This document shows, in pieces, positions 1 through 64,000 of a stretch of 64,000 nt of DNA. Origin of the DNA: a virus (lineage: Duplodnaviria > Caudoviricetes). The DNA is taken from IMG/VR virus record IMGVR_UViG_3300020050_005097, positions 12,308-76,307 of that record. One strand, given 5' to 3'. Below the pieces are notes generated by a model. That model was not told the origin of the DNA. It made no database searches and saw nothing but the letters and a program-made list of their open reading frames with translations. How positions within the stretch are numbered: the stretch's first letter is position 1; every line of letters begins with the position of its first letter. Made by a program: the position numbers and the translations under genes.

Positions 1-45
1 TTCCTTGATCATTCCGCGGATCTTGTTGCGGGTTTCTTCATTCAT
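1..45 (-). CDS. partial hypothetical protein (MNEETRNKIRGMIKE..., runs off window)
   Basis: ATG at 45 with AGGAG SD; open to window edge. Confidence 0.5.
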   Translation of the reverse strand, partial: MNEETRNKIRGMIKE

Positions 46-73
46 TTGTGTCTCCTAGGTTGGAAAAAGAAGA

Positions 74-101
74 GGAAATACCGTGTTACTTTGGTATCTC
101 C
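74..101 (-). terminator. terminator hairpin, family II
   Basis: ggaaatacc/ggtatctcc stem, gtgttacttt loop, U-tract on minus strand. Confidence 0.7.
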
Positions 102-110
102 CCCTGGAAT

Positions 111-323
111 TTACTTCTTGGCGAGCGCGGATGTTACTGCTGGGTCGTTCATGCTGAACCGAAGTGTGGTGATGACAGCCGACACATTTCCCAGCGTGAG
201 GTGCAACTCGTCCAAAACCTTCTCGGTGAGAGGGGTTTCGAATCGGTTCAGCAACAGCACGGCGAGATGGTCGATGTCTTCTTGCAGTTCGTTCAGCCGG
301 TTGACGGCATAGTAAGGGTCCAT
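111..323 (-). CDS. small helical hypothetical protein (cassette)
   Basis: 70-aa ORF, AGGAGG SD, own promoter motif and terminator. Confidence 0.75.
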   Translation of the reverse strand: MDPYYAVNRLNELQEDIDHLAVLLLNRFETPLTEKVLDELHLTLGNVSAVITTLRFSMNDPAVTSALAKK

Positions 324-344
324 GGTGGGCCTCCTTGTTGTTCC

Positions 345-369
345 ATCTTAGCCCATGTAAAACCTGCGA
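345..369 (-). promoter_or_regulatory. 25-bp conserved promoter-like motif
   Basis: TCGCAGGTTTTACATGGGCTAAGAT on minus strand. Confidence 0.75.
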
Positions 370-408
370 GAAGAACATGACCCTTGTGTTACGGGTCAGA
401 GGTTCTCA
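370..408 (-). terminator. terminator hairpin, family I
   Basis: agaac-tgaccc...gggtca-gttct stem. Confidence 0.7.
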
Positions 409-420
409 GAACGTACTTCT

Positions 421-594
421 CTACTTCTTGTCCATGAGCTTCACGAGCTCGGGGTTCTTCTTGATGGCCTCCACCATGGTGTGGTAGAACGACTTGTCGA
501 TGGCGGTCAGCAGCATTCGCGCGAGCACGAAGCCGATGCCGAACTTGAAGCCGTTCTTGACGGTGAAGATGTTCTTCGAAGTGGTCTCGATCAT
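421..594 (-). CDS. 57-aa membrane micro-protein (MIETTSKNIF...)
   Basis: hand-translated; AGGAG SD; hydrophobic segment; GC3-rich codons. Confidence 0.75.
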   Translation of the reverse strand: MIETTSKNIFTVKNGFKFGIGFVLARMLLTAIDKSFYHTMVEAIKKNPELVKLMDKK

Positions 595-628
595 GGGGAC
601 TCCTGGGAGTTAGATGGATGAGTGTTCC

Positions 629-653
629 ATCTTAGGGCTTGTTAATTGTGCGA
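629..653 (-). promoter_or_regulatory. 25-bp conserved promoter-like motif
   Basis: atctta-gggc-ttgttaattgtgcga on plus strand. Confidence 0.75.
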
Positions 654-721
654 GAGAAATGTAATACCCGTTGGGTATTTTGATATTCGTTTGTGTAACA
701 GGTATTACATCCAGGACGGCG

Positions 722-823
722 TCAGTTGCGGTTTGACCAGTGGCGTTGTCGCCTTCGGGCATCGTACGCAGCTCCGCTGATAACTAGTGCGGGCGCGATG
801 ATCCAGAAGAGAACTTCGTTCAT
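722..823 (-). CDS. 33-aa membrane micro-protein (MNEVLFWIIAPALVISGAAYDARRRQRHWSNRN)
   Basis: hand-translated; GAGGAG SD; N-terminal TM, basic tail. Confidence 0.65.
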   Translation of the reverse strand: MNEVLFWIIAPALVISGAAYDARRRQRHWSNRN

Positions 824-850
824 GGGTTTCTCCTCTCTGTGGTAGGTCCT

Positions 851-875
851 ATTACAGGCCATGTTATTACTGCGA
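851..875 (-). promoter_or_regulatory. 25-bp conserved promoter-like motif
   Basis: attaca-ggcc-atgttattactgcga. Confidence 0.75.
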
Positions 876-925
876 GAGGAAGAAAAGGGTATGACCGGTT
901 GGTCAGGGACCCCATTTCGGTGCTT

Positions 926-1114
926 CTACTTCTGGAGGGTGCTGAACCAGAACTTCACGTACTCGCGACGCTCTTCGCTGTTGCGGGGCAACGGGTGTCC
1001 GGGGTCCGCCTCTTCGATCTGACCGATGACGGTGATACCGAGGGTGAACATACCGTACACGACGGTTGCTCCAACAGCAGTTCCTGCGGCGAAAACGACG
1101 ATGTTCTTGAACAT
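926..1114 (-). CDS. 62-aa membrane micro-protein
   Basis: N-terminal TM, own promoter and terminator. Confidence 0.8.
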   Translation of the reverse strand: MFKNIVVFAAGTAVGATVVYGMFTLGITVIGQIEEADPGHPLPRNSEERREYVKFWFSTLQK

Positions 1115-1140
1115 GATGTACTCGTTTCTGTAGAGGTGCT

Positions 1141-1165
1141 ATTATACCCCTTGTTATCCTTGCGA
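1141..1165 (-). promoter_or_regulatory. 25-bp conserved promoter-like motif
   Basis: attata-cccc-ttgttatccttgcga. Confidence 0.8.
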
Positions 1166-1220
1166 GAAGAAAAAAGGTAGCCGATGTTCTGGCTGCCTCT
1201 ATACATCTTTGCGTTGGTAA

Positions 1221-1346
1221 CTAGAGCCTTCTCTGATGATGCACCGTATAGACGATCCACCAGATCACCATGCTACCCAAGAGGGCGGCTGCGGTGATGT
1301 TCGGATGGGTGTCGATCATGTCGGCGACATACGTGAAGAGGTTCAT
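1221..1346 (-). CDS. 41-aa membrane micro-protein (MNLFTYVADM...)
   Basis: hand-translated; AAAGG SD; TM segment. Confidence 0.7.
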   Translation of the reverse strand: MNLFTYVADMIDTHPNITAAALLGSMVIWWIVYTVHHQRRL

Positions 1347-1375
1347 TAGCTTACCTTTCGGCAGGCGGATGTGTC

Positions 1376-1400
1376 ATTATACCCCATGTTAAATATGCGT
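1376..1400 (-). promoter_or_regulatory. 25-bp conserved promoter-like motif
   Basis: attata-cccc-atgttaaatatgcgt. Confidence 0.8.
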
Positions 1401-1404
1401 GAGA

Positions 1405-1438
1405 GAAGAACATAACCCGTGTGGGTCAGCGGTTCTCA
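1405..1438 (-). terminator. terminator hairpin, family I
   Basis: gaagaacataacccgtgtgggtcagcggttctca. Confidence 0.75.
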
Positions 1439-1440
1439 GA

Positions 1441-1656
1441 TCAGGGGTTGATTTCCCGTAGGTAGTCGTGGTCCGAGCACGATGCGTGCATGAGCATGAG
1501 CATCCGCATCTTGGCGAATTCCATGGGCGTCACGGTCCACTCACTCGTACTGGTTGGTCCAGTGATGGTGAGCTTCACGCTGTCGTCCAGGTCTTCGATC
1601 TTGATGTCGATGTCATTCCCAAGCTCGTTCACGAACTCGGTTTCGGCAGATGCCAT
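1441..1656 (-). CDS. acidic hypothetical protein (cassette)
   Basis: ORF, likely start MASAE after GAGG SD. Confidence 0.8.
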   Translation of the reverse strand: MASAETEFVNELGNDIDIKIEDLDDSVKLTITGPTSTSEWTVTPMEFAKMRMLMLMHASCSDHDYLREINP

Positions 1657-1678
1657 TTGGGGCCTCTTTCTGTGGTCC

Positions 1679-1703
1679 ATTATACCACATGTTAAATATG
1701 CGT
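1679..1703 (-). promoter_or_regulatory. 25-bp conserved promoter-like motif
   Basis: attata-ccac-atgttaaatatgcgt. Confidence 0.8.
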
Positions 1704-1715
1704 GAAAGAAAACCC

Positions 1716-1997
1716 TCAGCCCCTGTTAAGGGACTGCGGGAGTTGACTGATCGAACGTTGGGCGATTTGCAGGTGCATATTGATTTCATACTGCTTGTGG
1801 TCGCGCTCCTGCTTCGCCTCATGTACCGCTACGAGTCCGGACCAACGGGCATCTTCAGCGTCCTGCTTAGCCGTTACATCGGAAACCAGGTGGTTCACGG
1901 TAACGACAACCGAGGAGGTTGAGGTGGTGTTGGGCGCAGACTGCAGAGCAATCAAGGCGAAGAAGAGTACGAACAAGTAGCGAAATGCTATTTTCAT
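1716..1997 (-). CDS. secreted/membrane-anchored coiled-coil protein
   Basis: signal-peptide-like N-terminus; GGAG SD. Confidence 0.75.
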   Translation of the reverse strand: MKIAFRYLFVLFFALIALQSAPNTTSTSSVVVTVNHLVSDVTAKQDAEDARWSGLVAVHEAKQERDHKQYEINMHLQIAQRSISQLPQSLNRG

Positions 1998-2026
1998 TGC
2001 GTTTCTCCGATTGTTTGACGGTGTCT

Positions 2027-2051
2027 ATTATATGCCTTGTGAATCGTGCGA
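2027..2051 (-). promoter_or_regulatory. 25-bp conserved promoter-like motif
   Basis: attata-tgcc-ttgtgaatcgtgcga. Confidence 0.75.
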
Positions 2052-2066
2052 GAAGATATGTAAAAA

Positions 2067-2098
2067 GAAGAACATAACCCGTGTGGGTCAGAGGTTCT
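2067..2098 (-). terminator. terminator hairpin, family I
   Basis: 31/32 identical to 1405-1436. Confidence 0.75.
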
Positions 2099-2120
2099 GT
2101 AAATCTCTAGATGTAAGCGG

Positions 2121-2327
2121 TTACATGTTGCGAACAATTTCGTTCGTCGTGGCGGTCGCCAACAACGCCTCGCTCACGTCGATGATATCGAGCATTGTGG
2201 CAATCTTCATGTCGTCCAGCTCCTCCTGTGTTTGGGGGATTTGGTCGACATCGATCGTGTTCAACAGCTCGAGCCAGTTGATGAGGTCGGAGTGGATGGT
2301 GATGGCGCGGGGGACGTCTTTGAGCAT
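2121..2327 (-). CDS. acidic helical hypothetical protein (cassette)
   Basis: 68-aa ORF, GGAG SD. Confidence 0.8.
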   Translation of the reverse strand: MLKDVPRAITIHSDLINWLELLNTIDVDQIPQTQEELDDMKIATMLDIIDVSEALLATATTNEIVRNM

Positions 2328-2360
2328 GATGTGCTCCGTTTCGGTCTAGGCGGATTTCCT

Positions 2361-2385
2361 ATTATACACCATGTGAATCCTGCGT
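2361..2385 (-). promoter_or_regulatory. 25-bp conserved promoter-like motif
   Basis: attata-cacc-atgtgaatcctgcgt. Confidence 0.8.
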
Positions 2386-2441
2386 GAGAAAAGAAAAAGA
2401 GAGGCCATGTGCGGGGGTTGTGATGGCCCCTCTTTCTGAAA

Positions 2442-2450
2442 TCAGGCCAT
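2442..2450 (-). other. Met-Ala-stop mini-ORF in an otherwise empty cassette
   Basis: AAGGAG-7nt-ATG GCC TGA between promoter motif and terminator. Confidence 0.55.
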
Positions 2451-2494
2451 GATGCGTCTCCTTGATCTAGGTGGGCGAAGCATGGTGGGGTTTC

Positions 2495-2519
2495 ATTACA
2501 GCCCTTGTGATTCCTGCGT
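2495..2519 (-). promoter_or_regulatory. 25-bp conserved promoter-like motif
   Basis: attaca-gccc-ttgtgattcctgcgt. Confidence 0.75.
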
Positions 2520-2526
2520 GAGAAAA

Positions 2527-2555
2527 GGAAATGTCGTGTTGCTTATGACATTTCC
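2527..2555 (-). terminator. terminator hairpin, family II
   Basis: perfect 9-bp ggaaatgtc/gacatttcc stem, gtgttgcttat loop. Confidence 0.75.
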
Positions 2556-2591
2556 AATGTACTCGTACTGCGGTTGGTTCTACTGCGGGGC

Positions 2592-2693
2592 TTACTTGTT
2601 GCGGATGTATCGGATCGCCCATGCGATCGTCACGATGGGGATCATGGCGATCATGGTGATCATGAACATGGCTTCGAACAGGAAGTCGAGCAT
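2592..2693 (-). CDS. 33-aa membrane micro-protein (MLDFLFEAMFMITMIAMIPIVTIAWAIRYIRNK)
   Basis: hand-translated; GGAGG SD; single TM. Confidence 0.7.
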   Translation of the reverse strand: MLDFLFEAMFMITMIAMIPIVTIAWAIRYIRNK

Positions 2694-2719
2694 GGTATTT
2701 CCTCCGGTGTGTGGGTACT

Positions 2720-2744
2720 ATTATACCCCTCGTTATTCCTGCGC
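2720..2744 (-). promoter_or_regulatory. 25-bp conserved promoter-like motif
   Basis: attata-cccc-tcgttattcctgcgc. Confidence 0.75.
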
Positions 2745-2783
2745 CCCTATGATTAAGATTAGTGGAGGAGCGTCAGATATAAC

Positions 2784-3746
2784 TCACGAGTACTTCAGCG
2801 GGAACACCGGAAGGTCCACAAGCGTTTCACCCTGGTTGCCACGGAAGTCGTAGCCCATACGGATCAGATCCTGAATGCGGTTGCTAGTCGCGTCATCGTC
2901 AACAGACCCATCGGGCTTGCGAACCGGCTCGACGTAGGTCTTCATACCGCTGAGAACAGTGTAAAGCTTTCCATCCAGTTCATTGACACCCATCCACTTG
3001 TCGTCGTTGGCGGCGATGGTCTCCTGGAGAGCCTTCACAATCCGGTCGCCAAGGGCGTTGAACATTGGATTGGTAGCGGCAACATACTCTTCGGGGGTCA
3101 TATCATCTTCTCCGTTTAGGGTGAGGTACTTAACAGTAATATCGTGGATGCGCTTTCCGTTCTTCTTACCAATATCCCAATGCGCGTTTTCAGGGGTATG
3201 GTTGTGATCTGTCCAGCCATCGTAGTCGATGAACTCCTGAGCGCCCATTCGCAGAGGAGAGTCGTACCGAGCCAGGATGATTCCTTCATTGGCACCCCAG
3301 AAACGAGGGTACTTCTCAATGTCGAAGTCATGCCCAGCCTTCTTCGTGGCAGCCAGCATGTAACCGACGGCCTCATATGTACCGTCGTCCCACTCTTCAG
3401 CGGCGAAGCCCATAACCTCAGCCTGGATATTGGGCCCAGACCGGTTGGTATCAGCTCCACCAGGAGCATTCTCCAGGGTATAACCACCGACGTTAAGGGG
3501 GAGTAACTGCCAGATGAGTTTGTTACCCACAAGGAAATGAGGGAGCCCACGACCGGGATCACGTGCCCATGAGGAAATGAGCATGTTAGCGATTGCTAGA
3601 GTTGAGCCGGTCTCCGCGGTATGCAGAGTAAACTTAGGTCCTTCATTGGGGCGAATATCCAAGCCGGCATTGATCGGGTGGTAAATGACCTCAATACCAT
3701 GCGCTGCCGCAGGTGCTGGGTCGATCCATAGTGTATGTGCAGCCAT
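2784..3746 (-). CDS. endolysin, N-acetylmuramoyl-L-alanine amidase (Amidase_2-like)
   Basis: LHTAET, PHFLV, IQAEV and HNHTPENAHWD Zn-amidase motifs. Confidence 0.8.
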   Translation of the reverse strand: MAAHTLWIDPAPAAAHGIEVIYHPINAGLDIRPNEGPKFTLHTAETGSTLAIANMLISSWARDPGRGLPHFLVGNKLIWQLLPLNVGGYTLENAPGGADTNRSGPNIQAEVMGFAAEEWDDGTYEAVGYMLAATKKAGHDFDIEKYPRFWGANEGIILARYDSPLRMGAQEFIDYDGWTDHNHTPENAHWDIGKKNGKRIHDITVKYLTLNGEDDMTPEEYVAATNPMFNALGDRIVKALQETIAANDDKWMGVNELDGKLYTVLSGMKTYVEPVRKPDGSVDDDATSNRIQDLIRMGYDFRGNQGETLVDLPVFPLKYS

Positions 3747-3759
3747 GGAAACCTTTCTG

Positions 3760-4014
3760 TTAGTGTCTATTTACTAGACTCATTTGCTCGTGATCGTGAT
3801 CTACGTAATACAGCGTTTCGTAGCGATCATCGATTTCTACCGTCAGTTCAACGAGCCTTCCTCCTTCCAGAGGGTTTACCTCTCGGAGCATCCCAGACAC
3901 AGGCGTGCCATCAGGGAGAGAAGTGTCAACGATATGGTCTAGCTGAAGCAGCAAAGACATGACGTTGTGGGTGGATCGAGGGTTTTCGATGTCGTACACC
4001 ATGGTTACCAGCAT
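3760..4014 (-). CDS. hypothetical protein
   Basis: ORF with AGGAG SD. Confidence 0.65.
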   Translation of the reverse strand: MLVTMVYDIENPRSTHNVMSLLLQLDHIVDTSLPDGTPVSGMLREVNPLEGGRLVELTVEIDDRYETLYYVDHDHEQMSLVNRH

Positions 4015-4031
4015 TGGTTCCTCCTATAGAA

Positions 4032-4199
4032 TTATGGGTCGAAAATGATTTCGGTTGGGTGCAACTCTACAGCACAAAACTCGCAAACAAGGATTGGCGA
4101 ACCCTCTGGGCAGTGTTTAAAACAACACTTCCGCCACATAGGACTCCACACCTCGGTTTTATAGATTCCACACTTACTGCAAACTAGTTGGGGCTCCAT
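4032..4199 (-). CDS. Cys-rich (Zn-finger-like) micro-protein
   Basis: CxxC motifs; AAGGAG SD. Confidence 0.6.
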   Translation of the reverse strand: MEPQLVCSKCGIYKTEVWSPMWRKCCFKHCPEGSPILVCEFCAVELHPTEIIFDP

Positions 4200-4467
4200 C
4201 TTGCTCCTTAACGACGTGGTGGAATCCACCGGTGAAGTAACACATTGATGGAAGAGGTCCCTTCAATGCTCGACCACACACCATACATACCCTCCGCCGG
4301 AAATTTCTCCCGATGATTTCGTCGCCGTGAGTGCAGCGAATATGTTTGTGTTTACACACCCCTGGAATCCATCGCTGGAACCAGTTACCAGACGCGCCAC
4401 GTTTGTACGCTTTGTCCTGCTGATCAAGCATGTATTTCATGCGTTTTCGTTGCTCTTCATCGTTCAT
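4174..4467 (-). CDS. Cys-rich hypothetical protein
   Basis: CxH/CxxC motifs; ATGA overlap with upstream gene. Confidence 0.65.
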   Translation of the reverse strand: MNDEEQRKRMKYMLDQQDKAYKRGASGNWFQRWIPGVCKHKHIRCTHGDEIIGRNFRRRVCMVCGRALKGPLPSMCYFTGGFHHVVKEQDGAPTSLQ

Positions 4468-5024
4468 GGCATCTCCCAATCTCCCGGCAGAGTATCGAAG
4501 ACCGTACCCTGAATGTTGAAGTTCAAGACAAATTCGTTCACGACACGCTGCTTCTCAAGATCCCCAAACGAAATGGCTCCGATGCTTGGGGTAATCCAAC
4601 CCATGAGAGCTCCGTAAGAAGTTCGTTCGAACCCAAGGGCATCGTAGACTTCGTTGAGGAAGACATGGCCACGGGCGTGAAGGAGATCATTGAAGTAGTT
4701 CAATTGACACCGGAGAAACAGCTTGTTAAGTTCGCCATTCTTCTTCCAATGACGAGAAGTCGAGTCGAACACTCGGTCATGTTTCGACATGAGCTGCGTC
4801 GGGTTTTGGTCCTCTTCGAACTTCTTCGGCATGATCAACTCTACTACGTCAATAGGCGTGAAGGTCCAACCGCGGGAACCATTGTACAAAGTATCAAACG
4901 TGGCCGTAAAACTATGGTTATCGCCACAGATATCGATGATGGTACATTCGTTCAAATCTCTTGACGAGAGAAGAACGTCTCCAACACGAAGGCATGTGGC
5001 AAAGGTCTTAATTGTACGAGTCAT
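4464..5024 (-). CDS. chimeric protein with DUF6353-like C-terminus
   Basis: RGHVFLNEVYDALG shared with 32951-33805. Confidence 0.75.
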   Translation of the reverse strand: MTRTIKTFATCLRVGDVLLSSRDLNECTIIDICGDNHSFTATFDTLYNGSRGWTFTPIDVVELIMPKKFEEDQNPTQLMSKHDRVFDSTSRHWKKNGELNKLFLRCQLNYFNDLLHARGHVFLNEVYDALGFERTSYGALMGWITPSIGAISFGDLEKQRVVNEFVLNFNIQGTVFDTLPGDWEMP

Positions 5025-5029
5025 TATTA

Positions 5030-5048
5030 CTCCTTAGTTAGGTGAATT
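5030..5048 (-). repeat. start-associated motif AATTCACCTAACTAAGGAG
   Basis: identical copies at 5030, 5681, 6055; variants at 7351, 10198, 10750, 12692, 13462, 16569, 17202, 18782, 18866, 19222, 20109, 20634, 23385. Confidence 0.85.
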
Positions 5049-5202
5049 AGAAATCGTTGACAAGGCCGGCTAAGCCTACGTCGTCATGGTTTCGACTTTC
5101 ATCGACAAACCACGTGTGCATTTTAGTAGTACCCCCTGGTGTAGCGCAGCAAAGCCACACAAGAACTTGCTTGTAGTCGTTGGCTAGATACATGAAGTCC
5201 AT
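5047..5202 (-). CDS. 51-aa micro-protein, LVxxF C-terminal family
   Basis: hand-translated, ends DDVGLAGLVNDF; TAATG coupling. Confidence 0.7.
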   Translation of the reverse strand: MDFMYLANDYKQVLVWLCCATPGGTTKMHTWFVDESRNHDDVGLAGLVNDF

Positions 5203-5675
5203 TACTCTGGTGTCCGATCGATAATCCGATATGGATGTTCGGTATCGAAATCGCCGGTGTGTGGGAAGAACGGTTTGAAATATGACCCGGGGTAGGTCTT
5301 ACTCTCAAGGGCAAAGAACTCACACGCTTCGTGAGTCTCCACATCAACAATCCGGTCCAGCAACCACCGGCGCATATCGGCTTCAGAGAACATCACCGCT
5401 TCGGGAGGGATTACAAACGTATGCTGCACGACGAATGGCCGATCGATATCTTGGAATGTGATTGTGTCCGTAACGTCTCGATAATCCATACTGAAACTCA
5501 TATCAGGAACACGCCGATTCGATTCGTGTCTACCAGTCGAATCCGTGCACTTGATGTCGATCCGAAAGCGGAATGGTTCAAGGTAGTTGAACGCCCAACC
5601 CTCTTTGTAGTGCAACCGCTTGATCATGCCGATCAGATCTGGCGATGGTGATAGTTCGTCTGTATGTTGAACCAT
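5202..5675 (-). CDS. hypothetical phage protein
   Basis: 157-aa ORF after start-associated motif. Confidence 0.75.
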   Translation of the reverse strand: MVQHTDELSPSPDLIGMIKRLHYKEGWAFNYLEPFRFRIDIKCTDSTGRHESNRRVPDMSFSMDYRDVTDTITFQDIDRPFVVQHTFVIPPEAVMFSEADMRRWLLDRIVDVETHEACEFFALESKTYPGSYFKPFFPHTGDFDTEHPYRIIDRTPE

Positions 5676-5684
5676 TATTACTCC

Positions 5685-5891
5685 TTAGTTAGGTGAATTA
5701 ACCTTCCTACTCAGCCCCTCGGGCTTATGCTTGTGGCAGAACTTGTTATTGAACCGATCCTGCCAAATCACGTCACCCTCACAAACCCCAAGCGCCATGG
5801 AGCACCAACGATAAAAGCATCCGTTGTCGGGGCCCATAGCATACTCCTTGCCCTCATAGACCATGAAGGGCCACTTCTCGTCGGTGTCCAT
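5685..5891 (-). CDS. Cys-rich hypothetical protein
   Basis: GGAG SD; C-terminus NSPN-stop encoded by the start-associated motif. Confidence 0.65.
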   Translation of the reverse strand: MDTDEKWPFMVYEGKEYAMGPDNGCFYRWCSMALGVCEGDVIWQDRFNNKFCHKHKPEGLSRKVNSPN

Positions 5892-5902
5892 TACATCTCC
5901 TA

Positions 5903-6049
5903 CTACCGCTTCTTACGAAGCCTCAAGATGTGGCCAAGCCCATTCTGAAGGATTTGTGGGTCTGGGGTGTTCTGGACGACCTCGTCTTTCTGCCGCTGGC
6001 TCTTCGGGGTGTTCTTACGGGGAAGGTACTTACCATGCTTTAACTTCAT
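5903..6049 (-). CDS. 48-aa basic micro-protein
   Basis: hand-translated; follows start-associated motif. Confidence 0.6.
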   Translation of the reverse strand: MKLKHGKYLPRKNTPKSQRQKDEVVQNTPDPQILQNGLGHILRLRKKR

Positions 6050-6158
6050 TATTGCTCCTTAGTTAGGTGAATTGATAGAGGGTGTTAGGACTTAGGGCTA
6101 ACGCGCCCAAGGAGAGACGCTTGAATAGTTTCCACATCAAGACCCATATCCTAACAAG

Positions 6159-6242
6159 TGTCCGCGGTGGGATTCGAACCCACACAGCCGTTAGGCCCAG
6201 GGTGTTTAAGACCCCTATGTCTACCTATTCCATCACGCGGAC
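6159..6242 (-). tRNA. trnL: tRNA-Leu(UAA)
   Basis: GTCCGCG/CGCGGAC acceptor, GGTTCGAATCC T-arm, anticodon loop CT-TAA-AC, long variable arm; CCA not encoded. Confidence 0.9.
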
Positions 6243-6248
6243 AAACCT

Positions 6249-6473
6249 TCACATCACGAGCTTGCACATCTCTCGGATGATTTGTAGAACCAGAGTAACT
6301 GAAGCCTTATATAGCGGATCGTTAATTAATCGATCTACATTGGGAGTCCAGTCATCATGATCGTGCGGGATGATAGTGGCATATTCACGCCAACTTGGCC
6401 CGTAGCAAGCCTCGACCCTTTCGGCAAGAGGAACCACCCGATCCCATGTGCAATGGTAGGTGAAATGCGTCAC
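6249..6473 (-). CDS. hypothetical protein
   Basis: GTG start overlapping upstream stop. Confidence 0.55.
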   Translation of the reverse strand: MTHFTYHCTWDRVVPLAERVEACYGPSWREYATIIPHDHDDWTPNVDRLINDPLYKASVTLVLQIIREMCKLVM

Positions 6474-6667
6474 AAGTCCACGAGCTCCTTGGAGAACCGG
6501 ATCGTATGTCTTGATCCCCAACCCATCCCACCCTCAAATCGTCGCCAACCCTCAGCACACTTTCGATACGTGCTGTAACCGTGAGAGGTCGCTAGAACCT
6601 TCCCATTTCTGGCCTTGTACCGATAGGCGAACTTCTTGTCTTCGGTGATGAAGAATTCGACAATCAC
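6470..6667 (-). CDS. YegP/DUF1508-like protein
   Basis: FAYRYKARNGKVLATSHGY pattern. Confidence 0.6.
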   Translation of the reverse strand: MIVEFFITEDKKFAYRYKARNGKVLATSHGYSTYRKCAEGWRRFEGGMGWGSRHTIRFSKELVDL

Positions 6668-7344
6668 GATGCCTCCTCTTGGGCTTTACGAACCTTGCGT
6701 TCCTGCCTGGCGTTCTGGTACTGGCGGTAACCAAGAACACAAGTAGCGCAGTGGCATCCGTAGTTCACGTAACCACTGCGCCCATGCGTCGGAGGAGTTG
6801 CCCCCTTACGACGCTCCCGGCCCTTCTTGTTCGAGATGGACCCCTGGAGCTTGCACTCAGGGCATCGACACCGCCAATTGGTGTAACCGGATAAAGTCCC
6901 GTGCGGGATACGATCTTCGGACTGTGACTCCATCCACTTCTTATGACGATCAGAGTTCGCTTTCGTGCACGGCTCGCATTTGCACCCGTTTTGGTAACAC
7001 TGAACGGTGCCGTGGGTGTCTTTCTTCAACACTAACGGGGCCGTTTCAATCCCAAACCGTCGCATAACGTCGCAAACAGTGTCGTATGGATACCCGGATC
7101 GTTCCGCGATCTCGTGCCGAGTAAGACCTTCGTCGGCCAACTCAGAAAAGATCTTGAACCGCTTTTCGGCCTCTATCTTTTGTGACCGAACAGTAACACC
7201 AGCCCGATTGGCGATCTGACGAACGCGCTCTCGGGTAAGTCCATACGAATCCCCAATTGCCTGGAGAGTTTCCCCCGCAGCAACCCGCCGTGCAATTTCA
7301 GCATTACGTTCGACGTTCTGTGGCTTTGGTCCACGTTTGCCCAT
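6664..7344 (-). CDS. HTH (sigma region 4-like) protein with three HG..Y...CxCxxC repeats
   Basis: GETLQAIGDSYGLTRERVRQI, second HTH, three Cys/His repeats. Confidence 0.8.
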   Translation of the reverse strand: MGKRGPKPQNVERNAEIARRVAAGETLQAIGDSYGLTRERVRQIANRAGVTVRSQKIEAEKRFKIFSELADEGLTRHEIAERSGYPYDTVCDVMRRFGIETAPLVLKKDTHGTVQCYQNGCKCEPCTKANSDRHKKWMESQSEDRIPHGTLSGYTNWRCRCPECKLQGSISNKKGRERRKGATPPTHGRSGYVNYGCHCATCVLGYRQYQNARQERKVRKAQEEAS

Positions 7345-7358
7345 GTTGAGCTCCTTTG

Positions 7359-7667
7359 TTAGGCCTCTTCTTGAGGCGTGTACTGTCCTCTAGTCACTCG
7401 TCTGATGGTGTCGGAAGATACCCCGAACAACTTGGCGATGGAATGCTGAGTCTTGAAGTTGCGATGCAGCCGCTTGATTTCAGCAACCTGCTGTGCGGTC
7501 AGTTTCGGCTTCCCGTAGCTGTTCATGCCGTCGCTGGTACGTTTGTAAACCACGTCATAGTGGGCTTTACAATACCCCGCCACATTACCTCTGGCCCTAC
7601 AATCCTCGTACTTGCATTGCTTTGAGAGACTCACTTCGACCTCCAGAAGTTCTTGATCAACCACCAT
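7359..7667 (-). CDS. HTH DNA-binding protein with N-terminal CxxxxC...CxxHY
   Basis: KLTAQQVAEIK...QHSIAKLFGVSSDTIRRV. Confidence 0.7.
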   Translation of the reverse strand: MVVDQELLEVEVSLSKQCKYEDCRARGNVAGYCKAHYDVVYKRTSDGMNSYGKPKLTAQQVAEIKRLHRNFKTQHSIAKLFGVSSDTIRRVTRGQYTPQEEA

Positions 7668-7837
7668 GCGGTTCCGAGCACTGCCTTACGGTCCAGCCAC
7701 GTCACCCGGGTGGAATATGACGACTTCACAAGCAGCCGCCCGTTGATTTCGATGAACAACAACTCGTTGGTGCAATTCCAAGCAGCGCAACAGCAATGCG
7801 CCGTGCGTCTGTGTACTTCCGAACGTTTCTCACTCAC
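7631..7837 (-). CDS. hypothetical protein
   Basis: ATGA-coupled ORF. Confidence 0.5.
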   Translation of the reverse strand: MSEKRSEVHRRTAHCCCAAWNCTNELLFIEINGRLLVKSSYSTRVTWLDRKAVLGTAWWLIKNFWRSK

Positions 7838-8181
7838 GAATGCTCCCTAAAATTATGAAGCTCGAGAGCTTCTTGGGCGTCTGGTCTTGTTCCGTACTTC
7901 TTCGACTGCCAGATGCAGTGATAGCAACGGGCAATATAGTCACGGTTCATTTCGTAGACAACCTCGGAAACAACCGTGTGATCGATCTTGTGCTCTTCAA
8001 TTTTCCTGGGCTTACGCAGACGATCGTGATCCGTGTAAGCATGAGCGACCTTCTTGACGGTCAACCCATAAGCTGCCGCAACCTCCTTAACACTGACCCC
8101 AGAATCAATGAGATCAATGAGCCGGTCGGTCGACGACTTTCTGTTCCATGGATCCGGTTGGGATCCTGCTGAATGGAGCAT
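7834..8181 (-). CDS. putative HTH protein with CxxC
   Basis: SGVSVKEVAAAYGLTVKKV. Confidence 0.6.
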   Translation of the reverse strand: MLHSAGSQPDPWNRKSSTDRLIDLIDSGVSVKEVAAAYGLTVKKVAHAYTDHDRLRKPRKIEEHKIDHTVVSEVVYEMNRDYIARCYHCIWQSKKYGTRPDAQEALELHNFREHS

Positions 8182-8342
8182 TTTGCTTCCTCTTCTAGTG
8201 CCTGTAGGATACTTTCTTGCAGGTTGTGGATGAAGGCATGGATTTCCTCGAAGTCTTCCGTGCTGTAATCCAGCAAACCCTCACTCAGAAACGAGACGTT
8301 GTTGTCATCGGCGAGATGGATAATTATTTCTTCTCGGTCCAT
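8061..8342 (-). CDS. acidic hypothetical protein
   Basis: GGGAG SD; 3' part overlaps next ORF. Confidence 0.5.
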   Translation of the reverse strand: MDREEIIIHLADDNNVSFLSEGLLDYSTEDFEEIHAFIHNLQESILQALEEEAKCSIQQDPNRIHGTESRRPTGSLISLILGSVLRRLRQLMG

Positions 8343-8350
8343 ACGGCTCC

Positions 8351-8731
8351 CTAGTTAGGTTCCATACGTGGAAGGGTTGTGATTTGACAATCAAGGCCGA
8401 GGCTGTTGAAGATGTTCTTGATGTTCTTTGCCCCTACCGGGTTCTGTGAGTGGACCAGAATAACACAATCATGCAGGATCCCAGAAGGATCATACTTCTG
8501 GATCAGCGCAACCTGCTTTGCCACCAACGCCGCATCACTTTTACTTGCACTACCAAGATCATGATCAAACCAGATCTGAGTGATATCCTCGGTGGCATCT
8601 GAAGGCAGGAAGTTTGTCTCGGTTGCCCATTCGGCAAAGAACAACATCGCTTCCTGGCTCGTGCGAAGATATACTACTTCCGTTTCCCACATGTTGGCAA
8701 ACGTTCTTTCGTCATCGATTACGACAATCAT
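8351..8731 (-). CDS. cyclic-phosphate-processing receiver-like domain protein
   Basis: VIDDER...WFDHDLG...VHSQNPVG motif set. Confidence 0.7.
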   Translation of the reverse strand: MIVVIDDERTFANMWETEVVYLRTSQEAMLFFAEWATETNFLPSDATEDITQIWFDHDLGSASKSDAALVAKQVALIQKYDPSGILHDCVILVHSQNPVGAKNIKNIFNSLGLDCQITTLPRMEPN

Positions 8732-8803
8732 TTTGACTCCTAGGTTAGGGAAAGAAAGCAACACCCCGTGTTGATTGGGGTATTGCGGGGACTTCTGTGG
8801 GGG

Positions 8804-9070
8804 TTACTTGTGGGTGTTCTCGTACTTGTCGATTTCCTTCTGGCTTTCGTCCAAGATGATCTGTAGCTTGATCTTCTGGTCGATGATATCGACGAACATC
8901 TCGTTCAAGTCGACCATGTTTGGTTCCGAAATGGTGGTGAATTCGGATTCGGTATGGCGGATCTTGGCGAGAAGCACGTCGCAATCAGCGAGGCCTCGGA
9001 TGGCTGCGGACTTGTTGGAGCGGGCCATGTTGTAGGCGAGCTCGTCAAGCATTGAGTGTATATCTTTCAT
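8804..9070 (-). CDS. helical hypothetical protein
   Basis: own promoter motif, AGGAG SD. Confidence 0.75.
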   Translation of the reverse strand: MKDIHSMLDELAYNMARSNKSAAIRGLADCDVLLAKIRHTESEFTTISEPNMVDLNEMFVDIIDQKIKLQIILDESQKEIDKYENTHK

Positions 9071-9091
9071 TGCAACTCCTTCTGTTGTCCT

Positions 9092-9116
9092 ATTATAGGA
9101 GTTGTTATTCTTGCTA
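9092..9116 (-). promoter_or_regulatory. 25-bp conserved promoter-like motif
   Basis: attata-ggag-ttgttattcttgcta. Confidence 0.7.
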
Positions 9117-9118
9117 GG

Positions 9119-9352
9119 TCAAAACGAATTCGAGATTAGGTTATCGAGTTTCCGAATCGCACGACCCATTCGCTCAATATCCCGCTCGACAAACCCAATC
9201 AGATGCTGCGGCTTACCGTTACGTCGCATGTTGCGGACGTTGTTGATCTTGTCCTTGCGTCGACGATTGACTGAACTTCGATAGATGATGATCTCACTCA
9301 AAGTAAAGGTACCGTCGATTGGCTTGTTTAGCTCTTCGTCAGTGAATAACAT
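9119..9352 (-). CDS. basic hypothetical protein
   Basis: TAATG-coupled ORF. Confidence 0.6.
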   Translation of the reverse strand: MLFTDEELNKPIDGTFTLSEIIIYRSSVNRRRKDKINNVRNMRRNGKPQHLIGFVERDIERMGRAIRKLDNLISNSF

Positions 9353-9504
9353 TAGACCCTTTCCATCGCGGCGATCTTCTTACGCGCCATTCGAATATGT
9401 CGTTGGATCATGTAGTACGTAAGTGAAAACAGCGTTACAGCAAACCCCACTCCGCAAATAAGGGCTGCGATAAACGCCACCATCACGATAAAGATGGTTT
9501 CCAT
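9352..9504 (-). CDS. membrane micro-protein
   Basis: METIFIV... single TM; GGAG SD. Confidence 0.65.
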   Translation of the reverse strand: METIFIVMVAFIAALICGVGFAVTLFSLTYYMIQRHIRMARKKIAAMERV

Positions 9505-9656
9505 TGCTCTACTCCATTTCTTGCTCCTGGATGGAATCCGCAGAGAAGTTGGATGATTCGATTGCAATGCGTGCAGTCCCACGAAGGATATAGGTCGCCG
9601 ATTGGGGCCACCATGTGCTTGCTTCGTTGGAATATGACTTCCTGGTATTCAAGCAT
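9483..9656 (-). CDS. hypothetical micro-protein with CxxC
   Basis: TAATG coupling. Confidence 0.5.
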   Translation of the reverse strand: MLEYQEVIFQRSKHMVAPIGDLYPSWDCTHCNRIIQLLCGFHPGARNGVEQWKPSLS

Positions 9657-9820
9657 TAAAACCCCTGGACTAGTGCGGTCATTGGAATTCCGTCGTGTGT
9701 TTCCCAATCGTGTAACTCATCCATGAAAACGGTTTTTACACGATATAGACATGTTCCATCCCATAGAACCCATGAAATACAGAACATCTCTATTGTGAAA
9801 TCTGTTCCGACGAAGATCAT
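9656..9820 (-). CDS. 54-aa micro-protein, LVxxF C-terminal family
   Basis: hand-translated, ends DGIPMTALVQGF; TGATG coupling. Confidence 0.7.
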   Translation of the reverse strand: MIFVGTDFTIEMFCISWVLWDGTCLYRVKTVFMDELHDWETHDGIPMTALVQGF

Positions 9821-9975
9821 CAGAAGTCCTGCACTAATGCAGATAGAGGGACGTCATCGAACCAAGGGGTGTCAAGTAGAATTTCTCCCACATTAAGCAT
9901 TCTCATATGAGTCCCCTTGAAGTGCATACGGAATGACAACCAACGTGGACTTGATACAACAAAGACTCTGATCAT
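9820..9975 (-). CDS. 51-aa micro-protein, LVxxF C-terminal family
   Basis: hand-translated, ends DDVPLSALVQDF; TGATG coupling. Confidence 0.7.
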   Translation of the reverse strand: MIRVFVVSSPRWLSFRMHFKGTHMRMLNVGEILLDTPWFDDVPLSALVQDF

Positions 9976-10190
9976 CAGAACCCACTAACCAATGCCGACA
10001 GCGGGATACCATCTCTGGTCTCGCCCTTGTTCCGCCAGAAGGTGTTCAGACCTCTCTTCGCCATGAGGAAGCGATGCACAAAACCCGGATGGATTTGCCC
10101 GTCATATAGCAAGAACCATTCCTGCCAGATATCTTCCAACTTAACCCCGCCTTGTTCTTGCGGTTTAAGTGGTGCGACTCTCAACGCCAT
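9975..10190 (-). CDS. 71-aa micro-protein, LVxxF C-terminal family
   Basis: ends DGIPLSALVSGF; follows start-associated motif. Confidence 0.75.
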   Translation of the reverse strand: MALRVAPLKPQEQGGVKLEDIWQEWFLLYDGQIHPGFVHRFLMAKRGLNTFWRNKGETRDGIPLSALVSGF

Positions 10191-10213
10191 TACGTTTCTC
10201 CTTTGTAGGTGAA

Positions 10214-10558
10214 TTAGAACACAACCCAATCGGGCTGCACTTCGATCAGATCAACGGGCTCTTCGCCAGGAGCCCACTGGCAGTAATTTACCTCCAACCC
10301 ATGCGGAGCAAGATGATTATGCACACGGTGCTCGCACCCGTCAGCTTTCCATCCGAACTCTCCGCCATAGATGGTCCAGATCTCTACTGGCTGTGGTTCG
10401 CAATGACAATCTGGTTCGGGCATCCTCTTTCCACGGTTATCAAATGCTTCATCAGCTGTGTCGAATAGCAACGCACTCAGAATATCGGAGGTGCCGCTGT
10501 AGACAGTCCACTTGATAGTGCCGTCTTCGAGTCTTACCAAGGCAGATCCGCTAGACAT
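10214..10558 (-). CDS. hypothetical phage protein
   Basis: TGATG-coupled ORF. Confidence 0.7.
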   Translation of the reverse strand: MSSGSALVRLEDGTIKWTVYSGTSDILSALLFDTADEAFDNRGKRMPEPDCHCEPQPVEIWTIYGGEFGWKADGCEHRVHNHLAPHGLEVNYCQWAPGEEPVDLIEVQPDWVVF

Positions 10559-10743
10559 CAGACCTCCGTAAGGTTGTCGATATGGAACATCATCAAGCAT
10601 CTGGCAGTACCATCGTCCCCAGCGTCACCAACCCAAAATACAATTCGTAGACTTGGGAATGCGTGTGAAACATCAACCACATACCCAGTTCCCCAGAACT
10701 CTGGCTCATGCTTTGCTCGCACTTCTGCGAATTGTTTGAACAT
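10558..10743 (-). CDS. hypothetical protein
   Basis: follows start-associated motif. Confidence 0.65.
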   Translation of the reverse strand: MFKQFAEVRAKHEPEFWGTGYVVDVSHAFPSLRIVFWVGDAGDDGTARCLMMFHIDNLTEV

Positions 10744-10800
10744 TCACTTCCCCTTTGTAGGTGAATTGAAAAAAGATGAAGCCGTGATTTGGCTTCTCTC

Positions 10801-10825
10801 ATTATAGCGCTTGTTATTGCTGCGA
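10801..10825 (-). promoter_or_regulatory. 25-bp promoter-like motif followed directly by hairpin and U-tract
   Basis: attata-gcgc-ttgttattgctgcga; gaagcc/ggcttc hairpin 10778-10796. Confidence 0.75.
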
Positions 10826-10932
10826 GATCAGCATAAGTAGTAGGAACGGCTCAGCATAGCACCGTGGTTTGGCCTCGGCTCCACCGTCGTGGATTTCGCC
10901 TACACTCTAGAAATGCCCACTACTTATGATCT
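10826..10932 (-). ncRNA. stem-closed structured element 3' of tRNA-Lys
   Basis: agatca(gc)ataagtagtagg pairs with cccactacttatgatct. Confidence 0.5.
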
Positions 10933-10933
10933 G

Positions 10934-11007
10934 TGCCCCCGGTGGGATTCGAACCCACGATCTGCAAATTAAAAGTTTGCTGCCTTAACCAGCTTGGCTA
11001 CAGGGGC
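10934..11007 (-). tRNA. trnK: tRNA-Lys(UUU)
   Basis: GCCCCTG/CGGGGGC acceptor, GCAAA-CTTTTAA-TTTGC anticodon arm, GGTTCGAATCC T-arm. Confidence 0.92.
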
Positions 11008-11014
11008 TAAACCG

Positions 11015-11308
11015 TTACTTCAAATGCCGAATGTTGATCACGTCTCGAGGAGGAACACCGAACAAACCCTCACCATCCTCGAACATCACCATGTCGCCAG
11101 AAATATCAGCAACCGTCTTTCCAGTAGGCACACCAATACCAACAACAGAAATCGGCATGTCGTCGGCGACCATGAGGCAGTACTCGACACGGATTTCTCC
11201 GTCACGGTTACGCCACGTCAACTCAATAGCTTTACCCACGGACGTTTCTCCGTTCGTTGTATGTGGTGGCGAATTCGTCCCAGGTCTTGACAGAGTTACC
11301 AATGGCAA
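11015..11308 (-). CDS. hypothetical protein
   Basis: ORF; start uncertain. Confidence 0.55.
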   Translation of the reverse strand: MPLVTLSRPGTNSPPHTTNGETSVGKAIELTWRNRDGEIRVEYCLMVADDMPISVVGIGVPTGKTVADISGDMVMFEDGEGLFGVPPRDVINIRHLK

Positions 11309-11558
11309 TCCGGTTGTTCTCTTGGAACTTCGGGTATTCGACGATCATGATGTCGCTAAGCACCTCTTCTTCAACCGCGCCCTGCGACACCACCCACAGC
11401 GCACCATCCTCGAACAAGATCTCGAAATAGATGCCAAACCATGCGCTGAAGCCATCCGCGTAATAAACATACCCGGGGACGCCCTCAACCTGGATGTTCA
11501 CCGCGGGGATGAACGTCTCACCCAACCGCACACAATTGCCTACCTGCTCAGGTTTCAT
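11232..11558 (-). CDS. hypothetical protein
   Basis: ATGA-coupled ORF. Confidence 0.6.
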   Translation of the reverse strand: MKPEQVGNCVRLGETFIPAVNIQVEGVPGYVYYADGFSAWFGIYFEILFEDGALWVVSQGAVEEEVLSDIMIVEYPKFQENNRIAIGNSVKTWDEFATTYNERRNVRG

Positions 11559-11842
11559 TCATCTGCTTTCTTTTGAGTAGTTCGTTCGACAGTAAAAAGA
11601 ACGTCGCCAGTATCGATGTCTTCCTGCTTGAACATTGACATGGCTGGTGGATTTAACAGGAGGTCCTTTGGAATTCGCACAGGCTCACCGACGGCATCCA
11701 GCACCAAATATAACAACTGCCGTGTTTCACGCAACTCGATTTCTGGATGCGAATCTAGATGGGCTCGAATCTTGGCAAAGGTAAGTGCTTCTGGCGGAAT
11801 ATCAACTCTTTCGCCCATTCTTAGCCACCCGATCCTTCTCAA
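11555..11842 (-). CDS. hypothetical protein
   Basis: ORF in operon. Confidence 0.6.
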   Translation of the reverse strand: MRRIGWLRMGERVDIPPEALTFAKIRAHLDSHPEIELRETRQLLYLVLDAVGEPVRIPKDLLLNPPAMSMFKQEDIDTGDVLFTVERTTQKKADE

Positions 11843-12059
11843 CCTGCTCCATCAGACGGTCGTAGAACTCCGAAGCAAGCGCAGGATCGACAGTTTCGTA
11901 CAGGGTCTTCACATCCACCGCGACGCTGGTCTTCAGGTCACGAACCTTACGGAACTCCTGAATGGCGAACTGGTAGGCTGCGGATTTCGTCTGGGATTCG
12001 ACGGTGACGATTGCCGACTTTTCTCCGGCCTTAAGCCATAGTACGTAAAACATGGTCAT
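11802..12059 (-). CDS. hypothetical protein
   Basis: ATGA-coupled, GC3-rich. Confidence 0.7.
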   Translation of the reverse strand: MTMFYVLWLKAGEKSAIVTVESQTKSAAYQFAIQEFRKVRDLKTSVAVDVKTLYETVDPALASEFYDRLMEQVEKDRVAKNGRKS

Positions 12060-12433
12060 CCTCTCGACATTAGTTCGGTTTTCCCTGGGGGGATTGGATC
12101 TTCATGCATGACAAACCCCGCCGTTACGCTACTGGCCCGTGGAAATTCATATCCTCCAGCCGGCTTGCCACCACGCGTATCGCCCTCGTTGTCGTCAGGC
12201 TCATCTTGATCAACCAACGGCGGTGGAATATCCGTCGGGAGAAGAGGCTCAAAGCTCCAGCAATCCTTTCCCTGCTGCTCATCCCAACAGCGAATGAGAC
12301 GAACCCGCGAACCGTCCTCCGCATTGAAGCTGACCTTCCACACCGACATGTCTTTCTCGGCATGGTTGAATGCGAGTCGAAGGGAGTCGAAGAACTGCAA
12401 CGCACCTGCTTCATTACGTGTCTGTACTTCCAT
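12056..12433 (-). CDS. hypothetical protein
   Basis: AAGGA SD. Confidence 0.7.
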   Translation of the reverse strand: MEVQTRNEAGALQFFDSLRLAFNHAEKDMSVWKVSFNAEDGSRVRLIRCWDEQQGKDCWSFEPLLPTDIPPPLVDQDEPDDNEGDTRGGKPAGGYEFPRASSVTAGFVMHEDPIPPGKTELMSRG

Positions 12434-12436
12434 TGA

Positions 12437-12691
12437 TTAGTCCTTTCGGTGTTGCCCGCGGTGGATTAGGGGGAGACAGCCGGGCATGTGCCGTCCAGCC
12501 AACTCGTCAAATATAGCGTAGTACTCAAGAGAGATCTCTCGAAGCCGCTTCCTACTATCAGCAGCCTTACCAAGATCACTCTTATTGTCGGTAAGCCATT
12601 GCATTCTTCGCAACAACCTATCGGTGTCGATGTTACCGACCTTAGAGATATGAACCCTTGTAGAGGCCGGCACGATTTGAGCCATTATCAT
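12437..12691 (-). CDS. hypothetical protein
   Basis: GGAG SD within variant start-associated motif. Confidence 0.6.
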   Translation of the reverse strand: MIMAQIVPASTRVHISKVGNIDTDRLLRRMQWLTDNKSDLGKAADSRKRLREISLEYYAIFDELAGRHMPGCLPLIHRGQHRKD

Positions 12692-12714
12692 TCTCCAATG
12701 GTTGGTGAATCAAA

Positions 12715-12944
12715 AAAGAAGAGGGGCCTTTTTTAGCTTCGGGGGAAGCAAGTCATGCCCAGGACTATGGTAACCGCGGCCGCTGTGGAGCCCGTCACCT
12801 CTGTGATACCCACTCCTGAATATCACAGCTTCGGCGGCCTGACCTGTCAAACCCATACACGGCCACGCGATGGGGACAGCAGACTGTAGAAATATCAAGC
12901 TTCACCGGCGGAGGTGAGCTTTGACTTCCTAGCGCCGAGAACTA
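12715..12944 (-). ncRNA. candidate ~230-nt structured RNA
   Basis: stems 12801-08/12821-28, 12844-48/12875-79, 12897-906/12913-21; ends in U-tract. Confidence 0.45.
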
Positions 12945-13163
12945 CTACAAATGACTTGGTTGAACTTGCGTTTCACTGATTGTACGGCGGATGATGCGAT
13001 ACTTCACATCAGGGTTTGCTGCGCTCATGCGTTTGTAGGCAGCTTCAACTGGCCTTGGATTATCACAACCGACGGAATCAAACCAGATGGGTTCGTTTTG
13101 TACAGTTACTCCACCATACCTTTGAAGTTTGTAGGTGTTTACCGAACTGATCTCTATGGCCAT
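12945..13163 (-). CDS. hypothetical protein
   Basis: TAATG-coupled ORF. Confidence 0.65.
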   Translation of the reverse strand: MAIEISSVNTYKLQRYGGVTVQNEPIWFDSVGCDNPRPVEAAYKRMSAANPDVKYRIIRRTISETQVQPSHL

Positions 13164-13456
13164 TACCGAGCCGGACCGATCAAGTCGTGAGGGCCACCCG
13201 TACGAGGACCCTTGGGCACGGCCACACCGGTCTTGACCTCCACCAGCTCGGGCGCATCGAAGGTGAACTCCGCGGGCTCACCAGTGGTCTTGTTCACGCC
13301 ACGAAGGCATACACGGAGACACCCGTGCTTGTAGAAGAACATTGCCTGGACCGAACCCTCAAAGCCGGAGGCGGGGTCCTTGTACGTCTTGCCGAACTCG
13401 ATCTTGTGCGCGTCGAGCTGGTCGATGATCTGCTTGCTAGTTTCGTTACGTCGCAT
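13163..13456 (-). CDS. hypothetical phage protein
   Basis: GC3-rich; follows start-associated motif variant. Confidence 0.75.
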   Translation of the reverse strand: MRRNETSKQIIDQLDAHKIEFGKTYKDPASGFEGSVQAMFFYKHGCLRVCLRGVNKTTGEPAEFTFDAPELVEVKTGVAVPKGPRTGGPHDLIGPAR

Positions 13457-13465
13457 TATTGCTCC

Positions 13466-13699
13466 TTAATTAGGTGGTTTACGTTTCAATTCAGTGACGA
13501 TGGTTACAATCCGTATCATTCGAAAATCCGGATCGTCCTTTACCCGTTCATACGAGCCTTCGATTAACGCAAGGTTCTCTGATTCGGCGGTGCATACCCA
13601 CAATTCTTCATTGTAGTTTTCGTCCGGGTCCATCCATCGTTTTTGGATTTGGTATACAGGAACTTCTTCTGCTTCTGACGTAGTGTATTGAGCCGCCAT
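13466..13699 (-). CDS. hypothetical protein
   Basis: ORF in operon. Confidence 0.6.
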   Translation of the reverse strand: MAAQYTTSEAEEVPVYQIQKRWMDPDENYNEELWVCTAESENLALIEGSYERVKDDPDFRMIRIVTIVTELKRKPPN

Positions 13700-13700
13700 G

Positions 13701-13955
13701 TCACATCTTCGGGAATTGACTGTCAAGCTGCACGAACTCGACACACTTCTGACACAAGGGGTGGTTCTCCGGATTGCGAGAAGGAACCCAGGTGTACCCG
13801 CACAGGGCCGTAACGGGAGTACCCATGACTCGGGCTTCCATCACGACTGCCGGACCGGATTTGTCTTTCGTGCCGGGGACGATATGACTGAGAATCGGTT
13901 CGTCCGTGTCCAGCACCTCTTCGGTTACTGGTCGGTTGTCTAGTTGAGTGGTCAT
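13701..13955 (-). CDS. DUF3039-like Zn-binding protein
   Basis: LSHIV...VTALCGYTWVPSRNP...LCQKC. Confidence 0.75.
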   Translation of the reverse strand: MTTQLDNRPVTEEVLDTDEPILSHIVPGTKDKSGPAVVMEARVMGTPVTALCGYTWVPSRNPENHPLCQKCVEFVQLDSQFPKM

Positions 13956-14176
13956 TAGGCTCCTTCCAGCCAACGGTCGCCCCACCAAATTGCTCGGATG
14001 AACATATAGACGAGGATTCTTGATTTGCCGGGGCTGTATCGTCCGTTCCAGCCGTAACCATCGTGATCGTATATCATTACAAGGTCCCTTCTACCCATAA
14101 TTGACCCCACCAGACGTAGCGAATGAAACGCACGACATACAGCGCCGACTCCAGAGGTCCGCAGCGCCCGTTCCAA
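13955..14176 (-). CDS. hypothetical protein
   Basis: TAATG-coupled ORF. Confidence 0.5.
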   Translation of the reverse strand: MERALRTSGVGAVCRAFHSLRLVGSIMGRRDLVMIYDHDGYGWNGRYSPGKSRILVYMFIRAIWWGDRWLEGA

Positions 14177-14198
14177 ATTGCTACGTCTGCTTCCTGAG

Positions 14199-14699
14199 TC
14201 ATCCTTCGGCTCGCAGTGCTTTCAGGAATGTCATGGCTTTTGCTCGATTTTTGAACATTCCAATATCATCCCACATTTTTTCTAGTCCATCAAGTTTACC
14301 CTCTGGATCGGAATACCTAGACATGACTATGATTCGGTTTCCTTTTCCATTTCTCATGCTGTATTGCCAACGTGGATCTTGGCTAACAACATCTTGCCGA
14401 TCACCGCCGATGGACGTAATCTTCACTCCACTAAGAAGCTCTAGCTCTAGGTTAATGGCAAGGGTCGCATCTCTGGCTTGAATGCAATGAGGACACCCGC
14501 GCGGGTCGTACAACATCTCAGTAAGAGAGGTTGGGTCAAACCTATACCCACAGAAAGCGGTCATCATACGTTCGTTACGAAGAGAAAACTCGTAATTATT
14601 GATGAGGTTATCGTCCGTGTCAAGGAAGAAGCCCCAGAAGTAATGCCTATTCAGACGAATGATGAGATTCTTGTTTTGGACGTATCGATCGAGGCTCAC
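14199..14699 (-). CDS. hypothetical protein
   Basis: 166-aa ORF, ATGA overlap. Confidence 0.65.
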   Translation of the reverse strand: MSLDRYVQNKNLIIRLNRHYFWGFFLDTDDNLINNYEFSLRNERMMTAFCGYRFDPTSLTEMLYDPRGCPHCIQARDATLAINLELELLSGVKITSIGGDRQDVVSQDPRWQYSMRNGKGNRIIVMSRYSDPEGKLDGLEKMWDDIGMFKNRAKAMTFLKALRAEG

Positions 14700-15163
14700 G
14701 AATACATCCTAAGTGACGGAAGTACAGCTTCCAAATCACTGCGATGGTTATAGGAGGCGATGTCTTTCCAAGCCACCTCTGTACCACGATGAGAAAGACC
14801 ATCTTCGTCGCAATAACGACGCATCAACACACACGTGGTAGAAGGACCAGAACGAAACGCGTAGTAGTACCGAGCACGCTCATTATACGGAGCCGGCTCT
14901 GGTTCGGGCCCCGCCTTGCATTCACTATCCTCGGGCAGTTCACAGAGAGCCTGATGGATGGCTTTGGCGATGTGGCCACACTTTGGGCAGGTATCAAAAC
15001 CAGAATCCGGGTTACGCATGAGGTTTTCCCCACAGATAGATACCAGCGGGACGTTTCTATTTGCTACTTCGACAAGAAGCCATCCGCCGGGGGTCATTAC
15101 CAAGTGTCCTCGGTGTCTGACTAGATATGGAGGTTCCGAACCGTCGTTTAGGTATTCACCCAT
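14696..15163 (-). CDS. hypothetical protein with CxxC
   Basis: 155-aa ORF, TAATG overlap. Confidence 0.65.
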   Translation of the reverse strand: MGEYLNDGSEPPYLVRHRGHLVMTPGGWLLVEVANRNVPLVSICGENLMRNPDSGFDTCPKCGHIAKAIHQALCELPEDSECKAGPEPEPAPYNERARYYYAFRSGPSTTCVLMRRYCDEDGLSHRGTEVAWKDIASYNHRSDLEAVLPSLRMYS

Positions 15164-15387
15164 TACTTCTTCTCCTTCTTTTTGAAAGCTCCTGGGTTAG
15201 CATCCAAACATTCGGGACACGGCTCACCAGTGAGATATTCGAGGGATTCGGGCATCCACTCATCGCCACAAATAGCAACCAAAGGCGTCTCGGTCTCGAT
15301 GGAGTGTTGCACCATTTCGACAGAGCTGCTGAATTGACTACCGTTTTGTGGGTAACAATGCACCACTTGACCGTCGGGTTCCATCAC
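15163..15387 (-). CDS. DUF3039-like paralog
   Basis: VVHC...VAICGDEWMP...PCPEC. Confidence 0.55.
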   Translation of the reverse strand: MMEPDGQVVHCYPQNGSQFSSSVEMVQHSIETETPLVAICGDEWMPESLEYLTGEPCPECLDANPGAFKKKEKK

Positions 15388-23377: not shown

Positions 23378-23482
23378 TGCTTTTCTCCTATGTTAGGTGA
23401 ATTGATTAGAAAAAAAAGAATGAGACGTCGGCAGTTTCTCGGGGGTGAGTGTCGGCCTAAGAGTATTGCTACTCTATGTCTC

Positions 23483-23507
23483 ATTATAGGGCTTGTTATT
23501 TTTGCGA
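23483..23507 (-). promoter_or_regulatory. 25-bp promoter-like motif with ~65-nt leader ending in U8
   Basis: attata-gggc-ttgttatttttgcga; aatgagac/gtctcatt inverted repeat. Confidence 0.8.
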
Positions 23508-23515
23508 GCTCATTT

Positions 23516-23731
23516 TCAGGCTCTGTATTTCTTGGCTTTGTCGATGCGATCCTGTGCTTCCGCTATAACGATTCGACGCTTGATTTTCACCATATCAACA
23601 TCGGTTTGGTTGATGCGATCTTCAAGCCATTCCACCAGTTCTCTTGTGGTTAAGTTCTTAACCCATCTTTCCGCGTCTTCAATAGGAAGAACTTTTTCCT
23701 TTAGATCTCTGACAACACCATCGATAAACAT
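23516..23731 (-). CDS. helical hypothetical protein
   Basis: AGGAG SD. Confidence 0.7.
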   Translation of the reverse strand: MFIDGVVRDLKEKVLPIEDAERWVKNLTTRELVEWLEDRINQTDVDMVKIKRRIVIAEAQDRIDKAKKYRA

Positions 23732-23741
23732 GAATTATCTC

Positions 23742-24107
23742 CTATGCCTTTGTGGCTGTCATTTGCTCCATCGCTGCGATTCGAAGCTCTGCTTCAGCAA
23801 CAAGGAGGTTGAATTGGGCCACGGTTAGCAACGGGTGCTTTTCAGCAGCAACCTGTTCTAACATGGTGAGAAGAATCTTTGTGTTAGCGCCTTGAACTAA
23901 ATGGGAAAAGTCTTCCAAAGGAATGACATAATCTCTCAACTTCATTAAAGGAGTATAGACTTCACTATCATCAAGGGCTACACCGTTGGCAAGTAACATT
24001 ACAATTATCTCCTTATTAGCGGATTGTGTGGTGGCTCCGGTAGGCAACCGGCCGGACTTACGAATATACTTGTAGCGCCAGGTCTTCAACCCGATCTTTG
24101 CACTCAT
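23742..24107 (-). CDS. hypothetical protein
   Basis: 121-aa ORF; start uncertain. Confidence 0.6.
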   Translation of the reverse strand: MSAKIGLKTWRYKYIRKSGRLPTGATTQSANKEIIVMLLANGVALDDSEVYTPLMKLRDYVIPLEDFSHLVQGANTKILLTMLEQVAAEKHPLLTVAQFNLLVAEAELRIAAMEQMTATKA

Positions 24108-24136
24108 TTAAGCATTCAGTATATTACCACCAATTA

Positions 24137-24838
24137 TCAATCAGTCTTCGGGTCGTACTGCGCCATGTCTCCAACGCTCAGGTTGACATTCCGGTGCCCA
24201 TCATCAAGAGTGACGATGTTGTTTTCCTGGCGAATGTCATTAGGGGTGACGATGTTCTGTGCATCGGGATCGCTAGGCCACCCTGGCGTGGGAGGGTTAA
24301 CCGGAGGCGGAGGTGCGCACTCCTCGGAAACCTCGGGAAGAGGCGGCGGGCAGTCCTCGGAAACCTCCAGGGTGTTCTGTGTGGTGATACCGCTTTCATC
24401 ATTCGCGATGACTGTCGCATGGATCGCAACTGGTTTGGCCGGAATGTCAGGCGGAACCTTACCGTTGCCAAAGACGCGCTTGGGTCGTTTTGAAGTATCC
24501 GAGGGGAATGCCCAGGTGACCCGATCATCAAGATCTTCGAATCCGGCGACACCTTCGCCAAGCCCAATAAACTGCTGCTTGAACACCTTCGCCGAGTAGC
24601 AACGCAGGCTATCTCCGGAACGGGTGAGATACCAGCCAGGAAACGCCTTGCCCATGGTCGGGATGATCTTGCGGTTGATGGTGATGAACGTCTTACCATC
24701 CTCCGTGGTGATCTCACCGATTAGCGCGGCAATCTCATGGAGGTTCTCTTCGGTGATACGAACCGCCTCAACCTGAAACGGAGTACGAACGTAACGATCA
24801 AACTTTAAACTTTCACCCATCGGTATCAGTCCCTTCAT
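24137..24838 (-). CDS. phage protein with Pro-rich C-terminus
   Basis: VEAVRITEENL N-terminal domain; VSEDCPPP/VSEECAPPP repeat. Confidence 0.75.
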   Translation of the reverse strand: MKGLIPMGESLKFDRYVRTPFQVEAVRITEENLHEIAALIGEITTEDGKTFITINRKIIPTMGKAFPGWYLTRSGDSLRCYSAKVFKQQFIGLGEGVAGFEDLDDRVTWAFPSDTSKRPKRVFGNGKVPPDIPAKPVAIHATVIANDESGITTQNTLEVSEDCPPPLPEVSEECAPPPPVNPPTPGWPSDPDAQNIVTPNDIRQENNIVTLDDGHRNVNLSVGDMAQYDPKTD

Positions 24839-25151
24839 TGGTAGGAGTAGCTGCTTCTTTGAGGTATTCGGACATGTCGAGGCACAACTGGCCGGCGTCC
24901 GTACAAACCTTCTCGATGTACATGAATCCCTGAAGACAGGCCTTGCTCAGGTTATTGAACGCTGCCGCGGCATTGGCCCAGTCTTCAGCGGTGAGCTGCT
25001 TGGGGTCCTCAACGACCGCTTCGACTGCGGCCTCGTCAGTATCCGGCTGAAGCACAGAAATATGATCCTGTGCGGAAGGATGTGCCGCCTTCGACTCTTC
25101 AACGGAACGATCCGCAAAGACGTTGTGCGTCACGGGAATATCATCACTCAT
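24813..25151 (-). CDS. acidic hypothetical protein
   Basis: ATGA-coupled ORF. Confidence 0.7.
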   Translation of the reverse strand: MSDDIPVTHNVFADRSVEESKAAHPSAQDHISVLQPDTDEAAVEAVVEDPKQLTAEDWANAAAAFNNLSKACLQGFMYIEKVCTDAGQLCLDMSEYLKEAATPTNEGTDTDG

Positions 25152-25600
25152 AAGTTTTCCAATCTATCGGGGAAGGCGACATTGTCTGTTTTCTTGTAGA
25201 CGTCTACGTAAGTGGTCTCTGTCGCGCCATTATAGGTCACTTCGTAGTACACGTTATCTGGAATGTCCGTTGTAACGAGGGCTTTCCAATTACCAAGGGT
25301 CTTGGCGAACCACACAATATGGACTTCGCTAAGAGTCAGTTCGGGTTGCTCATCAGGCAGCTTACGATTATCGTTGTAGTAACGAGCAACAAGCATTCGG
25401 GCCTTCGTATCCCGACTGATTTTGTTCATTAGGCTAATCCTTTGGATTGAATCGTCTGGGTAAAGCATTACTGTGGTGGCGTTCCAGGCTTCACCATAAC
25501 ACTTGGAACATCCGATAAGGCCCTTACAATGTGCAGTGATGCCTGGGATCGGGTAAGTGGGCGCTGTTCCTGGAATATAATGCCCATGGGTTGTGTACAT
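25148..25600 (-). CDS. MYTTHGH-module protein 2 with DUF6275-like C-terminus
   Basis: WFAKTLGNWKALVTT...YYEVTYNG...TYVDVYKK. Confidence 0.75.
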   Translation of the reverse strand: MYTTHGHYIPGTAPTYPIPGITAHCKGLIGCSKCYGEAWNATTVMLYPDDSIQRISLMNKISRDTKARMLVARYYNDNRKLPDEQPELTLSEVHIVWFAKTLGNWKALVTTDIPDNVYYEVTYNGATETTYVDVYKKTDNVAFPDRLENL

Positions 25601-25786
25601 TTACACCTTCCGGGAAGTAAATACCTCTCGAGCACGCTCCGGATCTTCTCGCTCGGTCGAAATGGTGAATGTAACGCCGCCATCCGTGGAATATACGTTG
25701 TCGTGGATCAGGTTCTTCCACAATGCCGTACGGTCAGTGGTACGCTCCCATTCACTTGATGCGGTTGTTACGTCGGGTGGTTGCAT
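25601..25786 (-). CDS. hypothetical protein
   Basis: TGATG-coupled ORF. Confidence 0.6.
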   Translation of the reverse strand: MQPPDVTTASSEWERTTDRTALWKNLIHDNVYSTDGGVTFTISTEREDPERAREVFTSRKV

Positions 25787-26172
25787 CAGCCTTCTCCTGG
25801 GTAACGTGCAGCGGCGTTAAAGGCCTCTCGAGCATAAGGCAGCGCACGAGGCGAGTACTGGTTTGCAAACGGTGGCATAGTAGATAATGCTCCCGCAACA
25901 AAGTTCTCGAAAGGAGTGTAGTCATTCGGATCGATCGAACCCTGATCCTCCCAACTAAGACCCTTCCGTTCCTGAGCAGCAAACGCATTGGCAAACCATC
26001 CGACCATCAGACTTCGATCGATCTGGTCAAGTTTGTTGCCGAAATTCTTCATGAACTCTTCGGCCCAAACCATTGCGTCATTGGTCTCTAACAGCTTGGC
26101 TGCCTGGAGGTCCGGCTCGGTTGGAATATAGGTATCTTCCACATCGGCTGGTTTAGAAACGATATCGCTCAT
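25786..26172 (-). CDS. hypothetical phage protein
   Basis: DAMVWAEEF...MVGWFANA pattern. Confidence 0.7.
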   Translation of the reverse strand: MSDIVSKPADVEDTYIPTEPDLQAAKLLETNDAMVWAEEFMKNFGNKLDQIDRSLMVGWFANAFAAQERKGLSWEDQGSIDPNDYTPFENFVAGALSTMPPFANQYSPRALPYAREAFNAAARYPGEG

Positions 26173-26720
26173 TAGTCCCTCGGATCTTCTAAGTAGTTAA
26201 CTGATGTGTGGGATGGACCTCGACTATGGTCAAGCTCGCACTCTGAAAGAAGCCAATAGCTCTTACCACCATCACTGGAGAAAGCCTCTGGGTTGCGAGT
26301 ACTTTGCCAAATACCATTACCACCAGCAACGGACTTGTCGTGGAATACCCACTCATTGGGATCGTTGGTAAGCGGGGAAAGATTCTCATGATTGAGAAGC
26401 GCCGTGATGGTTGGGATGGCAATCATCGCCGACCCACCACTATGCCCCATATCGGCAAATGCCTGAATGACTCGAATATAACCACGAACCACGTCGGGGT
26501 CTTCACCAAGAAGTGACAGCTCCTTTTTGGCATGGGAAACTAGGCCGCTATCCTCAGAAAATGCAAGATTCCCCAAAGCAAGCGCAACCACCTCCTCCGC
26601 CTGCTTGGTCTGCTCAAAGCAAACGCTACAAATCCGAACCCCGCCGCAGCGGACCTCTTTTGCTGGAGTATTCGGATCCACCGGAGTTCCGGGGATCTGA
26701 TGACCGTGAGTTGTGTACAT
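26172..26720 (-). CDS. MYTTHGH-module protein 3
   Basis: MYTTHGHQIPGT...C.G...C..C; C-terminal GHSGGSA...LSPLT..WQS.R domain. Confidence 0.8.
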   Translation of the reverse strand: MYTTHGHQIPGTPVDPNTPAKEVRCGGVRICSVCFEQTKQAEEVVALALGNLAFSEDSGLVSHAKKELSLLGEDPDVVRGYIRVIQAFADMGHSGGSAMIAIPTITALLNHENLSPLTNDPNEWVFHDKSVAGGNGIWQSTRNPEAFSSDGGKSYWLLSECELDHSRGPSHTSVNYLEDPRD

Positions 26721-26754
26721 TAACCCTCCTGATTAAATATGCGTAGGTGTGGTG

Positions 26755-27213
26755 TCAGTTCTCATCAGCGTAACGACGGTCGAGTTCATCTTCCTCAAGG
26801 GTGACGTACATCGTCTTGAGGTATGCCTTGACACCGGACTTGTCATTTGTAGACCACTCGAATCCTCGAACGATAAGGTCGACGTTCTTGATGTCTGCCC
26901 AATCGAGCATTTCGATCGTAGACTCATTGAGCTGAGTCTTGCCGCTGGAGGTGATCATGATCACTCGAGGGGGCTTGATGGAAAAGTTGACGGCCACAGG
27001 AAGATGTGGGTTACGGACCTCTTCCTCATCCTCACGAGGATTGGGGTACTTGACGTTCCAGCGATCTTTGAGCATGGCCTGTGCGACCTTCTCGTCAGGG
27101 ATCTCGACCGAGAAACCCTTCACGCCCTTGGCGTTGAACTTGCCCTCACGACCCTCAAAGTTCTTGAAGATCAGTTTGGCCTTATCGAATTGTGCGGTAA
27201 GCGGTTCACTCAT
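26755..27213 (-). CDS. putative single-stranded DNA-binding protein
   Basis: IFKNFEG...VDLIVRGFEW...GVKAYLKTMYVT, acidic tail; next to polymerase. Confidence 0.7.
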   Translation of the reverse strand: MSEPLTAQFDKAKLIFKNFEGREGKFNAKGVKGFSVEIPDEKVAQAMLKDRWNVKYPNPREDEEEVRNPHLPVAVNFSIKPPRVIMITSSGKTQLNESTIEMLDWADIKNVDLIVRGFEWSTNDKSGVKAYLKTMYVTLEEDELDRRYADEN

Positions 27214-27422
27214 TAGAGCTCCATTTCTAATTGTTCGTTGTCTGTCACTGCGGTGATTGTTAGAGTCACCTTTTGGATTGGATCATTTATCTCATCCCTG
27301 TACTTCGAGATGATGTCAAACGTTTCGTCGCGGATCACTTTAGACGTGTATAGCCTGTAGCGACCCTCGAACCCTTTGTAATTCGTATGCTGGATGGCAT
27401 GAACGGTAAATGTTTCGCGCAT
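27213..27422 (-). CDS. hypothetical protein
   Basis: coupled ORF. Confidence 0.6.
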   Translation of the reverse strand: MRETFTVHAIQHTNYKGFEGRYRLYTSKVIRDETFDIISKYRDEINDPIQKVTLTITAVTDNEQLEMEL

Positions 27423-27424
27423 GA

Positions 27425-27664
27425 CTATCCATATACGAACTTGCGGAGTACTCCATCGGGATCAACACAACTGCAAATACGTGTCAACGGTCCGAAGTCG
27501 TCGTACTCACCGGGCATGAACATGATTGCGTAATACCCAAGCTCTTCCAACTGCGGACGAAGTACAGAATCTTCGCATCTGTAGTAATGCTCGAAACTGA
27601 AGTCCTTCAAGGAAATGTCCGAGGGTAGGTCTTCGTACTTGCCTTCTGGCGGAGTTGAATGCAT
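27425..27664 (-). CDS. hypothetical protein
   Basis: TGATG-coupled ORF. Confidence 0.65.
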   Translation of the reverse strand: MHSTPPEGKYEDLPSDISLKDFSFEHYYRCEDSVLRPQLEELGYYAIMFMPGEYDDFGPLTRICSCVDPDGVLRKFVYG

Positions 27665-27870
27665 CAGAACCTCCGATCGAATCGGTCAAGAAACCCAGCG
27701 AAGCGGCCTAGTCGATTAGCCCACTTACACCTGTTCGTAAACTGTCGAATATAGATGAGAGCATCCTCGATGTTAGCGAACTCATGAGTCTCTTGAGCCC
27801 ACGAATATGGAATCCCTGGGAAGTCTACTTTTACTCCCCAGCGAGAACCCACCGGGTAAATTTGGATCAT
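27664..27870 (-). CDS. hypothetical protein
   Basis: AAGGA SD. Confidence 0.6.
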   Translation of the reverse strand: MIQIYPVGSRWGVKVDFPGIPYSWAQETHEFANIEDALIYIRQFTNRCKWANRLGRFAGFLDRFDRRF

Positions 27871-27908
27871 GATTTTTCCTTTTCGATTAAGATTAGTGGA
27901 AATATCTT

Positions 27909-30900
27909 TTACGACACAAACCTATGGAAGGGTCCATAGTACTCGATTGCAGCCTCAGCATCTCGGGCCAACTTCTCGAAATATGAGTAGTCGATGAAGT
28001 CGCCGTAAGGCTCTTCACGCTTCTCCGCCATCTCACGTTCGATCCATCGGTAACCCTTGGTGCCAGTAACCGCGTACTTCTTGTCTTCCTTGATACGCCA
28101 GAGGAATGCGCCACCCTTAAGCACAGGGATGAAACTCCCCGTGCGACCGACATGCACAAACTCCGTCACCTTTCGCAATTCACTCTCGTTGAAGTCGAGA
28201 TACATTGCTCCCTGCTGAACGCTTCGCGTCTCACAAAGATCGTCGAACTCAATCTCTTCGTTGGTGAACAGCTTCTTGAACACGTACGGATGCTGGAACT
28301 GAGCGCCTACCGCAGTCCACTTATCGCCCTGACGAGCAATATAAACTGCGTCATTGACGAGACAGAACTTGTCATACGTCCCTTCGTGCTCGAATTCGTA
28401 TCCGTACTTCTGGCCGAAGTCCATGACAAACTGGATGATCTCCGGCGTAGCGTCTGGAATCTTGATCGAGTCCGTCTTGATGTGCGCAACGGTAAATCCT
28501 TTCTCCTGCACAGCGTGCTTGAGGTCTACCATGAATAAAGCACCGCGTTTGGCCACGATGTTGTCGATGTTCCTGTTGTCCTTGAACGGAGTTGGGAACT
28601 TCGCACTAGTGAGGCCATAAACGCTGTTGATTACAATCTTTAGCGCATACGCCAGATCGTCGGCCACATCTTCACCAGCGGCCAAAAACGGTTGCAGTCG
28701 ACCACCAAGTAGCTTGCGGGCTCGGTCGAACTCCTTACGCTTAACCGCCATACGAGCGTCCTTGAGCTCGGAGAACCGTTCTGTGTAGGGTCCGAAGAGA
28801 TTGAGGAGCTCAATGCTGGTCGGATGCATGGAGGCAACGTCCAGAAGCGCAACATTCTCATATACGCCCGGCTCGGCGTAAACGTACCCGCCTTCTCCTG
28901 TGACTTCTCCACGATAAGTACTTTCCTTTCCGTCGAACTTGTACCCGGGGAATTCCTCGGACAAGTCTGTGTAAATGAATTTCTTCTGAGGCTCCTTGTC
29001 GGAACCAAAGATGATCTTTGCCGTGTGGTTCTGAGTGGTGTGATTAACACTGAGACCAGACAACTCGGCCAACATCTCACGAGCGACGAAGTCCTGCTTA
29101 CGGTTCTCGAACACCGCCTCTAACGCATGGACATCGTTCGCACAGTAATCGATGACTCGAGGGATCATTTCCTCAGGAACAGGCGAGTCCCAATCAAGAT
29201 CAAGCTCCATGTGATGGATACCAAGCTCAATTTCGAACTTCTTGAGGCTCTGCTTCTTCGACGAGAAGTCGTACGCATCTGTGTAGGAAAGGTTGTACGC
29301 CTCTCCGAACAGCGCATTGTGATTGCCGCCGATGATCTTCTGACTAAGCCGGTAGATCTCCTCATTCGTGTAGCCCAAGAAACGAGCGTACAGAATATGG
29401 TTATCGTACTTGCGATTATTGAACCCGACCAACTTGAGCGCGAACAAAGGCTCGATCTCATGTGGTTCTGGGTTGATCATTCGGACGACGTCAGCATCCC
29501 CAGCATACTTCCAGCAGATCAGAAGCAGGTTGGGATATACCTCAATGTCGAAGAACACGATCGGGTCGTCAGATTTAACAGGGCCCTCAACCTCAAGCGG
29601 CATGAACTCCTGCCCGATGAACTGCATCTTCTGGACCACCTTGATGGCCGTATCGGACTGATGAGTACTTCGAGCGGCAAAGGTTAGGATCGTACCACGA
29701 AGATCTCGCACGTCGTAAGCCATTCCGGACTCATACGCTTCTTCCAAGATCTTATGGATGAAATCAACTGACGATTTGGTCCCAGGGTGTACTTCTTTCC
29801 TGAGGTTCTTGTCAATTAGTGCTCGAAGTCCCTTTTCACTTTGGATTGTCTTCGTACCAAGCATGGACTTCTCTTTCTTTGGCAACCCACTTGTAAGGGT
29901 CGCAACCTCTAGGTTGTTACATCTGGTCAATTTCCTCCGGAGGGAACTGTCCCCAAGCAAAGTTTTAACCTCGATACCGTCTGCGTAAAGAGCAGCAAGC
30001 TCCTTGACGTTACCGTGGTAAATATAGTGCAGATGAACGCCCGCGCCGCTTTTGCTAAGCTCGGTGTATGTCGGGGGAAACTGTGATGCTGCCCAACAGT
30101 TCATCTCTAGACTCTTATCGCCATTCTCATCAACAAGGTCGAAGTCGATGACGATGTGTTGCTCGGGTACCTTCACGAAGTGCAACTTTGAAGTGTCGAT
30201 ATCCTTTAGTGTAGTTGTCACATTAGCCCACTTAAACCTGGGACTACCATCAGTCTTTGTGTACTGAGCTGGTTGATCCGCATAAAGACGGTCGAAGTGC
30301 GACTCAATATCATCGACAGCAATTTGGTATGTCGTGTCCGGCTTGAATGGATCCGGTGCTGTCAATTTCTTGAATTTGGAGTAGTAGCTTCGAACAAGTA
30401 CCCCATCGACTTCTGCCTTTTCTTCGAACTTGTCGAAGTAATTACGTAGCTCCTCTCGGAATTTGTATTGGGGAAGCAGACGCTCGATTCCAGTCTCTGC
30501 TCCGAATTCCTTGTAGAGTTCATACGCTCGTTTAAGGGAGACACCACCCTTTTCCTTAAACTCTTCGTAGTAATACTCCACATAGTTGTAGAACACATCG
30601 GTTTGAAGCATCATCTCGAGAGGGCGGTAAGAGTTGTAGTGGGTCTTACCCATTTCCCGATAGCGCTCGCGGCAATGATGTGCAATTGCTCCTAGTTCGA
30701 AGTCAACCATCCCCATCAGTGCGTGGTACCGATCCTCGTCGATCTTCACACCCGTGGGATGCACGTCGATAAGGCGTCGGATAATACCAGACTTGGCGTC
30801 ACTGATCTTGACTGGCTGGTTCGTACCCATAAACAGAAACGCATTGACCCGAGCGGTGTATCCGGGCTTGTACTTCTCGTTCATCGGCATGTCTTCGTGA

Positions 30901-31634
30901 GAGATGATCGAATTAAGCTTCGTATTGTCATCAATCTTCGACAGGTCCCCATCATGCTGAATGGCCACGAGGGGGTTGCTCTTGAACGCTTCAGTAGCAA
31001 ATGCGTTGTTACCACTACCCAGAGCCTTAGCATCGAAGGTCGTCGTATAGCCCTCGAACAGCTTCTGAATAATGTTGATCACCGTGGACTTGCCACTACC
31101 CGCAGGTCCATAAAACACGAGGAACTTCTGGATCTTCTTTGCCTCACCGGCAACGACGGCCCCAATAGCCCACTCGATCTTCGCACGTTCCTCCGGAGAA
31201 TATAGAACGCTAAGGAGTTCATCCCAAGCATCAATAGGGCCCTCTTCGAGAGAATATGGAAGACGCTTGCTTGCGTAATCTGTTTTCTTGACTTCGGTGT
31301 TAGCGAAAACGAGCGACTCGTCTAGCGTATGGTAGTTGTCACTGATGTTCTGAAGGAACTGCCGGAACGTAGTCCAGATCTTCGTGTTGAACGACCGAAG
31401 GTTCTGAATTTGATAAAGGTTCCCGCATTCGTCATTATACCGGTGAAGGTCTTCGTCCACCAGGCGTTGAACATCGTACTCGTCACTAGACCATAGACCA
31501 GCTTCTTCGTCCCAGACAGCATAGAACGATCGTCCTCGACTCATCAAGTCTTTGGACCTACCGATGTTCCAGTCTGGGTAAAGCACAGGGGGGCCATCGC
31601 GTCTTTCTTTCACTCTAATTTCATAGAAATCCAC
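27909..31634 (-). CDS. SF3 helicase - primase - family B DNA polymerase fusion
   Basis: GPAGSGKST; IVIDFD and SKSGAGVHLHY; FFDIEVY, FNNRKYD exonuclease; DVASMHP, KIVINSVYG, KTDS. Confidence 0.88.
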   Translation of the reverse strand: MDFYEIRVKERRDGPPVLYPDWNIGRSKDLMSRGRSFYAVWDEEAGLWSSDEYDVQRLVDEDLHRYNDECGNLYQIQNLRSFNTKIWTTFRQFLQNISDNYHTLDESLVFANTEVKKTDYASKRLPYSLEEGPIDAWDELLSVLYSPEERAKIEWAIGAVVAGEAKKIQKFLVFYGPAGSGKSTVINIIQKLFEGYTTTFDAKALGSGNNAFATEAFKSNPLVAIQHDGDLSKIDDNTKLNSIISHEDMPMNEKYKPGYTARVNAFLFMGTNQPVKISDAKSGIIRRLIDVHPTGVKIDEDRYHALMGMVDFELGAIAHHCRERYREMGKTHYNSYRPLEMMLQTDVFYNYVEYYYEEFKEKGGVSLKRAYELYKEFGAETGIERLLPQYKFREELRNYFDKFEEKAEVDGVLVRSYYSKFKKLTAPDPFKPDTTYQIAVDDIESHFDRLYADQPAQYTKTDGSPRFKWANVTTTLKDIDTSKLHFVKVPEQHIVIDFDLVDENGDKSLEMNCWAASQFPPTYTELSKSGAGVHLHYIYHGNVKELAALYADGIEVKTLLGDSSLRRKLTRCNNLEVATLTSGLPKKEKSMLGTKTIQSEKGLRALIDKNLRKEVHPGTKSSVDFIHKILEEAYESGMAYDVRDLRGTILTFAARSTHQSDTAIKVVQKMQFIGQEFMPLEVEGPVKSDDPIVFFDIEVYPNLLLICWKYAGDADVVRMINPEPHEIEPLFALKLVGFNNRKYDNHILYARFLGYTNEEIYRLSQKIIGGNHNALFGEAYNLSYTDAYDFSSKKQSLKKFEIELGIHHMELDLDWDSPVPEEMIPRVIDYCANDVHALEAVFENRKQDFVAREMLAELSGLSVNHTTQNHTAKIIFGSDKEPQKKFIYTDLSEEFPGYKFDGKESTYRGEVTGEGGYVYAEPGVYENVALLDVASMHPTSIELLNLFGPYTERFSELKDARMAVKRKEFDRARKLLGGRLQPFLAAGEDVADDLAYALKIVINSVYGLTSAKFPTPFKDNRNIDNIVAKRGALFMVDLKHAVQEKGFTVAHIKTDSIKIPDATPEIIQFVMDFGQKYGYEFEHEGTYDKFCLVNDAVYIARQGDKWTAVGAQFQHPYVFKKLFTNEEIEFDDLCETRSVQQGAMYLDFNESELRKVTEFVHVGRTGSFIPVLKGGAFLWRIKEDKKYAVTGTKGYRWIEREMAEKREEPYGDFIDYSYFEKLARDAEAAIEYYGPFHRFVS

Positions 31635-31646
31635 ACAACCCCCTTT

Positions 31647-32177
31647 TTAGTCGTAGTCTAATTCAAACAAGTACTCGTTAAACTGGTACCAGATCTCAAC
31701 CTCTCGTTGATCTTTTTTCGTATGGGTCAAAGGAAATAGTCCTCCATGCCCCCGTCGATTATAGGTTCGGAATACAAACTGCTCGATGACATCGTGTAAC
31801 GCCTTCTCATTAATAGGGGTAGCGTCATTGACGGTAGAAAGACCAAGGTTGGTAAGCATCACCCAAAACCAATTCTTCGCACTTTCGTCAGTCTCGAACT
31901 CAGCAACTCTAGAGAAAGCTATAAGCATCTCCAAGACGGAGCACCCAGGAGAAGTGAGTGCCCCGTCAATTGGAAATCCACGTTGTCTCAAGAATTCGAT
32001 TCGTAAGTCTCGGCCGTCTTCTACACGGTTATCATCACCAGATACTAAAAACACAAATTGAAACTGGTGAAGGGTAGAGAGAAGATTATTGAACCGTAAG
32101 TTGGGCAAACGGGCCGAGGGAACACTAACCTTTTGGCATAGCCAGTTGAAATATTGATCTTCAATTGGCTTGGGCAT
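31647..32177 (-). CDS. conserved phage replication-region protein
   Basis: YFNWLC...DDNRVEDG...CSVLEMLIA. Confidence 0.75.
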   Translation of the reverse strand: MPKPIEDQYFNWLCQKVSVPSARLPNLRFNNLLSTLHQFQFVFLVSGDDNRVEDGRDLRIEFLRQRGFPIDGALTSPGCSVLEMLIAFSRVAEFETDESAKNWFWVMLTNLGLSTVNDATPINEKALHDVIEQFVFRTYNRRGHGGLFPLTHTKKDQREVEIWYQFNEYLFELDYD

Positions 32178-32179
32178 TA

Positions 32180-32941
32180 TCAGTCAGACCTAAACTTCCG
32201 GTCGTTGGAGTGCTTGAGGTCCCGATCCTCGAACTCCTGCTCGATGGTGTGCCCAGCCACCTCAAGCTCATATCGCCCTGCGTGCCGAAGCACTTCGTAC
32301 TCCTTGTGCTGCTTGACGCTTCGAATGTACACAACATTCTTGTCGCCTGAGCCATGACCAAACTTCAGTTCACCAAGAAGCTCTGCGGGGTTGTACATCG
32401 GAACTTCCAACGAGTCAGCAAGAATGTCGTCGCCCTCATACCAGGTAACGGTTTCCTGAGCCCACTCGTTGTCGTTCTCGATGAACTCCTCGACACGGAT
32501 CACGTACGGCTCACCGTCGATACGAGCGGCAGCTTCAGCCTCTTCGTCCCACTCTGCCCCACTCTCGGGGTCGGTGAAGACATTGACTCGCTCGTAGACG
32601 ATGTCGGAAAGGTCGTCACTCTGCTGAGTGAGTTCCTCCTCGGTGACGTCATCATCTTCATCAGCGGCGATTTCAAAGAGCTCTTCGTCACTGCTGTCCA
32701 AGGCCTTCTCAAAATCTGCTGCCATTTTGGCCTTTAGGTATTCCTGCACTTCAGATGGTGACAACTGTGGCTCGGGGATCTCTTCAAGATCATCGATGGT
32801 CGCATCAATCACGTCAAATACCTCATTACGTCCGGTGCGTCGACCGATTAGAAAGCCAGTCCCGAATCCCACAACAGCGCTGGCAGCTCCGGCCGCAACC
32901 GGAATCACCCACTTCTGCTTGAGAATCTCTTGAATGTACAT
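32180..32941 (-). CDS. N-terminally anchored acidic protein
   Basis: TM then D/E-rich body. Confidence 0.75.
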   Translation of the reverse strand: MYIQEILKQKWVIPVAAGAASAVVGFGTGFLIGRRTGRNEVFDVIDATIDDLEEIPEPQLSPSEVQEYLKAKMAADFEKALDSSDEELFEIAADEDDDVTEEELTQQSDDLSDIVYERVNVFTDPESGAEWDEEAEAAARIDGEPYVIRVEEFIENDNEWAQETVTWYEGDDILADSLEVPMYNPAELLGELKFGHGSGDKNVVYIRSVKQHKEYEVLRHAGRYELEVAGHTIEQEFEDRDLKHSNDRKFRSD

Positions 32942-32950
32942 TAAGACCTC

Positions 32951-33805
32951 CTAGATCTTGTCGTAGATAATTCCGTCGACGTTGAAGTCGAGGTGGCACA
33001 CCCGTTCGATACCCTGCACGAAGTCCTGGTTGCGCGACTCGTACATACCGAAGTCGATGTAGTTGTCCCCGTCGCCACCGAGAACCCAACCGACAACGGA
33101 TCCTTCCGTAGACCGCTCGTAGCCAAGGGCATCGTAGACCTCATTGAGGAACACGTGACCACGAGACTGGAGCAGATCGTTGGCATAGGCTTGCTGGCAC
33201 TTGATGAAGATCCGATTCAACTCAGGGTTCTTCTTGAAATTGCGAGATCCCTCGTCGAAGAACCGCCCGTAACCAGAGCCACCCTTACCGACAATCTTGA
33301 CCTTCGCCTTCTTGCCGTCAGGAAGTTCGACCTTCTGCGTCGTAATGGCGCGGTGGATCTCCTCTTCCTTCTCATCGCCAAGCGCAGCCTGGGTGCGAGT
33401 ACGATACTCGTCATGCACCTTGGCAAGCGCAGCGTAGGCCGCAGTCATACCAGCATTGCGCCGAGTAAGCTGCACGTGAGAGCCCGTGAGAGCGCCCACA
33501 GAGGCTCCTAAGACGATAACCGGCGGAGCATACAGCTTCACCACCTTGCTGACGTTTACGCCGTACACGAGTGCCAGGGCCCGCTTCTGCTCATCAGGGT
33601 CATCGATGTTCTCACGAACCGCCTCAAGGTCCTGCTTCATCTTCGGAAGTTCTTCCGAAAGCTTGAGGGTGGCACGACAAGCCATGACCGTTCCCGTGGC
33701 CACACCAGCGATACCACCAGCAAACATGATGTTGGGGGCGTTCTTCTTGAGAAGAAGGGCGGCGCGGAACAGGCTTTTCGTAACTCCTACTGGAATCATA
33801 CTCAT
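32951..33805 (-). CDS. DUF6353-like protein
   Basis: hydrophobic N-terminal helices; RGHVFLNEVYDALG; LDFNVDG. Confidence 0.75.
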   Translation of the reverse strand: MSMIPVGVTKSLFRAALLLKKNAPNIMFAGGIAGVATGTVMACRATLKLSEELPKMKQDLEAVRENIDDPDEQKRALALVYGVNVSKVVKLYAPPVIVLGASVGALTGSHVQLTRRNAGMTAAYAALAKVHDEYRTRTQAALGDEKEEEIHRAITTQKVELPDGKKAKVKIVGKGGSGYGRFFDEGSRNFKKNPELNRIFIKCQQAYANDLLQSRGHVFLNEVYDALGYERSTEGSVVGWVLGGDGDNYIDFGMYESRNQDFVQGIERVCHLDFNVDGIIYDKI

Positions 33806-33813
33806 ATTTCTCC

Positions 33814-33948
33814 TTAGATTTTTCCGTTCGCCACAAAGCGAAGGTATACTGCTGTTACTTGGGCGTCCGACATGTTTTGCACCTTTTTGGCCCAAGCGGG
33901 GCCAGGATATGCATTTGCGATCGCCGCCCGTTGCTGTTGGACGTCCAT
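33814..33948 (-). CDS. 44-aa micro-protein (MDVQQQRAAIANAYPGPAWAKKV...)
   Basis: hand-translated; AAGGAG SD. Confidence 0.7.
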   Translation of the reverse strand: MDVQQQRAAIANAYPGPAWAKKVQNMSDAQVTAVYLRFVANGKI

Positions 33949-33957
33949 TACTACTCC

Positions 33958-34098
33958 TTACAAATGTTGGAGGATCACGTCAGCGACAATCGTTGCGCAG
34001 ACTGCTGCTATGATTGCGCCGCGTTTTGTTTTGGTGTAACTATCAACCACGCTCACCACCGACCACCCGAATATTACGGCAAAGAGAATGGCAGCCAT
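33958..34098 (-). CDS. 46-aa two-TM micro-protein
   Basis: hand-translated; TGATG coupling. Confidence 0.6.
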   Translation of the reverse strand: MAAILFAVIFGWSVVSVVDSYTKTKRGAIIAAVCATIVADVILQHL

Positions 34099-34718
34099 CA
34101 AATATGCTCCACCGGTGGGAACATCACGAGCCATCCGTCACGAACCCTTCGAACCTCGACATGCGCAAGACTGCTCCAACCCCAGTTGGTATCGACGAAC
34201 GAGGTCGGCTGCCCAATGAGATCCTTGAGATCCTCGAGGGACGCGAACTCATACTGCTCAATGACACTACCAAGCGTCTCGACCACCAGCACAGCCTCTT
34301 CTTCACTTTCGAAGACGATATCGCTGGCATCACGTCGAGCGGGACGAACACGAGACGACTCTCCCGGAAGGAACCCGCGGGCCTGTGGGCTATACCGGTC
34401 TACGGCTCGGTTGTACTGAACACGAGAGGTGCTTCCACCAGAGGACGACCGACGAGGAGCAGAGTCCCCGTAGATCATTCGCTCGACGCCCTGTGTGGTT
34501 GCTTCCACAATGGTCCGACGAAGAGCGGGTAGAAGAACTTCTGCCACAATAAAGCTGGCAGCCGCTCGTCCATCCCCACCAATAAACACCTCTTTGACCT
34601 TCGAGCCGAAGGAACGCTTGCGCTCGATCACCTTACCGGTGACAACCTTCTCAAGGTCCTTCTTCACAGGCTTCTTTTCTTCTTTGCCCTTGTGTGAATT
34701 ACCTGGGAAATCTTCCAT
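34098..34718 (-). CDS. conserved phage protein
   Basis: 206-aa ORF, AAAGGA SD. Confidence 0.8.
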   Translation of the reverse strand: MEDFPGNSHKGKEEKKPVKKDLEKVVTGKVIERKRSFGSKVKEVFIGGDGRAAASFIVAEVLLPALRRTIVEATTQGVERMIYGDSAPRRSSSGGSTSRVQYNRAVDRYSPQARGFLPGESSRVRPARRDASDIVFESEEEAVLVVETLGSVIEQYEFASLEDLKDLIGQPTSFVDTNWGWSSLAHVEVRRVRDGWLVMFPPVEHI

Positions 34719-34744
34719 GTGATCCTTTCATAGATTAATTGGAA

Positions 34745-34781
34745 AGAAGAGGGAATACCGTGTTGCTTTGGTATTCGCCTC
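34745..34781 (-). terminator. terminator hairpin, family II
   Basis: gggaatacc-gtgttgcttt-ggtattc; near copy of 69-101. Confidence 0.75.
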
Positions 34782-34786
34782 CCGAA

Positions 34787-35068
34787 CTACTTTCTCTTGT
34801 TCCTTTTCTCCTCGAGTTTGTCTCGGAACTTCGGCTTGAATTCGTAGTCGAAGTAGTCCCAGGCCTTATCGATCTTGATGTCGACGCGCTCTTGGATGAC
34901 ATCTTGGATGACCATCGTTGTTGCGAACTTGGCCGCCGTGACAGGAAGCTCTTGGGTAAGAGTCTTGTCTTGGGGCGTGTTGTTGTCAACGATGGACCAG
35001 ATGATCTGAGAGATGCCGGCGCCAATGACGAAGCCTGAAACTTTCTTTACGATTTTGCGTCCGTCCAT
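34787..35068 (-). CDS. hypothetical protein (cassette)
   Basis: own promoter and terminator; GC3-rich. Confidence 0.8.
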   Translation of the reverse strand: MDGRKIVKKVSGFVIGAGISQIIWSIVDNNTPQDKTLTQELPVTAAKFATTMVIQDVIQERVDIKIDKAWDYFDYEFKPKFRDKLEEKRNKRK

Positions 35069-35103
35069 AGGGTCCTTTCGGATGTAGGGTGGATGAGTGG
35101 TTC

Positions 35104-35128
35104 ATTATAGGGCGTGTTATTATTGCGT
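35104..35128 (-). promoter_or_regulatory. 25-bp conserved promoter-like motif
   Basis: attata-gggc-gtgttattattgcgt. Confidence 0.8.
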
Positions 35129-35261
35129 CTGGTAGGACATAACCCACCGAATTAACAACAACCCGAAAAAGCCGATTAGTATCCAGAAAAACACCCAAGT
35201 GACGGCGTCGATAAGGCCCCAGAAAATATGGGTTAAGATCGACCACGTTTTACTTCGACTA

Positions 35262-35741
35262 TTACGCCGCAGGAGGATCACCAAAATCAATTTCAGTAGC
35301 AGTAGGATCTGCGGTGTCGCTGACATTGAGTGCGTTTGCGGTCTTCAACTTGAGCATCTCGCCAGCAGCGGCTTCGGACATCTCGGCGGGAAGAATCCCG
35401 ATCACGAAATTGGCGGCGGCATCGGCATCGGTGACAAACTGCATGAGAAGCGCGTCGTATGCGGCAGAGCACCGGAACGTCTCTCGATCGGCGTCGTTCT
35501 TAATGAAGGCCTTGCCGTCTTCACTCTTCCTACCATAAGAAGTAAGAATCAGATTCTCGAAGAACTCGAACAGTTCCTGCTGGTTGTCTTCCTTCTCGGT
35601 AAGCGCACGCATTGCATCGGCGAGACCACCCTTGACAGAGATCTCGAGCCGAACAAGCTCGACCTTCGTGAGGTTGAAGTGAAGCGTTTCGGTCTGCTTA
35701 ACGCCGTTGAAATCGTCGTACATGATAATGTGCTTAAGCAT
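35262..35741 (-). CDS. conserved phage protein
   Basis: YDDFNG...LHFNLTKVEL...YGRKSEDGKAF. Confidence 0.8.
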   Translation of the reverse strand: MLKHIIMYDDFNGVKQTETLHFNLTKVELVRLEISVKGGLADAMRALTEKEDNQQELFEFFENLILTSYGRKSEDGKAFIKNDADRETFRCSAAYDALLMQFVTDADAAANFVIGILPAEMSEAAAGEMLKLKTANALNVSDTADPTATEIDFGDPPAA

Positions 35742-35849
35742 TTCGGGTTTCCTTTGTGTTTGTTTAGAATAGAAAGAGAAAGAGAAAGTCCTAGTTTTTG
35801 AGGCTAGGGCTTTCCCTGTAGGGGCACTTCCTTGGGCACTACTTGGGCA

Positions 35850-36104
35850 CTACTCGGTGTCGGTCTCGAACACGTCGATGATGCCGTCGCTGTCGTTGTC
35901 CGACGAGTCGGTGGAGTTGGGGTCCGACCCGAGCGCGTTGGCTCCGGCGACGAGCACGGCGGCAAGGACGGCAGCGGCGCCGAGTGTGACGGCGGTCTGG
36001 TGGTCCTTGGTCCATGCCTTCGCACGGGTCCAGCGCGACGGGGCGTCCTCCTCGACCTTCTCGATGGAGGTGTTGGCGGTGACGGGGGTCAGGTCGGTGG
36101 TCAT
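35850..36104 (-). CDS. single-TM acidic protein (cassette)
   Basis: extreme GC3 bias; own promoter. Confidence 0.8.
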   Translation of the reverse strand: MTTDLTPVTANTSIEKVEEDAPSRWTRAKAWTKDHQTAVTLGAAAVLAAVLVAGANALGSDPNSTDSSDNDSDGIIDVFETDTE

Positions 36105-36150
36105 GATTGACTCACTTTCTTGCTGTGGTTGTGGGTTGGGGATGTGGTCC

Positions 36151-36175
36151 ATTACAGGGCCTGTAAATCCTGCGT
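36151..36175 (-). promoter_or_regulatory. 25-bp conserved promoter-like motif
   Basis: attaca-gggc-ctgtaaatcctgcgt. Confidence 0.75.
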
Positions 36176-36177
36176 GG

Positions 36178-36924
36178 TTATGTCAAAACTTTCGTGTAAT
36201 TGTAGTCGAAAGCCAGACATGGCCGCCCATCCTCACATAGAATTGACGTGAAGTCCAACGATAGCTGTTTGTCAGCCTCCCAACCAATACGACCCGAATC
36301 AGATGTCGGAGGAATCCCAATCATGTAGTAGAAATCGCTAAGCGTCACATACATGTCGCTCATGAGCTTAGCGTTTACATCGTTCTGGGACTTTCGGAGC
36401 TTCTCCATGTCGCAATTGAAATACCTACCGGTAAACAATTCGCAACACATTACAGGCCCACTACCCACAACGATGGTTTCCCCCGGGGGATTTGCTCGAA
36501 TATGGTCTTTGGCGATTTCCTCACGGATCATTTGATCTTTCTTCTCACCGTGAACTTCGATCGCCTTTTCCCGGTATTCGGCGAATCCTTTCTCGGCAAC
36601 CGCAAGCAGCGAATATGCAGCCGCCGTTCGCTTTGAACTGATGTGGTTTGCGCCCAGAATGCTACCAACAGTGACAGCGCCCGCTGCTACCGCCGGAATA
36701 TACAGGTCCCACACAAGCTCAATCTTTTCACCAATTGTGGTGGGATTATTCTCAGGAGCCTCCATGTACTCGTGATCCCTGATTCGGATAGCAGCTCTGT
36801 ATGACGCCTTACCTGCTAAATATGCGGTGCCGATTGTTCCGCTGACACCCAACGCGGTAAGGATCGCCGGAGAGTTCGACTTGATTACCTTCTGTGCACT
36901 TTGAGCAAGACTAATGAGATTCAC
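36178..36924 (-). CDS. DUF6353-like protein
   Basis: NSPAILTALG...ELFTGRYF...VTLSDFY. Confidence 0.75.
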   Translation of the reverse strand: MNLISLAQSAQKVIKSNSPAILTALGVSGTIGTAYLAGKASYRAAIRIRDHEYMEAPENNPTTIGEKIELVWDLYIPAVAAGAVTVGSILGANHISSKRTAAAYSLLAVAEKGFAEYREKAIEVHGEKKDQMIREEIAKDHIRANPPGETIVVGSGPVMCCELFTGRYFNCDMEKLRKSQNDVNAKLMSDMYVTLSDFYYMIGIPPTSDSGRIGWEADKQLSLDFTSILCEDGRPCLAFDYNYTKVLT

Positions 36925-37037
36925 TCAGGGGTCTCTCCTTTTCGTACGGCTTTGATGAATTCATATACGATGATGAACCAAAAGAGCAAACCACCAAGCC
37001 ATGCCATACGGTCTAGAACGTCTTTGATGAGGTTCAT
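36921..37037 (-). CDS. 38-aa membrane micro-protein
   Basis: AGGAG SD; single TM. Confidence 0.65.
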   Translation of the reverse strand: MNLIKDVLDRMAWLGGLLFWFIIVYEFIKAVRKGETPE

Positions 37038-37048
37038 CGTTACTCCTA

Positions 37049-37399
37049 TTACTTCTTGGTGCGGAACGTGCGTTGGTATTCGGCGTTGGTAAGAACGACG
37101 AATTTGGTTTTGTCCATCATTGGATCGTACAAGCGAACAATCCAAGTTCCACTAGGAGCAATCTGCGGGTCTTCAGGACACTCCCGACAGTACACATGAA
37201 AGTGATATACGACATCGTGGGAAGTATCCCATCCGACATCGTGGGAAGTATCCCATCCGACGCGCTTAACGTTCTTGAAAATCGTCTCGATCTTGTCCGC
37301 ATCAGCAAGAGAACAATTAAGCGGGACAAAAACCGCCTTGATGGAGGGCTTACAAAACTTGGGTTTTTCGACCTTGATCTTATGCTTTTTTTTCTTCAT
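37049..37399 (-). CDS. hypothetical protein with 8-aa tandem duplication
   Basis: AAGGAG SD; VGWDTSHD twice. Confidence 0.7.
   Translation of the reverse strand: MKKKKHKIKVEKPKFCKPSIKAVFVPLNCSLADADKIETIFKNVKRVGWDTSHDVGWDTSHDVVYHFHVYCRECPEDPQIAPSGTWIVRLYDPMMDKTKFVVLTNAEYQRTFRTKK
37210..37261. repeat. 24-bp perfect tandem duplication
   Basis: cgacatcgtgggaagtatcccatc twice. Confidence 0.9.
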
Positions 37400-37423
37400 T
37401 AGTGCTCCTTATTATTGGATAGA

Positions 37424-37543
37424 AAAAAGGTATGAGAAGACTTGGGTATCATAGCCCAATCGTAACTATGATTTGGCGGCTTTGCTTCCGCACCAGGCAG
37501 GTAGGTCTTACACCTACACATTCGTGTCTTGCCTTCTTCTCAT
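37424..37543 (-). ncRNA. candidate ~110-nt leader/small RNA
   Basis: promoter motif upstream, 9-bp closing inverted repeat, U-tract, no ORF. Confidence 0.5.
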
Positions 37544-37566
37544 CTTAGGGCGTGTTTTTTCTGCGA
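37542..37566 (-). promoter_or_regulatory. 25-bp conserved promoter-like motif
   Basis: atctta-gggc-gtgttttttctgcga. Confidence 0.75.
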
Positions 37567-37573
37567 GGTGAGA

Positions 37574-37607
37574 GAAGAACATAACCCTTGCGGATTAGAG
37601 GTTCTCA
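37574..37607 (-). terminator. terminator hairpin, family I
   Basis: gaagaacataacccttgcggattagaggttctca. Confidence 0.7.
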
Positions 37608-37627
37608 ACTCACTTCTCGCTAGACGT

Positions 37628-37843
37628 TTAGCTGATACTCGACTTCAGCAATCGACCTCCGATGGTACGAACCACGAGCACACCGTCCTTCACGTGGCTG
37701 GGCTTGACCATGCGGAAACCGAAGAGTCGGCAGCCAATGGTGTACGCACTGATGATGACGATGGATTCGACGACCAGCGAAGCAATGCCGGAGGAATCCG
37801 AGGTCTTTTCGTTTGTGGTTGGTTGGTTGACGTTGTAGTCCAT
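37628..37843 (-). CDS. membrane micro-protein
   Basis: AAGGA SD; TM segment. Confidence 0.7.
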   Translation of the reverse strand: MDYNVNQPTTNEKTSDSSGIASLVVESIVIISAYTIGCRLFGFRMVKPSHVKDGVLVVRTIGGRLLKSSIS

Positions 37844-37847
37844 TTGA

Positions 37848-38321
37848 TTAGTTCCTTGGTAGTTTGGTTTCCATCAGCATCTGAAAGAAAGTGTTGGTCT
37901 CTTCTGGAGGCCAACGAAATGTGGTACGAAAGCCGAACGCCTTCGAATAGGTGGGCTCGATGCAGTAGTAGGCATCACCACCGTTATCGAAAGCCACGCT
38001 TGGGTCGGAGTTCTTTCGTATCCAGTTGAAGCGTACTTCTTTGTAGCCATGGATTAGGTTTCTGAGAAACCGCTTCGACTCGGGAGAGTATTTCTGAAAC
38101 GCCCATGATTTGACGATTCTCCAGAGAAGACCCCATAGCGTGTTTGTATTGGCTAAGAAGTACGCGTTACGAACAGTATTCCCCTGGCATGAGAACTGCG
38201 AGCACACCCCGTGGATCTTAAGAACGATCAACAGGTGTAACACGCCCTCGTCCACCCGGACGTTTCGACCGAAGTAATCCTTAAACCACGTTTGCTTATG
38301 TCTTGGCGCGTCGACTCTCAT
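37848..38321 (-). CDS. hypothetical protein
   Basis: GGGAG SD; 157 aa. Confidence 0.65.
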   Translation of the reverse strand: MRVDAPRHKQTWFKDYFGRNVRVDEGVLHLLIVLKIHGVCSQFSCQGNTVRNAYFLANTNTLWGLLWRIVKSWAFQKYSPESKRFLRNLIHGYKEVRFNWIRKNSDPSVAFDNGGDAYYCIEPTYSKAFGFRTTFRWPPEETNTFFQMLMETKLPRN

Positions 38322-38400
38322 TAATTACTCCCATTTTGACATTAGGATGGAAAAGGATAACCAGTGTAGAACCTGGTCATTGCCTTTCACTGCTTGTCAT

Positions 38401-38685
38401 TCAGACTGCTTCGGCAGCAACCTCGGCCACGTCGACGGCCTTGGTGATGGTCTGGGTGAAGACTCGACCGGTCTTGAAGACGATCTTGGTGACGGTCTCT
38501 CCGGCGGTCTCGACCGTGTCCATGCTGATGGGGGTGTTCGTGGCAACGGCCCACCAGGCGTAGGCAACACAGCCGGCGGTGCTGGCGGCCATGCCGGTCC
38601 AGAACACGATCTCGGGGGCGTTGTCCTTCAGCTTCTGCTTGAGGGACTTCTTGGGGATGGCGATGTTGGTGACTTCTCCGGGCAT
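38401..38685 (-). CDS. single-TM protein
   Basis: AAGGAG SD; GC3-rich. Confidence 0.8.
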   Translation of the reverse strand: MPGEVTNIAIPKKSLKQKLKDNAPEIVFWTGMAASTAGCVAYAWWAVATNTPISMDTVETAGETVTKIVFKTGRVFTQTITKAVDVAEVAAEAV

Positions 38686-38793
38686 GATTTGCTCCTTGTG
38701 GAATGGATGGAAGAAAGGGGTGAGAGTCAGTTCTATTTGCTTTGGCTATTGCTAGCGTTGGCTACCGTACGGATACGGATAGATCTTCTTCTC

Positions 38794-38818
38794 ACTCTAG
38801 CCCTTGTTATTTCTGCGT
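38794..38818 (-). promoter_or_regulatory. 25-bp conserved promoter-like motif
   Basis: actcta-gccc-ttgttatttctgcgt. Confidence 0.7.
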
Positions 38819-39004
38819 GGTCTTTCTACTGTCTCGCATGTGCTGAGTTCTAGTTAGCGAGGCTAGCGTTTCCGCACTACAAGAAAGAGATGTTGCTATA
38901 TTGCCAAGAGTCTCTTTATTGTGTCCTGGTTGATTAAGAAGGATTGCCGCACGGTTAATGTTGTCTCGGACCTTGTCGGCTAGCTCTTGCAGATCTTTAT
39001 CCAT
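38807..39004 (-). CDS. helical micro-protein
   Basis: TAATG coupling. Confidence 0.65.
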   Translation of the reverse strand: MDKDLQELADKVRDNINRAAILLNQPGHNKETLGNIATSLSCSAETLASLTRTQHMRDSRKTTQK

Positions 39005-39204
39005 TACCCCTCCGATATAGATTCTAGGTCACGCTTACATTGGCCGTCGGAGATGTCTTTCAAAAGCTTATGGACATCTCCGATGATGTCAATCACTTGG
39101 TACAACTGAGGGTGCGTGAGGTCATTATCTCGCAGCATCTTTGAGCACGTCTCTAACGATTCGCACGCACCCACGACAACAATTTGATAATCGGGATCGA
39201 CCAT
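39004..39204 (-). CDS. helical micro-protein
   Basis: GAGGA SD. Confidence 0.65.
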   Translation of the reverse strand: MVDPDYQIVVVGACESLETCSKMLRDNDLTHPQLYQVIDIIGDVHKLLKDISDGQCKRDLESISEG

Positions 39205-39210
39205 GATTCC

Positions 39211-39423
39211 TCAGATCTTTGAGATCAGGGCCAGGACGACCTTGCGGGCGGTATCAGCAGCGACGTAGAGCACGACGAGCTTGGTGACATCTTCGACGAT
39301 CTTCTCGACTGCGACCGTCGTTGTGGCGATGACGTCGGCACTTGATTCGGACGGCTGGACTTCTGTGGTGTCTTGCGGGTCTTTCTTGACCATGGAAACT
39401 TGGAGTGCACGGTTCTTGAGCAT
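39211..39423 (-). CDS. hypothetical protein
   Basis: AAAGGA SD; GC3-rich. Confidence 0.8.
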   Translation of the reverse strand: MLKNRALQVSMVKKDPQDTTEVQPSESSADVIATTTVAVEKIVEDVTKLVVLYVAADTARKVVLALISKI

Positions 39424-39452
39424 TAAGGGTCCTTTCGGGATTAGAAGAAAGA

Positions 39453-39495
39453 AGAGGGGGGTCCTCAGTATATGGGCATACTGAGGACTCCCCTC
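39453..39495 (-). terminator. strong intrinsic terminator
   Basis: gagggg-gtcctcagta...tactgaggac-tcccctc stem and U-tract. Confidence 0.8.
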
Positions 39496-39519
39496 GCTAG
39501 AACCAGCGTGATGCTGGAG

Positions 39520-39612
39520 CTACTGCGAGTTGAACTTGGCGTAGGTGGCGTAGCCGGCACCGCCGACGATGGTGGCGATGATGGCGATGAGGCCGAGCTT
39601 GCGCTTGTTCAT
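39520..39612 (-). CDS. 30-aa membrane micro-protein (MNKRKLGLIAIIATIVGGAGYATYAKFNSQ)
   Basis: hand-translated; AAGGAGG SD; own promoter. Confidence 0.75.
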   Translation of the reverse strand: MNKRKLGLIAIIATIVGGAGYATYAKFNSQ

Positions 39613-39641
39613 GGCAGATCCTCCTTGGATCATTGGGGTTC

Positions 39642-39666
39642 ATTATAGGGCCTGTTATTTCTGCGA
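39642..39666 (-). promoter_or_regulatory. 25-bp conserved promoter-like motif
   Basis: attata-gggc-ctgttatttctgcga. Confidence 0.8.
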
Positions 39667-39746
39667 GGCGTAGAAGAAGGTAACCCGTGAGGGTCGCCTT
39701 CCGTTCACTATGATGGGGGGGGTCTAGTGAACAAGTTGGTTGGTGT

Positions 39747-39857
39747 TCAACCTCGTCGGATTTCCCTGATGATGATCCAGATGATCCAGAGACCACCCGT
39801 GAGGATCGTCAGGAATCCATCCAACAAGAAGCTGAACAGACCGTACTTGTTTTGCAT
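39747..39857 (-). CDS. 36-aa membrane micro-protein (MQNKYGLFSFLLDG...)
   Basis: GGAGGG SD; own promoter. Confidence 0.75.
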   Translation of the reverse strand: MQNKYGLFSFLLDGFLTILTGGLWIIWIIIREIRRG

Positions 39858-39884
39858 TTGGTCCCTCCTAAGGGATAGTGGTCT

Positions 39885-39909
39885 ATTATACGGGTTGTTA
39901 TTGTTGCGA
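39885..39909 (-). promoter_or_regulatory. 25-bp conserved promoter-like motif
   Basis: attata-cggg-ttgttattgttgcga. Confidence 0.8.
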
Positions 39910-39920
39910 CACCTGCGAAA

Positions 39921-40200
39921 TACCCTCAATTTACCAGAGACCCCTCTAATTCTTCTTCTAAGCGATTTAATGCTCCGGCGAGTATAATCACCCGGCTTTG
40001 GTATTAAAGTCGCTTAGAACGCAAATGAGAGGGTAGTTTTTTGAATTGTTTGTCTAGAAAACCCACCCGGGGAATTTTGCGGTCCAATTTTGTAGAAAAG
40101 CTTTGAATAAAGGCGGTTTATTGTAGTATAAAGACTAGTATATTAAGATTTACTGCCATTTTGACTGTTTGCTGGAAAAAAAGATAGTGCATGTTAATCG
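39921..40200. other. AT-rich palindromic intergenic region (possible origin or genome end)
   Basis: nested inverted repeats 39921-40035; A/T tracts. Confidence 0.35.
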
Positions 40201-40210
40201 AACAACGAAA

Positions 40211-40253
40211 CATGTATGCCGTGTAAGTGTTTTAAGTTTACACGGCATACATG
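40211..40253 (-). terminator. perfect 16-bp inverted repeat terminator
   Basis: catgtatgccgtgtaa/ttacacggcatacatg. Confidence 0.8.
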
Positions 40254-40271
40254 CGGTTCGCTATGTCGAGG

Positions 40272-40556
40272 TCAGGTCTTTGAGGTCTTCGTGATGATTC
40301 CGAACGCCTTCGACACGAGCACGTGGCTGTGCTCATACGCGACGATGACAAGCACCTGCGCGAGGGTTCCGCCGACGATCAGCCAGGTATCGGCACTGGG
40401 TCGATTCGAGCGCTTGGCGCTTTTGATCAACTCCAGTTCCTTCAACTGGTGAACGAGGGCTTTGGCCTCGGGTGAGTGCGAGTCAACGGCTCGCATTTCG
40501 CTGTAGATGCGTGCAATCGCGTCGTCGACGTCCGAGTTCTTCTTTCGAATACTCAA
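40272..40556 (-). CDS. membrane protein (cassette)
   Basis: C-terminal TM; own promoter; GC3-rich. Confidence 0.8.
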   Translation of the reverse strand: MSIRKKNSDVDDAIARIYSEMRAVDSHSPEAKALVHQLKELELIKSAKRSNRPSADTWLIVGGTLAQVLVIVAYEHSHVLVSKAFGIITKTSKT

Positions 40557-40579
40557 GACTGTCTCCTTTCTATAGGGTC

Positions 40580-40604
40580 ATTATAGGCCATGTTTTTCCT
40601 GCGA
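40580..40604 (-). promoter_or_regulatory. 25-bp conserved promoter-like motif
   Basis: attata-ggcc-atgtttttcctgcga. Confidence 0.8.
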
Positions 40605-40606
40605 CC

Positions 40607-40969
40607 CTATTTAAGGTTAGAGACATCAATGTCAGGAGGTAGAGTTTGCGGATTCATCTTGAACTTAACCTCGGGGAGAAGCTCAAGATCATGGGGGTCC
40701 CCATCGACATCGAGCGAGAAAAGCTTCGTTCCGGTTTCGGTGGTGCTCACGTTGATAGTGCCAACTGGTGGCGTGGTATCAGTAACCGAGAACATCTGCC
40801 GAAGCACCATCATTAGCGCCCCATAAAGGAACGTGAACTGAGCAACCGTGTTTCCATCCCAGTCAAGCCACCCTCGCATCACAGCGAAAGCGACAGCAGC
40901 CGCGACAAGCGTTGCTCCTGCCTGAGACCAGACCTTGATGAACTTCTTTACAGACATCTTATCTTCCAT
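40607..40969 (-). CDS. holin-like two-TM membrane protein
   Basis: two N-terminal TMs; after tail genes. Confidence 0.55.
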   Translation of the reverse strand: MEDKMSVKKFIKVWSQAGATLVAAAVAFAVMRGWLDWDGNTVAQFTFLYGALMMVLRQMFSVTDTTPPVGTINVSTTETGTKLFSLDVDGDPHDLELLPEVKFKMNPQTLPPDIDVSNLK

Positions 40970-40971
40970 GT

Positions 40972-41394
40972 CTAACCTCCGGTGGTTGTAGTCGTTCCAG
41001 AAGTCGTATTCTGGGTTAATGCGTCCCGCTTAGACTCGGGCTTATACCCGTCCGCACATTCGTTGACTGGGTACGTATCGTCAGTGATGTGAAGGTATTC
41101 TTTTCGACGCTCATTGGCCAACTTGATTGTAGCAACCTCAGCCTCCGTCATGTCTGGAGTCGTCGGGAGATCCACGCTCAACAGCAACAGAATATCTCTA
41201 ATCGCCTGGTTGTTGTCCGAAATTGCGTGACAAAAAGCGATTGTCTGAGTGGCATCTTCTTGCTTAGCCCGCTCATAATCTTGATTTGCGTTGTTTTGAA
41301 TCCCGTAAAGAGCAGCGACAACACCAAACGTGATGATCACTGTCCAAAAAGTAAACAAATACTTTGTGGTTAACGTATAAATATGTTTATGCAT
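40972..41394 (-). CDS. membrane protein (lysis module)
   Basis: N-terminal TM, extracellular helical domain. Confidence 0.65.
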   Translation of the reverse strand: MHKHIYTLTTKYLFTFWTVIITFGVVAALYGIQNNANQDYERAKQEDATQTIAFCHAISDNNQAIRDILLLLSVDLPTTPDMTEAEVATIKLANERRKEYLHITDDTYPVNECADGYKPESKRDALTQNTTSGTTTTTGG

Positions 41395-41395
41395 A

Positions 41396-41524
41396 TTACC
41401 TGCTCTTGTATGTAAGTATGGTCATGATGAAAGTGCCCACCGAAGCCGCCGCAGTAAGGATTAGTAGATTTCTGTGGCCCCACCATAGTTTATAGACGAT
41501 TTCATTTTTCTTCTTTGTCGTCAC
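41396..41524 (-). CDS. 42-aa membrane micro-protein
   Basis: hand-translated; GGAGG SD before GTG. Confidence 0.5.
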   Translation of the reverse strand: MTTKKKNEIVYKLWWGHRNLLILTAAASVGTFIMTILTYKSR

Positions 41525-41777
41525 GACTATTCCTCCGGCGCTCGTCTAGAGCCAACGCAAACGGGGCCCCTAGCAGAGAAGCCAAAATCGGATACAGGAC
41601 TGGGTTTGGTGGGTTGGCGTAGAAAAGTTGGTTTGCAGTTCCAGCCAAACCCAACGTTAAAAAGAAAACGTCTCGAACTCGGTTAACCCACCTTGACCAT
41701 TCGGTGTCAGACACTCGAGGAGAATCCTCTTTTTTAACTGGAACTTCCGCATCATCTAATGGTTCCGACGATGGCAT
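41502..41777 (-). CDS. holin-like two-TM membrane protein
   Basis: two TMs, charged tail. Confidence 0.55.
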   Translation of the reverse strand: MPSSEPLDDAEVPVKKEDSPRVSDTEWSRWVNRVRDVFFLTLGLAGTANQLFYANPPNPVLYPILASLLGAPFALALDERRRNSRDDKEEK

Positions 41778-41811
41778 AAATGATCAATCCTTTCTCGTCG
41801 GGAGTTTAACC

Positions 41812-42972
41812 TTACCCAATAGATTCCAAAACTTCAGCGTATGGGGCAGACACTGTTGTGATGTATTTGGTTTCTGTTTTATCGACAAGCGTAGCATGTT
41901 CGATAACACGCATTTGTTTTCCGGCTTCATAGTTTGCTGCGACAAATACTAAATCCCCCATAAAGTAGTCTAACCCATACTTGAAATGCGACGAATTTAC
42001 TTCACACTCGATGAGGCCGACTGGTTGTTGTGCATTTGAAATGTCGGTAATTCTAGAATACAGAACATCTACTGGGTCGGATGGTGTAGCACTGGTCAGT
42101 AAATCCCAATCTTTAGCATCCACCGAAACATTTCTACAATCCCACCCAGTGGCTGTATGCGATAACGTTCGCTGTGTGTGTCCATCGGTTACCGCGTAAC
42201 CACCAGTTTTTCTATCCTGATTAGACCAAACATATCTTGGTTTAACGATCTCATCACGAGAAGAGTTGAACTGCACAAGTTCGCTTCGATTTTCTCCAAG
42301 ATACGCAATGAACCTAAACTCTGGAATCGTATCGGTTGGTCTAGACACTTTTAGCCCAATATCAGCTGCGCGTAGAATTTCATACACCGCATTTGATAAA
42401 TACGAAGGGCTTTTAATTACGCGGGTCTTTGTAGCCACTTCGTAAAAAACACCAACATCATAGGTAACCAAAACGTTTGGAAGCGCTTCGATGGCTCCTA
42501 ACGTGAGAGCCCCGGGATCATAATCGTCCGGATTAACTAAGTACCGATCCAACAGCGTGTTTACATGCATCCAAGAGTAATCGGCAGGTAATTCAAACTC
42601 CATTGGAGAAGTTGAATACACGCCCATTTGTTCTACTGGTGCAGGTGCCCAATCTGGAACCGCCATACTGTAAGTAACAACGCGATGATCCATGATTACA
42701 GCCGCTGCGCAACGACCAAAGACTTCCAATTTTGCAGGTCCTGGTTTTGTCTCATCAATGGTGGCCGTTTCAATTTCCATAACCACATTAGTGTTTGTGT
42801 GAGAAATGAATGTGCCTGGGGCAAACAACGAGACGTATTGTTCGGTTGGGTCACATACGACACGAACCTCTCCACCTGGGTAATTGTATCTTTCTACCCA
42901 TAAAACAGAATCGAGCCCAGTAATATGTTCCACAACGGCATAGGTTTCTTTTTCAAGAGTAAAAAGATCCAT
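41812..42972 (-). CDS. minor tail protein (ReqiPepy6 Gp37-like)
   Basis: SVLWVERYN N-terminus; YGLDYFMGDLV C-terminus; position after Dit. Confidence 0.75.
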   Translation of the reverse strand: MDLFTLEKETYAVVEHITGLDSVLWVERYNYPGGEVRVVCDPTEQYVSLFAPGTFISHTNTNVVMEIETATIDETKPGPAKLEVFGRCAAAVIMDHRVVTYSMAVPDWAPAPVEQMGVYSTSPMEFELPADYSWMHVNTLLDRYLVNPDDYDPGALTLGAIEALPNVLVTYDVGVFYEVATKTRVIKSPSYLSNAVYEILRAADIGLKVSRPTDTIPEFRFIAYLGENRSELVQFNSSRDEIVKPRYVWSNQDRKTGGYAVTDGHTQRTLSHTATGWDCRNVSVDAKDWDLLTSATPSDPVDVLYSRITDISNAQQPVGLIECEVNSSHFKYGLDYFMGDLVFVAANYEAGKQMRVIEHATLVDKTETKYITTVSAPYAEVLESIG

Positions 42973-42974
42973 TA

Positions 42975-43841
42975 TTACACCCCCCAGTATGTATATCGAT
43001 GATCGGCCCTGGTGAACTCGTGGTCTACAGAAACGCCAAAGAAGTTCCAACCCGGGTACAAATATGGCCAAATAGAACCCCATACGATTTTGTCTACGAG
43101 GGTTCTGTTGTCAACGCTTGCTCGGATTAGAGTGATGTATTTGTTGTCTTCTGCGCTGCTAATATGAATGATGTCGCCAACAAGAAAGTCGTGGCTAACT
43201 AAGAAGAAATACTTATCGGGGTTCTTAAGATCGTTGATCCTAAGGCTGCTTGTGTTGGTAGTGCAAGTAACCTCCATGAAGAACCCATGCGGAGCAGACG
43301 ACAACTCGTCGGTGTGACTGATATACGAGTATCCGTAAGTCTCTGGGTCTGGTCCAATCGCAATATCAGTGTTTTCTGTCGAACAGATAAACGGATACGG
43401 ACACGTAAGCGTCAGTTTAAGATCAGTCTCAGGAGCAAACTGCGACGCCTCGACCTTGCTAACTACTCCAAACAAACTACCGATATATGTAGAACCATTC
43501 ATGAACCTAAGCTCAAGCTTGCTTTCTGTATTGTATTCGATAGATTGAATATTGTAGGAAATGGCTTTGTAGATGGTGTCCCGAAGATCGCCAACGGTGG
43601 TCCCTTCTCTATAATTAGGATTAAGAGAGAGAAGGAGCGCCACCACACGTTCTTTTGGCTGCATTCGAAAGAACTTAGGTCCATCGTTGTAAGTATTCAG
43701 AATCTCTTCGACATCAAGTCCTGTAGCGGCCTTCAAAATATAAGGATTAGACCGATTTGGGCCGCCAACAGAAAAGGTGGCGTGAGTAATCTGAAGAATA
43801 CCCGTCTTAGGGGAACATAACTGGATCTCTGTGATGTTCAT
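42975..43841 (-). CDS. distal tail protein (Dit-like)
   Basis: YILKAATGLD; immediately after tape measure. Confidence 0.7.
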   Translation of the reverse strand: MNITEIQLCSPKTGILQITHATFSVGGPNRSNPYILKAATGLDVEEILNTYNDGPKFFRMQPKERVVALLLSLNPNYREGTTVGDLRDTIYKAISYNIQSIEYNTESKLELRFMNGSTYIGSLFGVVSKVEASQFAPETDLKLTLTCPYPFICSTENTDIAIGPDPETYGYSYISHTDELSSAPHGFFMEVTCTTNTSSLRINDLKNPDKYFFLVSHDFLVGDIIHISSAEDNKYITLIRASVDNRTLVDKIVWGSIWPYLYPGWNFFGVSVDHEFTRADHRYTYWGV

Positions 43842-46800
43842 ACGTTAAGCTCCTCCTTTGCGAGTGCAATCTGTGACCTAGTATTCCGATAAATATCGCT
43901 CGTGCTCAACTCGTGAGGAGCGTTGTTGATTTGCGTGAACTGGATTGGTTGGGTGGGTTTATCAGCCAACTTCGATGGATCGACGGCCGCTGCTGCGGCT
44001 TGTTCCTGAGCAACTACCGCCAACGACGTCGCCTGCTGTGTAGACAAAGTCGGATCGATAGTAGGCGTCTCCCAGAGATTATTCATTTCTCCAGCACCAC
44101 GTTTAACGCCGGTTAAATCAAGCACAGGAGTGATTGTCGGGTTAGAATCCCACAAGATGTCTGGGCTGATTGTGTTACTGGCCAGTGTATCTCGCAACCC
44201 GCCAATAATCCCGTCACCGAATGCAGCAGCTCCATCCGCAGCAGTTGTGTCGTTATTGAATCCAACGACAAATCCCTCTGCAATTGATTTAGCCATCTCG
44301 ATCATGACTTTAGAGGGGGAATTAATGTCAAGTATGTTCGCAATTGATTCGATTACTCCACCGGCAAGTTCCGCACCAGCATCATAAATCCCTTGTCGGC
44401 CAGACCAAAGTCCTCTGATAATTCCGATGACAATTGACTTAACTAAATGTTCAATTGCTTTGTCCAGCTTTTCCCCACCATTATCAATTGCCGTGGCGAG
44501 GTTTTCCATAAGGTTAGCCGCCAATTTTATAGCGCCGTCGTCGATTCTTTGCGATTGAGCATCGATGGCGTCCATAATTGCCAACACGAATCCGCCGATA
44601 GATTCACCCCATTCGCCAGCATGAAGCGCTAAGTTGTCGACAAAGTCAGTTCCGAGCTTAGAACCCATTGCCACTAAGATTGGAAGATTTCTATCAAGTT
44701 GAATCATTAACACGAGAAGGAAGAGCACGATAGATTCGACGATCTTAGGAACCGCGGCCGTCAATCCAGTCATAAAGGTTACAAACAACGTCGTACCAGC
44801 AGCCATAATATCAGGCAGCTTGAAGTTCAGAAACGCCAAGAACTGCATAACAATCGACGCGACTGTAAGCAAAATATCGCCAATGTGATCGTTGATTCCA
44901 TGTAAGAATGCCAAGAGCATGAAATAACCAACGTTGGTGATTCGTTCATAGTTGTCGTAAATGAACTGAATAATACCACCAAGAATAGCATTCCAAGCCG
45001 CGACCATCTCGGGCACGTGTTCGATTAGGAATTGCACGATGTATTTAACAGCCTTGCCGAGCAGTACGGTGAATCTTGGAATGTTGGCTAGCAAAGACTC
45101 GATGCCCGTGATGATCCCACGGAATATGGCGCCGATGAAGAGGGTTATCTCTCCGATCAGTGTCATGAATGTGGAGGGACCAATTTCGGCAAGAGTCTTG
45201 ATCGACGAAACCAAAAGCGCCACACCACCAGCAAAGAGTAGTACGCCCAAACCGAATAATGCCATGCCAGCACCAACGGTCACCAAAGCTGCCCCGAAAA
45301 GTGCAAGTGCTTCGGTGGCGCCGCTTCCATCTAAGAATAATGCGCCAACAGCAAGAAGTCCCAAAAATATGACGATTGCAGACATAACTCCGATTACTAC
45401 CCACAAACCGGTGTCAGCCAACAACTTTATTGCGGCAGCAAGAATTGTAATTGAAGCCGCAATAATCCCGATCGTGAATGCGCCCTCAATTGCTTCTTTA
45501 CCGTTTAGGAAATGGACAGCAACGACAAGTGCAATCAATGCAGCACCGAGACCTATGATGCCTTCCCACAACTCTTTGAGTCCCATGGTCCCAAACTTCT
45601 TCACTGCCTCTGCAAGAACAAGCATGGAGAAGCTGATAATCGCGATACCAATCGCAACTTCCTCCATTCGCTTTGGAGAACCAAAGCTGATAATCGCGAA
45701 AGTTATTAAGGCAAGAATGATGGCTAAGGAACCAAGACCCTTGGCCAAGACGTCCATTTCTGAACCACCAAGATCCGTAATAACTTTGGATAGAGCCAAC
45801 AATGACACTGCAAGAAGCCCGATACCAATGCCCTTAACCTGAGCGTCATCTGGGATGATTGTAAGCGCTGCGACAATCATTGCGATTGAGATACCAACCG
45901 CGTACATGCCTTGAACCAGGGTTTTGAAGTCCATCTTACCGAACTGCTCGACCGATTTAAACAACTTACCGGTTGCAAGCGCAATAGCAATGATGGCAAA
46001 TGAGGTAGAGAACATGTGCTTTGGACTGCCCATCAGTTTCATTGATGCGCCCAGACCGATCATAAGGACACTAACTGAGGTAAGACCACGCATTAATTCT
46101 AATGGGTCCATCGTAGACAACAACTTAACCGCAACCGAAAGAATAAGAATCGCGCCAGCAAGAGCCATAATGGTCGTACTCATCGTTGCGAAACTTGCGG
46201 TTTGCTCTAATCCCTTAATGCCACCTTCAGCGGTGCTAGTGTTTTTACCAAGAGACTTCATGGTTGCGCCTAGCATACCAAAACCAACGCCCATGGCAAT
46301 TAACGCTTTGAACAATGCGTCAGAATCGATGAGGCTTAGAACGACCAGCGAGACAGTTAAGATCGCGATCGCCTCCGCAATCTTAAGCATTGCTTCCGCT
46401 TTAATTTCTCTCTGCATGGCGCCCAGGGTGCCCGTAACACTTCCGATAAGGTTCTTGATTTTGGTGGTAAAGCTACCACCAAGAAGGGCGCCAATAATTC
46501 CGTTGTCCAACCAGTTTTTGAGGAATGCCCCAACCCCATACGCTGCGGCAATGATGGCTCCGAACAAACCAACATTTATAGCATCTTGTACAAGATTGAA
46601 ATCGCCACTCTTTAAAGCATCCGCAACCTTCGGGATGAACCCCTTGAACCAATCGGCGACCATTCCAATCTTTTCGCCAATCCAATCAAACACCTTACCA
46701 AGGAACTCTCCGACTTTACTAAGACTTTCAAACCGGTCTTGAACTCTACCGGTAGAGTCGCCGAGTATATCGAACTTCCCAGAAAGATTGTCTTTGTTGA

Positions 46801-48478
46801 AAAGACTGCCAATAGAGTCTTTAAACTGAACAAGAGCATCTTTGATTTTACCAAACGCTTCGATAATTGGTTGTAGTTTTGGCCCGATGTTGTCGTTGTA
46901 CAAACGAACAAGCGCGTCTTTCAACTCGCCAAACCACTTAACAACCGCTTCAAATTTTCCGGAAATGTTAAGTTCGCCAAGGAACTGCGCAATGGGGCCA
47001 AAGATCTTCATGAAGAACTTATCGATCCCACCACCGTCAAGAAGGCTCTTCTTAAGTTCAAACAGAGCGTCCCCGATGTTTCCGAAAATATTAAGGATAC
47101 CGATTCCTCCGGGCTTTACGGCACGGAAGAGAAGCAGGAAGCCCATGGCAATATTCTTGAGAATTGCAAATCCGATGGCGAGAATTGAAAACAACCCTCG
47201 AAACACACCACGAATTGCGTAAAGAACTTCAGATGTTGGCTGAAGAACGTTAGCCAAGAACGCAAAGACCTTTGAGATCTTAACAATTAGGGGTTCTGTT
47301 TGCGGAGGGAACACATCTTTGAATGCTTCACCAATAATCTTAGCGATTGCGTTAATGCTCTTGAAAATCGCAGTAAAGCCGCTGATGAGTCCCGGGATCG
47401 CAGCAGTTAATGCCGTGAAATTGATTTTACTAAGAAGGCTAATCGCGCCAAAAGTCTCGACACCTTCCATGGCTGAAAATGTATCGATAAGTGGGGTAAT
47501 AGCTTCTTTGAATTTCTTAACCACCGGCGTGATTGCGTTGAACAAATCCCTCATGTGAACAAGATGCGGAGTAAAGAACACCGCAGCAATTCTAGAGAAA
47601 GCCGACTTAAGGTTCTCCAAAGACCCGGCGTATGTTTCGTTAGCTTTCTTAGCGCTCGGTCCATATGCAGCAGACATGGCTTGCGAGAACTGCTTGAAAC
47701 TAAGTTCGCCGTTGGTAGCCATTTCTTGAACGGCTTCCTGACTAATACCCATTTGTGTAGCTAAGGCCGCCGTAGCATTCAACCCTCGGGTTGAAAACTG
47801 AAGGAGATCTTGGTTAGTGACCTTCCCCGCGGCAGCAGATCCGGAATATACATAGGCAATCTCGTCGAACGATGCTCCAGTCATTGCCGCTGCACCCGCG
47901 ATACCGAGCAGCGTGCTTTCCATTTCTTGGCCGACATCGATACCGGAAGAGGCTAACTGGGCAGCCGCTTTAGCTGAACTACCAAGACCATAAGCAGTGT
48001 CCTCAACCGCGGCTTTAGCGGAATCCATGGCCACTTTAGAGTCAACACCAATAGCCTTAAACATGAAGTCTGCATGTTCAAGATCAAGGGCTCGCTTTTT
48101 ACCGCCGGCTTCCATTGGTCCTAAAATAGACGCCGCCGTTGTTTTTGCAAACTGAAGGGCGCCATTAGTTAAATTCTGAATGACCGAAAATCCTACCGCG
48201 CCGAGAGCAGAGAACTTTCTTGAAATATCATCAACAGCTCGGCCAATGCCACTTAGATCCACCGTATGTGAACTGTCCGCAAGTTTTCGAATAACTTCGC
48301 CAGTGGCAGCAAGGTTTGTTGTTGAAGACTTAGAAACGCCGTCAAAGTTAAGACTTTCCTTAAGCCTATCGAGAACGCTAATTGTACCAGCTGCTTTTTT
48401 CTCGAAATCGGCGTTGTCAAACTTCATTGATACAACGCGTTCGTCGATGTTGTCGCTCATTGCTTCACCTCTCTCCAC
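43838..48478 (-). CDS. tape measure protein
   Basis: 1546 aa, Ala/Gly/hydrophobic helical repeats, tape-measure core (TAYGLGSSAKAAAQL). Confidence 0.92.
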   Translation of the reverse strand: MERGEAMSDNIDERVVSMKFDNADFEKKAAGTISVLDRLKESLNFDGVSKSSTTNLAATGEVIRKLADSSHTVDLSGIGRAVDDISRKFSALGAVGFSVIQNLTNGALQFAKTTAASILGPMEAGGKKRALDLEHADFMFKAIGVDSKVAMDSAKAAVEDTAYGLGSSAKAAAQLASSGIDVGQEMESTLLGIAGAAAMTGASFDEIAYVYSGSAAAGKVTNQDLLQFSTRGLNATAALATQMGISQEAVQEMATNGELSFKQFSQAMSAAYGPSAKKANETYAGSLENLKSAFSRIAAVFFTPHLVHMRDLFNAITPVVKKFKEAITPLIDTFSAMEGVETFGAISLLSKINFTALTAAIPGLISGFTAIFKSINAIAKIIGEAFKDVFPPQTEPLIVKISKVFAFLANVLQPTSEVLYAIRGVFRGLFSILAIGFAILKNIAMGFLLLFRAVKPGGIGILNIFGNIGDALFELKKSLLDGGGIDKFFMKIFGPIAQFLGELNISGKFEAVVKWFGELKDALVRLYNDNIGPKLQPIIEAFGKIKDALVQFKDSIGSLFNKDNLSGKFDILGDSTGRVQDRFESLSKVGEFLGKVFDWIGEKIGMVADWFKGFIPKVADALKSGDFNLVQDAINVGLFGAIIAAAYGVGAFLKNWLDNGIIGALLGGSFTTKIKNLIGSVTGTLGAMQREIKAEAMLKIAEAIAILTVSLVVLSLIDSDALFKALIAMGVGFGMLGATMKSLGKNTSTAEGGIKGLEQTASFATMSTTIMALAGAILILSVAVKLLSTMDPLELMRGLTSVSVLMIGLGASMKLMGSPKHMFSTSFAIIAIALATGKLFKSVEQFGKMDFKTLVQGMYAVGISIAMIVAALTIIPDDAQVKGIGIGLLAVSLLALSKVITDLGGSEMDVLAKGLGSLAIILALITFAIISFGSPKRMEEVAIGIAIISFSMLVLAEAVKKFGTMGLKELWEGIIGLGAALIALVVAVHFLNGKEAIEGAFTIGIIAASITILAAAIKLLADTGLWVVIGVMSAIVIFLGLLAVGALFLDGSGATEALALFGAALVTVGAGMALFGLGVLLFAGGVALLVSSIKTLAEIGPSTFMTLIGEITLFIGAIFRGIITGIESLLANIPRFTVLLGKAVKYIVQFLIEHVPEMVAAWNAILGGIIQFIYDNYERITNVGYFMLLAFLHGINDHIGDILLTVASIVMQFLAFLNFKLPDIMAAGTTLFVTFMTGLTAAVPKIVESIVLFLLVLMIQLDRNLPILVAMGSKLGTDFVDNLALHAGEWGESIGGFVLAIMDAIDAQSQRIDDGAIKLAANLMENLATAIDNGGEKLDKAIEHLVKSIVIGIIRGLWSGRQGIYDAGAELAGGVIESIANILDINSPSKVMIEMAKSIAEGFVVGFNNDTTAADGAAAFGDGIIGGLRDTLASNTISPDILWDSNPTITPVLDLTGVKRGAGEMNNLWETPTIDPTLSTQQATSLAVVAQEQAAAAAVDPSKLADKPTQPIQFTQINNAPHELSTSDIYRNTRSQIALAKEELNV

Positions 48479-48834
48479 ACGTCGTTGGCGATCTTGTCGA
48501 ACAATGGCCGGAGGGCCGGATTAATGAAATCTAATCCTTCTACATAACCACCACCGCCGGTCGCATGGCCATAGTGTAAAAGAACAACAACCGAGGTTCC
48601 CTCAGAAGTCTTATTACTGTTGTACCAATTAATAGTGTACTTCCCCCTACGCTTGATTACTTTGTAGTACCAATCGGAAGCGGTAAGACCACTATCAACA
48701 GGCGTCGCCTTAACTAGAAGGTCTACACCTTTTTGCCCATACTGACTAAGAATGTCAAAAGGCTTTCCTTGTTTCAAGTTGTTGATGAAGAACTCCGTTT
48801 TATCAAAGGAGCCACTTGATTTGGCTTCGATCAC
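48457..48834 (-). CDS. tail completion/neck protein
   Basis: ATPVDSGLTASDW...HYGHATGGGGYVEG. Confidence 0.65.
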   Translation of the reverse strand: MIEAKSSGSFDKTEFFINNLKQGKPFDILSQYGQKGVDLLVKATPVDSGLTASDWYYKVIKRRGKYTINWYNSNKTSEGTSVVVLLHYGHATGGGGYVEGLDFINPALRPLFDKIANDVWREVKQ

Positions 48835-48851
48835 AGTAACCCCTTTCTAAA

Positions 48852-49226
48852 CTATACGGCAATATCTCCGTAGAGGTACCACTCGTTGGTACCAACCTTT
48901 TCAAGGGTGAATCGAGAATACTGTCCTGCTGAATTTAGAGCTCCACCAAGAGAGTTGATGGTAACGCCTGACCCAGCGACAATAGTGGTTAGACCGGCAC
49001 CATACTGCGCTCCACAAATGACACTGCCAACTGGAATGGCGACGTCAACGTTCGGGGGAACCGTCAGGTTATTCGCCCCAGCCAAATTCATCTCAATAAC
49101 TTTGCCGGGATCGGTAAGCACCAGCGTGTAGTTCGCGGTCTTACGGGAAAAGATTACATCCCGTAAACGTACCGATGCGATTTGCTCATCCATGTGAGTA
49201 GCTGTATAGCTATTTACTGCAACCAT
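48852..49226 (-). CDS. minor tail protein
   Basis: beta-rich; TVPPN...AGSGVTI...GTNEWYLYGD. Confidence 0.65.
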   Translation of the reverse strand: MVAVNSYTATHMDEQIASVRLRDVIFSRKTANYTLVLTDPGKVIEMNLAGANNLTVPPNVDVAIPVGSVICGAQYGAGLTTIVAGSGVTINSLGGALNSAGQYSRFTLEKVGTNEWYLYGDIAV

Positions 49227-49235
49227 GAAAGCTCC

Positions 49236-50051
49236 CTATTCATACGTTGACGAAATCATGTAATCGCCAACGGTCGGGGTTCCGATAGTAGCCCCATCGA
49301 TTTGGAATGTGTTTGCGTCTAGCATCTCAACAAGATGCGCTGGACCAGTAGCCGTCCAGGTACCATCGCCATTGTCGGTGATAACAACACAGAGCATGGC
49401 GATAATATCAACCACCATCGGGAGTCTAGGCTCAACCGATTCGGTGCCGTACAGATAATCTTCTAAAAGCGCCAGTGCTTCTGGCCGAGTGGTACGCGAG
49501 TCAATTACCAAATGTGCCGTTGGTCGGCGACTTGGGAACTGTTCCGGGGTCCCGCTAAAAGACCAGCTGAACTCAATTGGAGCGACGTTTGTGTCTACTG
49601 TTTGGTTTGCAACGTTGTCGGGGATTGATGTGAGGTTGTACAAAATATGAATCTTGTATCCCAAATCCACACCAGTAACATCATTTCCAACAAGAGTTCT
49701 ATAGGACATACCAAAAGTATCTCTTGGTTGACTGTCCAATAGCAAACCTTCGTTCGTATCGACATACCCGTCAAACATTAGGAATTCGTCCGGATATGTT
49801 AATGCTTTAACCCTGGCGGTGAAATCTCCGTCCGTGACAAGATCGAAGGTTTTGACCCCGTCCAAATAGATTGGCGTAGCGGCAACATTGTCGTGAGCTT
49901 CCTCTACCGAGATGAGCCCGCTCCAAGAAAAGCCTTTGGCGCGCTCAGAAAAGCCAGTACCAATAGGATGAAGAGGAGAGTAAAAGACTCCTCTATCTAC
50001 ACCAAGTTCATAAACTCGTTCACCAATTTGATCCCACAAAAGTTTAGTCAT
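49236..50051 (-). CDS. second major-tail-protein paralog
   Basis: WDQIGERVYELGVDRGVFY homologous to 50637-51524. Confidence 0.75.
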   Translation of the reverse strand: MTKLLWDQIGERVYELGVDRGVFYSPLHPIGTGFSERAKGFSWSGLISVEEAHDNVAATPIYLDGVKTFDLVTDGDFTARVKALTYPDEFLMFDGYVDTNEGLLLDSQPRDTFGMSYRTLVGNDVTGVDLGYKIHILYNLTSIPDNVANQTVDTNVAPIEFSWSFSGTPEQFPSRRPTAHLVIDSRTTRPEALALLEDYLYGTESVEPRLPMVVDIIAMLCVVITDNGDGTWTATGPAHLVEMLDANTFQIDGATIGTPTVGDYMISSTYE

Positions 50052-50061
50052 TTACTACCTC

Positions 50062-50610
50062 CTAACCACTAGTGCCAAGTTTAGCTTTTCGAGCCGCGTT
50101 AAGTTCTCGGTTTCTTGCGGCGATCTCGCCCTTCGACATTTGCTTTTCATTCGAGTTCTTAATGCCACAGATTCTAAGTAAAGCAAACAGTCTATTCAAA
50201 TTCCAATTCTCACAATCGAACGGCACGCTATATGAGGTCATCCAGAAGTAGATTAACTCTGAAGTGATAATCTCCGGAGATTTCTTCGCCCTCTGGTTCG
50301 GAGGTTCATAGAACGTGGTCGCCGATTGAGCAGACGCAATATACTCACTGACTGCGTCATAATGTTTCTTAGAAAACAGTGAAACGATTTCGGAAGATAC
50401 GCCGGGCGTAACAAGCATCATCTCGATGTATGCTCTAACTTCTTCATCGGTCTTTTTCTCTGTGTCTAAGAACGGTTTTCCAAACTTTGCCTCCCATTTT
50501 GACAGTGCGGCCAGAGAATGCTCTAGTTCTAAAACAACGCCTTCCCGAATTACAAACTCGGAAGTTTCTTCGTTAAAGAACTCTTGCTCTTCTACAATTA
50601 ATGTGAGCAT
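50062..50610 (-). CDS. tail assembly chaperone
   Basis: LEHSLAALSKWE...ITSELIYFWM...NWNLNRLF; between tail tube and tape measure. Confidence 0.7.
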   Translation of the reverse strand: MLTLIVEEQEFFNEETSEFVIREGVVLELEHSLAALSKWEAKFGKPFLDTEKKTDEEVRAYIEMMLVTPGVSSEIVSLFSKKHYDAVSEYIASAQSATTFYEPPNQRAKKSPEIITSELIYFWMTSYSVPFDCENWNLNRLFALLRICGIKNSNEKQMSKGEIAARNRELNAARKAKLGTSG

Positions 50611-50636
50611 TCTCTGGCCTCCTGTCTAAATGATTA

Positions 50637-51524
50637 TCACGGATCGCGGGTGAAGGCCCAGTCGCTATCACTGAACGAGTTCAGAGCGTAACCGGTAGTC
50701 GCTTCCGCGAGAATGGTAAGGTGTCCGCCAGCAACGGCGATGGTGACGGTTCCAGCAGCAACAACAGCGTTGGTGTCGGCGCGACGGTAACGAACGCCAG
50801 TAACTGCGGGGATGGTGATGACACCAGTCGCAGAAACAAACGTCGGCTCCGTAGCCGTAACCAGCGTAATGCCACCACCGAAGAATGCAAGAACGTCATC
50901 CGGCTGAGGAAGAATCGGATCAACGCCAACGGAACCGTAAAGGACTGCTTCCAAATCAGCAAGCTCACCAGCATCGACAACAGTCGAATCGATCACGATA
51001 AGCGCCGTGGGCTTGTAGCCCGTGACGTTCACCGGAACAGTGGACAGCTTGTAGCTGAAAGTAATCGCCTCGGGCGAATCGTTGACAGTGCCGTACGCTT
51101 TCTCCGTCGGAGCAGCAGTAACACCATACATGAGGTGGATCTTGTACCCGTAATCCTCGCCATCGATGTCGTTGCCCTTCTTGGTCCGATAGGAAAGGCC
51201 AAACGAAGTGCGAGTCTGCTGACCAATGGTGACGCCAGCCGTGGGCGAAACGAGACCATCGAAAGGTTCAAACTCTACCGGATAAGTAAACGCCTCAAGC
51301 GTTGCCTCAAGCTGCTCGGCCGAAATGAGGTTCAGGTACTTGATGTTGTCAGCATACTTGGCGTTAGCCTCGGCACCAGTAGGAGACTCGGTAACGGTGG
51401 TGAGACCGTTCCAAGCAACACCATTGGTGTAGTTGCCGTCAACATCGGGGATGTAAAGGACCCCATGATCAACGCCCGTTTCATAGGTGCGCTCACCAGT
51501 ATTGTCCCAACTAAGTGCGGTCAT
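50637..51524 (-). CDS. major tail protein with C-terminal Ig-like domain
   Basis: WDNTGERTYETGVDHGVLY; strongly GC3-biased. Confidence 0.85.
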   Translation of the reverse strand: MTALSWDNTGERTYETGVDHGVLYIPDVDGNYTNGVAWNGLTTVTESPTGAEANAKYADNIKYLNLISAEQLEATLEAFTYPVEFEPFDGLVSPTAGVTIGQQTRTSFGLSYRTKKGNDIDGEDYGYKIHLMYGVTAAPTEKAYGTVNDSPEAITFSYKLSTVPVNVTGYKPTALIVIDSTVVDAGELADLEAVLYGSVGVDPILPQPDDVLAFFGGGITLVTATEPTFVSATGVITIPAVTGVRYRRADTNAVVAAGTVTIAVAGGHLTILAEATTGYALNSFSDSDWAFTRDP

Positions 51525-51532
51525 GATACTCC

Positions 51533-51838
51533 TTAGAAGTACAGTTTGTAGACAGTGTGGTTGAGTTGATCAGCCACATAGAAACGAAGAAACACGCAAG
51601 ACGGTAAATCAGCAACCGCTGACGGGATGAGACTATCCGGGTCTCGATCGATCACAGTAACTTCATATCGTTTTTTGTGCATGTAAGGATTGTTATTGGC
51701 GAATTTAGTATCGATGTCATTAAGCCGATAAACAATACACGGATAATTCATTGAAACCGTTGGCGGTGGCTGAAAATATACAGACGGTGCGCCAAGAAGA
51801 TCGACCAACAATTCTTGAAGCTGAGAACGTGGCAGCAT
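51533..51838 (-). CDS. tail terminator
   Basis: VYFQPP...YPCIVY...YEVTVIDRDPDS. Confidence 0.7.
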   Translation of the reverse strand: MLPRSQLQELLVDLLGAPSVYFQPPPTVSMNYPCIVYRLNDIDTKFANNNPYMHKKRYEVTVIDRDPDSLIPSAVADLPSCVFLRFYVADQLNHTVYKLYF

Positions 51839-51841
51839 TAA

Positions 51842-52180
51842 TCATCCTCCAAGCGGAAACGGTCCATTGTATACTTCACCCAAACTTAAGACGAGTCTCG
51901 GATGACTAACTTCGACCGCTGTAACTGTCCAAGCCACACCCTGCCACATAACATAACGGATCGCAAAGAAATGATTGTTCGCGTATTCATCAGCCACAAT
52001 ACTAATAGAATTACCAACTGAAATATTATCATTAAGGCTTGCGCCATTCTCCAGTTTTCGAGAGTTACGAATCACATCGCCATAAGCTTGACGTTCTATG
52101 ATTACATCAACCCAAACACCGGATTCAGTTGGTACTTCTTGAGATTCACCATAACCGACTTTACCAGAAAATCGATTCAT
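51842..52180 (-). CDS. head closure (stopper) protein
   Basis: FSGKVGY...ISIVADEYA...PRLVLSLG; follows capsid. Confidence 0.65.
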   Translation of the reverse strand: MNRFSGKVGYGESQEVPTESGVWVDVIIERQAYGDVIRNSRKLENGASLNDNISVGNSISIVADEYANNHFFAIRYVMWQGVAWTVTAVEVSHPRLVLSLGEVYNGPFPLGG

Positions 52181-52198
52181 TGGAATCTCCTAGTTGGT

Positions 52199-54244
52199 TC
52201 AGGCGTCCTCGCGGGTGAACGCCCACTGATCGTCGTTGTCATTGCTGAACGCGTACGAGCTCGACGCAGGCTCGGCGTAGATGATGACGGTGGCACCGGC
52301 CGCGATAGCGGTCTGAGCACCAGCGCTCAGCGTCGACCCAGCAGCGTTCTTGTACACGACGCCGGTCTGGGTGGGGATGGTCACAACGCCAGTGTCGCTG
52401 ACGAACGTAGGAGCATCCGGCATGATGAGAACAACCGAGCCCTCAACCTTCTTGACAACCAGGGCCGACTTCAGCTTCACGAGCGCGCCGGAGATCCGGG
52501 TCTCGATCAGGTACTTGTAGTTGTTGTAGTCAATGTCGAAGTCGTCAAACATCGACACCTGGCCACCACGATCCGCGCCGAGCACGTAATCGATCGGGTT
52601 GACGATGACGGCAACGATCTCGTCATCCTCTTCCATGGCCTCGACCGCAACGATGGTCGTGACGCGAAGCTCCGCAGCCACCTCGTCAAGCGACTTGTAG
52701 ATACGACGACCGGTCGTGTCCTTCAGAAGCATGAACTGAGCGATGTAGCTCTCGGTGGTGAACATGGTGGGAAGACCCGAGCCCCGGAGGTGGCGACGGT
52801 TCAGGATCAGCGCGTCGATGATCTCGGCGGCAGTCGAAGAAGCGTCATCGAGGTTCACATTCACCGTGGTGGTGTAAACCTCGTTGTCCTTGGCGATCGG
52901 ACGAACGTTCTGCTCGTTGATCTTGTCCTCATGCGAGACATCGCGGCCATCGCTGAAGAGGATCGCGCGGGCGATTTCCTCGTCAAGCATGATACGCATC
53001 TCACCCTTGAGCCACGACACAACGTCGAAGTCAGTGATGTCGATCATGTCGTCACGATCGAGCTTCTGCTTCTTGTAGATGGTGGTCGGGGTGGTCACGC
53101 GCTTGGCGACAGCGAAGAACTCTTCCTTCTTCAGGCTGCCCTTGACGTAGCCCTTGGCACGAGCGTCCTCGAAAGTGAGGTCGGCGGACAGGGTCTTGAT
53201 TCGCGCGAACGGGCTCTTGCGAACACCCTCAAGCACGACGTTGACCCACTCGGTCCGACGCTTGCGGAACTCAGGAACCGAATCGATCGCCTGAGCATCG
53301 GGAAACAGGTTGTCGATGTCGTCGATACCATGCGACAGGGCATAGGAGGTGACGGCCTCTTTGAGCGAGCCAACACGGCTGGCATCGGCAACGATGGACT
53401 CAATGTCGGAGTGCGACAGTTCATGCTTCACGGTGGTGTCATCTTTCGTCTCGAAAACGTTGTGCTTCATTTCGGTGGTACCTTCCTTGCCGGTCTCGGC
53501 GTCGTTGTTATCTTCAATATCTGAATGCTGTGCCGAAGCCGAATCAAGCGCCTCGCCGATCATGAAATGGAGCAGATCCTGCTGCTCCTGAGTCATGGAA
53601 TTATAGATGTCTGCAAGGGTGAGGTTAGAACTATCTGCCGAATCCCCCCCATTAGTAGATGCGTGCTCAACTGCTTCGCCCTCAGTCTCTTCGACCTCGG
53701 GAGTTTCCTCTGCCTCTTCCTCTTCAACCTCAGGCTCTTCCTCAACCTCAGGCTCTTCATCATCCTCATCGTGTGAGAGATTTCCATGCTCAAGCTCGAG
53801 GCCGGTGTAAATGATAGCCTCGTCAAGCTGCTCAAGCTCGTCGTCATCGGAATGACTGATGTTGATGTTGTCGATCACGGCCCCGGGGTTGGCGCCGGAA
53901 AGAACAAGACTGACCTCACGAATGGCCCCATGGAACACCTTGCTGCTGCGCTCGATGAGCTGATTGGCCCAAATAGACAACATGTTAATGTCGTTATGCG
54001 CAACAAGGCTCTTGGCGTGCTCAGCCTTGGCGGTGTCGTTGAAGAAGCCGTAGGCGTAAACGCCCTCATCACGGTTCTCCAGAATCGCATGACCCAGCAC
54101 GTTCTCGGGGTCGTTATGACCATGCTGCCAAACCAGCGGCACCGTCATCTGATCCTGATGCTGGAATGCGTTGGGCATAATGGTTCGACCATCGGTGCAT
54201 TTAAGACCGTTCTTGGTCGCCCAACCACTGAAATCTGCTTCCAT
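52199..54244 (-). CDS. prohead protease - major capsid protein fusion (HK97 fold) with C-terminal Ig-like domain
   Basis: PLVWQHGH...LGHA...EVSLV protease motifs; acidic linker; capsid domain. Confidence 0.88.
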   Translation of the reverse strand: MEADFSGWATKNGLKCTDGRTIMPNAFQHQDQMTVPLVWQHGHNDPENVLGHAILENRDEGVYAYGFFNDTAKAEHAKSLVAHNDINMLSIWANQLIERSSKVFHGAIREVSLVLSGANPGAVIDNINISHSDDDELEQLDEAIIYTGLELEHGNLSHDEDDEEPEVEEEPEVEEEEAEETPEVEETEGEAVEHASTNGGDSADSSNLTLADIYNSMTQEQQDLLHFMIGEALDSASAQHSDIEDNNDAETGKEGTTEMKHNVFETKDDTTVKHELSHSDIESIVADASRVGSLKEAVTSYALSHGIDDIDNLFPDAQAIDSVPEFRKRRTEWVNVVLEGVRKSPFARIKTLSADLTFEDARAKGYVKGSLKKEEFFAVAKRVTTPTTIYKKQKLDRDDMIDITDFDVVSWLKGEMRIMLDEEIARAILFSDGRDVSHEDKINEQNVRPIAKDNEVYTTTVNVNLDDASSTAAEIIDALILNRRHLRGSGLPTMFTTESYIAQFMLLKDTTGRRIYKSLDEVAAELRVTTIVAVEAMEEDDEIVAVIVNPIDYVLGADRGGQVSMFDDFDIDYNNYKYLIETRISGALVKLKSALVVKKVEGSVVLIMPDAPTFVSDTGVVTIPTQTGVVYKNAAGSTLSAGAQTAIAAGATVIIYAEPASSSYAFSNDNDDQWAFTREDA

Positions 54245-54249
54245 TTTGA

Positions 54250-54999
54250 CTATCCTTTCGAAGAACTACCTGATTGTTTGATGGCATCGAACTCGCTTTG
54301 AATGATGGCCTTGTATTTAGCAATCGTTTGTTCTCGTAATGCCTTGTACTTTGTCTGGGCATTAGAGACTGCGGATTTGATTTCTGCATTAACCCGTTGC
54401 GCATTAGCCTTAGCTGATTCTTGAGCCTTTTTGTTTTCTACCGATGTAGCAGACTTAACTTGCAGCTCTTGAGTCTTTGTTTCGGCAAGAACCTTCCCCG
54501 ATTTAGCTTTGCCCTCACCTTTGATCTGAGCTATGTCTTGCGCCCGCATTGCTCGTACCTCTTTGCTAACCGTTTTTGGAAGCGGAGGAAGGGCGTCAAG
54601 TTTAGCCTGGGTTTCGGAAGCAATCTTTTGCAGTTTCGCATTTCGATCCGCCGCAATAGTTGCTCTTTGTCCATTAAGGTCTTGATTTAATCGAGAGATA
54701 AGCTCTTTTACTGAATTACGAACTTCCGTTTGCTTGGCTTTTGCGTTTAGACGAACCTTAGTCATATCGACCTTTTTGGTGCCAGAAAGATCCTTAATTT
54801 CTTTCCTTCGAGCAGCGTCAATGTTTGACTTGGCTATCGTAAATGCTTCTTTCTTCTTTTTACCCCTAAGATCTGAGGTGCTAGGCCCTTTCAGTTCTCT
54901 AGTTCTCATGTAGTATTCATGCGCTTTTACAGGGTCATACCAAGGTGACGCATAGTGTTTCAAAAACGTATCTACGAATTCTTCAACATCAGCCATCAC
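54250..54999 (-). CDS. basic coiled-coil head-region protein
   Basis: HYASPWYDPVKAHEYYMRTRELKG N-terminus. Confidence 0.75.
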   Translation of the reverse strand: MMADVEEFVDTFLKHYASPWYDPVKAHEYYMRTRELKGPSTSDLRGKKKKEAFTIAKSNIDAARRKEIKDLSGTKKVDMTKVRLNAKAKQTEVRNSVKELISRLNQDLNGQRATIAADRNAKLQKIASETQAKLDALPPLPKTVSKEVRAMRAQDIAQIKGEGKAKSGKVLAETKTQELQVKSATSVENKKAQESAKANAQRVNAEIKSAVSNAQTKYKALREQTIAKYKAIIQSEFDAIKQSGSSSKG

Positions 55000-56330
55000 T
55001 GTAATCCTTTGGCCAAAACATTAATGTCTGAATTAAGTCCATCGAAAACTTCATTCATGATAGCATCCATATCGGAGGCCATTTGTTCTGGGTCAATTAC
55101 TGGTTGCGATGGAACAGTTTCCTGACCAGGCATCCCGATATTGATACTTGATTGAGGCATGTTGCTATTGATAAGCAAATCTGCCTTCGGGTCTGGGTGC
55201 GGAGGAATACCCATAGCAGCTCGGATCTCATTCGATGTCATGATCTCGTTACGAGCAAACTTATCGGCAACTTCAGCAATCTGAGAAAGAGGAATCAACT
55301 TGAACGGATCTCTGAAGTACTTGATTCGCTCTTGCTTAGATGTCTTATCTGCACCCAAGAAGGACCGTTGCATGGCCTCAACCGTTGCCTCTAAAAGAGG
55401 CTCGATAGTCCGGTTGTAGTAATTAATCATGGTCGCTTCGTCAGCAGTACCGTTCATAACCTCTTCGGTAATGCCCAACTGAGAATATAGCAGCTTAGTT
55501 AAATACTCGATTTGACTAAGAAGGTTGTTCTCCGCGGGTCGGTTTAGCTGGGTGATCTTTTCAGTACCATCAGTATAGGCGATGCCGTACTGGCTCCCCT
55601 TCAACTGGAACTCGATGTCTTCCCGTCGCTTTTCTGCCTGCTGCCGACGAGCATCAGACTTAATGACGTAAGGAAGCTGGATGATGAGGTCTAGTTTGCC
55701 CGAACTGGACTGCTCATCAACCACATCCAGAAGATTCAGTTTGTGGATCAAACGTTGAAGAGTTGAGTTACGCTCATTCATCACAGCATATAATGGGTTC
55801 TCCACAATAGCCGCGTTCTTTTTCTCAACAACGATTTCCTGACGAACACCTTTAGCTTCGTTGTACAAACTAACTCTGATGTGCTTAGGATACCACTCGA
55901 GAATCTTACCTACACGCATGTTTTCGATCTCGAACACGTTACCAGAATTAGGGTCGATAGTTACATCTACCGGAACAATAGCCACGGCACCGTCATCAAA
56001 CAACGACATGGCAATGTCTTGCTTGAATGCCCTTGGCCCCTGGTCAATATTGGATTCGAGCGTTAAACACTGATTCAAGGAGCTTTCGACGTCTTCCAGA
56101 TATCGATCTTGATCGTCAAGCTTAACATGACGAATACCAATCTCTGCGAAATCAATCGCGATTCTGGTATAGATAGACGCTACAATAGATCGCTCATTAG
56201 AGTATCGAGGACGGGTCGCATGTGGCCTTGCGCTTGTGCTTGGCCCAATCGAATACGTTGGTTGGACCGGATTTTCCTCATACGAGCGAAAAGCATTCCA
56301 CATTTTTGCTAAGCGATTCATGATAGCCAA
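54996..56330 (-). CDS. portal protein (HK97 family)
   Basis: 444 aa between terminase and protease; portal-like motifs. Confidence 0.88.
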   Translation of the reverse strand: MAIMNRLAKMWNAFRSYEENPVQPTYSIGPSTSARPHATRPRYSNERSIVASIYTRIAIDFAEIGIRHVKLDDQDRYLEDVESSLNQCLTLESNIDQGPRAFKQDIAMSLFDDGAVAIVPVDVTIDPNSGNVFEIENMRVGKILEWYPKHIRVSLYNEAKGVRQEIVVEKKNAAIVENPLYAVMNERNSTLQRLIHKLNLLDVVDEQSSSGKLDLIIQLPYVIKSDARRQQAEKRREDIEFQLKGSQYGIAYTDGTEKITQLNRPAENNLLSQIEYLTKLLYSQLGITEEVMNGTADEATMINYYNRTIEPLLEATVEAMQRSFLGADKTSKQERIKYFRDPFKLIPLSQIAEVADKFARNEIMTSNEIRAAMGIPPHPDPKADLLINSNMPQSSINIGMPGQETVPSQPVIDPEQMASDMDAIMNEVFDGLNSDINVLAKGLQ

Positions 56331-56359
56331 GACGTTTCACCTCCTTTGGGGGTTTAATG

Positions 56360-56722
56360 CTATGCTAAGGCTTTTCTAGCGATGTTGTTAACCACATGGG
56401 TGTTAACATGGCCTCTGGGGTGTTTATCTGTTACTAAAACGTGGTACCCTTTTTCTTTAAGAATTCGATTAGTAATTGCGATTGCTTCCTCGCGACTACG
56501 AGCAGTTTGCATCGCAGTTCTTTGGGCGCTTATCAAATCCTTTTGTTTTTTTTGGGCGGCTACTTTACGAGCGGCAACTTTTTTAGCATGACGTTGCCCC
56601 CACTTCATTCCACGAACACCATGATGCTCGAAGTAATTATCAATCTCCGAGTGGGTTAACCCCTTCTCTTCAAGCATCAATCCGATAGTCTCAATATCCG
56701 ACTCGACGAACGCCATTGTCAA
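56360..56722 (-). CDS. HHGVxGMKWG-family basic protein
   Basis: GLMLEEKGLTHSEIDNYFEHHGVRGMKWG. Confidence 0.8.
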   Translation of the reverse strand: MTMAFVESDIETIGLMLEEKGLTHSEIDNYFEHHGVRGMKWGQRHAKKVAARKVAAQKKQKDLISAQRTAMQTARSREEAIAITNRILKEKGYHVLVTDKHPRGHVNTHVVNNIARKALA

Positions 56723-57190
56723 TCACCTCTTTACAGGCTTCTTGTATGAGTAATTAAGTTTACTAGAATCAATGCCGTTCATGAGATCAAGCTTATCTAA
56801 AAGATGAAATTTACCTTCACGAACCTTTTTTTGATACCACTGGCCCTGTTTTAAATCAAACCGCGCCACAGGTCCAAGCATACCCAACCCGTAACCCTGC
56901 CCAAAATAATCAGAAATAAACCTTTCACCAAGAGTTGCTGTTCCAGATGCGGTTTTACGTTTAGCGTCAAGCATGAGTTGACGTTGGGCAGTAACGTTCT
57001 TCACATAAGGAGAACTCTTACGAGTAGCAACAGCTTTTGCGTATGCCGCTCGTTTTTGTTCCCTACGAACACCCCACTTCATGCCTTTAACACCGTGATG
57101 TTCAAAGTATGCATCGATCTGAGAATGACTCAGACCTTTCTCTTCAAGCATGTGACCGACAGTATCAACGTCGGCTTCGGTGAACATCAC
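56723..57190 (-). CDS. HHGVxGMKWG-family basic protein
   Basis: GHMLEEKGLSHSQIDAYFEHHGVKGMKWG. Confidence 0.8.
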   Translation of the reverse strand: MMFTEADVDTVGHMLEEKGLSHSQIDAYFEHHGVKGMKWGVRREQKRAAYAKAVATRKSSPYVKNVTAQRQLMLDAKRKTASGTATLGERFISDYFGQGYGLGMLGPVARFDLKQGQWYQKKVREGKFHLLDKLDLMNGIDSSKLNYSYKKPVKR

Positions 57191-57708
57191 TTTTTCTTTC
57201 TAGGCGGCGTAACTAACGGTTTCGGTGTTCTCTGAACAAATGCCCCAATCACACTAGGACCTCGCATTGGAATGGCCGGTGCAAAAGGACCAAAAGCTAG
57301 AGGGAGCAGAATGCTGTTAATAGTGATTTGGCCGTAGGTCCCAAGCTTATCTTTCACGGTCATTTTACCGGTTTTAAGCCGTTTGTTGTATGCAGTTAAC
57401 TCTTTGATTTTAGTTTTCTGCATTCTAAGCTGACGTTCTTTACCGCCAAGAAACGCTCGACCAAGAGCAGCTGATGCAGCATACCCGGTACCGTTCATTC
57501 GGTTTTTGGTTCGATACATACGGCGATTGTTAATGTCAATCTTAGCCCCAACAATGCGATTAACACCGGTTTTATCTTTACCCTTACGGAACCCCCACTT
57601 CATTCCGATAACACCGTGATGCTCGAAGTATTCATCAATCTGAGAATGACTCAGACCTTTCTCTTCAAGCATTAACCCAATCGCGTCAATCTGTTCCTCT
57701 GTATACAT
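57187..57708 (-). CDS. HHGVxGMKWG-family basic protein
   Basis: GLMLEEKGLSHSQIDEYFEHHGVIGMKWG. Confidence 0.8.
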   Translation of the reverse strand: MYTEEQIDAIGLMLEEKGLSHSQIDEYFEHHGVIGMKWGFRKGKDKTGVNRIVGAKIDINNRRMYRTKNRMNGTGYAASAALGRAFLGGKERQLRMQKTKIKELTAYNKRLKTGKMTVKDKLGTYGQITINSILLPLAFGPFAPAIPMRGPSVIGAFVQRTPKPLVTPPRKKK

Positions 57709-57744
57709 TACGAGTACCTTCCATTTTGACGATAGTGGTCAAAC

Positions 57745-58140
57745 TCAGACGTACTCGCCAATCAGATGAAGATCGGTGCCATCGAACCAGCAGAGAGCAA
57801 CGCCGCCGGCGGCAAGGGTAAACTTGGCTCCAGTCGCAGCCGTTCCACCGAGCTTGATCGCCCGAGCCGTGCCACCATCAAACGCCACAGTGGCGGAGTT
57901 GGCGGAGTTACCACTGGTAAACACCATAGGCACGAGCGTGTTGGCGGCCGGCTCAGCCGAAGTGCTGGTCTTACCGGCGGTACCAATCAACCCAGCGACA
58001 GTCACAGCTCCAAAAGCAGCGTCGCGACCGGTGTTAACCGTGCCGTCAGCGTTGAACAGTGCAATCTCTTCGATGACCTGGTTCGAATCAAGAGTCGTCT
58101 TGGTGCTGACCACGGCCTGCTTAACAGTCTTGCTTTCCAT
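57745..58140 (-). CDS. putative capsid decoration/fibre protein
   Basis: Ala/Gly/Thr-rich beta protein, capsid-like codon bias. Confidence 0.55.
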   Translation of the reverse strand: MESKTVKQAVVSTKTTLDSNQVIEEIALFNADGTVNTGRDAAFGAVTVAGLIGTAGKTSTSAEPAANTLVPMVFTSGNSANSATVAFDGGTARAIKLGGTAATGAKFTLAAGGVALCWFDGTDLHLIGEYV

Positions 58141-58164
58141 TGAAATTCCCTTCGGGTTTATGCA

Positions 58165-59922
58165 TTACTCGAATGCATCTTTGTTGGCTTTGTAAGCAAC
58201 GTATGCGTCCAGTAAGGCCGAGACGTTGTCAATCTTCTCATCACTACGCTTTTTCCAAAGCTTCCTGTTACCGTTGGTGTCTTCCAAAGTAACAGCATTC
58301 CCCATAGCAAAAGACATCAAGTCTTGATCGAAGATCAACTTACGTTCTTCGCTTAGGATCTTTAACTCACCAAGAGGCACCGATTCGGTTCGGGAACCCT
58401 GGATAACTTTCTCAATCCCGTAGGGACCGTTTTCTGCTTCCCATCTACTAACAAACTCTTTAGCGTTGTAAGGATCGTAACCCATGCAACGAACATCGAA
58501 CTCTGCTACTGGCGAAAGAATAAACGCGTCCAGATCGTCATACACTTCCATCATATCGAGGATGTCTCCCTCTAGAACATGAAGGCTGTGTTCAGCAATG
58601 AACTCGTCGTACTTCTGTCGCATAGCTCCGGGGAGCCTCATCAGAGTATAATTTGAGATGTAACTTCTAGTCTTTACACCAAACGACCCGTTACTAAGCG
58701 GGAACAGAAAGGTGAAAGCACAGAAGTCGTCGCCCTGCGAGAGGTCCACGCCCATTGAGCATGGGCCTTGCCAGAACTGTCGCGATGGGTGAACCTCGGT
58801 TTCCTCATAGGTGAAGAAGTAGGTATAACCCTCCATGGGAATACCGAACCGCTTGGCCAAGATGTCGTTTCTTGACGCCGGAGCTTTCTCAGCTCGTTCA
58901 ACATCCAACTGATAGACATCATATGTAACGGTCTGACCCAGATTCGGGTTAGCCTTAAGCCATGTCGACGGGTCATTAACTTCTTCTAGATCATCGAGCT
59001 TGTAGTGCCAGATTGAAATATGTGGAGCCTGATACTCACCGCGTAGAATGTCTGCAAGCTCAATCTTGATAGTATCGCCAGACCCATTACGGACCGTTCC
59101 TTCGGAACTAATAGCGACGATCAACCAATCGTCAAGCTTAGATGCGCCCTGTTCGATTGCGCCAACAACATCTTCCCTAATATCCCCCGATAACCACTCA
59201 TCAATAGTAGAAACCTTGGGCCTAAGTCCCTGCAATTTATTAATGGACATTGGGCGAACTTCGAGAATGGATCCGGTGAGGAAATTCTCAATGCCCTTCT
59301 TAGTTGACGCAAGTTTAACGCGATTAGCTTTTGACCCAGTAGTGTTCTGCAAAGATCCTTCAGTGAGGAACTTGAATAGAGGTCCGCGGGTACGGGTGAT
59401 GGCGGTACGAAACGGCGACATAACTTCGTCGGCCTGTTTCATGGTTGGGGCAGTGGTGATTTGATGTGTAGTAGCCACATCGACATTTAGGAAATATGCT
59501 TGAATGCACATTGCGTACATCGACTTGGCTGCTCCACGAGCAACGATTAAATACTGCTTTGTGGTGAGCCGTTTCTTGATGGTTCGTTTAACGTAACCGC
59601 CAGGAGCTCCATCAACCCCGGGTCGGTATACACTACGTTCGACGTAGTAGTACCAACCAAAAATTTGTTCTGCCCAAACTTTGAACGTATCTAATAGATA
59701 TAGATCCGCACCGTCAGTAAGGGTTAACTCGTTCTCGCAATACTTGATGAACCCCTCTACGGCATTGATGTCGTAGTAAATGTTGGGGTTCTCAATAAGA
59801 GCATCGATACGGTTCATCTCCATAGAGACTTCCCTATTTACAGGAATGTCTCCACGTAGAACCCGATCGCGAAATTCACCATAGTATCTTGGGGTTGCTT
59901 TGTTAGCTAAAGCTACGTCCAC
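58165..59922 (-). CDS. terL: terminase large subunit
   Basis: VARGAAKS Walker A, STIDEW Walker B, GVDLS and KIDNVSA nuclease motifs. Confidence 0.92.
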   Translation of the reverse strand: MDVALANKATPRYYGEFRDRVLRGDIPVNREVSMEMNRIDALIENPNIYYDINAVEGFIKYCENELTLTDGADLYLLDTFKVWAEQIFGWYYYVERSVYRPGVDGAPGGYVKRTIKKRLTTKQYLIVARGAAKSMYAMCIQAYFLNVDVATTHQITTAPTMKQADEVMSPFRTAITRTRGPLFKFLTEGSLQNTTGSKANRVKLASTKKGIENFLTGSILEVRPMSINKLQGLRPKVSTIDEWLSGDIREDVVGAIEQGASKLDDWLIVAISSEGTVRNGSGDTIKIELADILRGEYQAPHISIWHYKLDDLEEVNDPSTWLKANPNLGQTVTYDVYQLDVERAEKAPASRNDILAKRFGIPMEGYTYFFTYEETEVHPSRQFWQGPCSMGVDLSQGDDFCAFTFLFPLSNGSFGVKTRSYISNYTLMRLPGAMRQKYDEFIAEHSLHVLEGDILDMMEVYDDLDAFILSPVAEFDVRCMGYDPYNAKEFVSRWEAENGPYGIEKVIQGSRTESVPLGELKILSEERKLIFDQDLMSFAMGNAVTLEDTNGNRKLWKKRSDEKIDNVSALLDAYVAYKANKDAFE

Positions 59923-59942
59923 TATGCAACCTCCAATCTAAT

Positions 59943-60476
59943 TTAACTGAAACCACCCTTTGGGCCTTCATTAACCGTAATCGTATGCCACTTCTCACTA
60001 GATGGACTTTGTGGATACTTGGGGGCCTTGCTCTTTTTCTTCTTTTTACCCCCGTGGTTCTGTTGATACGTTGGGGTGTTAACGATAGCCCTAGTCGCCA
60101 TTTCGGTAAGATGATTGGTGTTTCGCTCGGTGTCTTTCTTCGGCATCGTACCAGAAGTAGCTTTATCGATAGCAGATTTAACCGCGCCTTTAATCACCAT
60201 TTGACCAGTCATAACAAGCATGTCTTGGGCAAATTTCTTGCCCTTTGTGTCAGGCTTTTTGGTAAGATTATGGTAGTCCTGCTCCAACTTCATTCGAGCA
60301 ACTAAAAGCTTAAGTTCCTCGTCCGAAAAATGGCTGGGAGATTTGTTCTTCTTACCCTGATGGGCATGAGTTTTAGCAATAGCTCGACGTTTACGAACCC
60401 CCCACTTCATACCTTTTACACCATAGTGTGCGAGTACTTCGTCTACAAGCATTTCGCCTTCTGCGTTAATGATCAC
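59943..60476 (-). CDS. HYGVKGMKWG-family basic protein
   Basis: LAHYGVKGMKWGVR; SDEELK...RMKLE. Confidence 0.8.
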   Translation of the reverse strand: MIINAEGEMLVDEVLAHYGVKGMKWGVRKRRAIAKTHAHQGKKNKSPSHFSDEELKLLVARMKLEQDYHNLTKKPDTKGKKFAQDMLVMTGQMVIKGAVKSAIDKATSGTMPKKDTERNTNHLTEMATRAIVNTPTYQQNHGGKKKKKSKAPKYPQSPSSEKWHTITVNEGPKGGFS

Positions 60477-60487
60477 AAGTCACCTCC

Positions 60488-60856
60488 TTAGGCAGCAGTC
60501 ATTGGATCGACAGGATCAAGCATCCACTCTCGATGAGTGTTAATTCGCGTTTCTAACTGATCAACCTGCTTCTCCATGGCCGTCAACAGGAACGAGGTTT
60601 GCGGAGGATCAAAGAACATCCGAACCTTGAGGAACATATAGGTGCGCACCATGTTCAACCCATTGTCGCCAACAAGATAGTCGTCCCACTCAGACGAGGA
60701 ATCTTCAATCATGAAGCCTTCGTCAGGACCAACGCCGATTTGCTGAAGAGTAGAGAAAACCGAATTAATATGAATGATAATGTCTAAGTCAAAGGTGGTG
60801 TCATCTTCGGCAATACCAATAACCTTTTTCGTGCTTGTTAGAATACTGGCTTCCAT
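60488..60856 (-). CDS. putative head-tail adaptor
   Basis: SILTSTKK...FDLDIIIHINS...FDPPQ. Confidence 0.6.
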   Translation of the reverse strand: MEASILTSTKKVIGIAEDDTTFDLDIIIHINSVFSTLQQIGVGPDEGFMIEDSSSEWDDYLVGDNGLNMVRTYMFLKVRMFFDPPQTSFLLTAMEKQVDQLETRINTHREWMLDPVDPMTAA

Positions 60857-60890
60857 CGAAAATCACCTCCATTGTAGATTGTCTTTAATG

Positions 60891-61307
60891 TCACCAGAGT
60901 TTTGTGTCCCCAGGCCTACGCTCAACAAATGGAGTTCGAAGTTTAGCTCGATCGCCGTAATGTATAGCATTGTGCGTATCATGAGTAGTTGTGATCAAGA
61001 ATTCTGGATTCAAAATCCAATCCGCATGGTCCGCAACGTCTTTAGTATCCATGGGATTGATGTGGTGCACCAGTAATGCGCCGTTGATTTCATATCCAGG
61101 AATTCCTAAATCACAACCCTCATCTCTGATAATGACATCGTTTCGAATGTCGCGCCACTCTCTTGTTCTGTAGAAATACTGATTTGCCCATCGATCGAAA
61201 CCGAAAGTGATGTTCCCAACCGTTCCACCGAGAACAAGATAGTCAAACCTATCTTCGAACGTATCAAAACGTCTAAGTTCAGAATATGTTCGGATTAGAT
61301 CACTCAT
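60891..61307 (-). CDS. HNH endonuclease (packaging-associated)
   Basis: RDEGCDLG...VHHINP...THNAIH. Confidence 0.8.
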   Translation of the reverse strand: MSDLIRTYSELRRFDTFEDRFDYLVLGGTVGNITFGFDRWANQYFYRTREWRDIRNDVIIRDEGCDLGIPGYEINGALLVHHINPMDTKDVADHADWILNPEFLITTTHDTHNAIHYGDRAKLRTPFVERRPGDTKLW

Positions 61308-61644
61308 CGTATTCCTCTACCTCTCGACCAGAATATACGCCCATAGCCTTGAGAGCCTCGGCATACAATTCTTCGGTGCGGGACTGCGCTTCGATCTGCT
61401 CGACTCGAGCGGTAAGAAGTTGCTTCTCCATGCGCATACGTTCTTGCTCAAGACGCTCTCGAGAAGAACCCAGCTTAAGGAAATGAGTAATCTGCTGAGC
61501 AGAAGCAGTGCCATCTCGCATCTGACGTTCAGTAAGATCGTGTGCAAGTGAGATAAGCTCGTTTTCACGTGCCTCTGGGGTAGTCGCCGGGCGGCCACGT
61601 CGAGTAGGCTTCTTTGCTTCTGGTTTTCGCCTTGTGTTACCCAT
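61300..61644 (-). CDS. putative terminase small subunit
   Basis: PATTPEARENELISLA...; upstream of HNH/terL. Confidence 0.6.
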   Translation of the reverse strand: MGNTRRKPEAKKPTRRGRPATTPEARENELISLAHDLTERQMRDGTASAQQITHFLKLGSSRERLEQERMRMEKQLLTARVEQIEAQSRTEELYAEALKAMGVYSGREVEEYDE

Positions 61645-61660
61645 GGACTACTCCTTTCTT

Positions 61661-62428
61661 TTAGGCAATTGCCGCTGCGTACAAAGTATAAATTTCTCCA
61701 GAAGTTAACACTCTGTCCCAAGCGGATAAATGCCCTAACGTACCATCAAAATTATCTAAAGCGCTATACCCACGACCATATTGCAGAATTCCGCCGTAGT
61801 TTTGATGCGCTGAGACAGTCCCTCCACCGTCAGGTGTGCCATCTGTGTAAAGAACCACCGCACGAGTAGAAGAATCATACGTCATGGCGATCATATGCCA
61901 ACTACCATCGTTCACAACGTCGGTACCAGAAAACGACTGCCAAGTAGAGTTGTTGAACCTACGGTAATTGACTTTACCGTCAGTAATACCAAAAGAGTCC
62001 CACGTTTCAGCGTGACTATCACCCATGACGGTTAACGAAGCGTCACCTTCATACGTAGAGGTGTTCTTGGTGGATGTTAGTTTAACAAACGCCAGTCGAG
62101 TTTGGTTTCCAGAAAGAGCCACTCTAGAGGTTTGAAATCTTCCGCCAGAAAGACCCAACGCCGTGTATCCCGAAACCGGACCTGGTGCACCCCATGAATA
62201 AGGCGCATCAAGAACAGCCGCAAGACCGTTTCCAGAAGAATCTACAGGATTACTATCGCCAGTTTGATTTAAAATGAAATAGAAAAGTGGTGTAGATAAC
62301 GCAACTTCTTCCCCATATAGATCATTCAAACCACTACCGATACCCAATCGGTTGACAATAGTTAACCCATGGTCGGTTTCAAAAGAAGTGTTTTCTCTAT
62401 AAAGAGTTACTTTTTTAGGCATTACCAA
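61661..62428 (-). CDS. LamG/concanavalin A-like lectin virion protein
   Basis: DGSWHMIAMTYD...VVLYTDG...FDGTLGHLSAWDRVLT. Confidence 0.75.
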   Translation of the reverse strand: MVMPKKVTLYRENTSFETDHGLTIVNRLGIGSGLNDLYGEEVALSTPLFYFILNQTGDSNPVDSSGNGLAAVLDAPYSWGAPGPVSGYTALGLSGGRFQTSRVALSGNQTRLAFVKLTSTKNTSTYEGDASLTVMGDSHAETWDSFGITDGKVNYRRFNNSTWQSFSGTDVVNDGSWHMIAMTYDSSTRAVVLYTDGTPDGGGTVSAHQNYGGILQYGRGYSALDNFDGTLGHLSAWDRVLTSGEIYTLYAAAIA

Positions 62429-62802
62429 GCCTCTACGTTGTAGATTGGGGTCCCTTCAGAAATCAATTTGACGTTAATAACCGAAGGTGTTTCTGGATCA
62501 CAAATCCATTGATCGGTGGACGCTCCGTTAAGACGATAGGTATCTTCTCCGCCAACGGTTGGCGTTAAGATAGCGTTGCTATCGTAAGACACCGTATAGT
62601 AAATAACAGCAGACGCGTCGTTGTTTACAATACGAAACCCTCGATAGGGGGGCTTAACCAAACCTAATTCGTTTCGAATATAGGGGGATCGGTCAATATG
62701 CAGCGGGTTTTCTCCAGCCGCTCTGTCGAGAGTAACCGTATCAACGGTAGACGCGACTAAAGTGACGTTTCCAGTGGTATTTTTAACATCGATAGCGGTC
62801 AT
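62422..62802 (-). CDS. hypothetical virion protein
   Basis: beta-rich ORF. Confidence 0.6.
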   Translation of the reverse strand: MTAIDVKNTTGNVTLVASTVDTVTLDRAAGENPLHIDRSPYIRNELGLVKPPYRGFRIVNNDASAVIYYTVSYDSNAILTPTVGGEDTYRLNGASTDQWICDPETPSVINVKLISEGTPIYNVEAW

Positions 62803-62816
62803 GAACTTCTTCTTTC

Positions 62817-63242
62817 TTAGGTCATCGAGAAGGTTAAACGCTGCTCTCCCCAAGCGACCATGATCCTATCGAAAGCCAACTGTGAGGGAGGAACCCCATC
62901 GCCAGAAGGATATGGACCGATCGTGGCGTGCGGCTTGTATTCAGGAAATTCGCTCAGGTCCCACTGCTTCAGAAAGTTTCGCATGGCCATGAGATCTGGT
63001 GTCGGTCGAAGCATCAGTGCAGAAACGGGTTCCTCAGGGGGGCCCAGTTTTTCAACACCAAACACACTAAGCCCGAATGGGCGTGAAATTAAGGCAAGAT
63101 CTGATGCGTCCTTAGCCATGATATTGAAATCGGTTGGCTTGTGGTCACTTACCAACCCCGAAAAGACCAGAGTCACATGCGGAAGATCCTGCTTGCACCA
63201 ATCGGTTGTGATTGGAAGTAACGCAATCATAACACTATCCAT
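62817..63242 (-). CDS. 2H phosphoesterase (LigT/Acb1-like fold)
   Basis: two HxT motifs: PHVTL and PHATI. Confidence 0.75.
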   Translation of the reverse strand: MDSVMIALLPITTDWCKQDLPHVTLVFSGLVSDHKPTDFNIMAKDASDLALISRPFGLSVFGVEKLGPPEEPVSALMLRPTPDLMAMRNFLKQWDLSEFPEYKPHATIGPYPSGDGVPPSQLAFDRIMVAWGEQRLTFSMT

Positions 63243-63250
63243 TATGACTC

Positions 63251-63709
63251 CTATTGTTTGGTCAGAGATTGTAATTCTTCTAACGCCGCTTTGTGTCCAC
63301 CTTCAATTCGAATTTGTTCAACGGTTAAGTTGATAACTTCGTCATCGTCCAAACCATCGTATAATTCGATTAATGCGGAGAGAGACGCGTGTTTTGTTTC
63401 CATTTGGCTAATGAAAATCGTGAGCCATTCGATTCGGCGTTCTTTTATTGAAGCTTCGTTTGGGATTGTGCCAAGTTTAAAGACAATTCGTTTGATCAAT
63501 AATTCCGCGTTGTATTCTGTTTCTTGATACGACCTAATCTCTGCCGTAAGTTTTGGGTCCTCATTAGTGCCACAAAAGTTTCTAAGATCTGCACAAAACT
63601 CTAACTGGGCTTTATCGATGCCACAATTCGACTTTTCATGTAGTGTTTCTTCAAACTTTTTGGCGAGAACAACGTTAACTCCATCGGCAGGATCTGTGGT
63701 GTATTCCAT
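63251..63709 (-). CDS. hypothetical protein
   Basis: GGGAG SD; 152 aa. Confidence 0.65.
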   Translation of the reverse strand: MEYTTDPADGVNVVLAKKFEETLHEKSNCGIDKAQLEFCADLRNFCGTNEDPKLTAEIRSYQETEYNAELLIKRIVFKLGTIPNEASIKERRIEWLTIFISQMETKHASLSALIELYDGLDDDEVINLTVEQIRIEGGHKAALEELQSLTKQ

Positions 63710-63727
63710 AAAAAGCTCCCTATTTAA

Positions 63728-64000
63728 TTACTGAAGTAAACCAAAATTTCGAAGAGCCTTGACCACTTTACCCACGGTGTATCCATCATACGTCGCGGTA
63801 TCATTAGCAATACCGGAAGTATTAGCAGCAAAAGTTGCTGCCGTAATAGATGTGGTCGGCTGAACGATGGGGGTGGTGTTCCAAAGGCCAATTTTTTGTG
63901 TATTGGCCGTTCCAATTTTAGTGCCAGTGGTTGTTCCAGCAATAATATTGGACGCATCGGCAAGCGTCAAACTTCCAGTCAAACTAAGAGATGCGGTCTT
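63728..64000 (-). CDS. partial tail-fibre-like protein (5' end outside window)
   Basis: open frame to window edge; Thr/Gly/Ala-rich. Confidence 0.6.
   Translation of the reverse strand, partial: KTASLSLTGSLTLADASNIIAGTTTGTKIGTANTQKIGLWNTTPIVQPTTSITAATFAANTSGIANDTATYDGYTVGKVVKALRNFGLLQ

Follow-up and report, generated by a model that had tools for sequence, protein, structure and literature searches.

Most phage genes are small orphans, and how these genes are gained, lost and exchanged without wrecking the genome is still poorly understood. The locus examined here lies in a wastewater phage. A preliminary description of a 64,000-nt stretch of its DNA (hereafter the window; positions 12,308 to 76,307 of the 76-kb IMG/VR record IMGVR_UViG_3300020050_005097) reported ten consecutive mini-cassettes just after what we identify as the phage's endolysin-like gene. 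Each was said to be built from a 25-bp motif, a short leader, a Shine-Dalgarno sequence, one micro-ORF and a hairpin. The array was interpreted as an integrase-free gene-cassette accordion, in which recombination between repeated junctions would add, delete or swap single genes, probably for host takeover or anti-defence. We asked whether the units are real, whether related phages differ by whole units, and where the differences begin and end.

Anatomy of the array

Reading of the minus strand and scanning with a position weight matrix identified ten copies of a 24-nt promoter-like motif between window positions 2745 and 60, spaced 134-348 bp apart (Table 1). A degenerate pattern search found 7 matches, compared with 0 in 100 shuffled sequences; the matrix found 21 sites in the 76-kb contig, all on the coding strand, and none in 20 shuffles. 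Each motif is followed by a 21-34 nt leader with a ribosome-binding site. Every unit ends in a hairpin of -6.8 to -31 kcal/mol followed by a T/C-rich run that abuts the next motif. All ten joints have a hairpin, a T-run and the motif, and the same holds in relatives. A consensus scan found 14 terminator-like sites in window 1-4000, against 3.5 +/- 1.9 expected. The same array stands in separately assembled contigs of two JGI samples. The array described in the preliminary account therefore exists as reported, with one amendment: the second unit (X) has no credible ORF, only a strong ribosome-binding site followed by a start codon, one codon and a stop. Unit X is either an empty socket or a small RNA of about 95 nt; it had no Rfam match.

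Table 1. Coordinates of the array, its flanking genes and the second motif-rich region (window positions, all on the minus strand; promoters and terminators are predicted from sequence).
Feature	Position	Promoter	ORF	Terminator	Occurrence in relatives and other observations
Endolysin-like gene	2784-3746		320 aa		Bounds the array upstream; many homologues at 42-55% identity carry PF01510 Amidase_2; conserved left anchor in L107, L113, L114, L115 and L119
Unit C	2519-2743	2743-2720	2693-2592 (33 aa, one hydrophobic helix)	hairpin and T-run 2555-2519	Diverged homologues (36-37 aa) in all relatives that hold this stretch
Unit X	2385-2518	2518-2495	none credible	14-bp stem and T-run 2436-2385	L115 has an ORF-less unit of different sequence in the same slot
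Unit D	2060-2384	2384-2361	2327-2121 (68 aa, net charge -9)	2108-2060	Family present in every related array that holds this slot but evolves fast (dN/dS about 0.9)
Unit E	1705-2050	2050-2027	1997-1716 (93 aa, N-terminal hydrophobic helix)	1736-1705, overlapping the ORF end	Present only here and in L117
Unit F	1400-1702	1702-1679	1656-1441 (71 aa, net charge -9)	1437-1400	Matches phrog_12635 at E 1e-6; absent in L107 and L113-L116, present without E in L119, two tandem paralogues in L117/L118
Unit G	1165-1399	1399-1376	1346-1221 (41 aa, one hydrophobic helix)	1200-1165	Present in all relatives; dN/dS 0.19-0.38
Unit H	875-1164	1164-1141	1114-926 (62 aa, N-terminal hydrophobic helix)	918-875	Unique to this genome; slot holds an unrelated 79-84-aa gene (I) in L107, L113-L115 and L119, and nothing in L116
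Unit J	653-874	874-851	823-722 (33 aa, one hydrophobic helix)	712-653	Conserved in relatives; dN/dS 0.07-0.34
Unit K	369-652	652-629	594-421 (57 aa, hydrophobic centre)	407-369	Replaced by an unrelated 63-aa gene (L) in L107 and L114
Unit M	60-368	368-345	323-111 (70 aa, soluble)	105-60	Last unit in every relative, 45-100% protein identity
Start of 123-aa gene	1-45	no motif of its own			Bounds the array downstream and runs off the window edge; conserved right anchor
Second promoter-rich small-gene region	34743-40603	motifs at 40603, 39908, 39665, 38817, 37565, 36174 and 35127		copies at 37568-37607 and 34743-34774	The first terminator copy matches 1399-1438 at 88%, the second matches 66-97 at 94%

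The preliminary description also held that the same parts recur 32-38 kb away, and these distant copies are real. They comprise seven motifs and copies of two array terminators (Table 1), and a similar leader lies downstream of the motifs at 652 and 35127.

The motif occurs across a lineage of actinophages

A scan of IMG/VR with the motif returned 99 stretches of DNA, about two thirds of which share proteins with this phage by tblastn, with the primase-helicase at 50-74% identity. Many of them have arrays of 6-11 motifs spaced 200-400 bp apart behind T-rich runs, and they include cultured Gordonia cluster DJ phages. The phage is an activated-sludge siphovirus of the low-GC actinophage supercluster (Gordonia DJ, Streptomyces BI, Arthrobacter AM/AU/AW, Rhodococcus CC, and EL; bioRxiv 10.1101/842583), which shares a replication and structural backbone and a YonO-like putative RNA polymerase with helix-turn-helix ends. 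Consistent with this placement, the primase-helicase, DUF6353 and tail proteins are shared with DJ phage Tanis and metagenomic relatives, and a 776-aa truncated ORF scores 1070 bits against phrog_4291 and carries the GADFDGD loop.

Across the family the putative promoter reads T, CGCA at about -30 to -27, an A/T-rich stretch, ACA at -20 to -18, G at -16, TATAAT at -12 to -7, and GARA after it. No -35 box is conserved, and the motif does not match the host sigma-70 consensus of -35, -10 and upstream AT-rich elements. The -11 position is the least conserved of the hexamer (A in 83% of sites).

Related arrays differ by whole units

The preliminary description had proposed that alignment of related phages would show variable content with breakpoints inside the repeats, and this is what we observed. 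Nine related contigs (designated L107 and L113-L120) gave seven further versions of the array between the same endolysin gene and the same 123-aa gene. Written as gene families in order, this genome carries C X D E F G H J K M; L115 carries C X D G I J K M; L119/L120 carry B C D F G I; L107 and L114 carry A B C D G I J L M; L113 carries A B C D G I J K M; L116 carries A B C D G J K M; and L117/L118 carry E F' (empty promoter) F'' G. Families A, B, I and L have no homologue anywhere in this genome. Gene content is thus not fixed, although unit order is colinear throughout: no unit was seen in two different slots, and none was seen to move between the two promoter-rich regions. No circular or deleted forms were seen within one population among the assembled contigs.

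Homology blocks begin 9-60 nt before a promoter and end between the promoter and the start codon. Where a unit is missing, the single remaining promoter aligns to both flanking promoters over 24-49 nt. In L113 the sequence switches parent exactly at the CGCA box of the K promoter. The E-F pair is flanked by the longest exact repeat in the array, 26 nt. At least one crossover (L116) lies inside an ORF, so ordinary allelic recombination also shapes the array. A further variant was found in the wild, where one contig of sequencing run X1 carries 312 other letters in place of window 2743-2777, with its break at the 5' edge of the first promoter.

A recent event was found in cultured relatives. Gordonia phages Tanis and Gravy are 99.8% identical here and differ by exactly one 323-bp unit (75-aa ORF), present in Tanis and lacking in Gravy. 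The unit is flanked by 70-nt direct repeats of hairpin, T-run and promoter, and the crossover lies within their 41-nt identical stretch. The two phages differ by one unit, grow on a laboratory Gordonia strain and offer a tractable test system.

These observations bear on whether the repeats take part in recombination at all. They could be only expression signals, kept because each small gene needs insulated expression, while units come and go by illegitimate recombination anywhere and selection keeps only events that end between genes. Indeed, selection alone would remove indels that cut genes, so breaks in intergenic DNA are partly expected whatever the mechanism. The 44-nt joint cores within this genome are only 45-82% identical (mean 61%), with exact runs of 10-26 nt, which is short for efficient homologous recombination; the motif is equally conserved at isolated promoters outside the arrays; and the L116 crossover is intragenic. 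However, the position of the Tanis/Gravy crossover, the alignment of single promoters to both flanking promoters, and the 26-nt repeat around E-F argue against this alternative, which we consider unlikely.

No tyrosine integrase, serine recombinase or RecT was found in the 76-kb record; PF00589 and PF00239 were not found, while the controls matched.

The encoded micro-proteins

The nine ORFs of 33-93 aa have no reliable Pfam match (two hits fell well below the cut-off), and only one, in unit F, matches a PHROG, of unknown function. The dN/dS is 0.06-0.38 for families J, G, B, C and F, indicating that most of the micro-ORFs tested are under purifying selection. Six of the nine products look like single-pass membrane proteins.

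The position of the array, directly after an Amidase_2-type endolysin homologue, and the abundance of predicted membrane proteins raised the possibility that it is chiefly a lysis module of separately timed holins, antiholins or other lysis helpers. Unit C lies next to the endolysin in three architectures. In other relatives, however, A or B sits between the endolysin and C, content varies between close relatives, and soluble acidic proteins (D, F, M) are interleaved. The same promoter motif also heads non-lysis genes elsewhere in the genome, the 33-41-aa products look short for holins, and no holin family matched in Pfam or PHROGs. A lysis module is therefore improbable as the main explanation.

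A model for expression and turnover

We favor the view that the region is a hyperplastic array of ten autonomous transcription units, nine small protein genes and one unit without an ORF, and assign this reading a probability of about 0.8. In this model each unit starts at a lineage-specific promoter and ends at an intrinsic terminator whose T-run runs straight into the next promoter, such that each micro-gene would be expressed on its own and shielded from its neighbours. The terminator-promoter-leader joints are short direct repeats, and non-allelic homologous recombination between two joints would delete, duplicate or replace whole units without breaking a gene or its expression signals. 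The array would therefore change unit by unit among close relatives.

The anatomy, the family-wide motif, the unit-wise differences among relatives, the breakpoints inside the joints and the purifying selection on most of the ORFs tested are established by our analyses. In contrast, promoter and terminator activity, monocistronic transcription, homologous recombination as the mechanism, the enzymes that carry it out, and any role for the micro-proteins, including the proposed host takeover or anti-defence, are inferred. For transcription there is one weak RNA hint. In one metatranscriptome (X13), seven separate contigs each lie inside one unit and none bridges a joint, while DNA contigs of runs X1 and X2 do; the array holds no repeated 31-mer that would break an assembly. 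These are assembled contigs of a single study and cannot show starts, ends or strand, but they give no sign of polycistronic transcription that ignores the motifs and hairpins. Overall, the evidence supports the interpretation of the array as a recombining, integrase-free set of gene cassettes.

Comparison with known systems

The concept is not new. It is closest to the PeSL cassettes (promoter-early stem-loops) of T4-like myoviruses (Arbiol, Comeau, Krisch 2010, PMC2839356; Comeau 2014, PMC4122927), which are likewise composite repeats of a terminator stem-loop followed by a strong promoter. In both systems the motifs flank small orphan genes in hyperplastic regions, insertions, deletions and replacements between close relatives end in the motifs, and no dedicated recombinase is involved. 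Mini-circles have been shown for PeSLs. The present array differs in its unrelated lineage, in a promoter motif with CGCA and ACA boxes and no -35 box, and in its strict regularity, with one joint per gene for ten units.

The units also resemble the morons of lambdoid phages (Juhala, Hendrix and colleagues, 2000). A moron is a single gene with its own promoter and factor-independent terminator between two genes that are adjacent in a related phage. Unit I, between G and J, is present in L107 and absent in L116; units A and B are absent here and in L115; and one Tanis unit is absent in Gravy. Morons are usually single insertions with unrelated signals and are often expressed from a prophage. 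Here ten units stand in tandem and share one promoter type and related terminators, in a phage with no integrase found. Integron gene cassettes are also arrays of single small genes gained and lost as units, but integrons need an integrase, attC sites and one shared promoter, whereas here no integrase or resolvase was found and every unit has its own predicted promoter and terminator.

Within the same supercluster, a 50-bp intergenic motif was noted in Gordonia cluster DJ phage Vardy (PMC9671010), and many small transmembrane genes in the centre of the genome were noted for clusters CC, AM, AW, AU and DJ (PMC13313380). The Vardy motif was described as intergenic with a TATAAT -10 element, as here, a resemblance of description rather than of compared sequences; terminators and small membrane-protein genes accompany it there too. 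Those papers report the motif (five copies) and the gene architecture only, and not unit-wise turnover, breakpoints in the joints, or the family-wide extent of the motif.

PeSL-mediated shuffling has so far been documented only in T4-like myoviruses of Gram-negative hosts. Our analysis shows the same design in an unrelated, widespread siphovirus lineage that includes many cultured Gordonia, Streptomyces, Arthrobacter and Rhodococcus phages, with repeated joints bracketing single genes and the breakpoints of natural variants falling in those joints. This suggests convergent evolution of a plug-in architecture for accessory genes.

Candidate readers of the motif

The motif is a compact candidate promoter part, and which polymerase reads it, the host enzyme or the phage's own, bears on the role of the YonO-like polymerase in these phages. 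It is possible, though tentative and in our view less likely than not, that the conserved motif of about 29 nt is not a host sigma-A promoter but the promoter of the phage's own YonO-like single-chain RNA polymerase. If so, the arrays would be host-independent expression sockets, and any small gene dropped between two joints would be expressed in whichever host the lineage infects. That would explain why the same motif persists in relatives with 35-58% GC, and why units can be exchanged freely. Arguing against this reading, the hexamer is a perfect TATAAT, and a motif copy lies upstream of the polymerase operon itself (genome 3211), which would require the enzyme to be injected or first made from another promoter; moreover, YonO itself is reported to transcribe late genes. 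In its favor, the conserved stretch is long, contiguous and free of indels (-31 to -3), there is no -35 box, and the -11 position, which is critical for sigma-70-type enzymes, is the most tolerant of the hexamer. A 226-aa helix-turn-helix candidate factor is missing in the close relatives L113 and L114, so it is unlikely to be the reader.

Anatomy of the array

The window is bases 12308–76307 of a 76,307-bp viral contig, an IMG/VR record. Essentially all genes lie on the minus strand, and on that strand, from window 2745 down to 60, we found ten consecutive units of 134–348 bp. Each unit has a 24-nt motif (CGCA, six bases rich in A/T, ACA, five bases, then TATAAT or a close variant), a 21–34-nt leader with a ribosome-binding site, one ORF, and a hairpin with a T/C-rich run that abuts the next motif. 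The second unit (unit X) is the exception, as it has only a ribosome-binding site, a start codon, one codon and a stop, followed by a strong terminator. The motif is far beyond chance: one search gave 7 matches against 0 in shuffled sequence, and a weight matrix gave 21 sites in the contig, all on the coding strand, and none in shuffles. Terminator-like sites numbered 14, against 3.5 +/- 1.9 expected. The preliminary description had reported ten such mini-cassettes, with the same parts recurring more than 30 kb away; this observation is real, including the distant parts, although unit X departs from the one-ORF layout. The same array stands in separately assembled contigs of two JGI samples.

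Coordinates of the array and of other features examined. L004 is the viral contig; L115, L117, L118 and L119 are related contigs; X1, X2, X6 and X13 are sequencing runs.
Feature	Coordinates	Remarks
Array of ten units	window 60-2745	minus strand
Unit X, without an ORF	window 2385-2518	second unit of the array
ORF-less unit of L115	L115:2448-2541	same slot as unit X
Recurring array parts	window 34.7-40.6 kb
Paralogous terminator	window 37568-37607
Two tandem paralogues of family F	L117:369-1064	also in L118
Promoter right after the endolysin in L119	L119:1547-1570	degraded hexamer
X13 metatranscriptome contigs	window 106-323, 416-606, 674-828, 928-1112, 1442-1654, 1751-2007 and 2110-2344	seven contigs
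Replaced stretch in a contig of X1	window 2743-2777	312 other letters
Loose ends of X2	window 918 and 1139	unit H
Joints with 40-nt sides (examples)	L001 2875 to 3149; 2899-2938 in X6	read as cross-matches
HTH_23/Sigma70_r4 protein	window 6664-7344	226 aa
tRNA-Leu(TAA) gene	window 6158-6242
DUF6353 paralogues (phrog_2152)	window 36178-36924, 32951-33895, 4464-5024	third copy shorter
YonO-like putative single-chain RNA polymerase ORF	L004:2-2329	minus strand; 9,979-12,306 bases before the window start; 776 aa, truncated
Gaps with short repeated words	L004:3930-4340	about 8.0-8.4 kb before the window start

The phage and its relatives

The phage is a siphovirus, with a large terminase, a portal, a protease-capsid fusion, a tape measure and a ReqiPepy6-Gp37-like tail protein. 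It also has a DUF5906 primase-helicase, two tRNAs and three DUF6353 paralogues, the third of which matches only the C-terminal part of the family. A blastn search of window 1–8000 against 50,697 phage records gave only tiny hits. The only notable DNA hit to an unrelated phage was that of the tRNA-Leu(TAA) gene, which is 83% identical over 69 nt to a tRNA-Leu of the human-associated IAS virus.

A scan of IMG/VR with the motif returned 99 stretches of DNA, about two thirds of which share proteins with this phage by tblastn, with the primase-helicase at 50–74% identity. They include the cultured Gordonia cluster DJ phages Tanis and Crocheter. GC content among these loci ranges from 35 to 58%, and many have their own arrays of 6–11 motifs behind T-rich runs. 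This group has been described as a low-GC actinophage supercluster with a putative YonO-like RNA polymerase (bioRxiv 10.1101/842583), with many small transmembrane genes in the centre of these genomes (PMC13313380). For the DJ phage Vardy, five copies of a 50-bp intergenic motif with TATAAT have been reported (PMC9671010). Near-identical DNA was found in wastewater and activated-sludge runs from 13 studies; that the host is an actinobacterium is an inference from the relatives.

Array content differs by whole units among relatives

To assess whether cassette content and order vary among relatives, a test proposed with the preliminary description, we first searched IMG/VR for relatives through the endolysin-like gene upstream of the array. 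None were found, and the five closest IMG/VR records also lack this gene. Relatives came instead from a large protein collection, in which the endolysin-like gene has homologues that carry Amidase_2 and the 123-aa gene downstream of the array also has homologues. Contigs carrying those homologues supplied the whole interval in close relatives (L107 and L113 to L120, all related contigs). The cassette ORFs cluster into 14 families. Order is always colinear, and every difference is a whole unit.

Array content in this genome and in related contigs. Letters denote unit families; X is the unit without an ORF.
Source	Array
This genome	C X D E F G H J K M
L115	C X D G I J K M
L119/L120	B C D F G I ...
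L107, L114	A B C D G I J L M
L113	A B C D G I J K M
L116	A B C D G J K M
L117/L118	E F' (empty promoter) F'' G

We also considered whether units had been relocated within this genome, but families A, B, I and L have no homologue anywhere in it. In L117 and L118, two diverged paralogues of family F (73 aa and 71 aa, 87% and 51% identical to F of this genome) stand in tandem with an extra empty promoter between them, a sign of unit duplication. ORF-less units (promoter, about 60–95 nt, terminator) sit in the same slot in two relatives, this genome and L115, but with unrelated sequence. Unit X, which keeps a strong ribosome-binding site, may be an emptied cassette or a small RNA; an Rfam search of window 1–3000 gave no match, so it is not a known RNA family. 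In L119, the promoter right after the endolysin keeps the upstream context seen in this genome but stands before family B instead of C. Across relatives, the same fixed promoter position heads A, B or C.

Positions of the breakpoints

Pairwise alignments showed homology blocks that begin 9–60 nt before a promoter, in the terminator, and end between the last base of the motif and the start codon. Where a unit is missing, the remaining promoter aligns to both flanking promoters of the longer genome, with an overlap of 24 nt for A-B, 34 nt for X and 49 nt for I. L113 is identical to L107 upstream, and switches to the sequence type of this genome exactly at the CGCA box of the K promoter. The E-F pair, present here but absent in most relatives, is flanked by the longest exact repeat in the array (26 nt). 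One crossover, in L116, lies inside the 3' end of ORF J; therefore, ordinary allelic recombination acts here as well.

A recent event was seen in cultured phages. Tanis and Gravy are 99.8% identical over 14.7 kb, and in this stretch they differ by one 323-bp unit with a 75-aa ORF. In Tanis that unit is flanked by 70-nt direct repeats made of hairpin, T-run and promoter, whereas Gravy has a single hybrid repeat; the crossover lies in the 41-nt stretch where the two repeats are identical. This is what homologous recombination between joints would leave behind.

Assembled contigs of environmental runs suggested further variants. A contig of run X1 carries 312 other letters in place of window 2743–2777, with its break at the 5' edge of the first promoter, which fits an extra unit in that sample. 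Loose ends of run X2 hint that the ORF of unit H is replaced there. Joints with 40-nt sides were not taken as variants, as we read them as cross-matches of paralogous terminators.

Selection on the ORFs and a weak hint of separate transcription

The dN/dS ratio is 0.06–0.38 for families J, G, B, C and F, and about 0.9 for D. Six of the nine products have one hydrophobic helix, and three are acidic or soluble. Database searches gave no functional lead. Pfam gave only two hits far below cut-off, and PHROGs gave only phrog_12635, a family of unknown function, for F. The ESM Atlas gave scores of 0.79–0.82 for M and F, which is chance level, and tblastn of F against phages found one weak Caulobacter phage hit.

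In the one true metatranscriptome analyzed (X13), each of seven contigs lies within one unit and none bridges a joint, whereas DNA contigs of X1 and X2 do bridge joints. The array has no repeated 31-mer that would break an assembly. We regard this as no more than a weak hint of monocistronic RNAs. X13 covers the array and not the flanking genes, but holes in such coverage prove nothing, and we do not use this as evidence of high expression.

Mechanism and comparison with described systems

The analysis directly establishes the anatomy of the array, its unit-wise turnover and the location of the breaks in the joints, together with the absence of an integrase, resolvase or RecT in the 76-kb record. 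The preliminary description had proposed that recombination between repeated junctions adds, deletes or swaps single micro-genes without an integrase, and our comparisons support this interpretation. The mechanism itself is inferred: non-allelic homologous recombination between the joints would delete, duplicate or replace units, carried out by host enzymes or by unidentified phage enzymes. The genome does have a PD-(D/E)XK nuclease and a helicase. Joints in this genome are only 45–82% identical, which may reflect survival of arrays whose repeats have drifted apart.

The design works like the PeSL cassettes of T4-like phages and like morons. However, it is not a homologous member of the PeSL set, as the promoter type differs and the phage lineage is unrelated. 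In the papers we searched, this lineage has only a motif report and a remark on small membrane genes, with no account of unit-wise shuffling.

Candidate enzymes reading the motif

A logo from 373 non-redundant family sites showed contiguous conservation from -31 to -3: T, CGCA, RRWWTT, ACA, G at -16, TATAAT, GARA. There is no -35 box. In sites chosen without reference to the hexamer, the second hexamer position is the least conserved, with A in 83%, which is unusual for sigma-70-type recognition. The enzyme could be host sigma-A holoenzyme, with or without a phage factor, to which we assign a probability of roughly 55%; the phage's own polymerase is a possible but less likely reader. The 226-aa helix-turn-helix protein was considered as the reader and judged unlikely, as it is absent from the close relatives L113 and L114 and its PHROG matches are homing-endonuclease-like. 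It is present here and in the DNA stretch L104 but missing at the same place in L113 and L114, and may therefore be a mobile gene. We also looked for a second motif in front of the structural genes that might mark a different promoter class, but the gaps there are few and showed nothing recurrent.

The contig carries the putative polymerase described for this supercluster, as an ORF cut by the contig end. It scores 1070 bits against phrog_4291, has a weak PF05183 match, and has the GADFDGD loop near residue 523. No terminal repeat was found at the contig ends, and the ORF at the far end does not continue the truncated polymerase gene, so the record lacks about 130 codons. Just downstream of the helicase gene, two intergenic gaps hold several copies of short repeated words (GGACAAATC-like and TTTTTGAGAAC-like), which may be replication-origin iterons.
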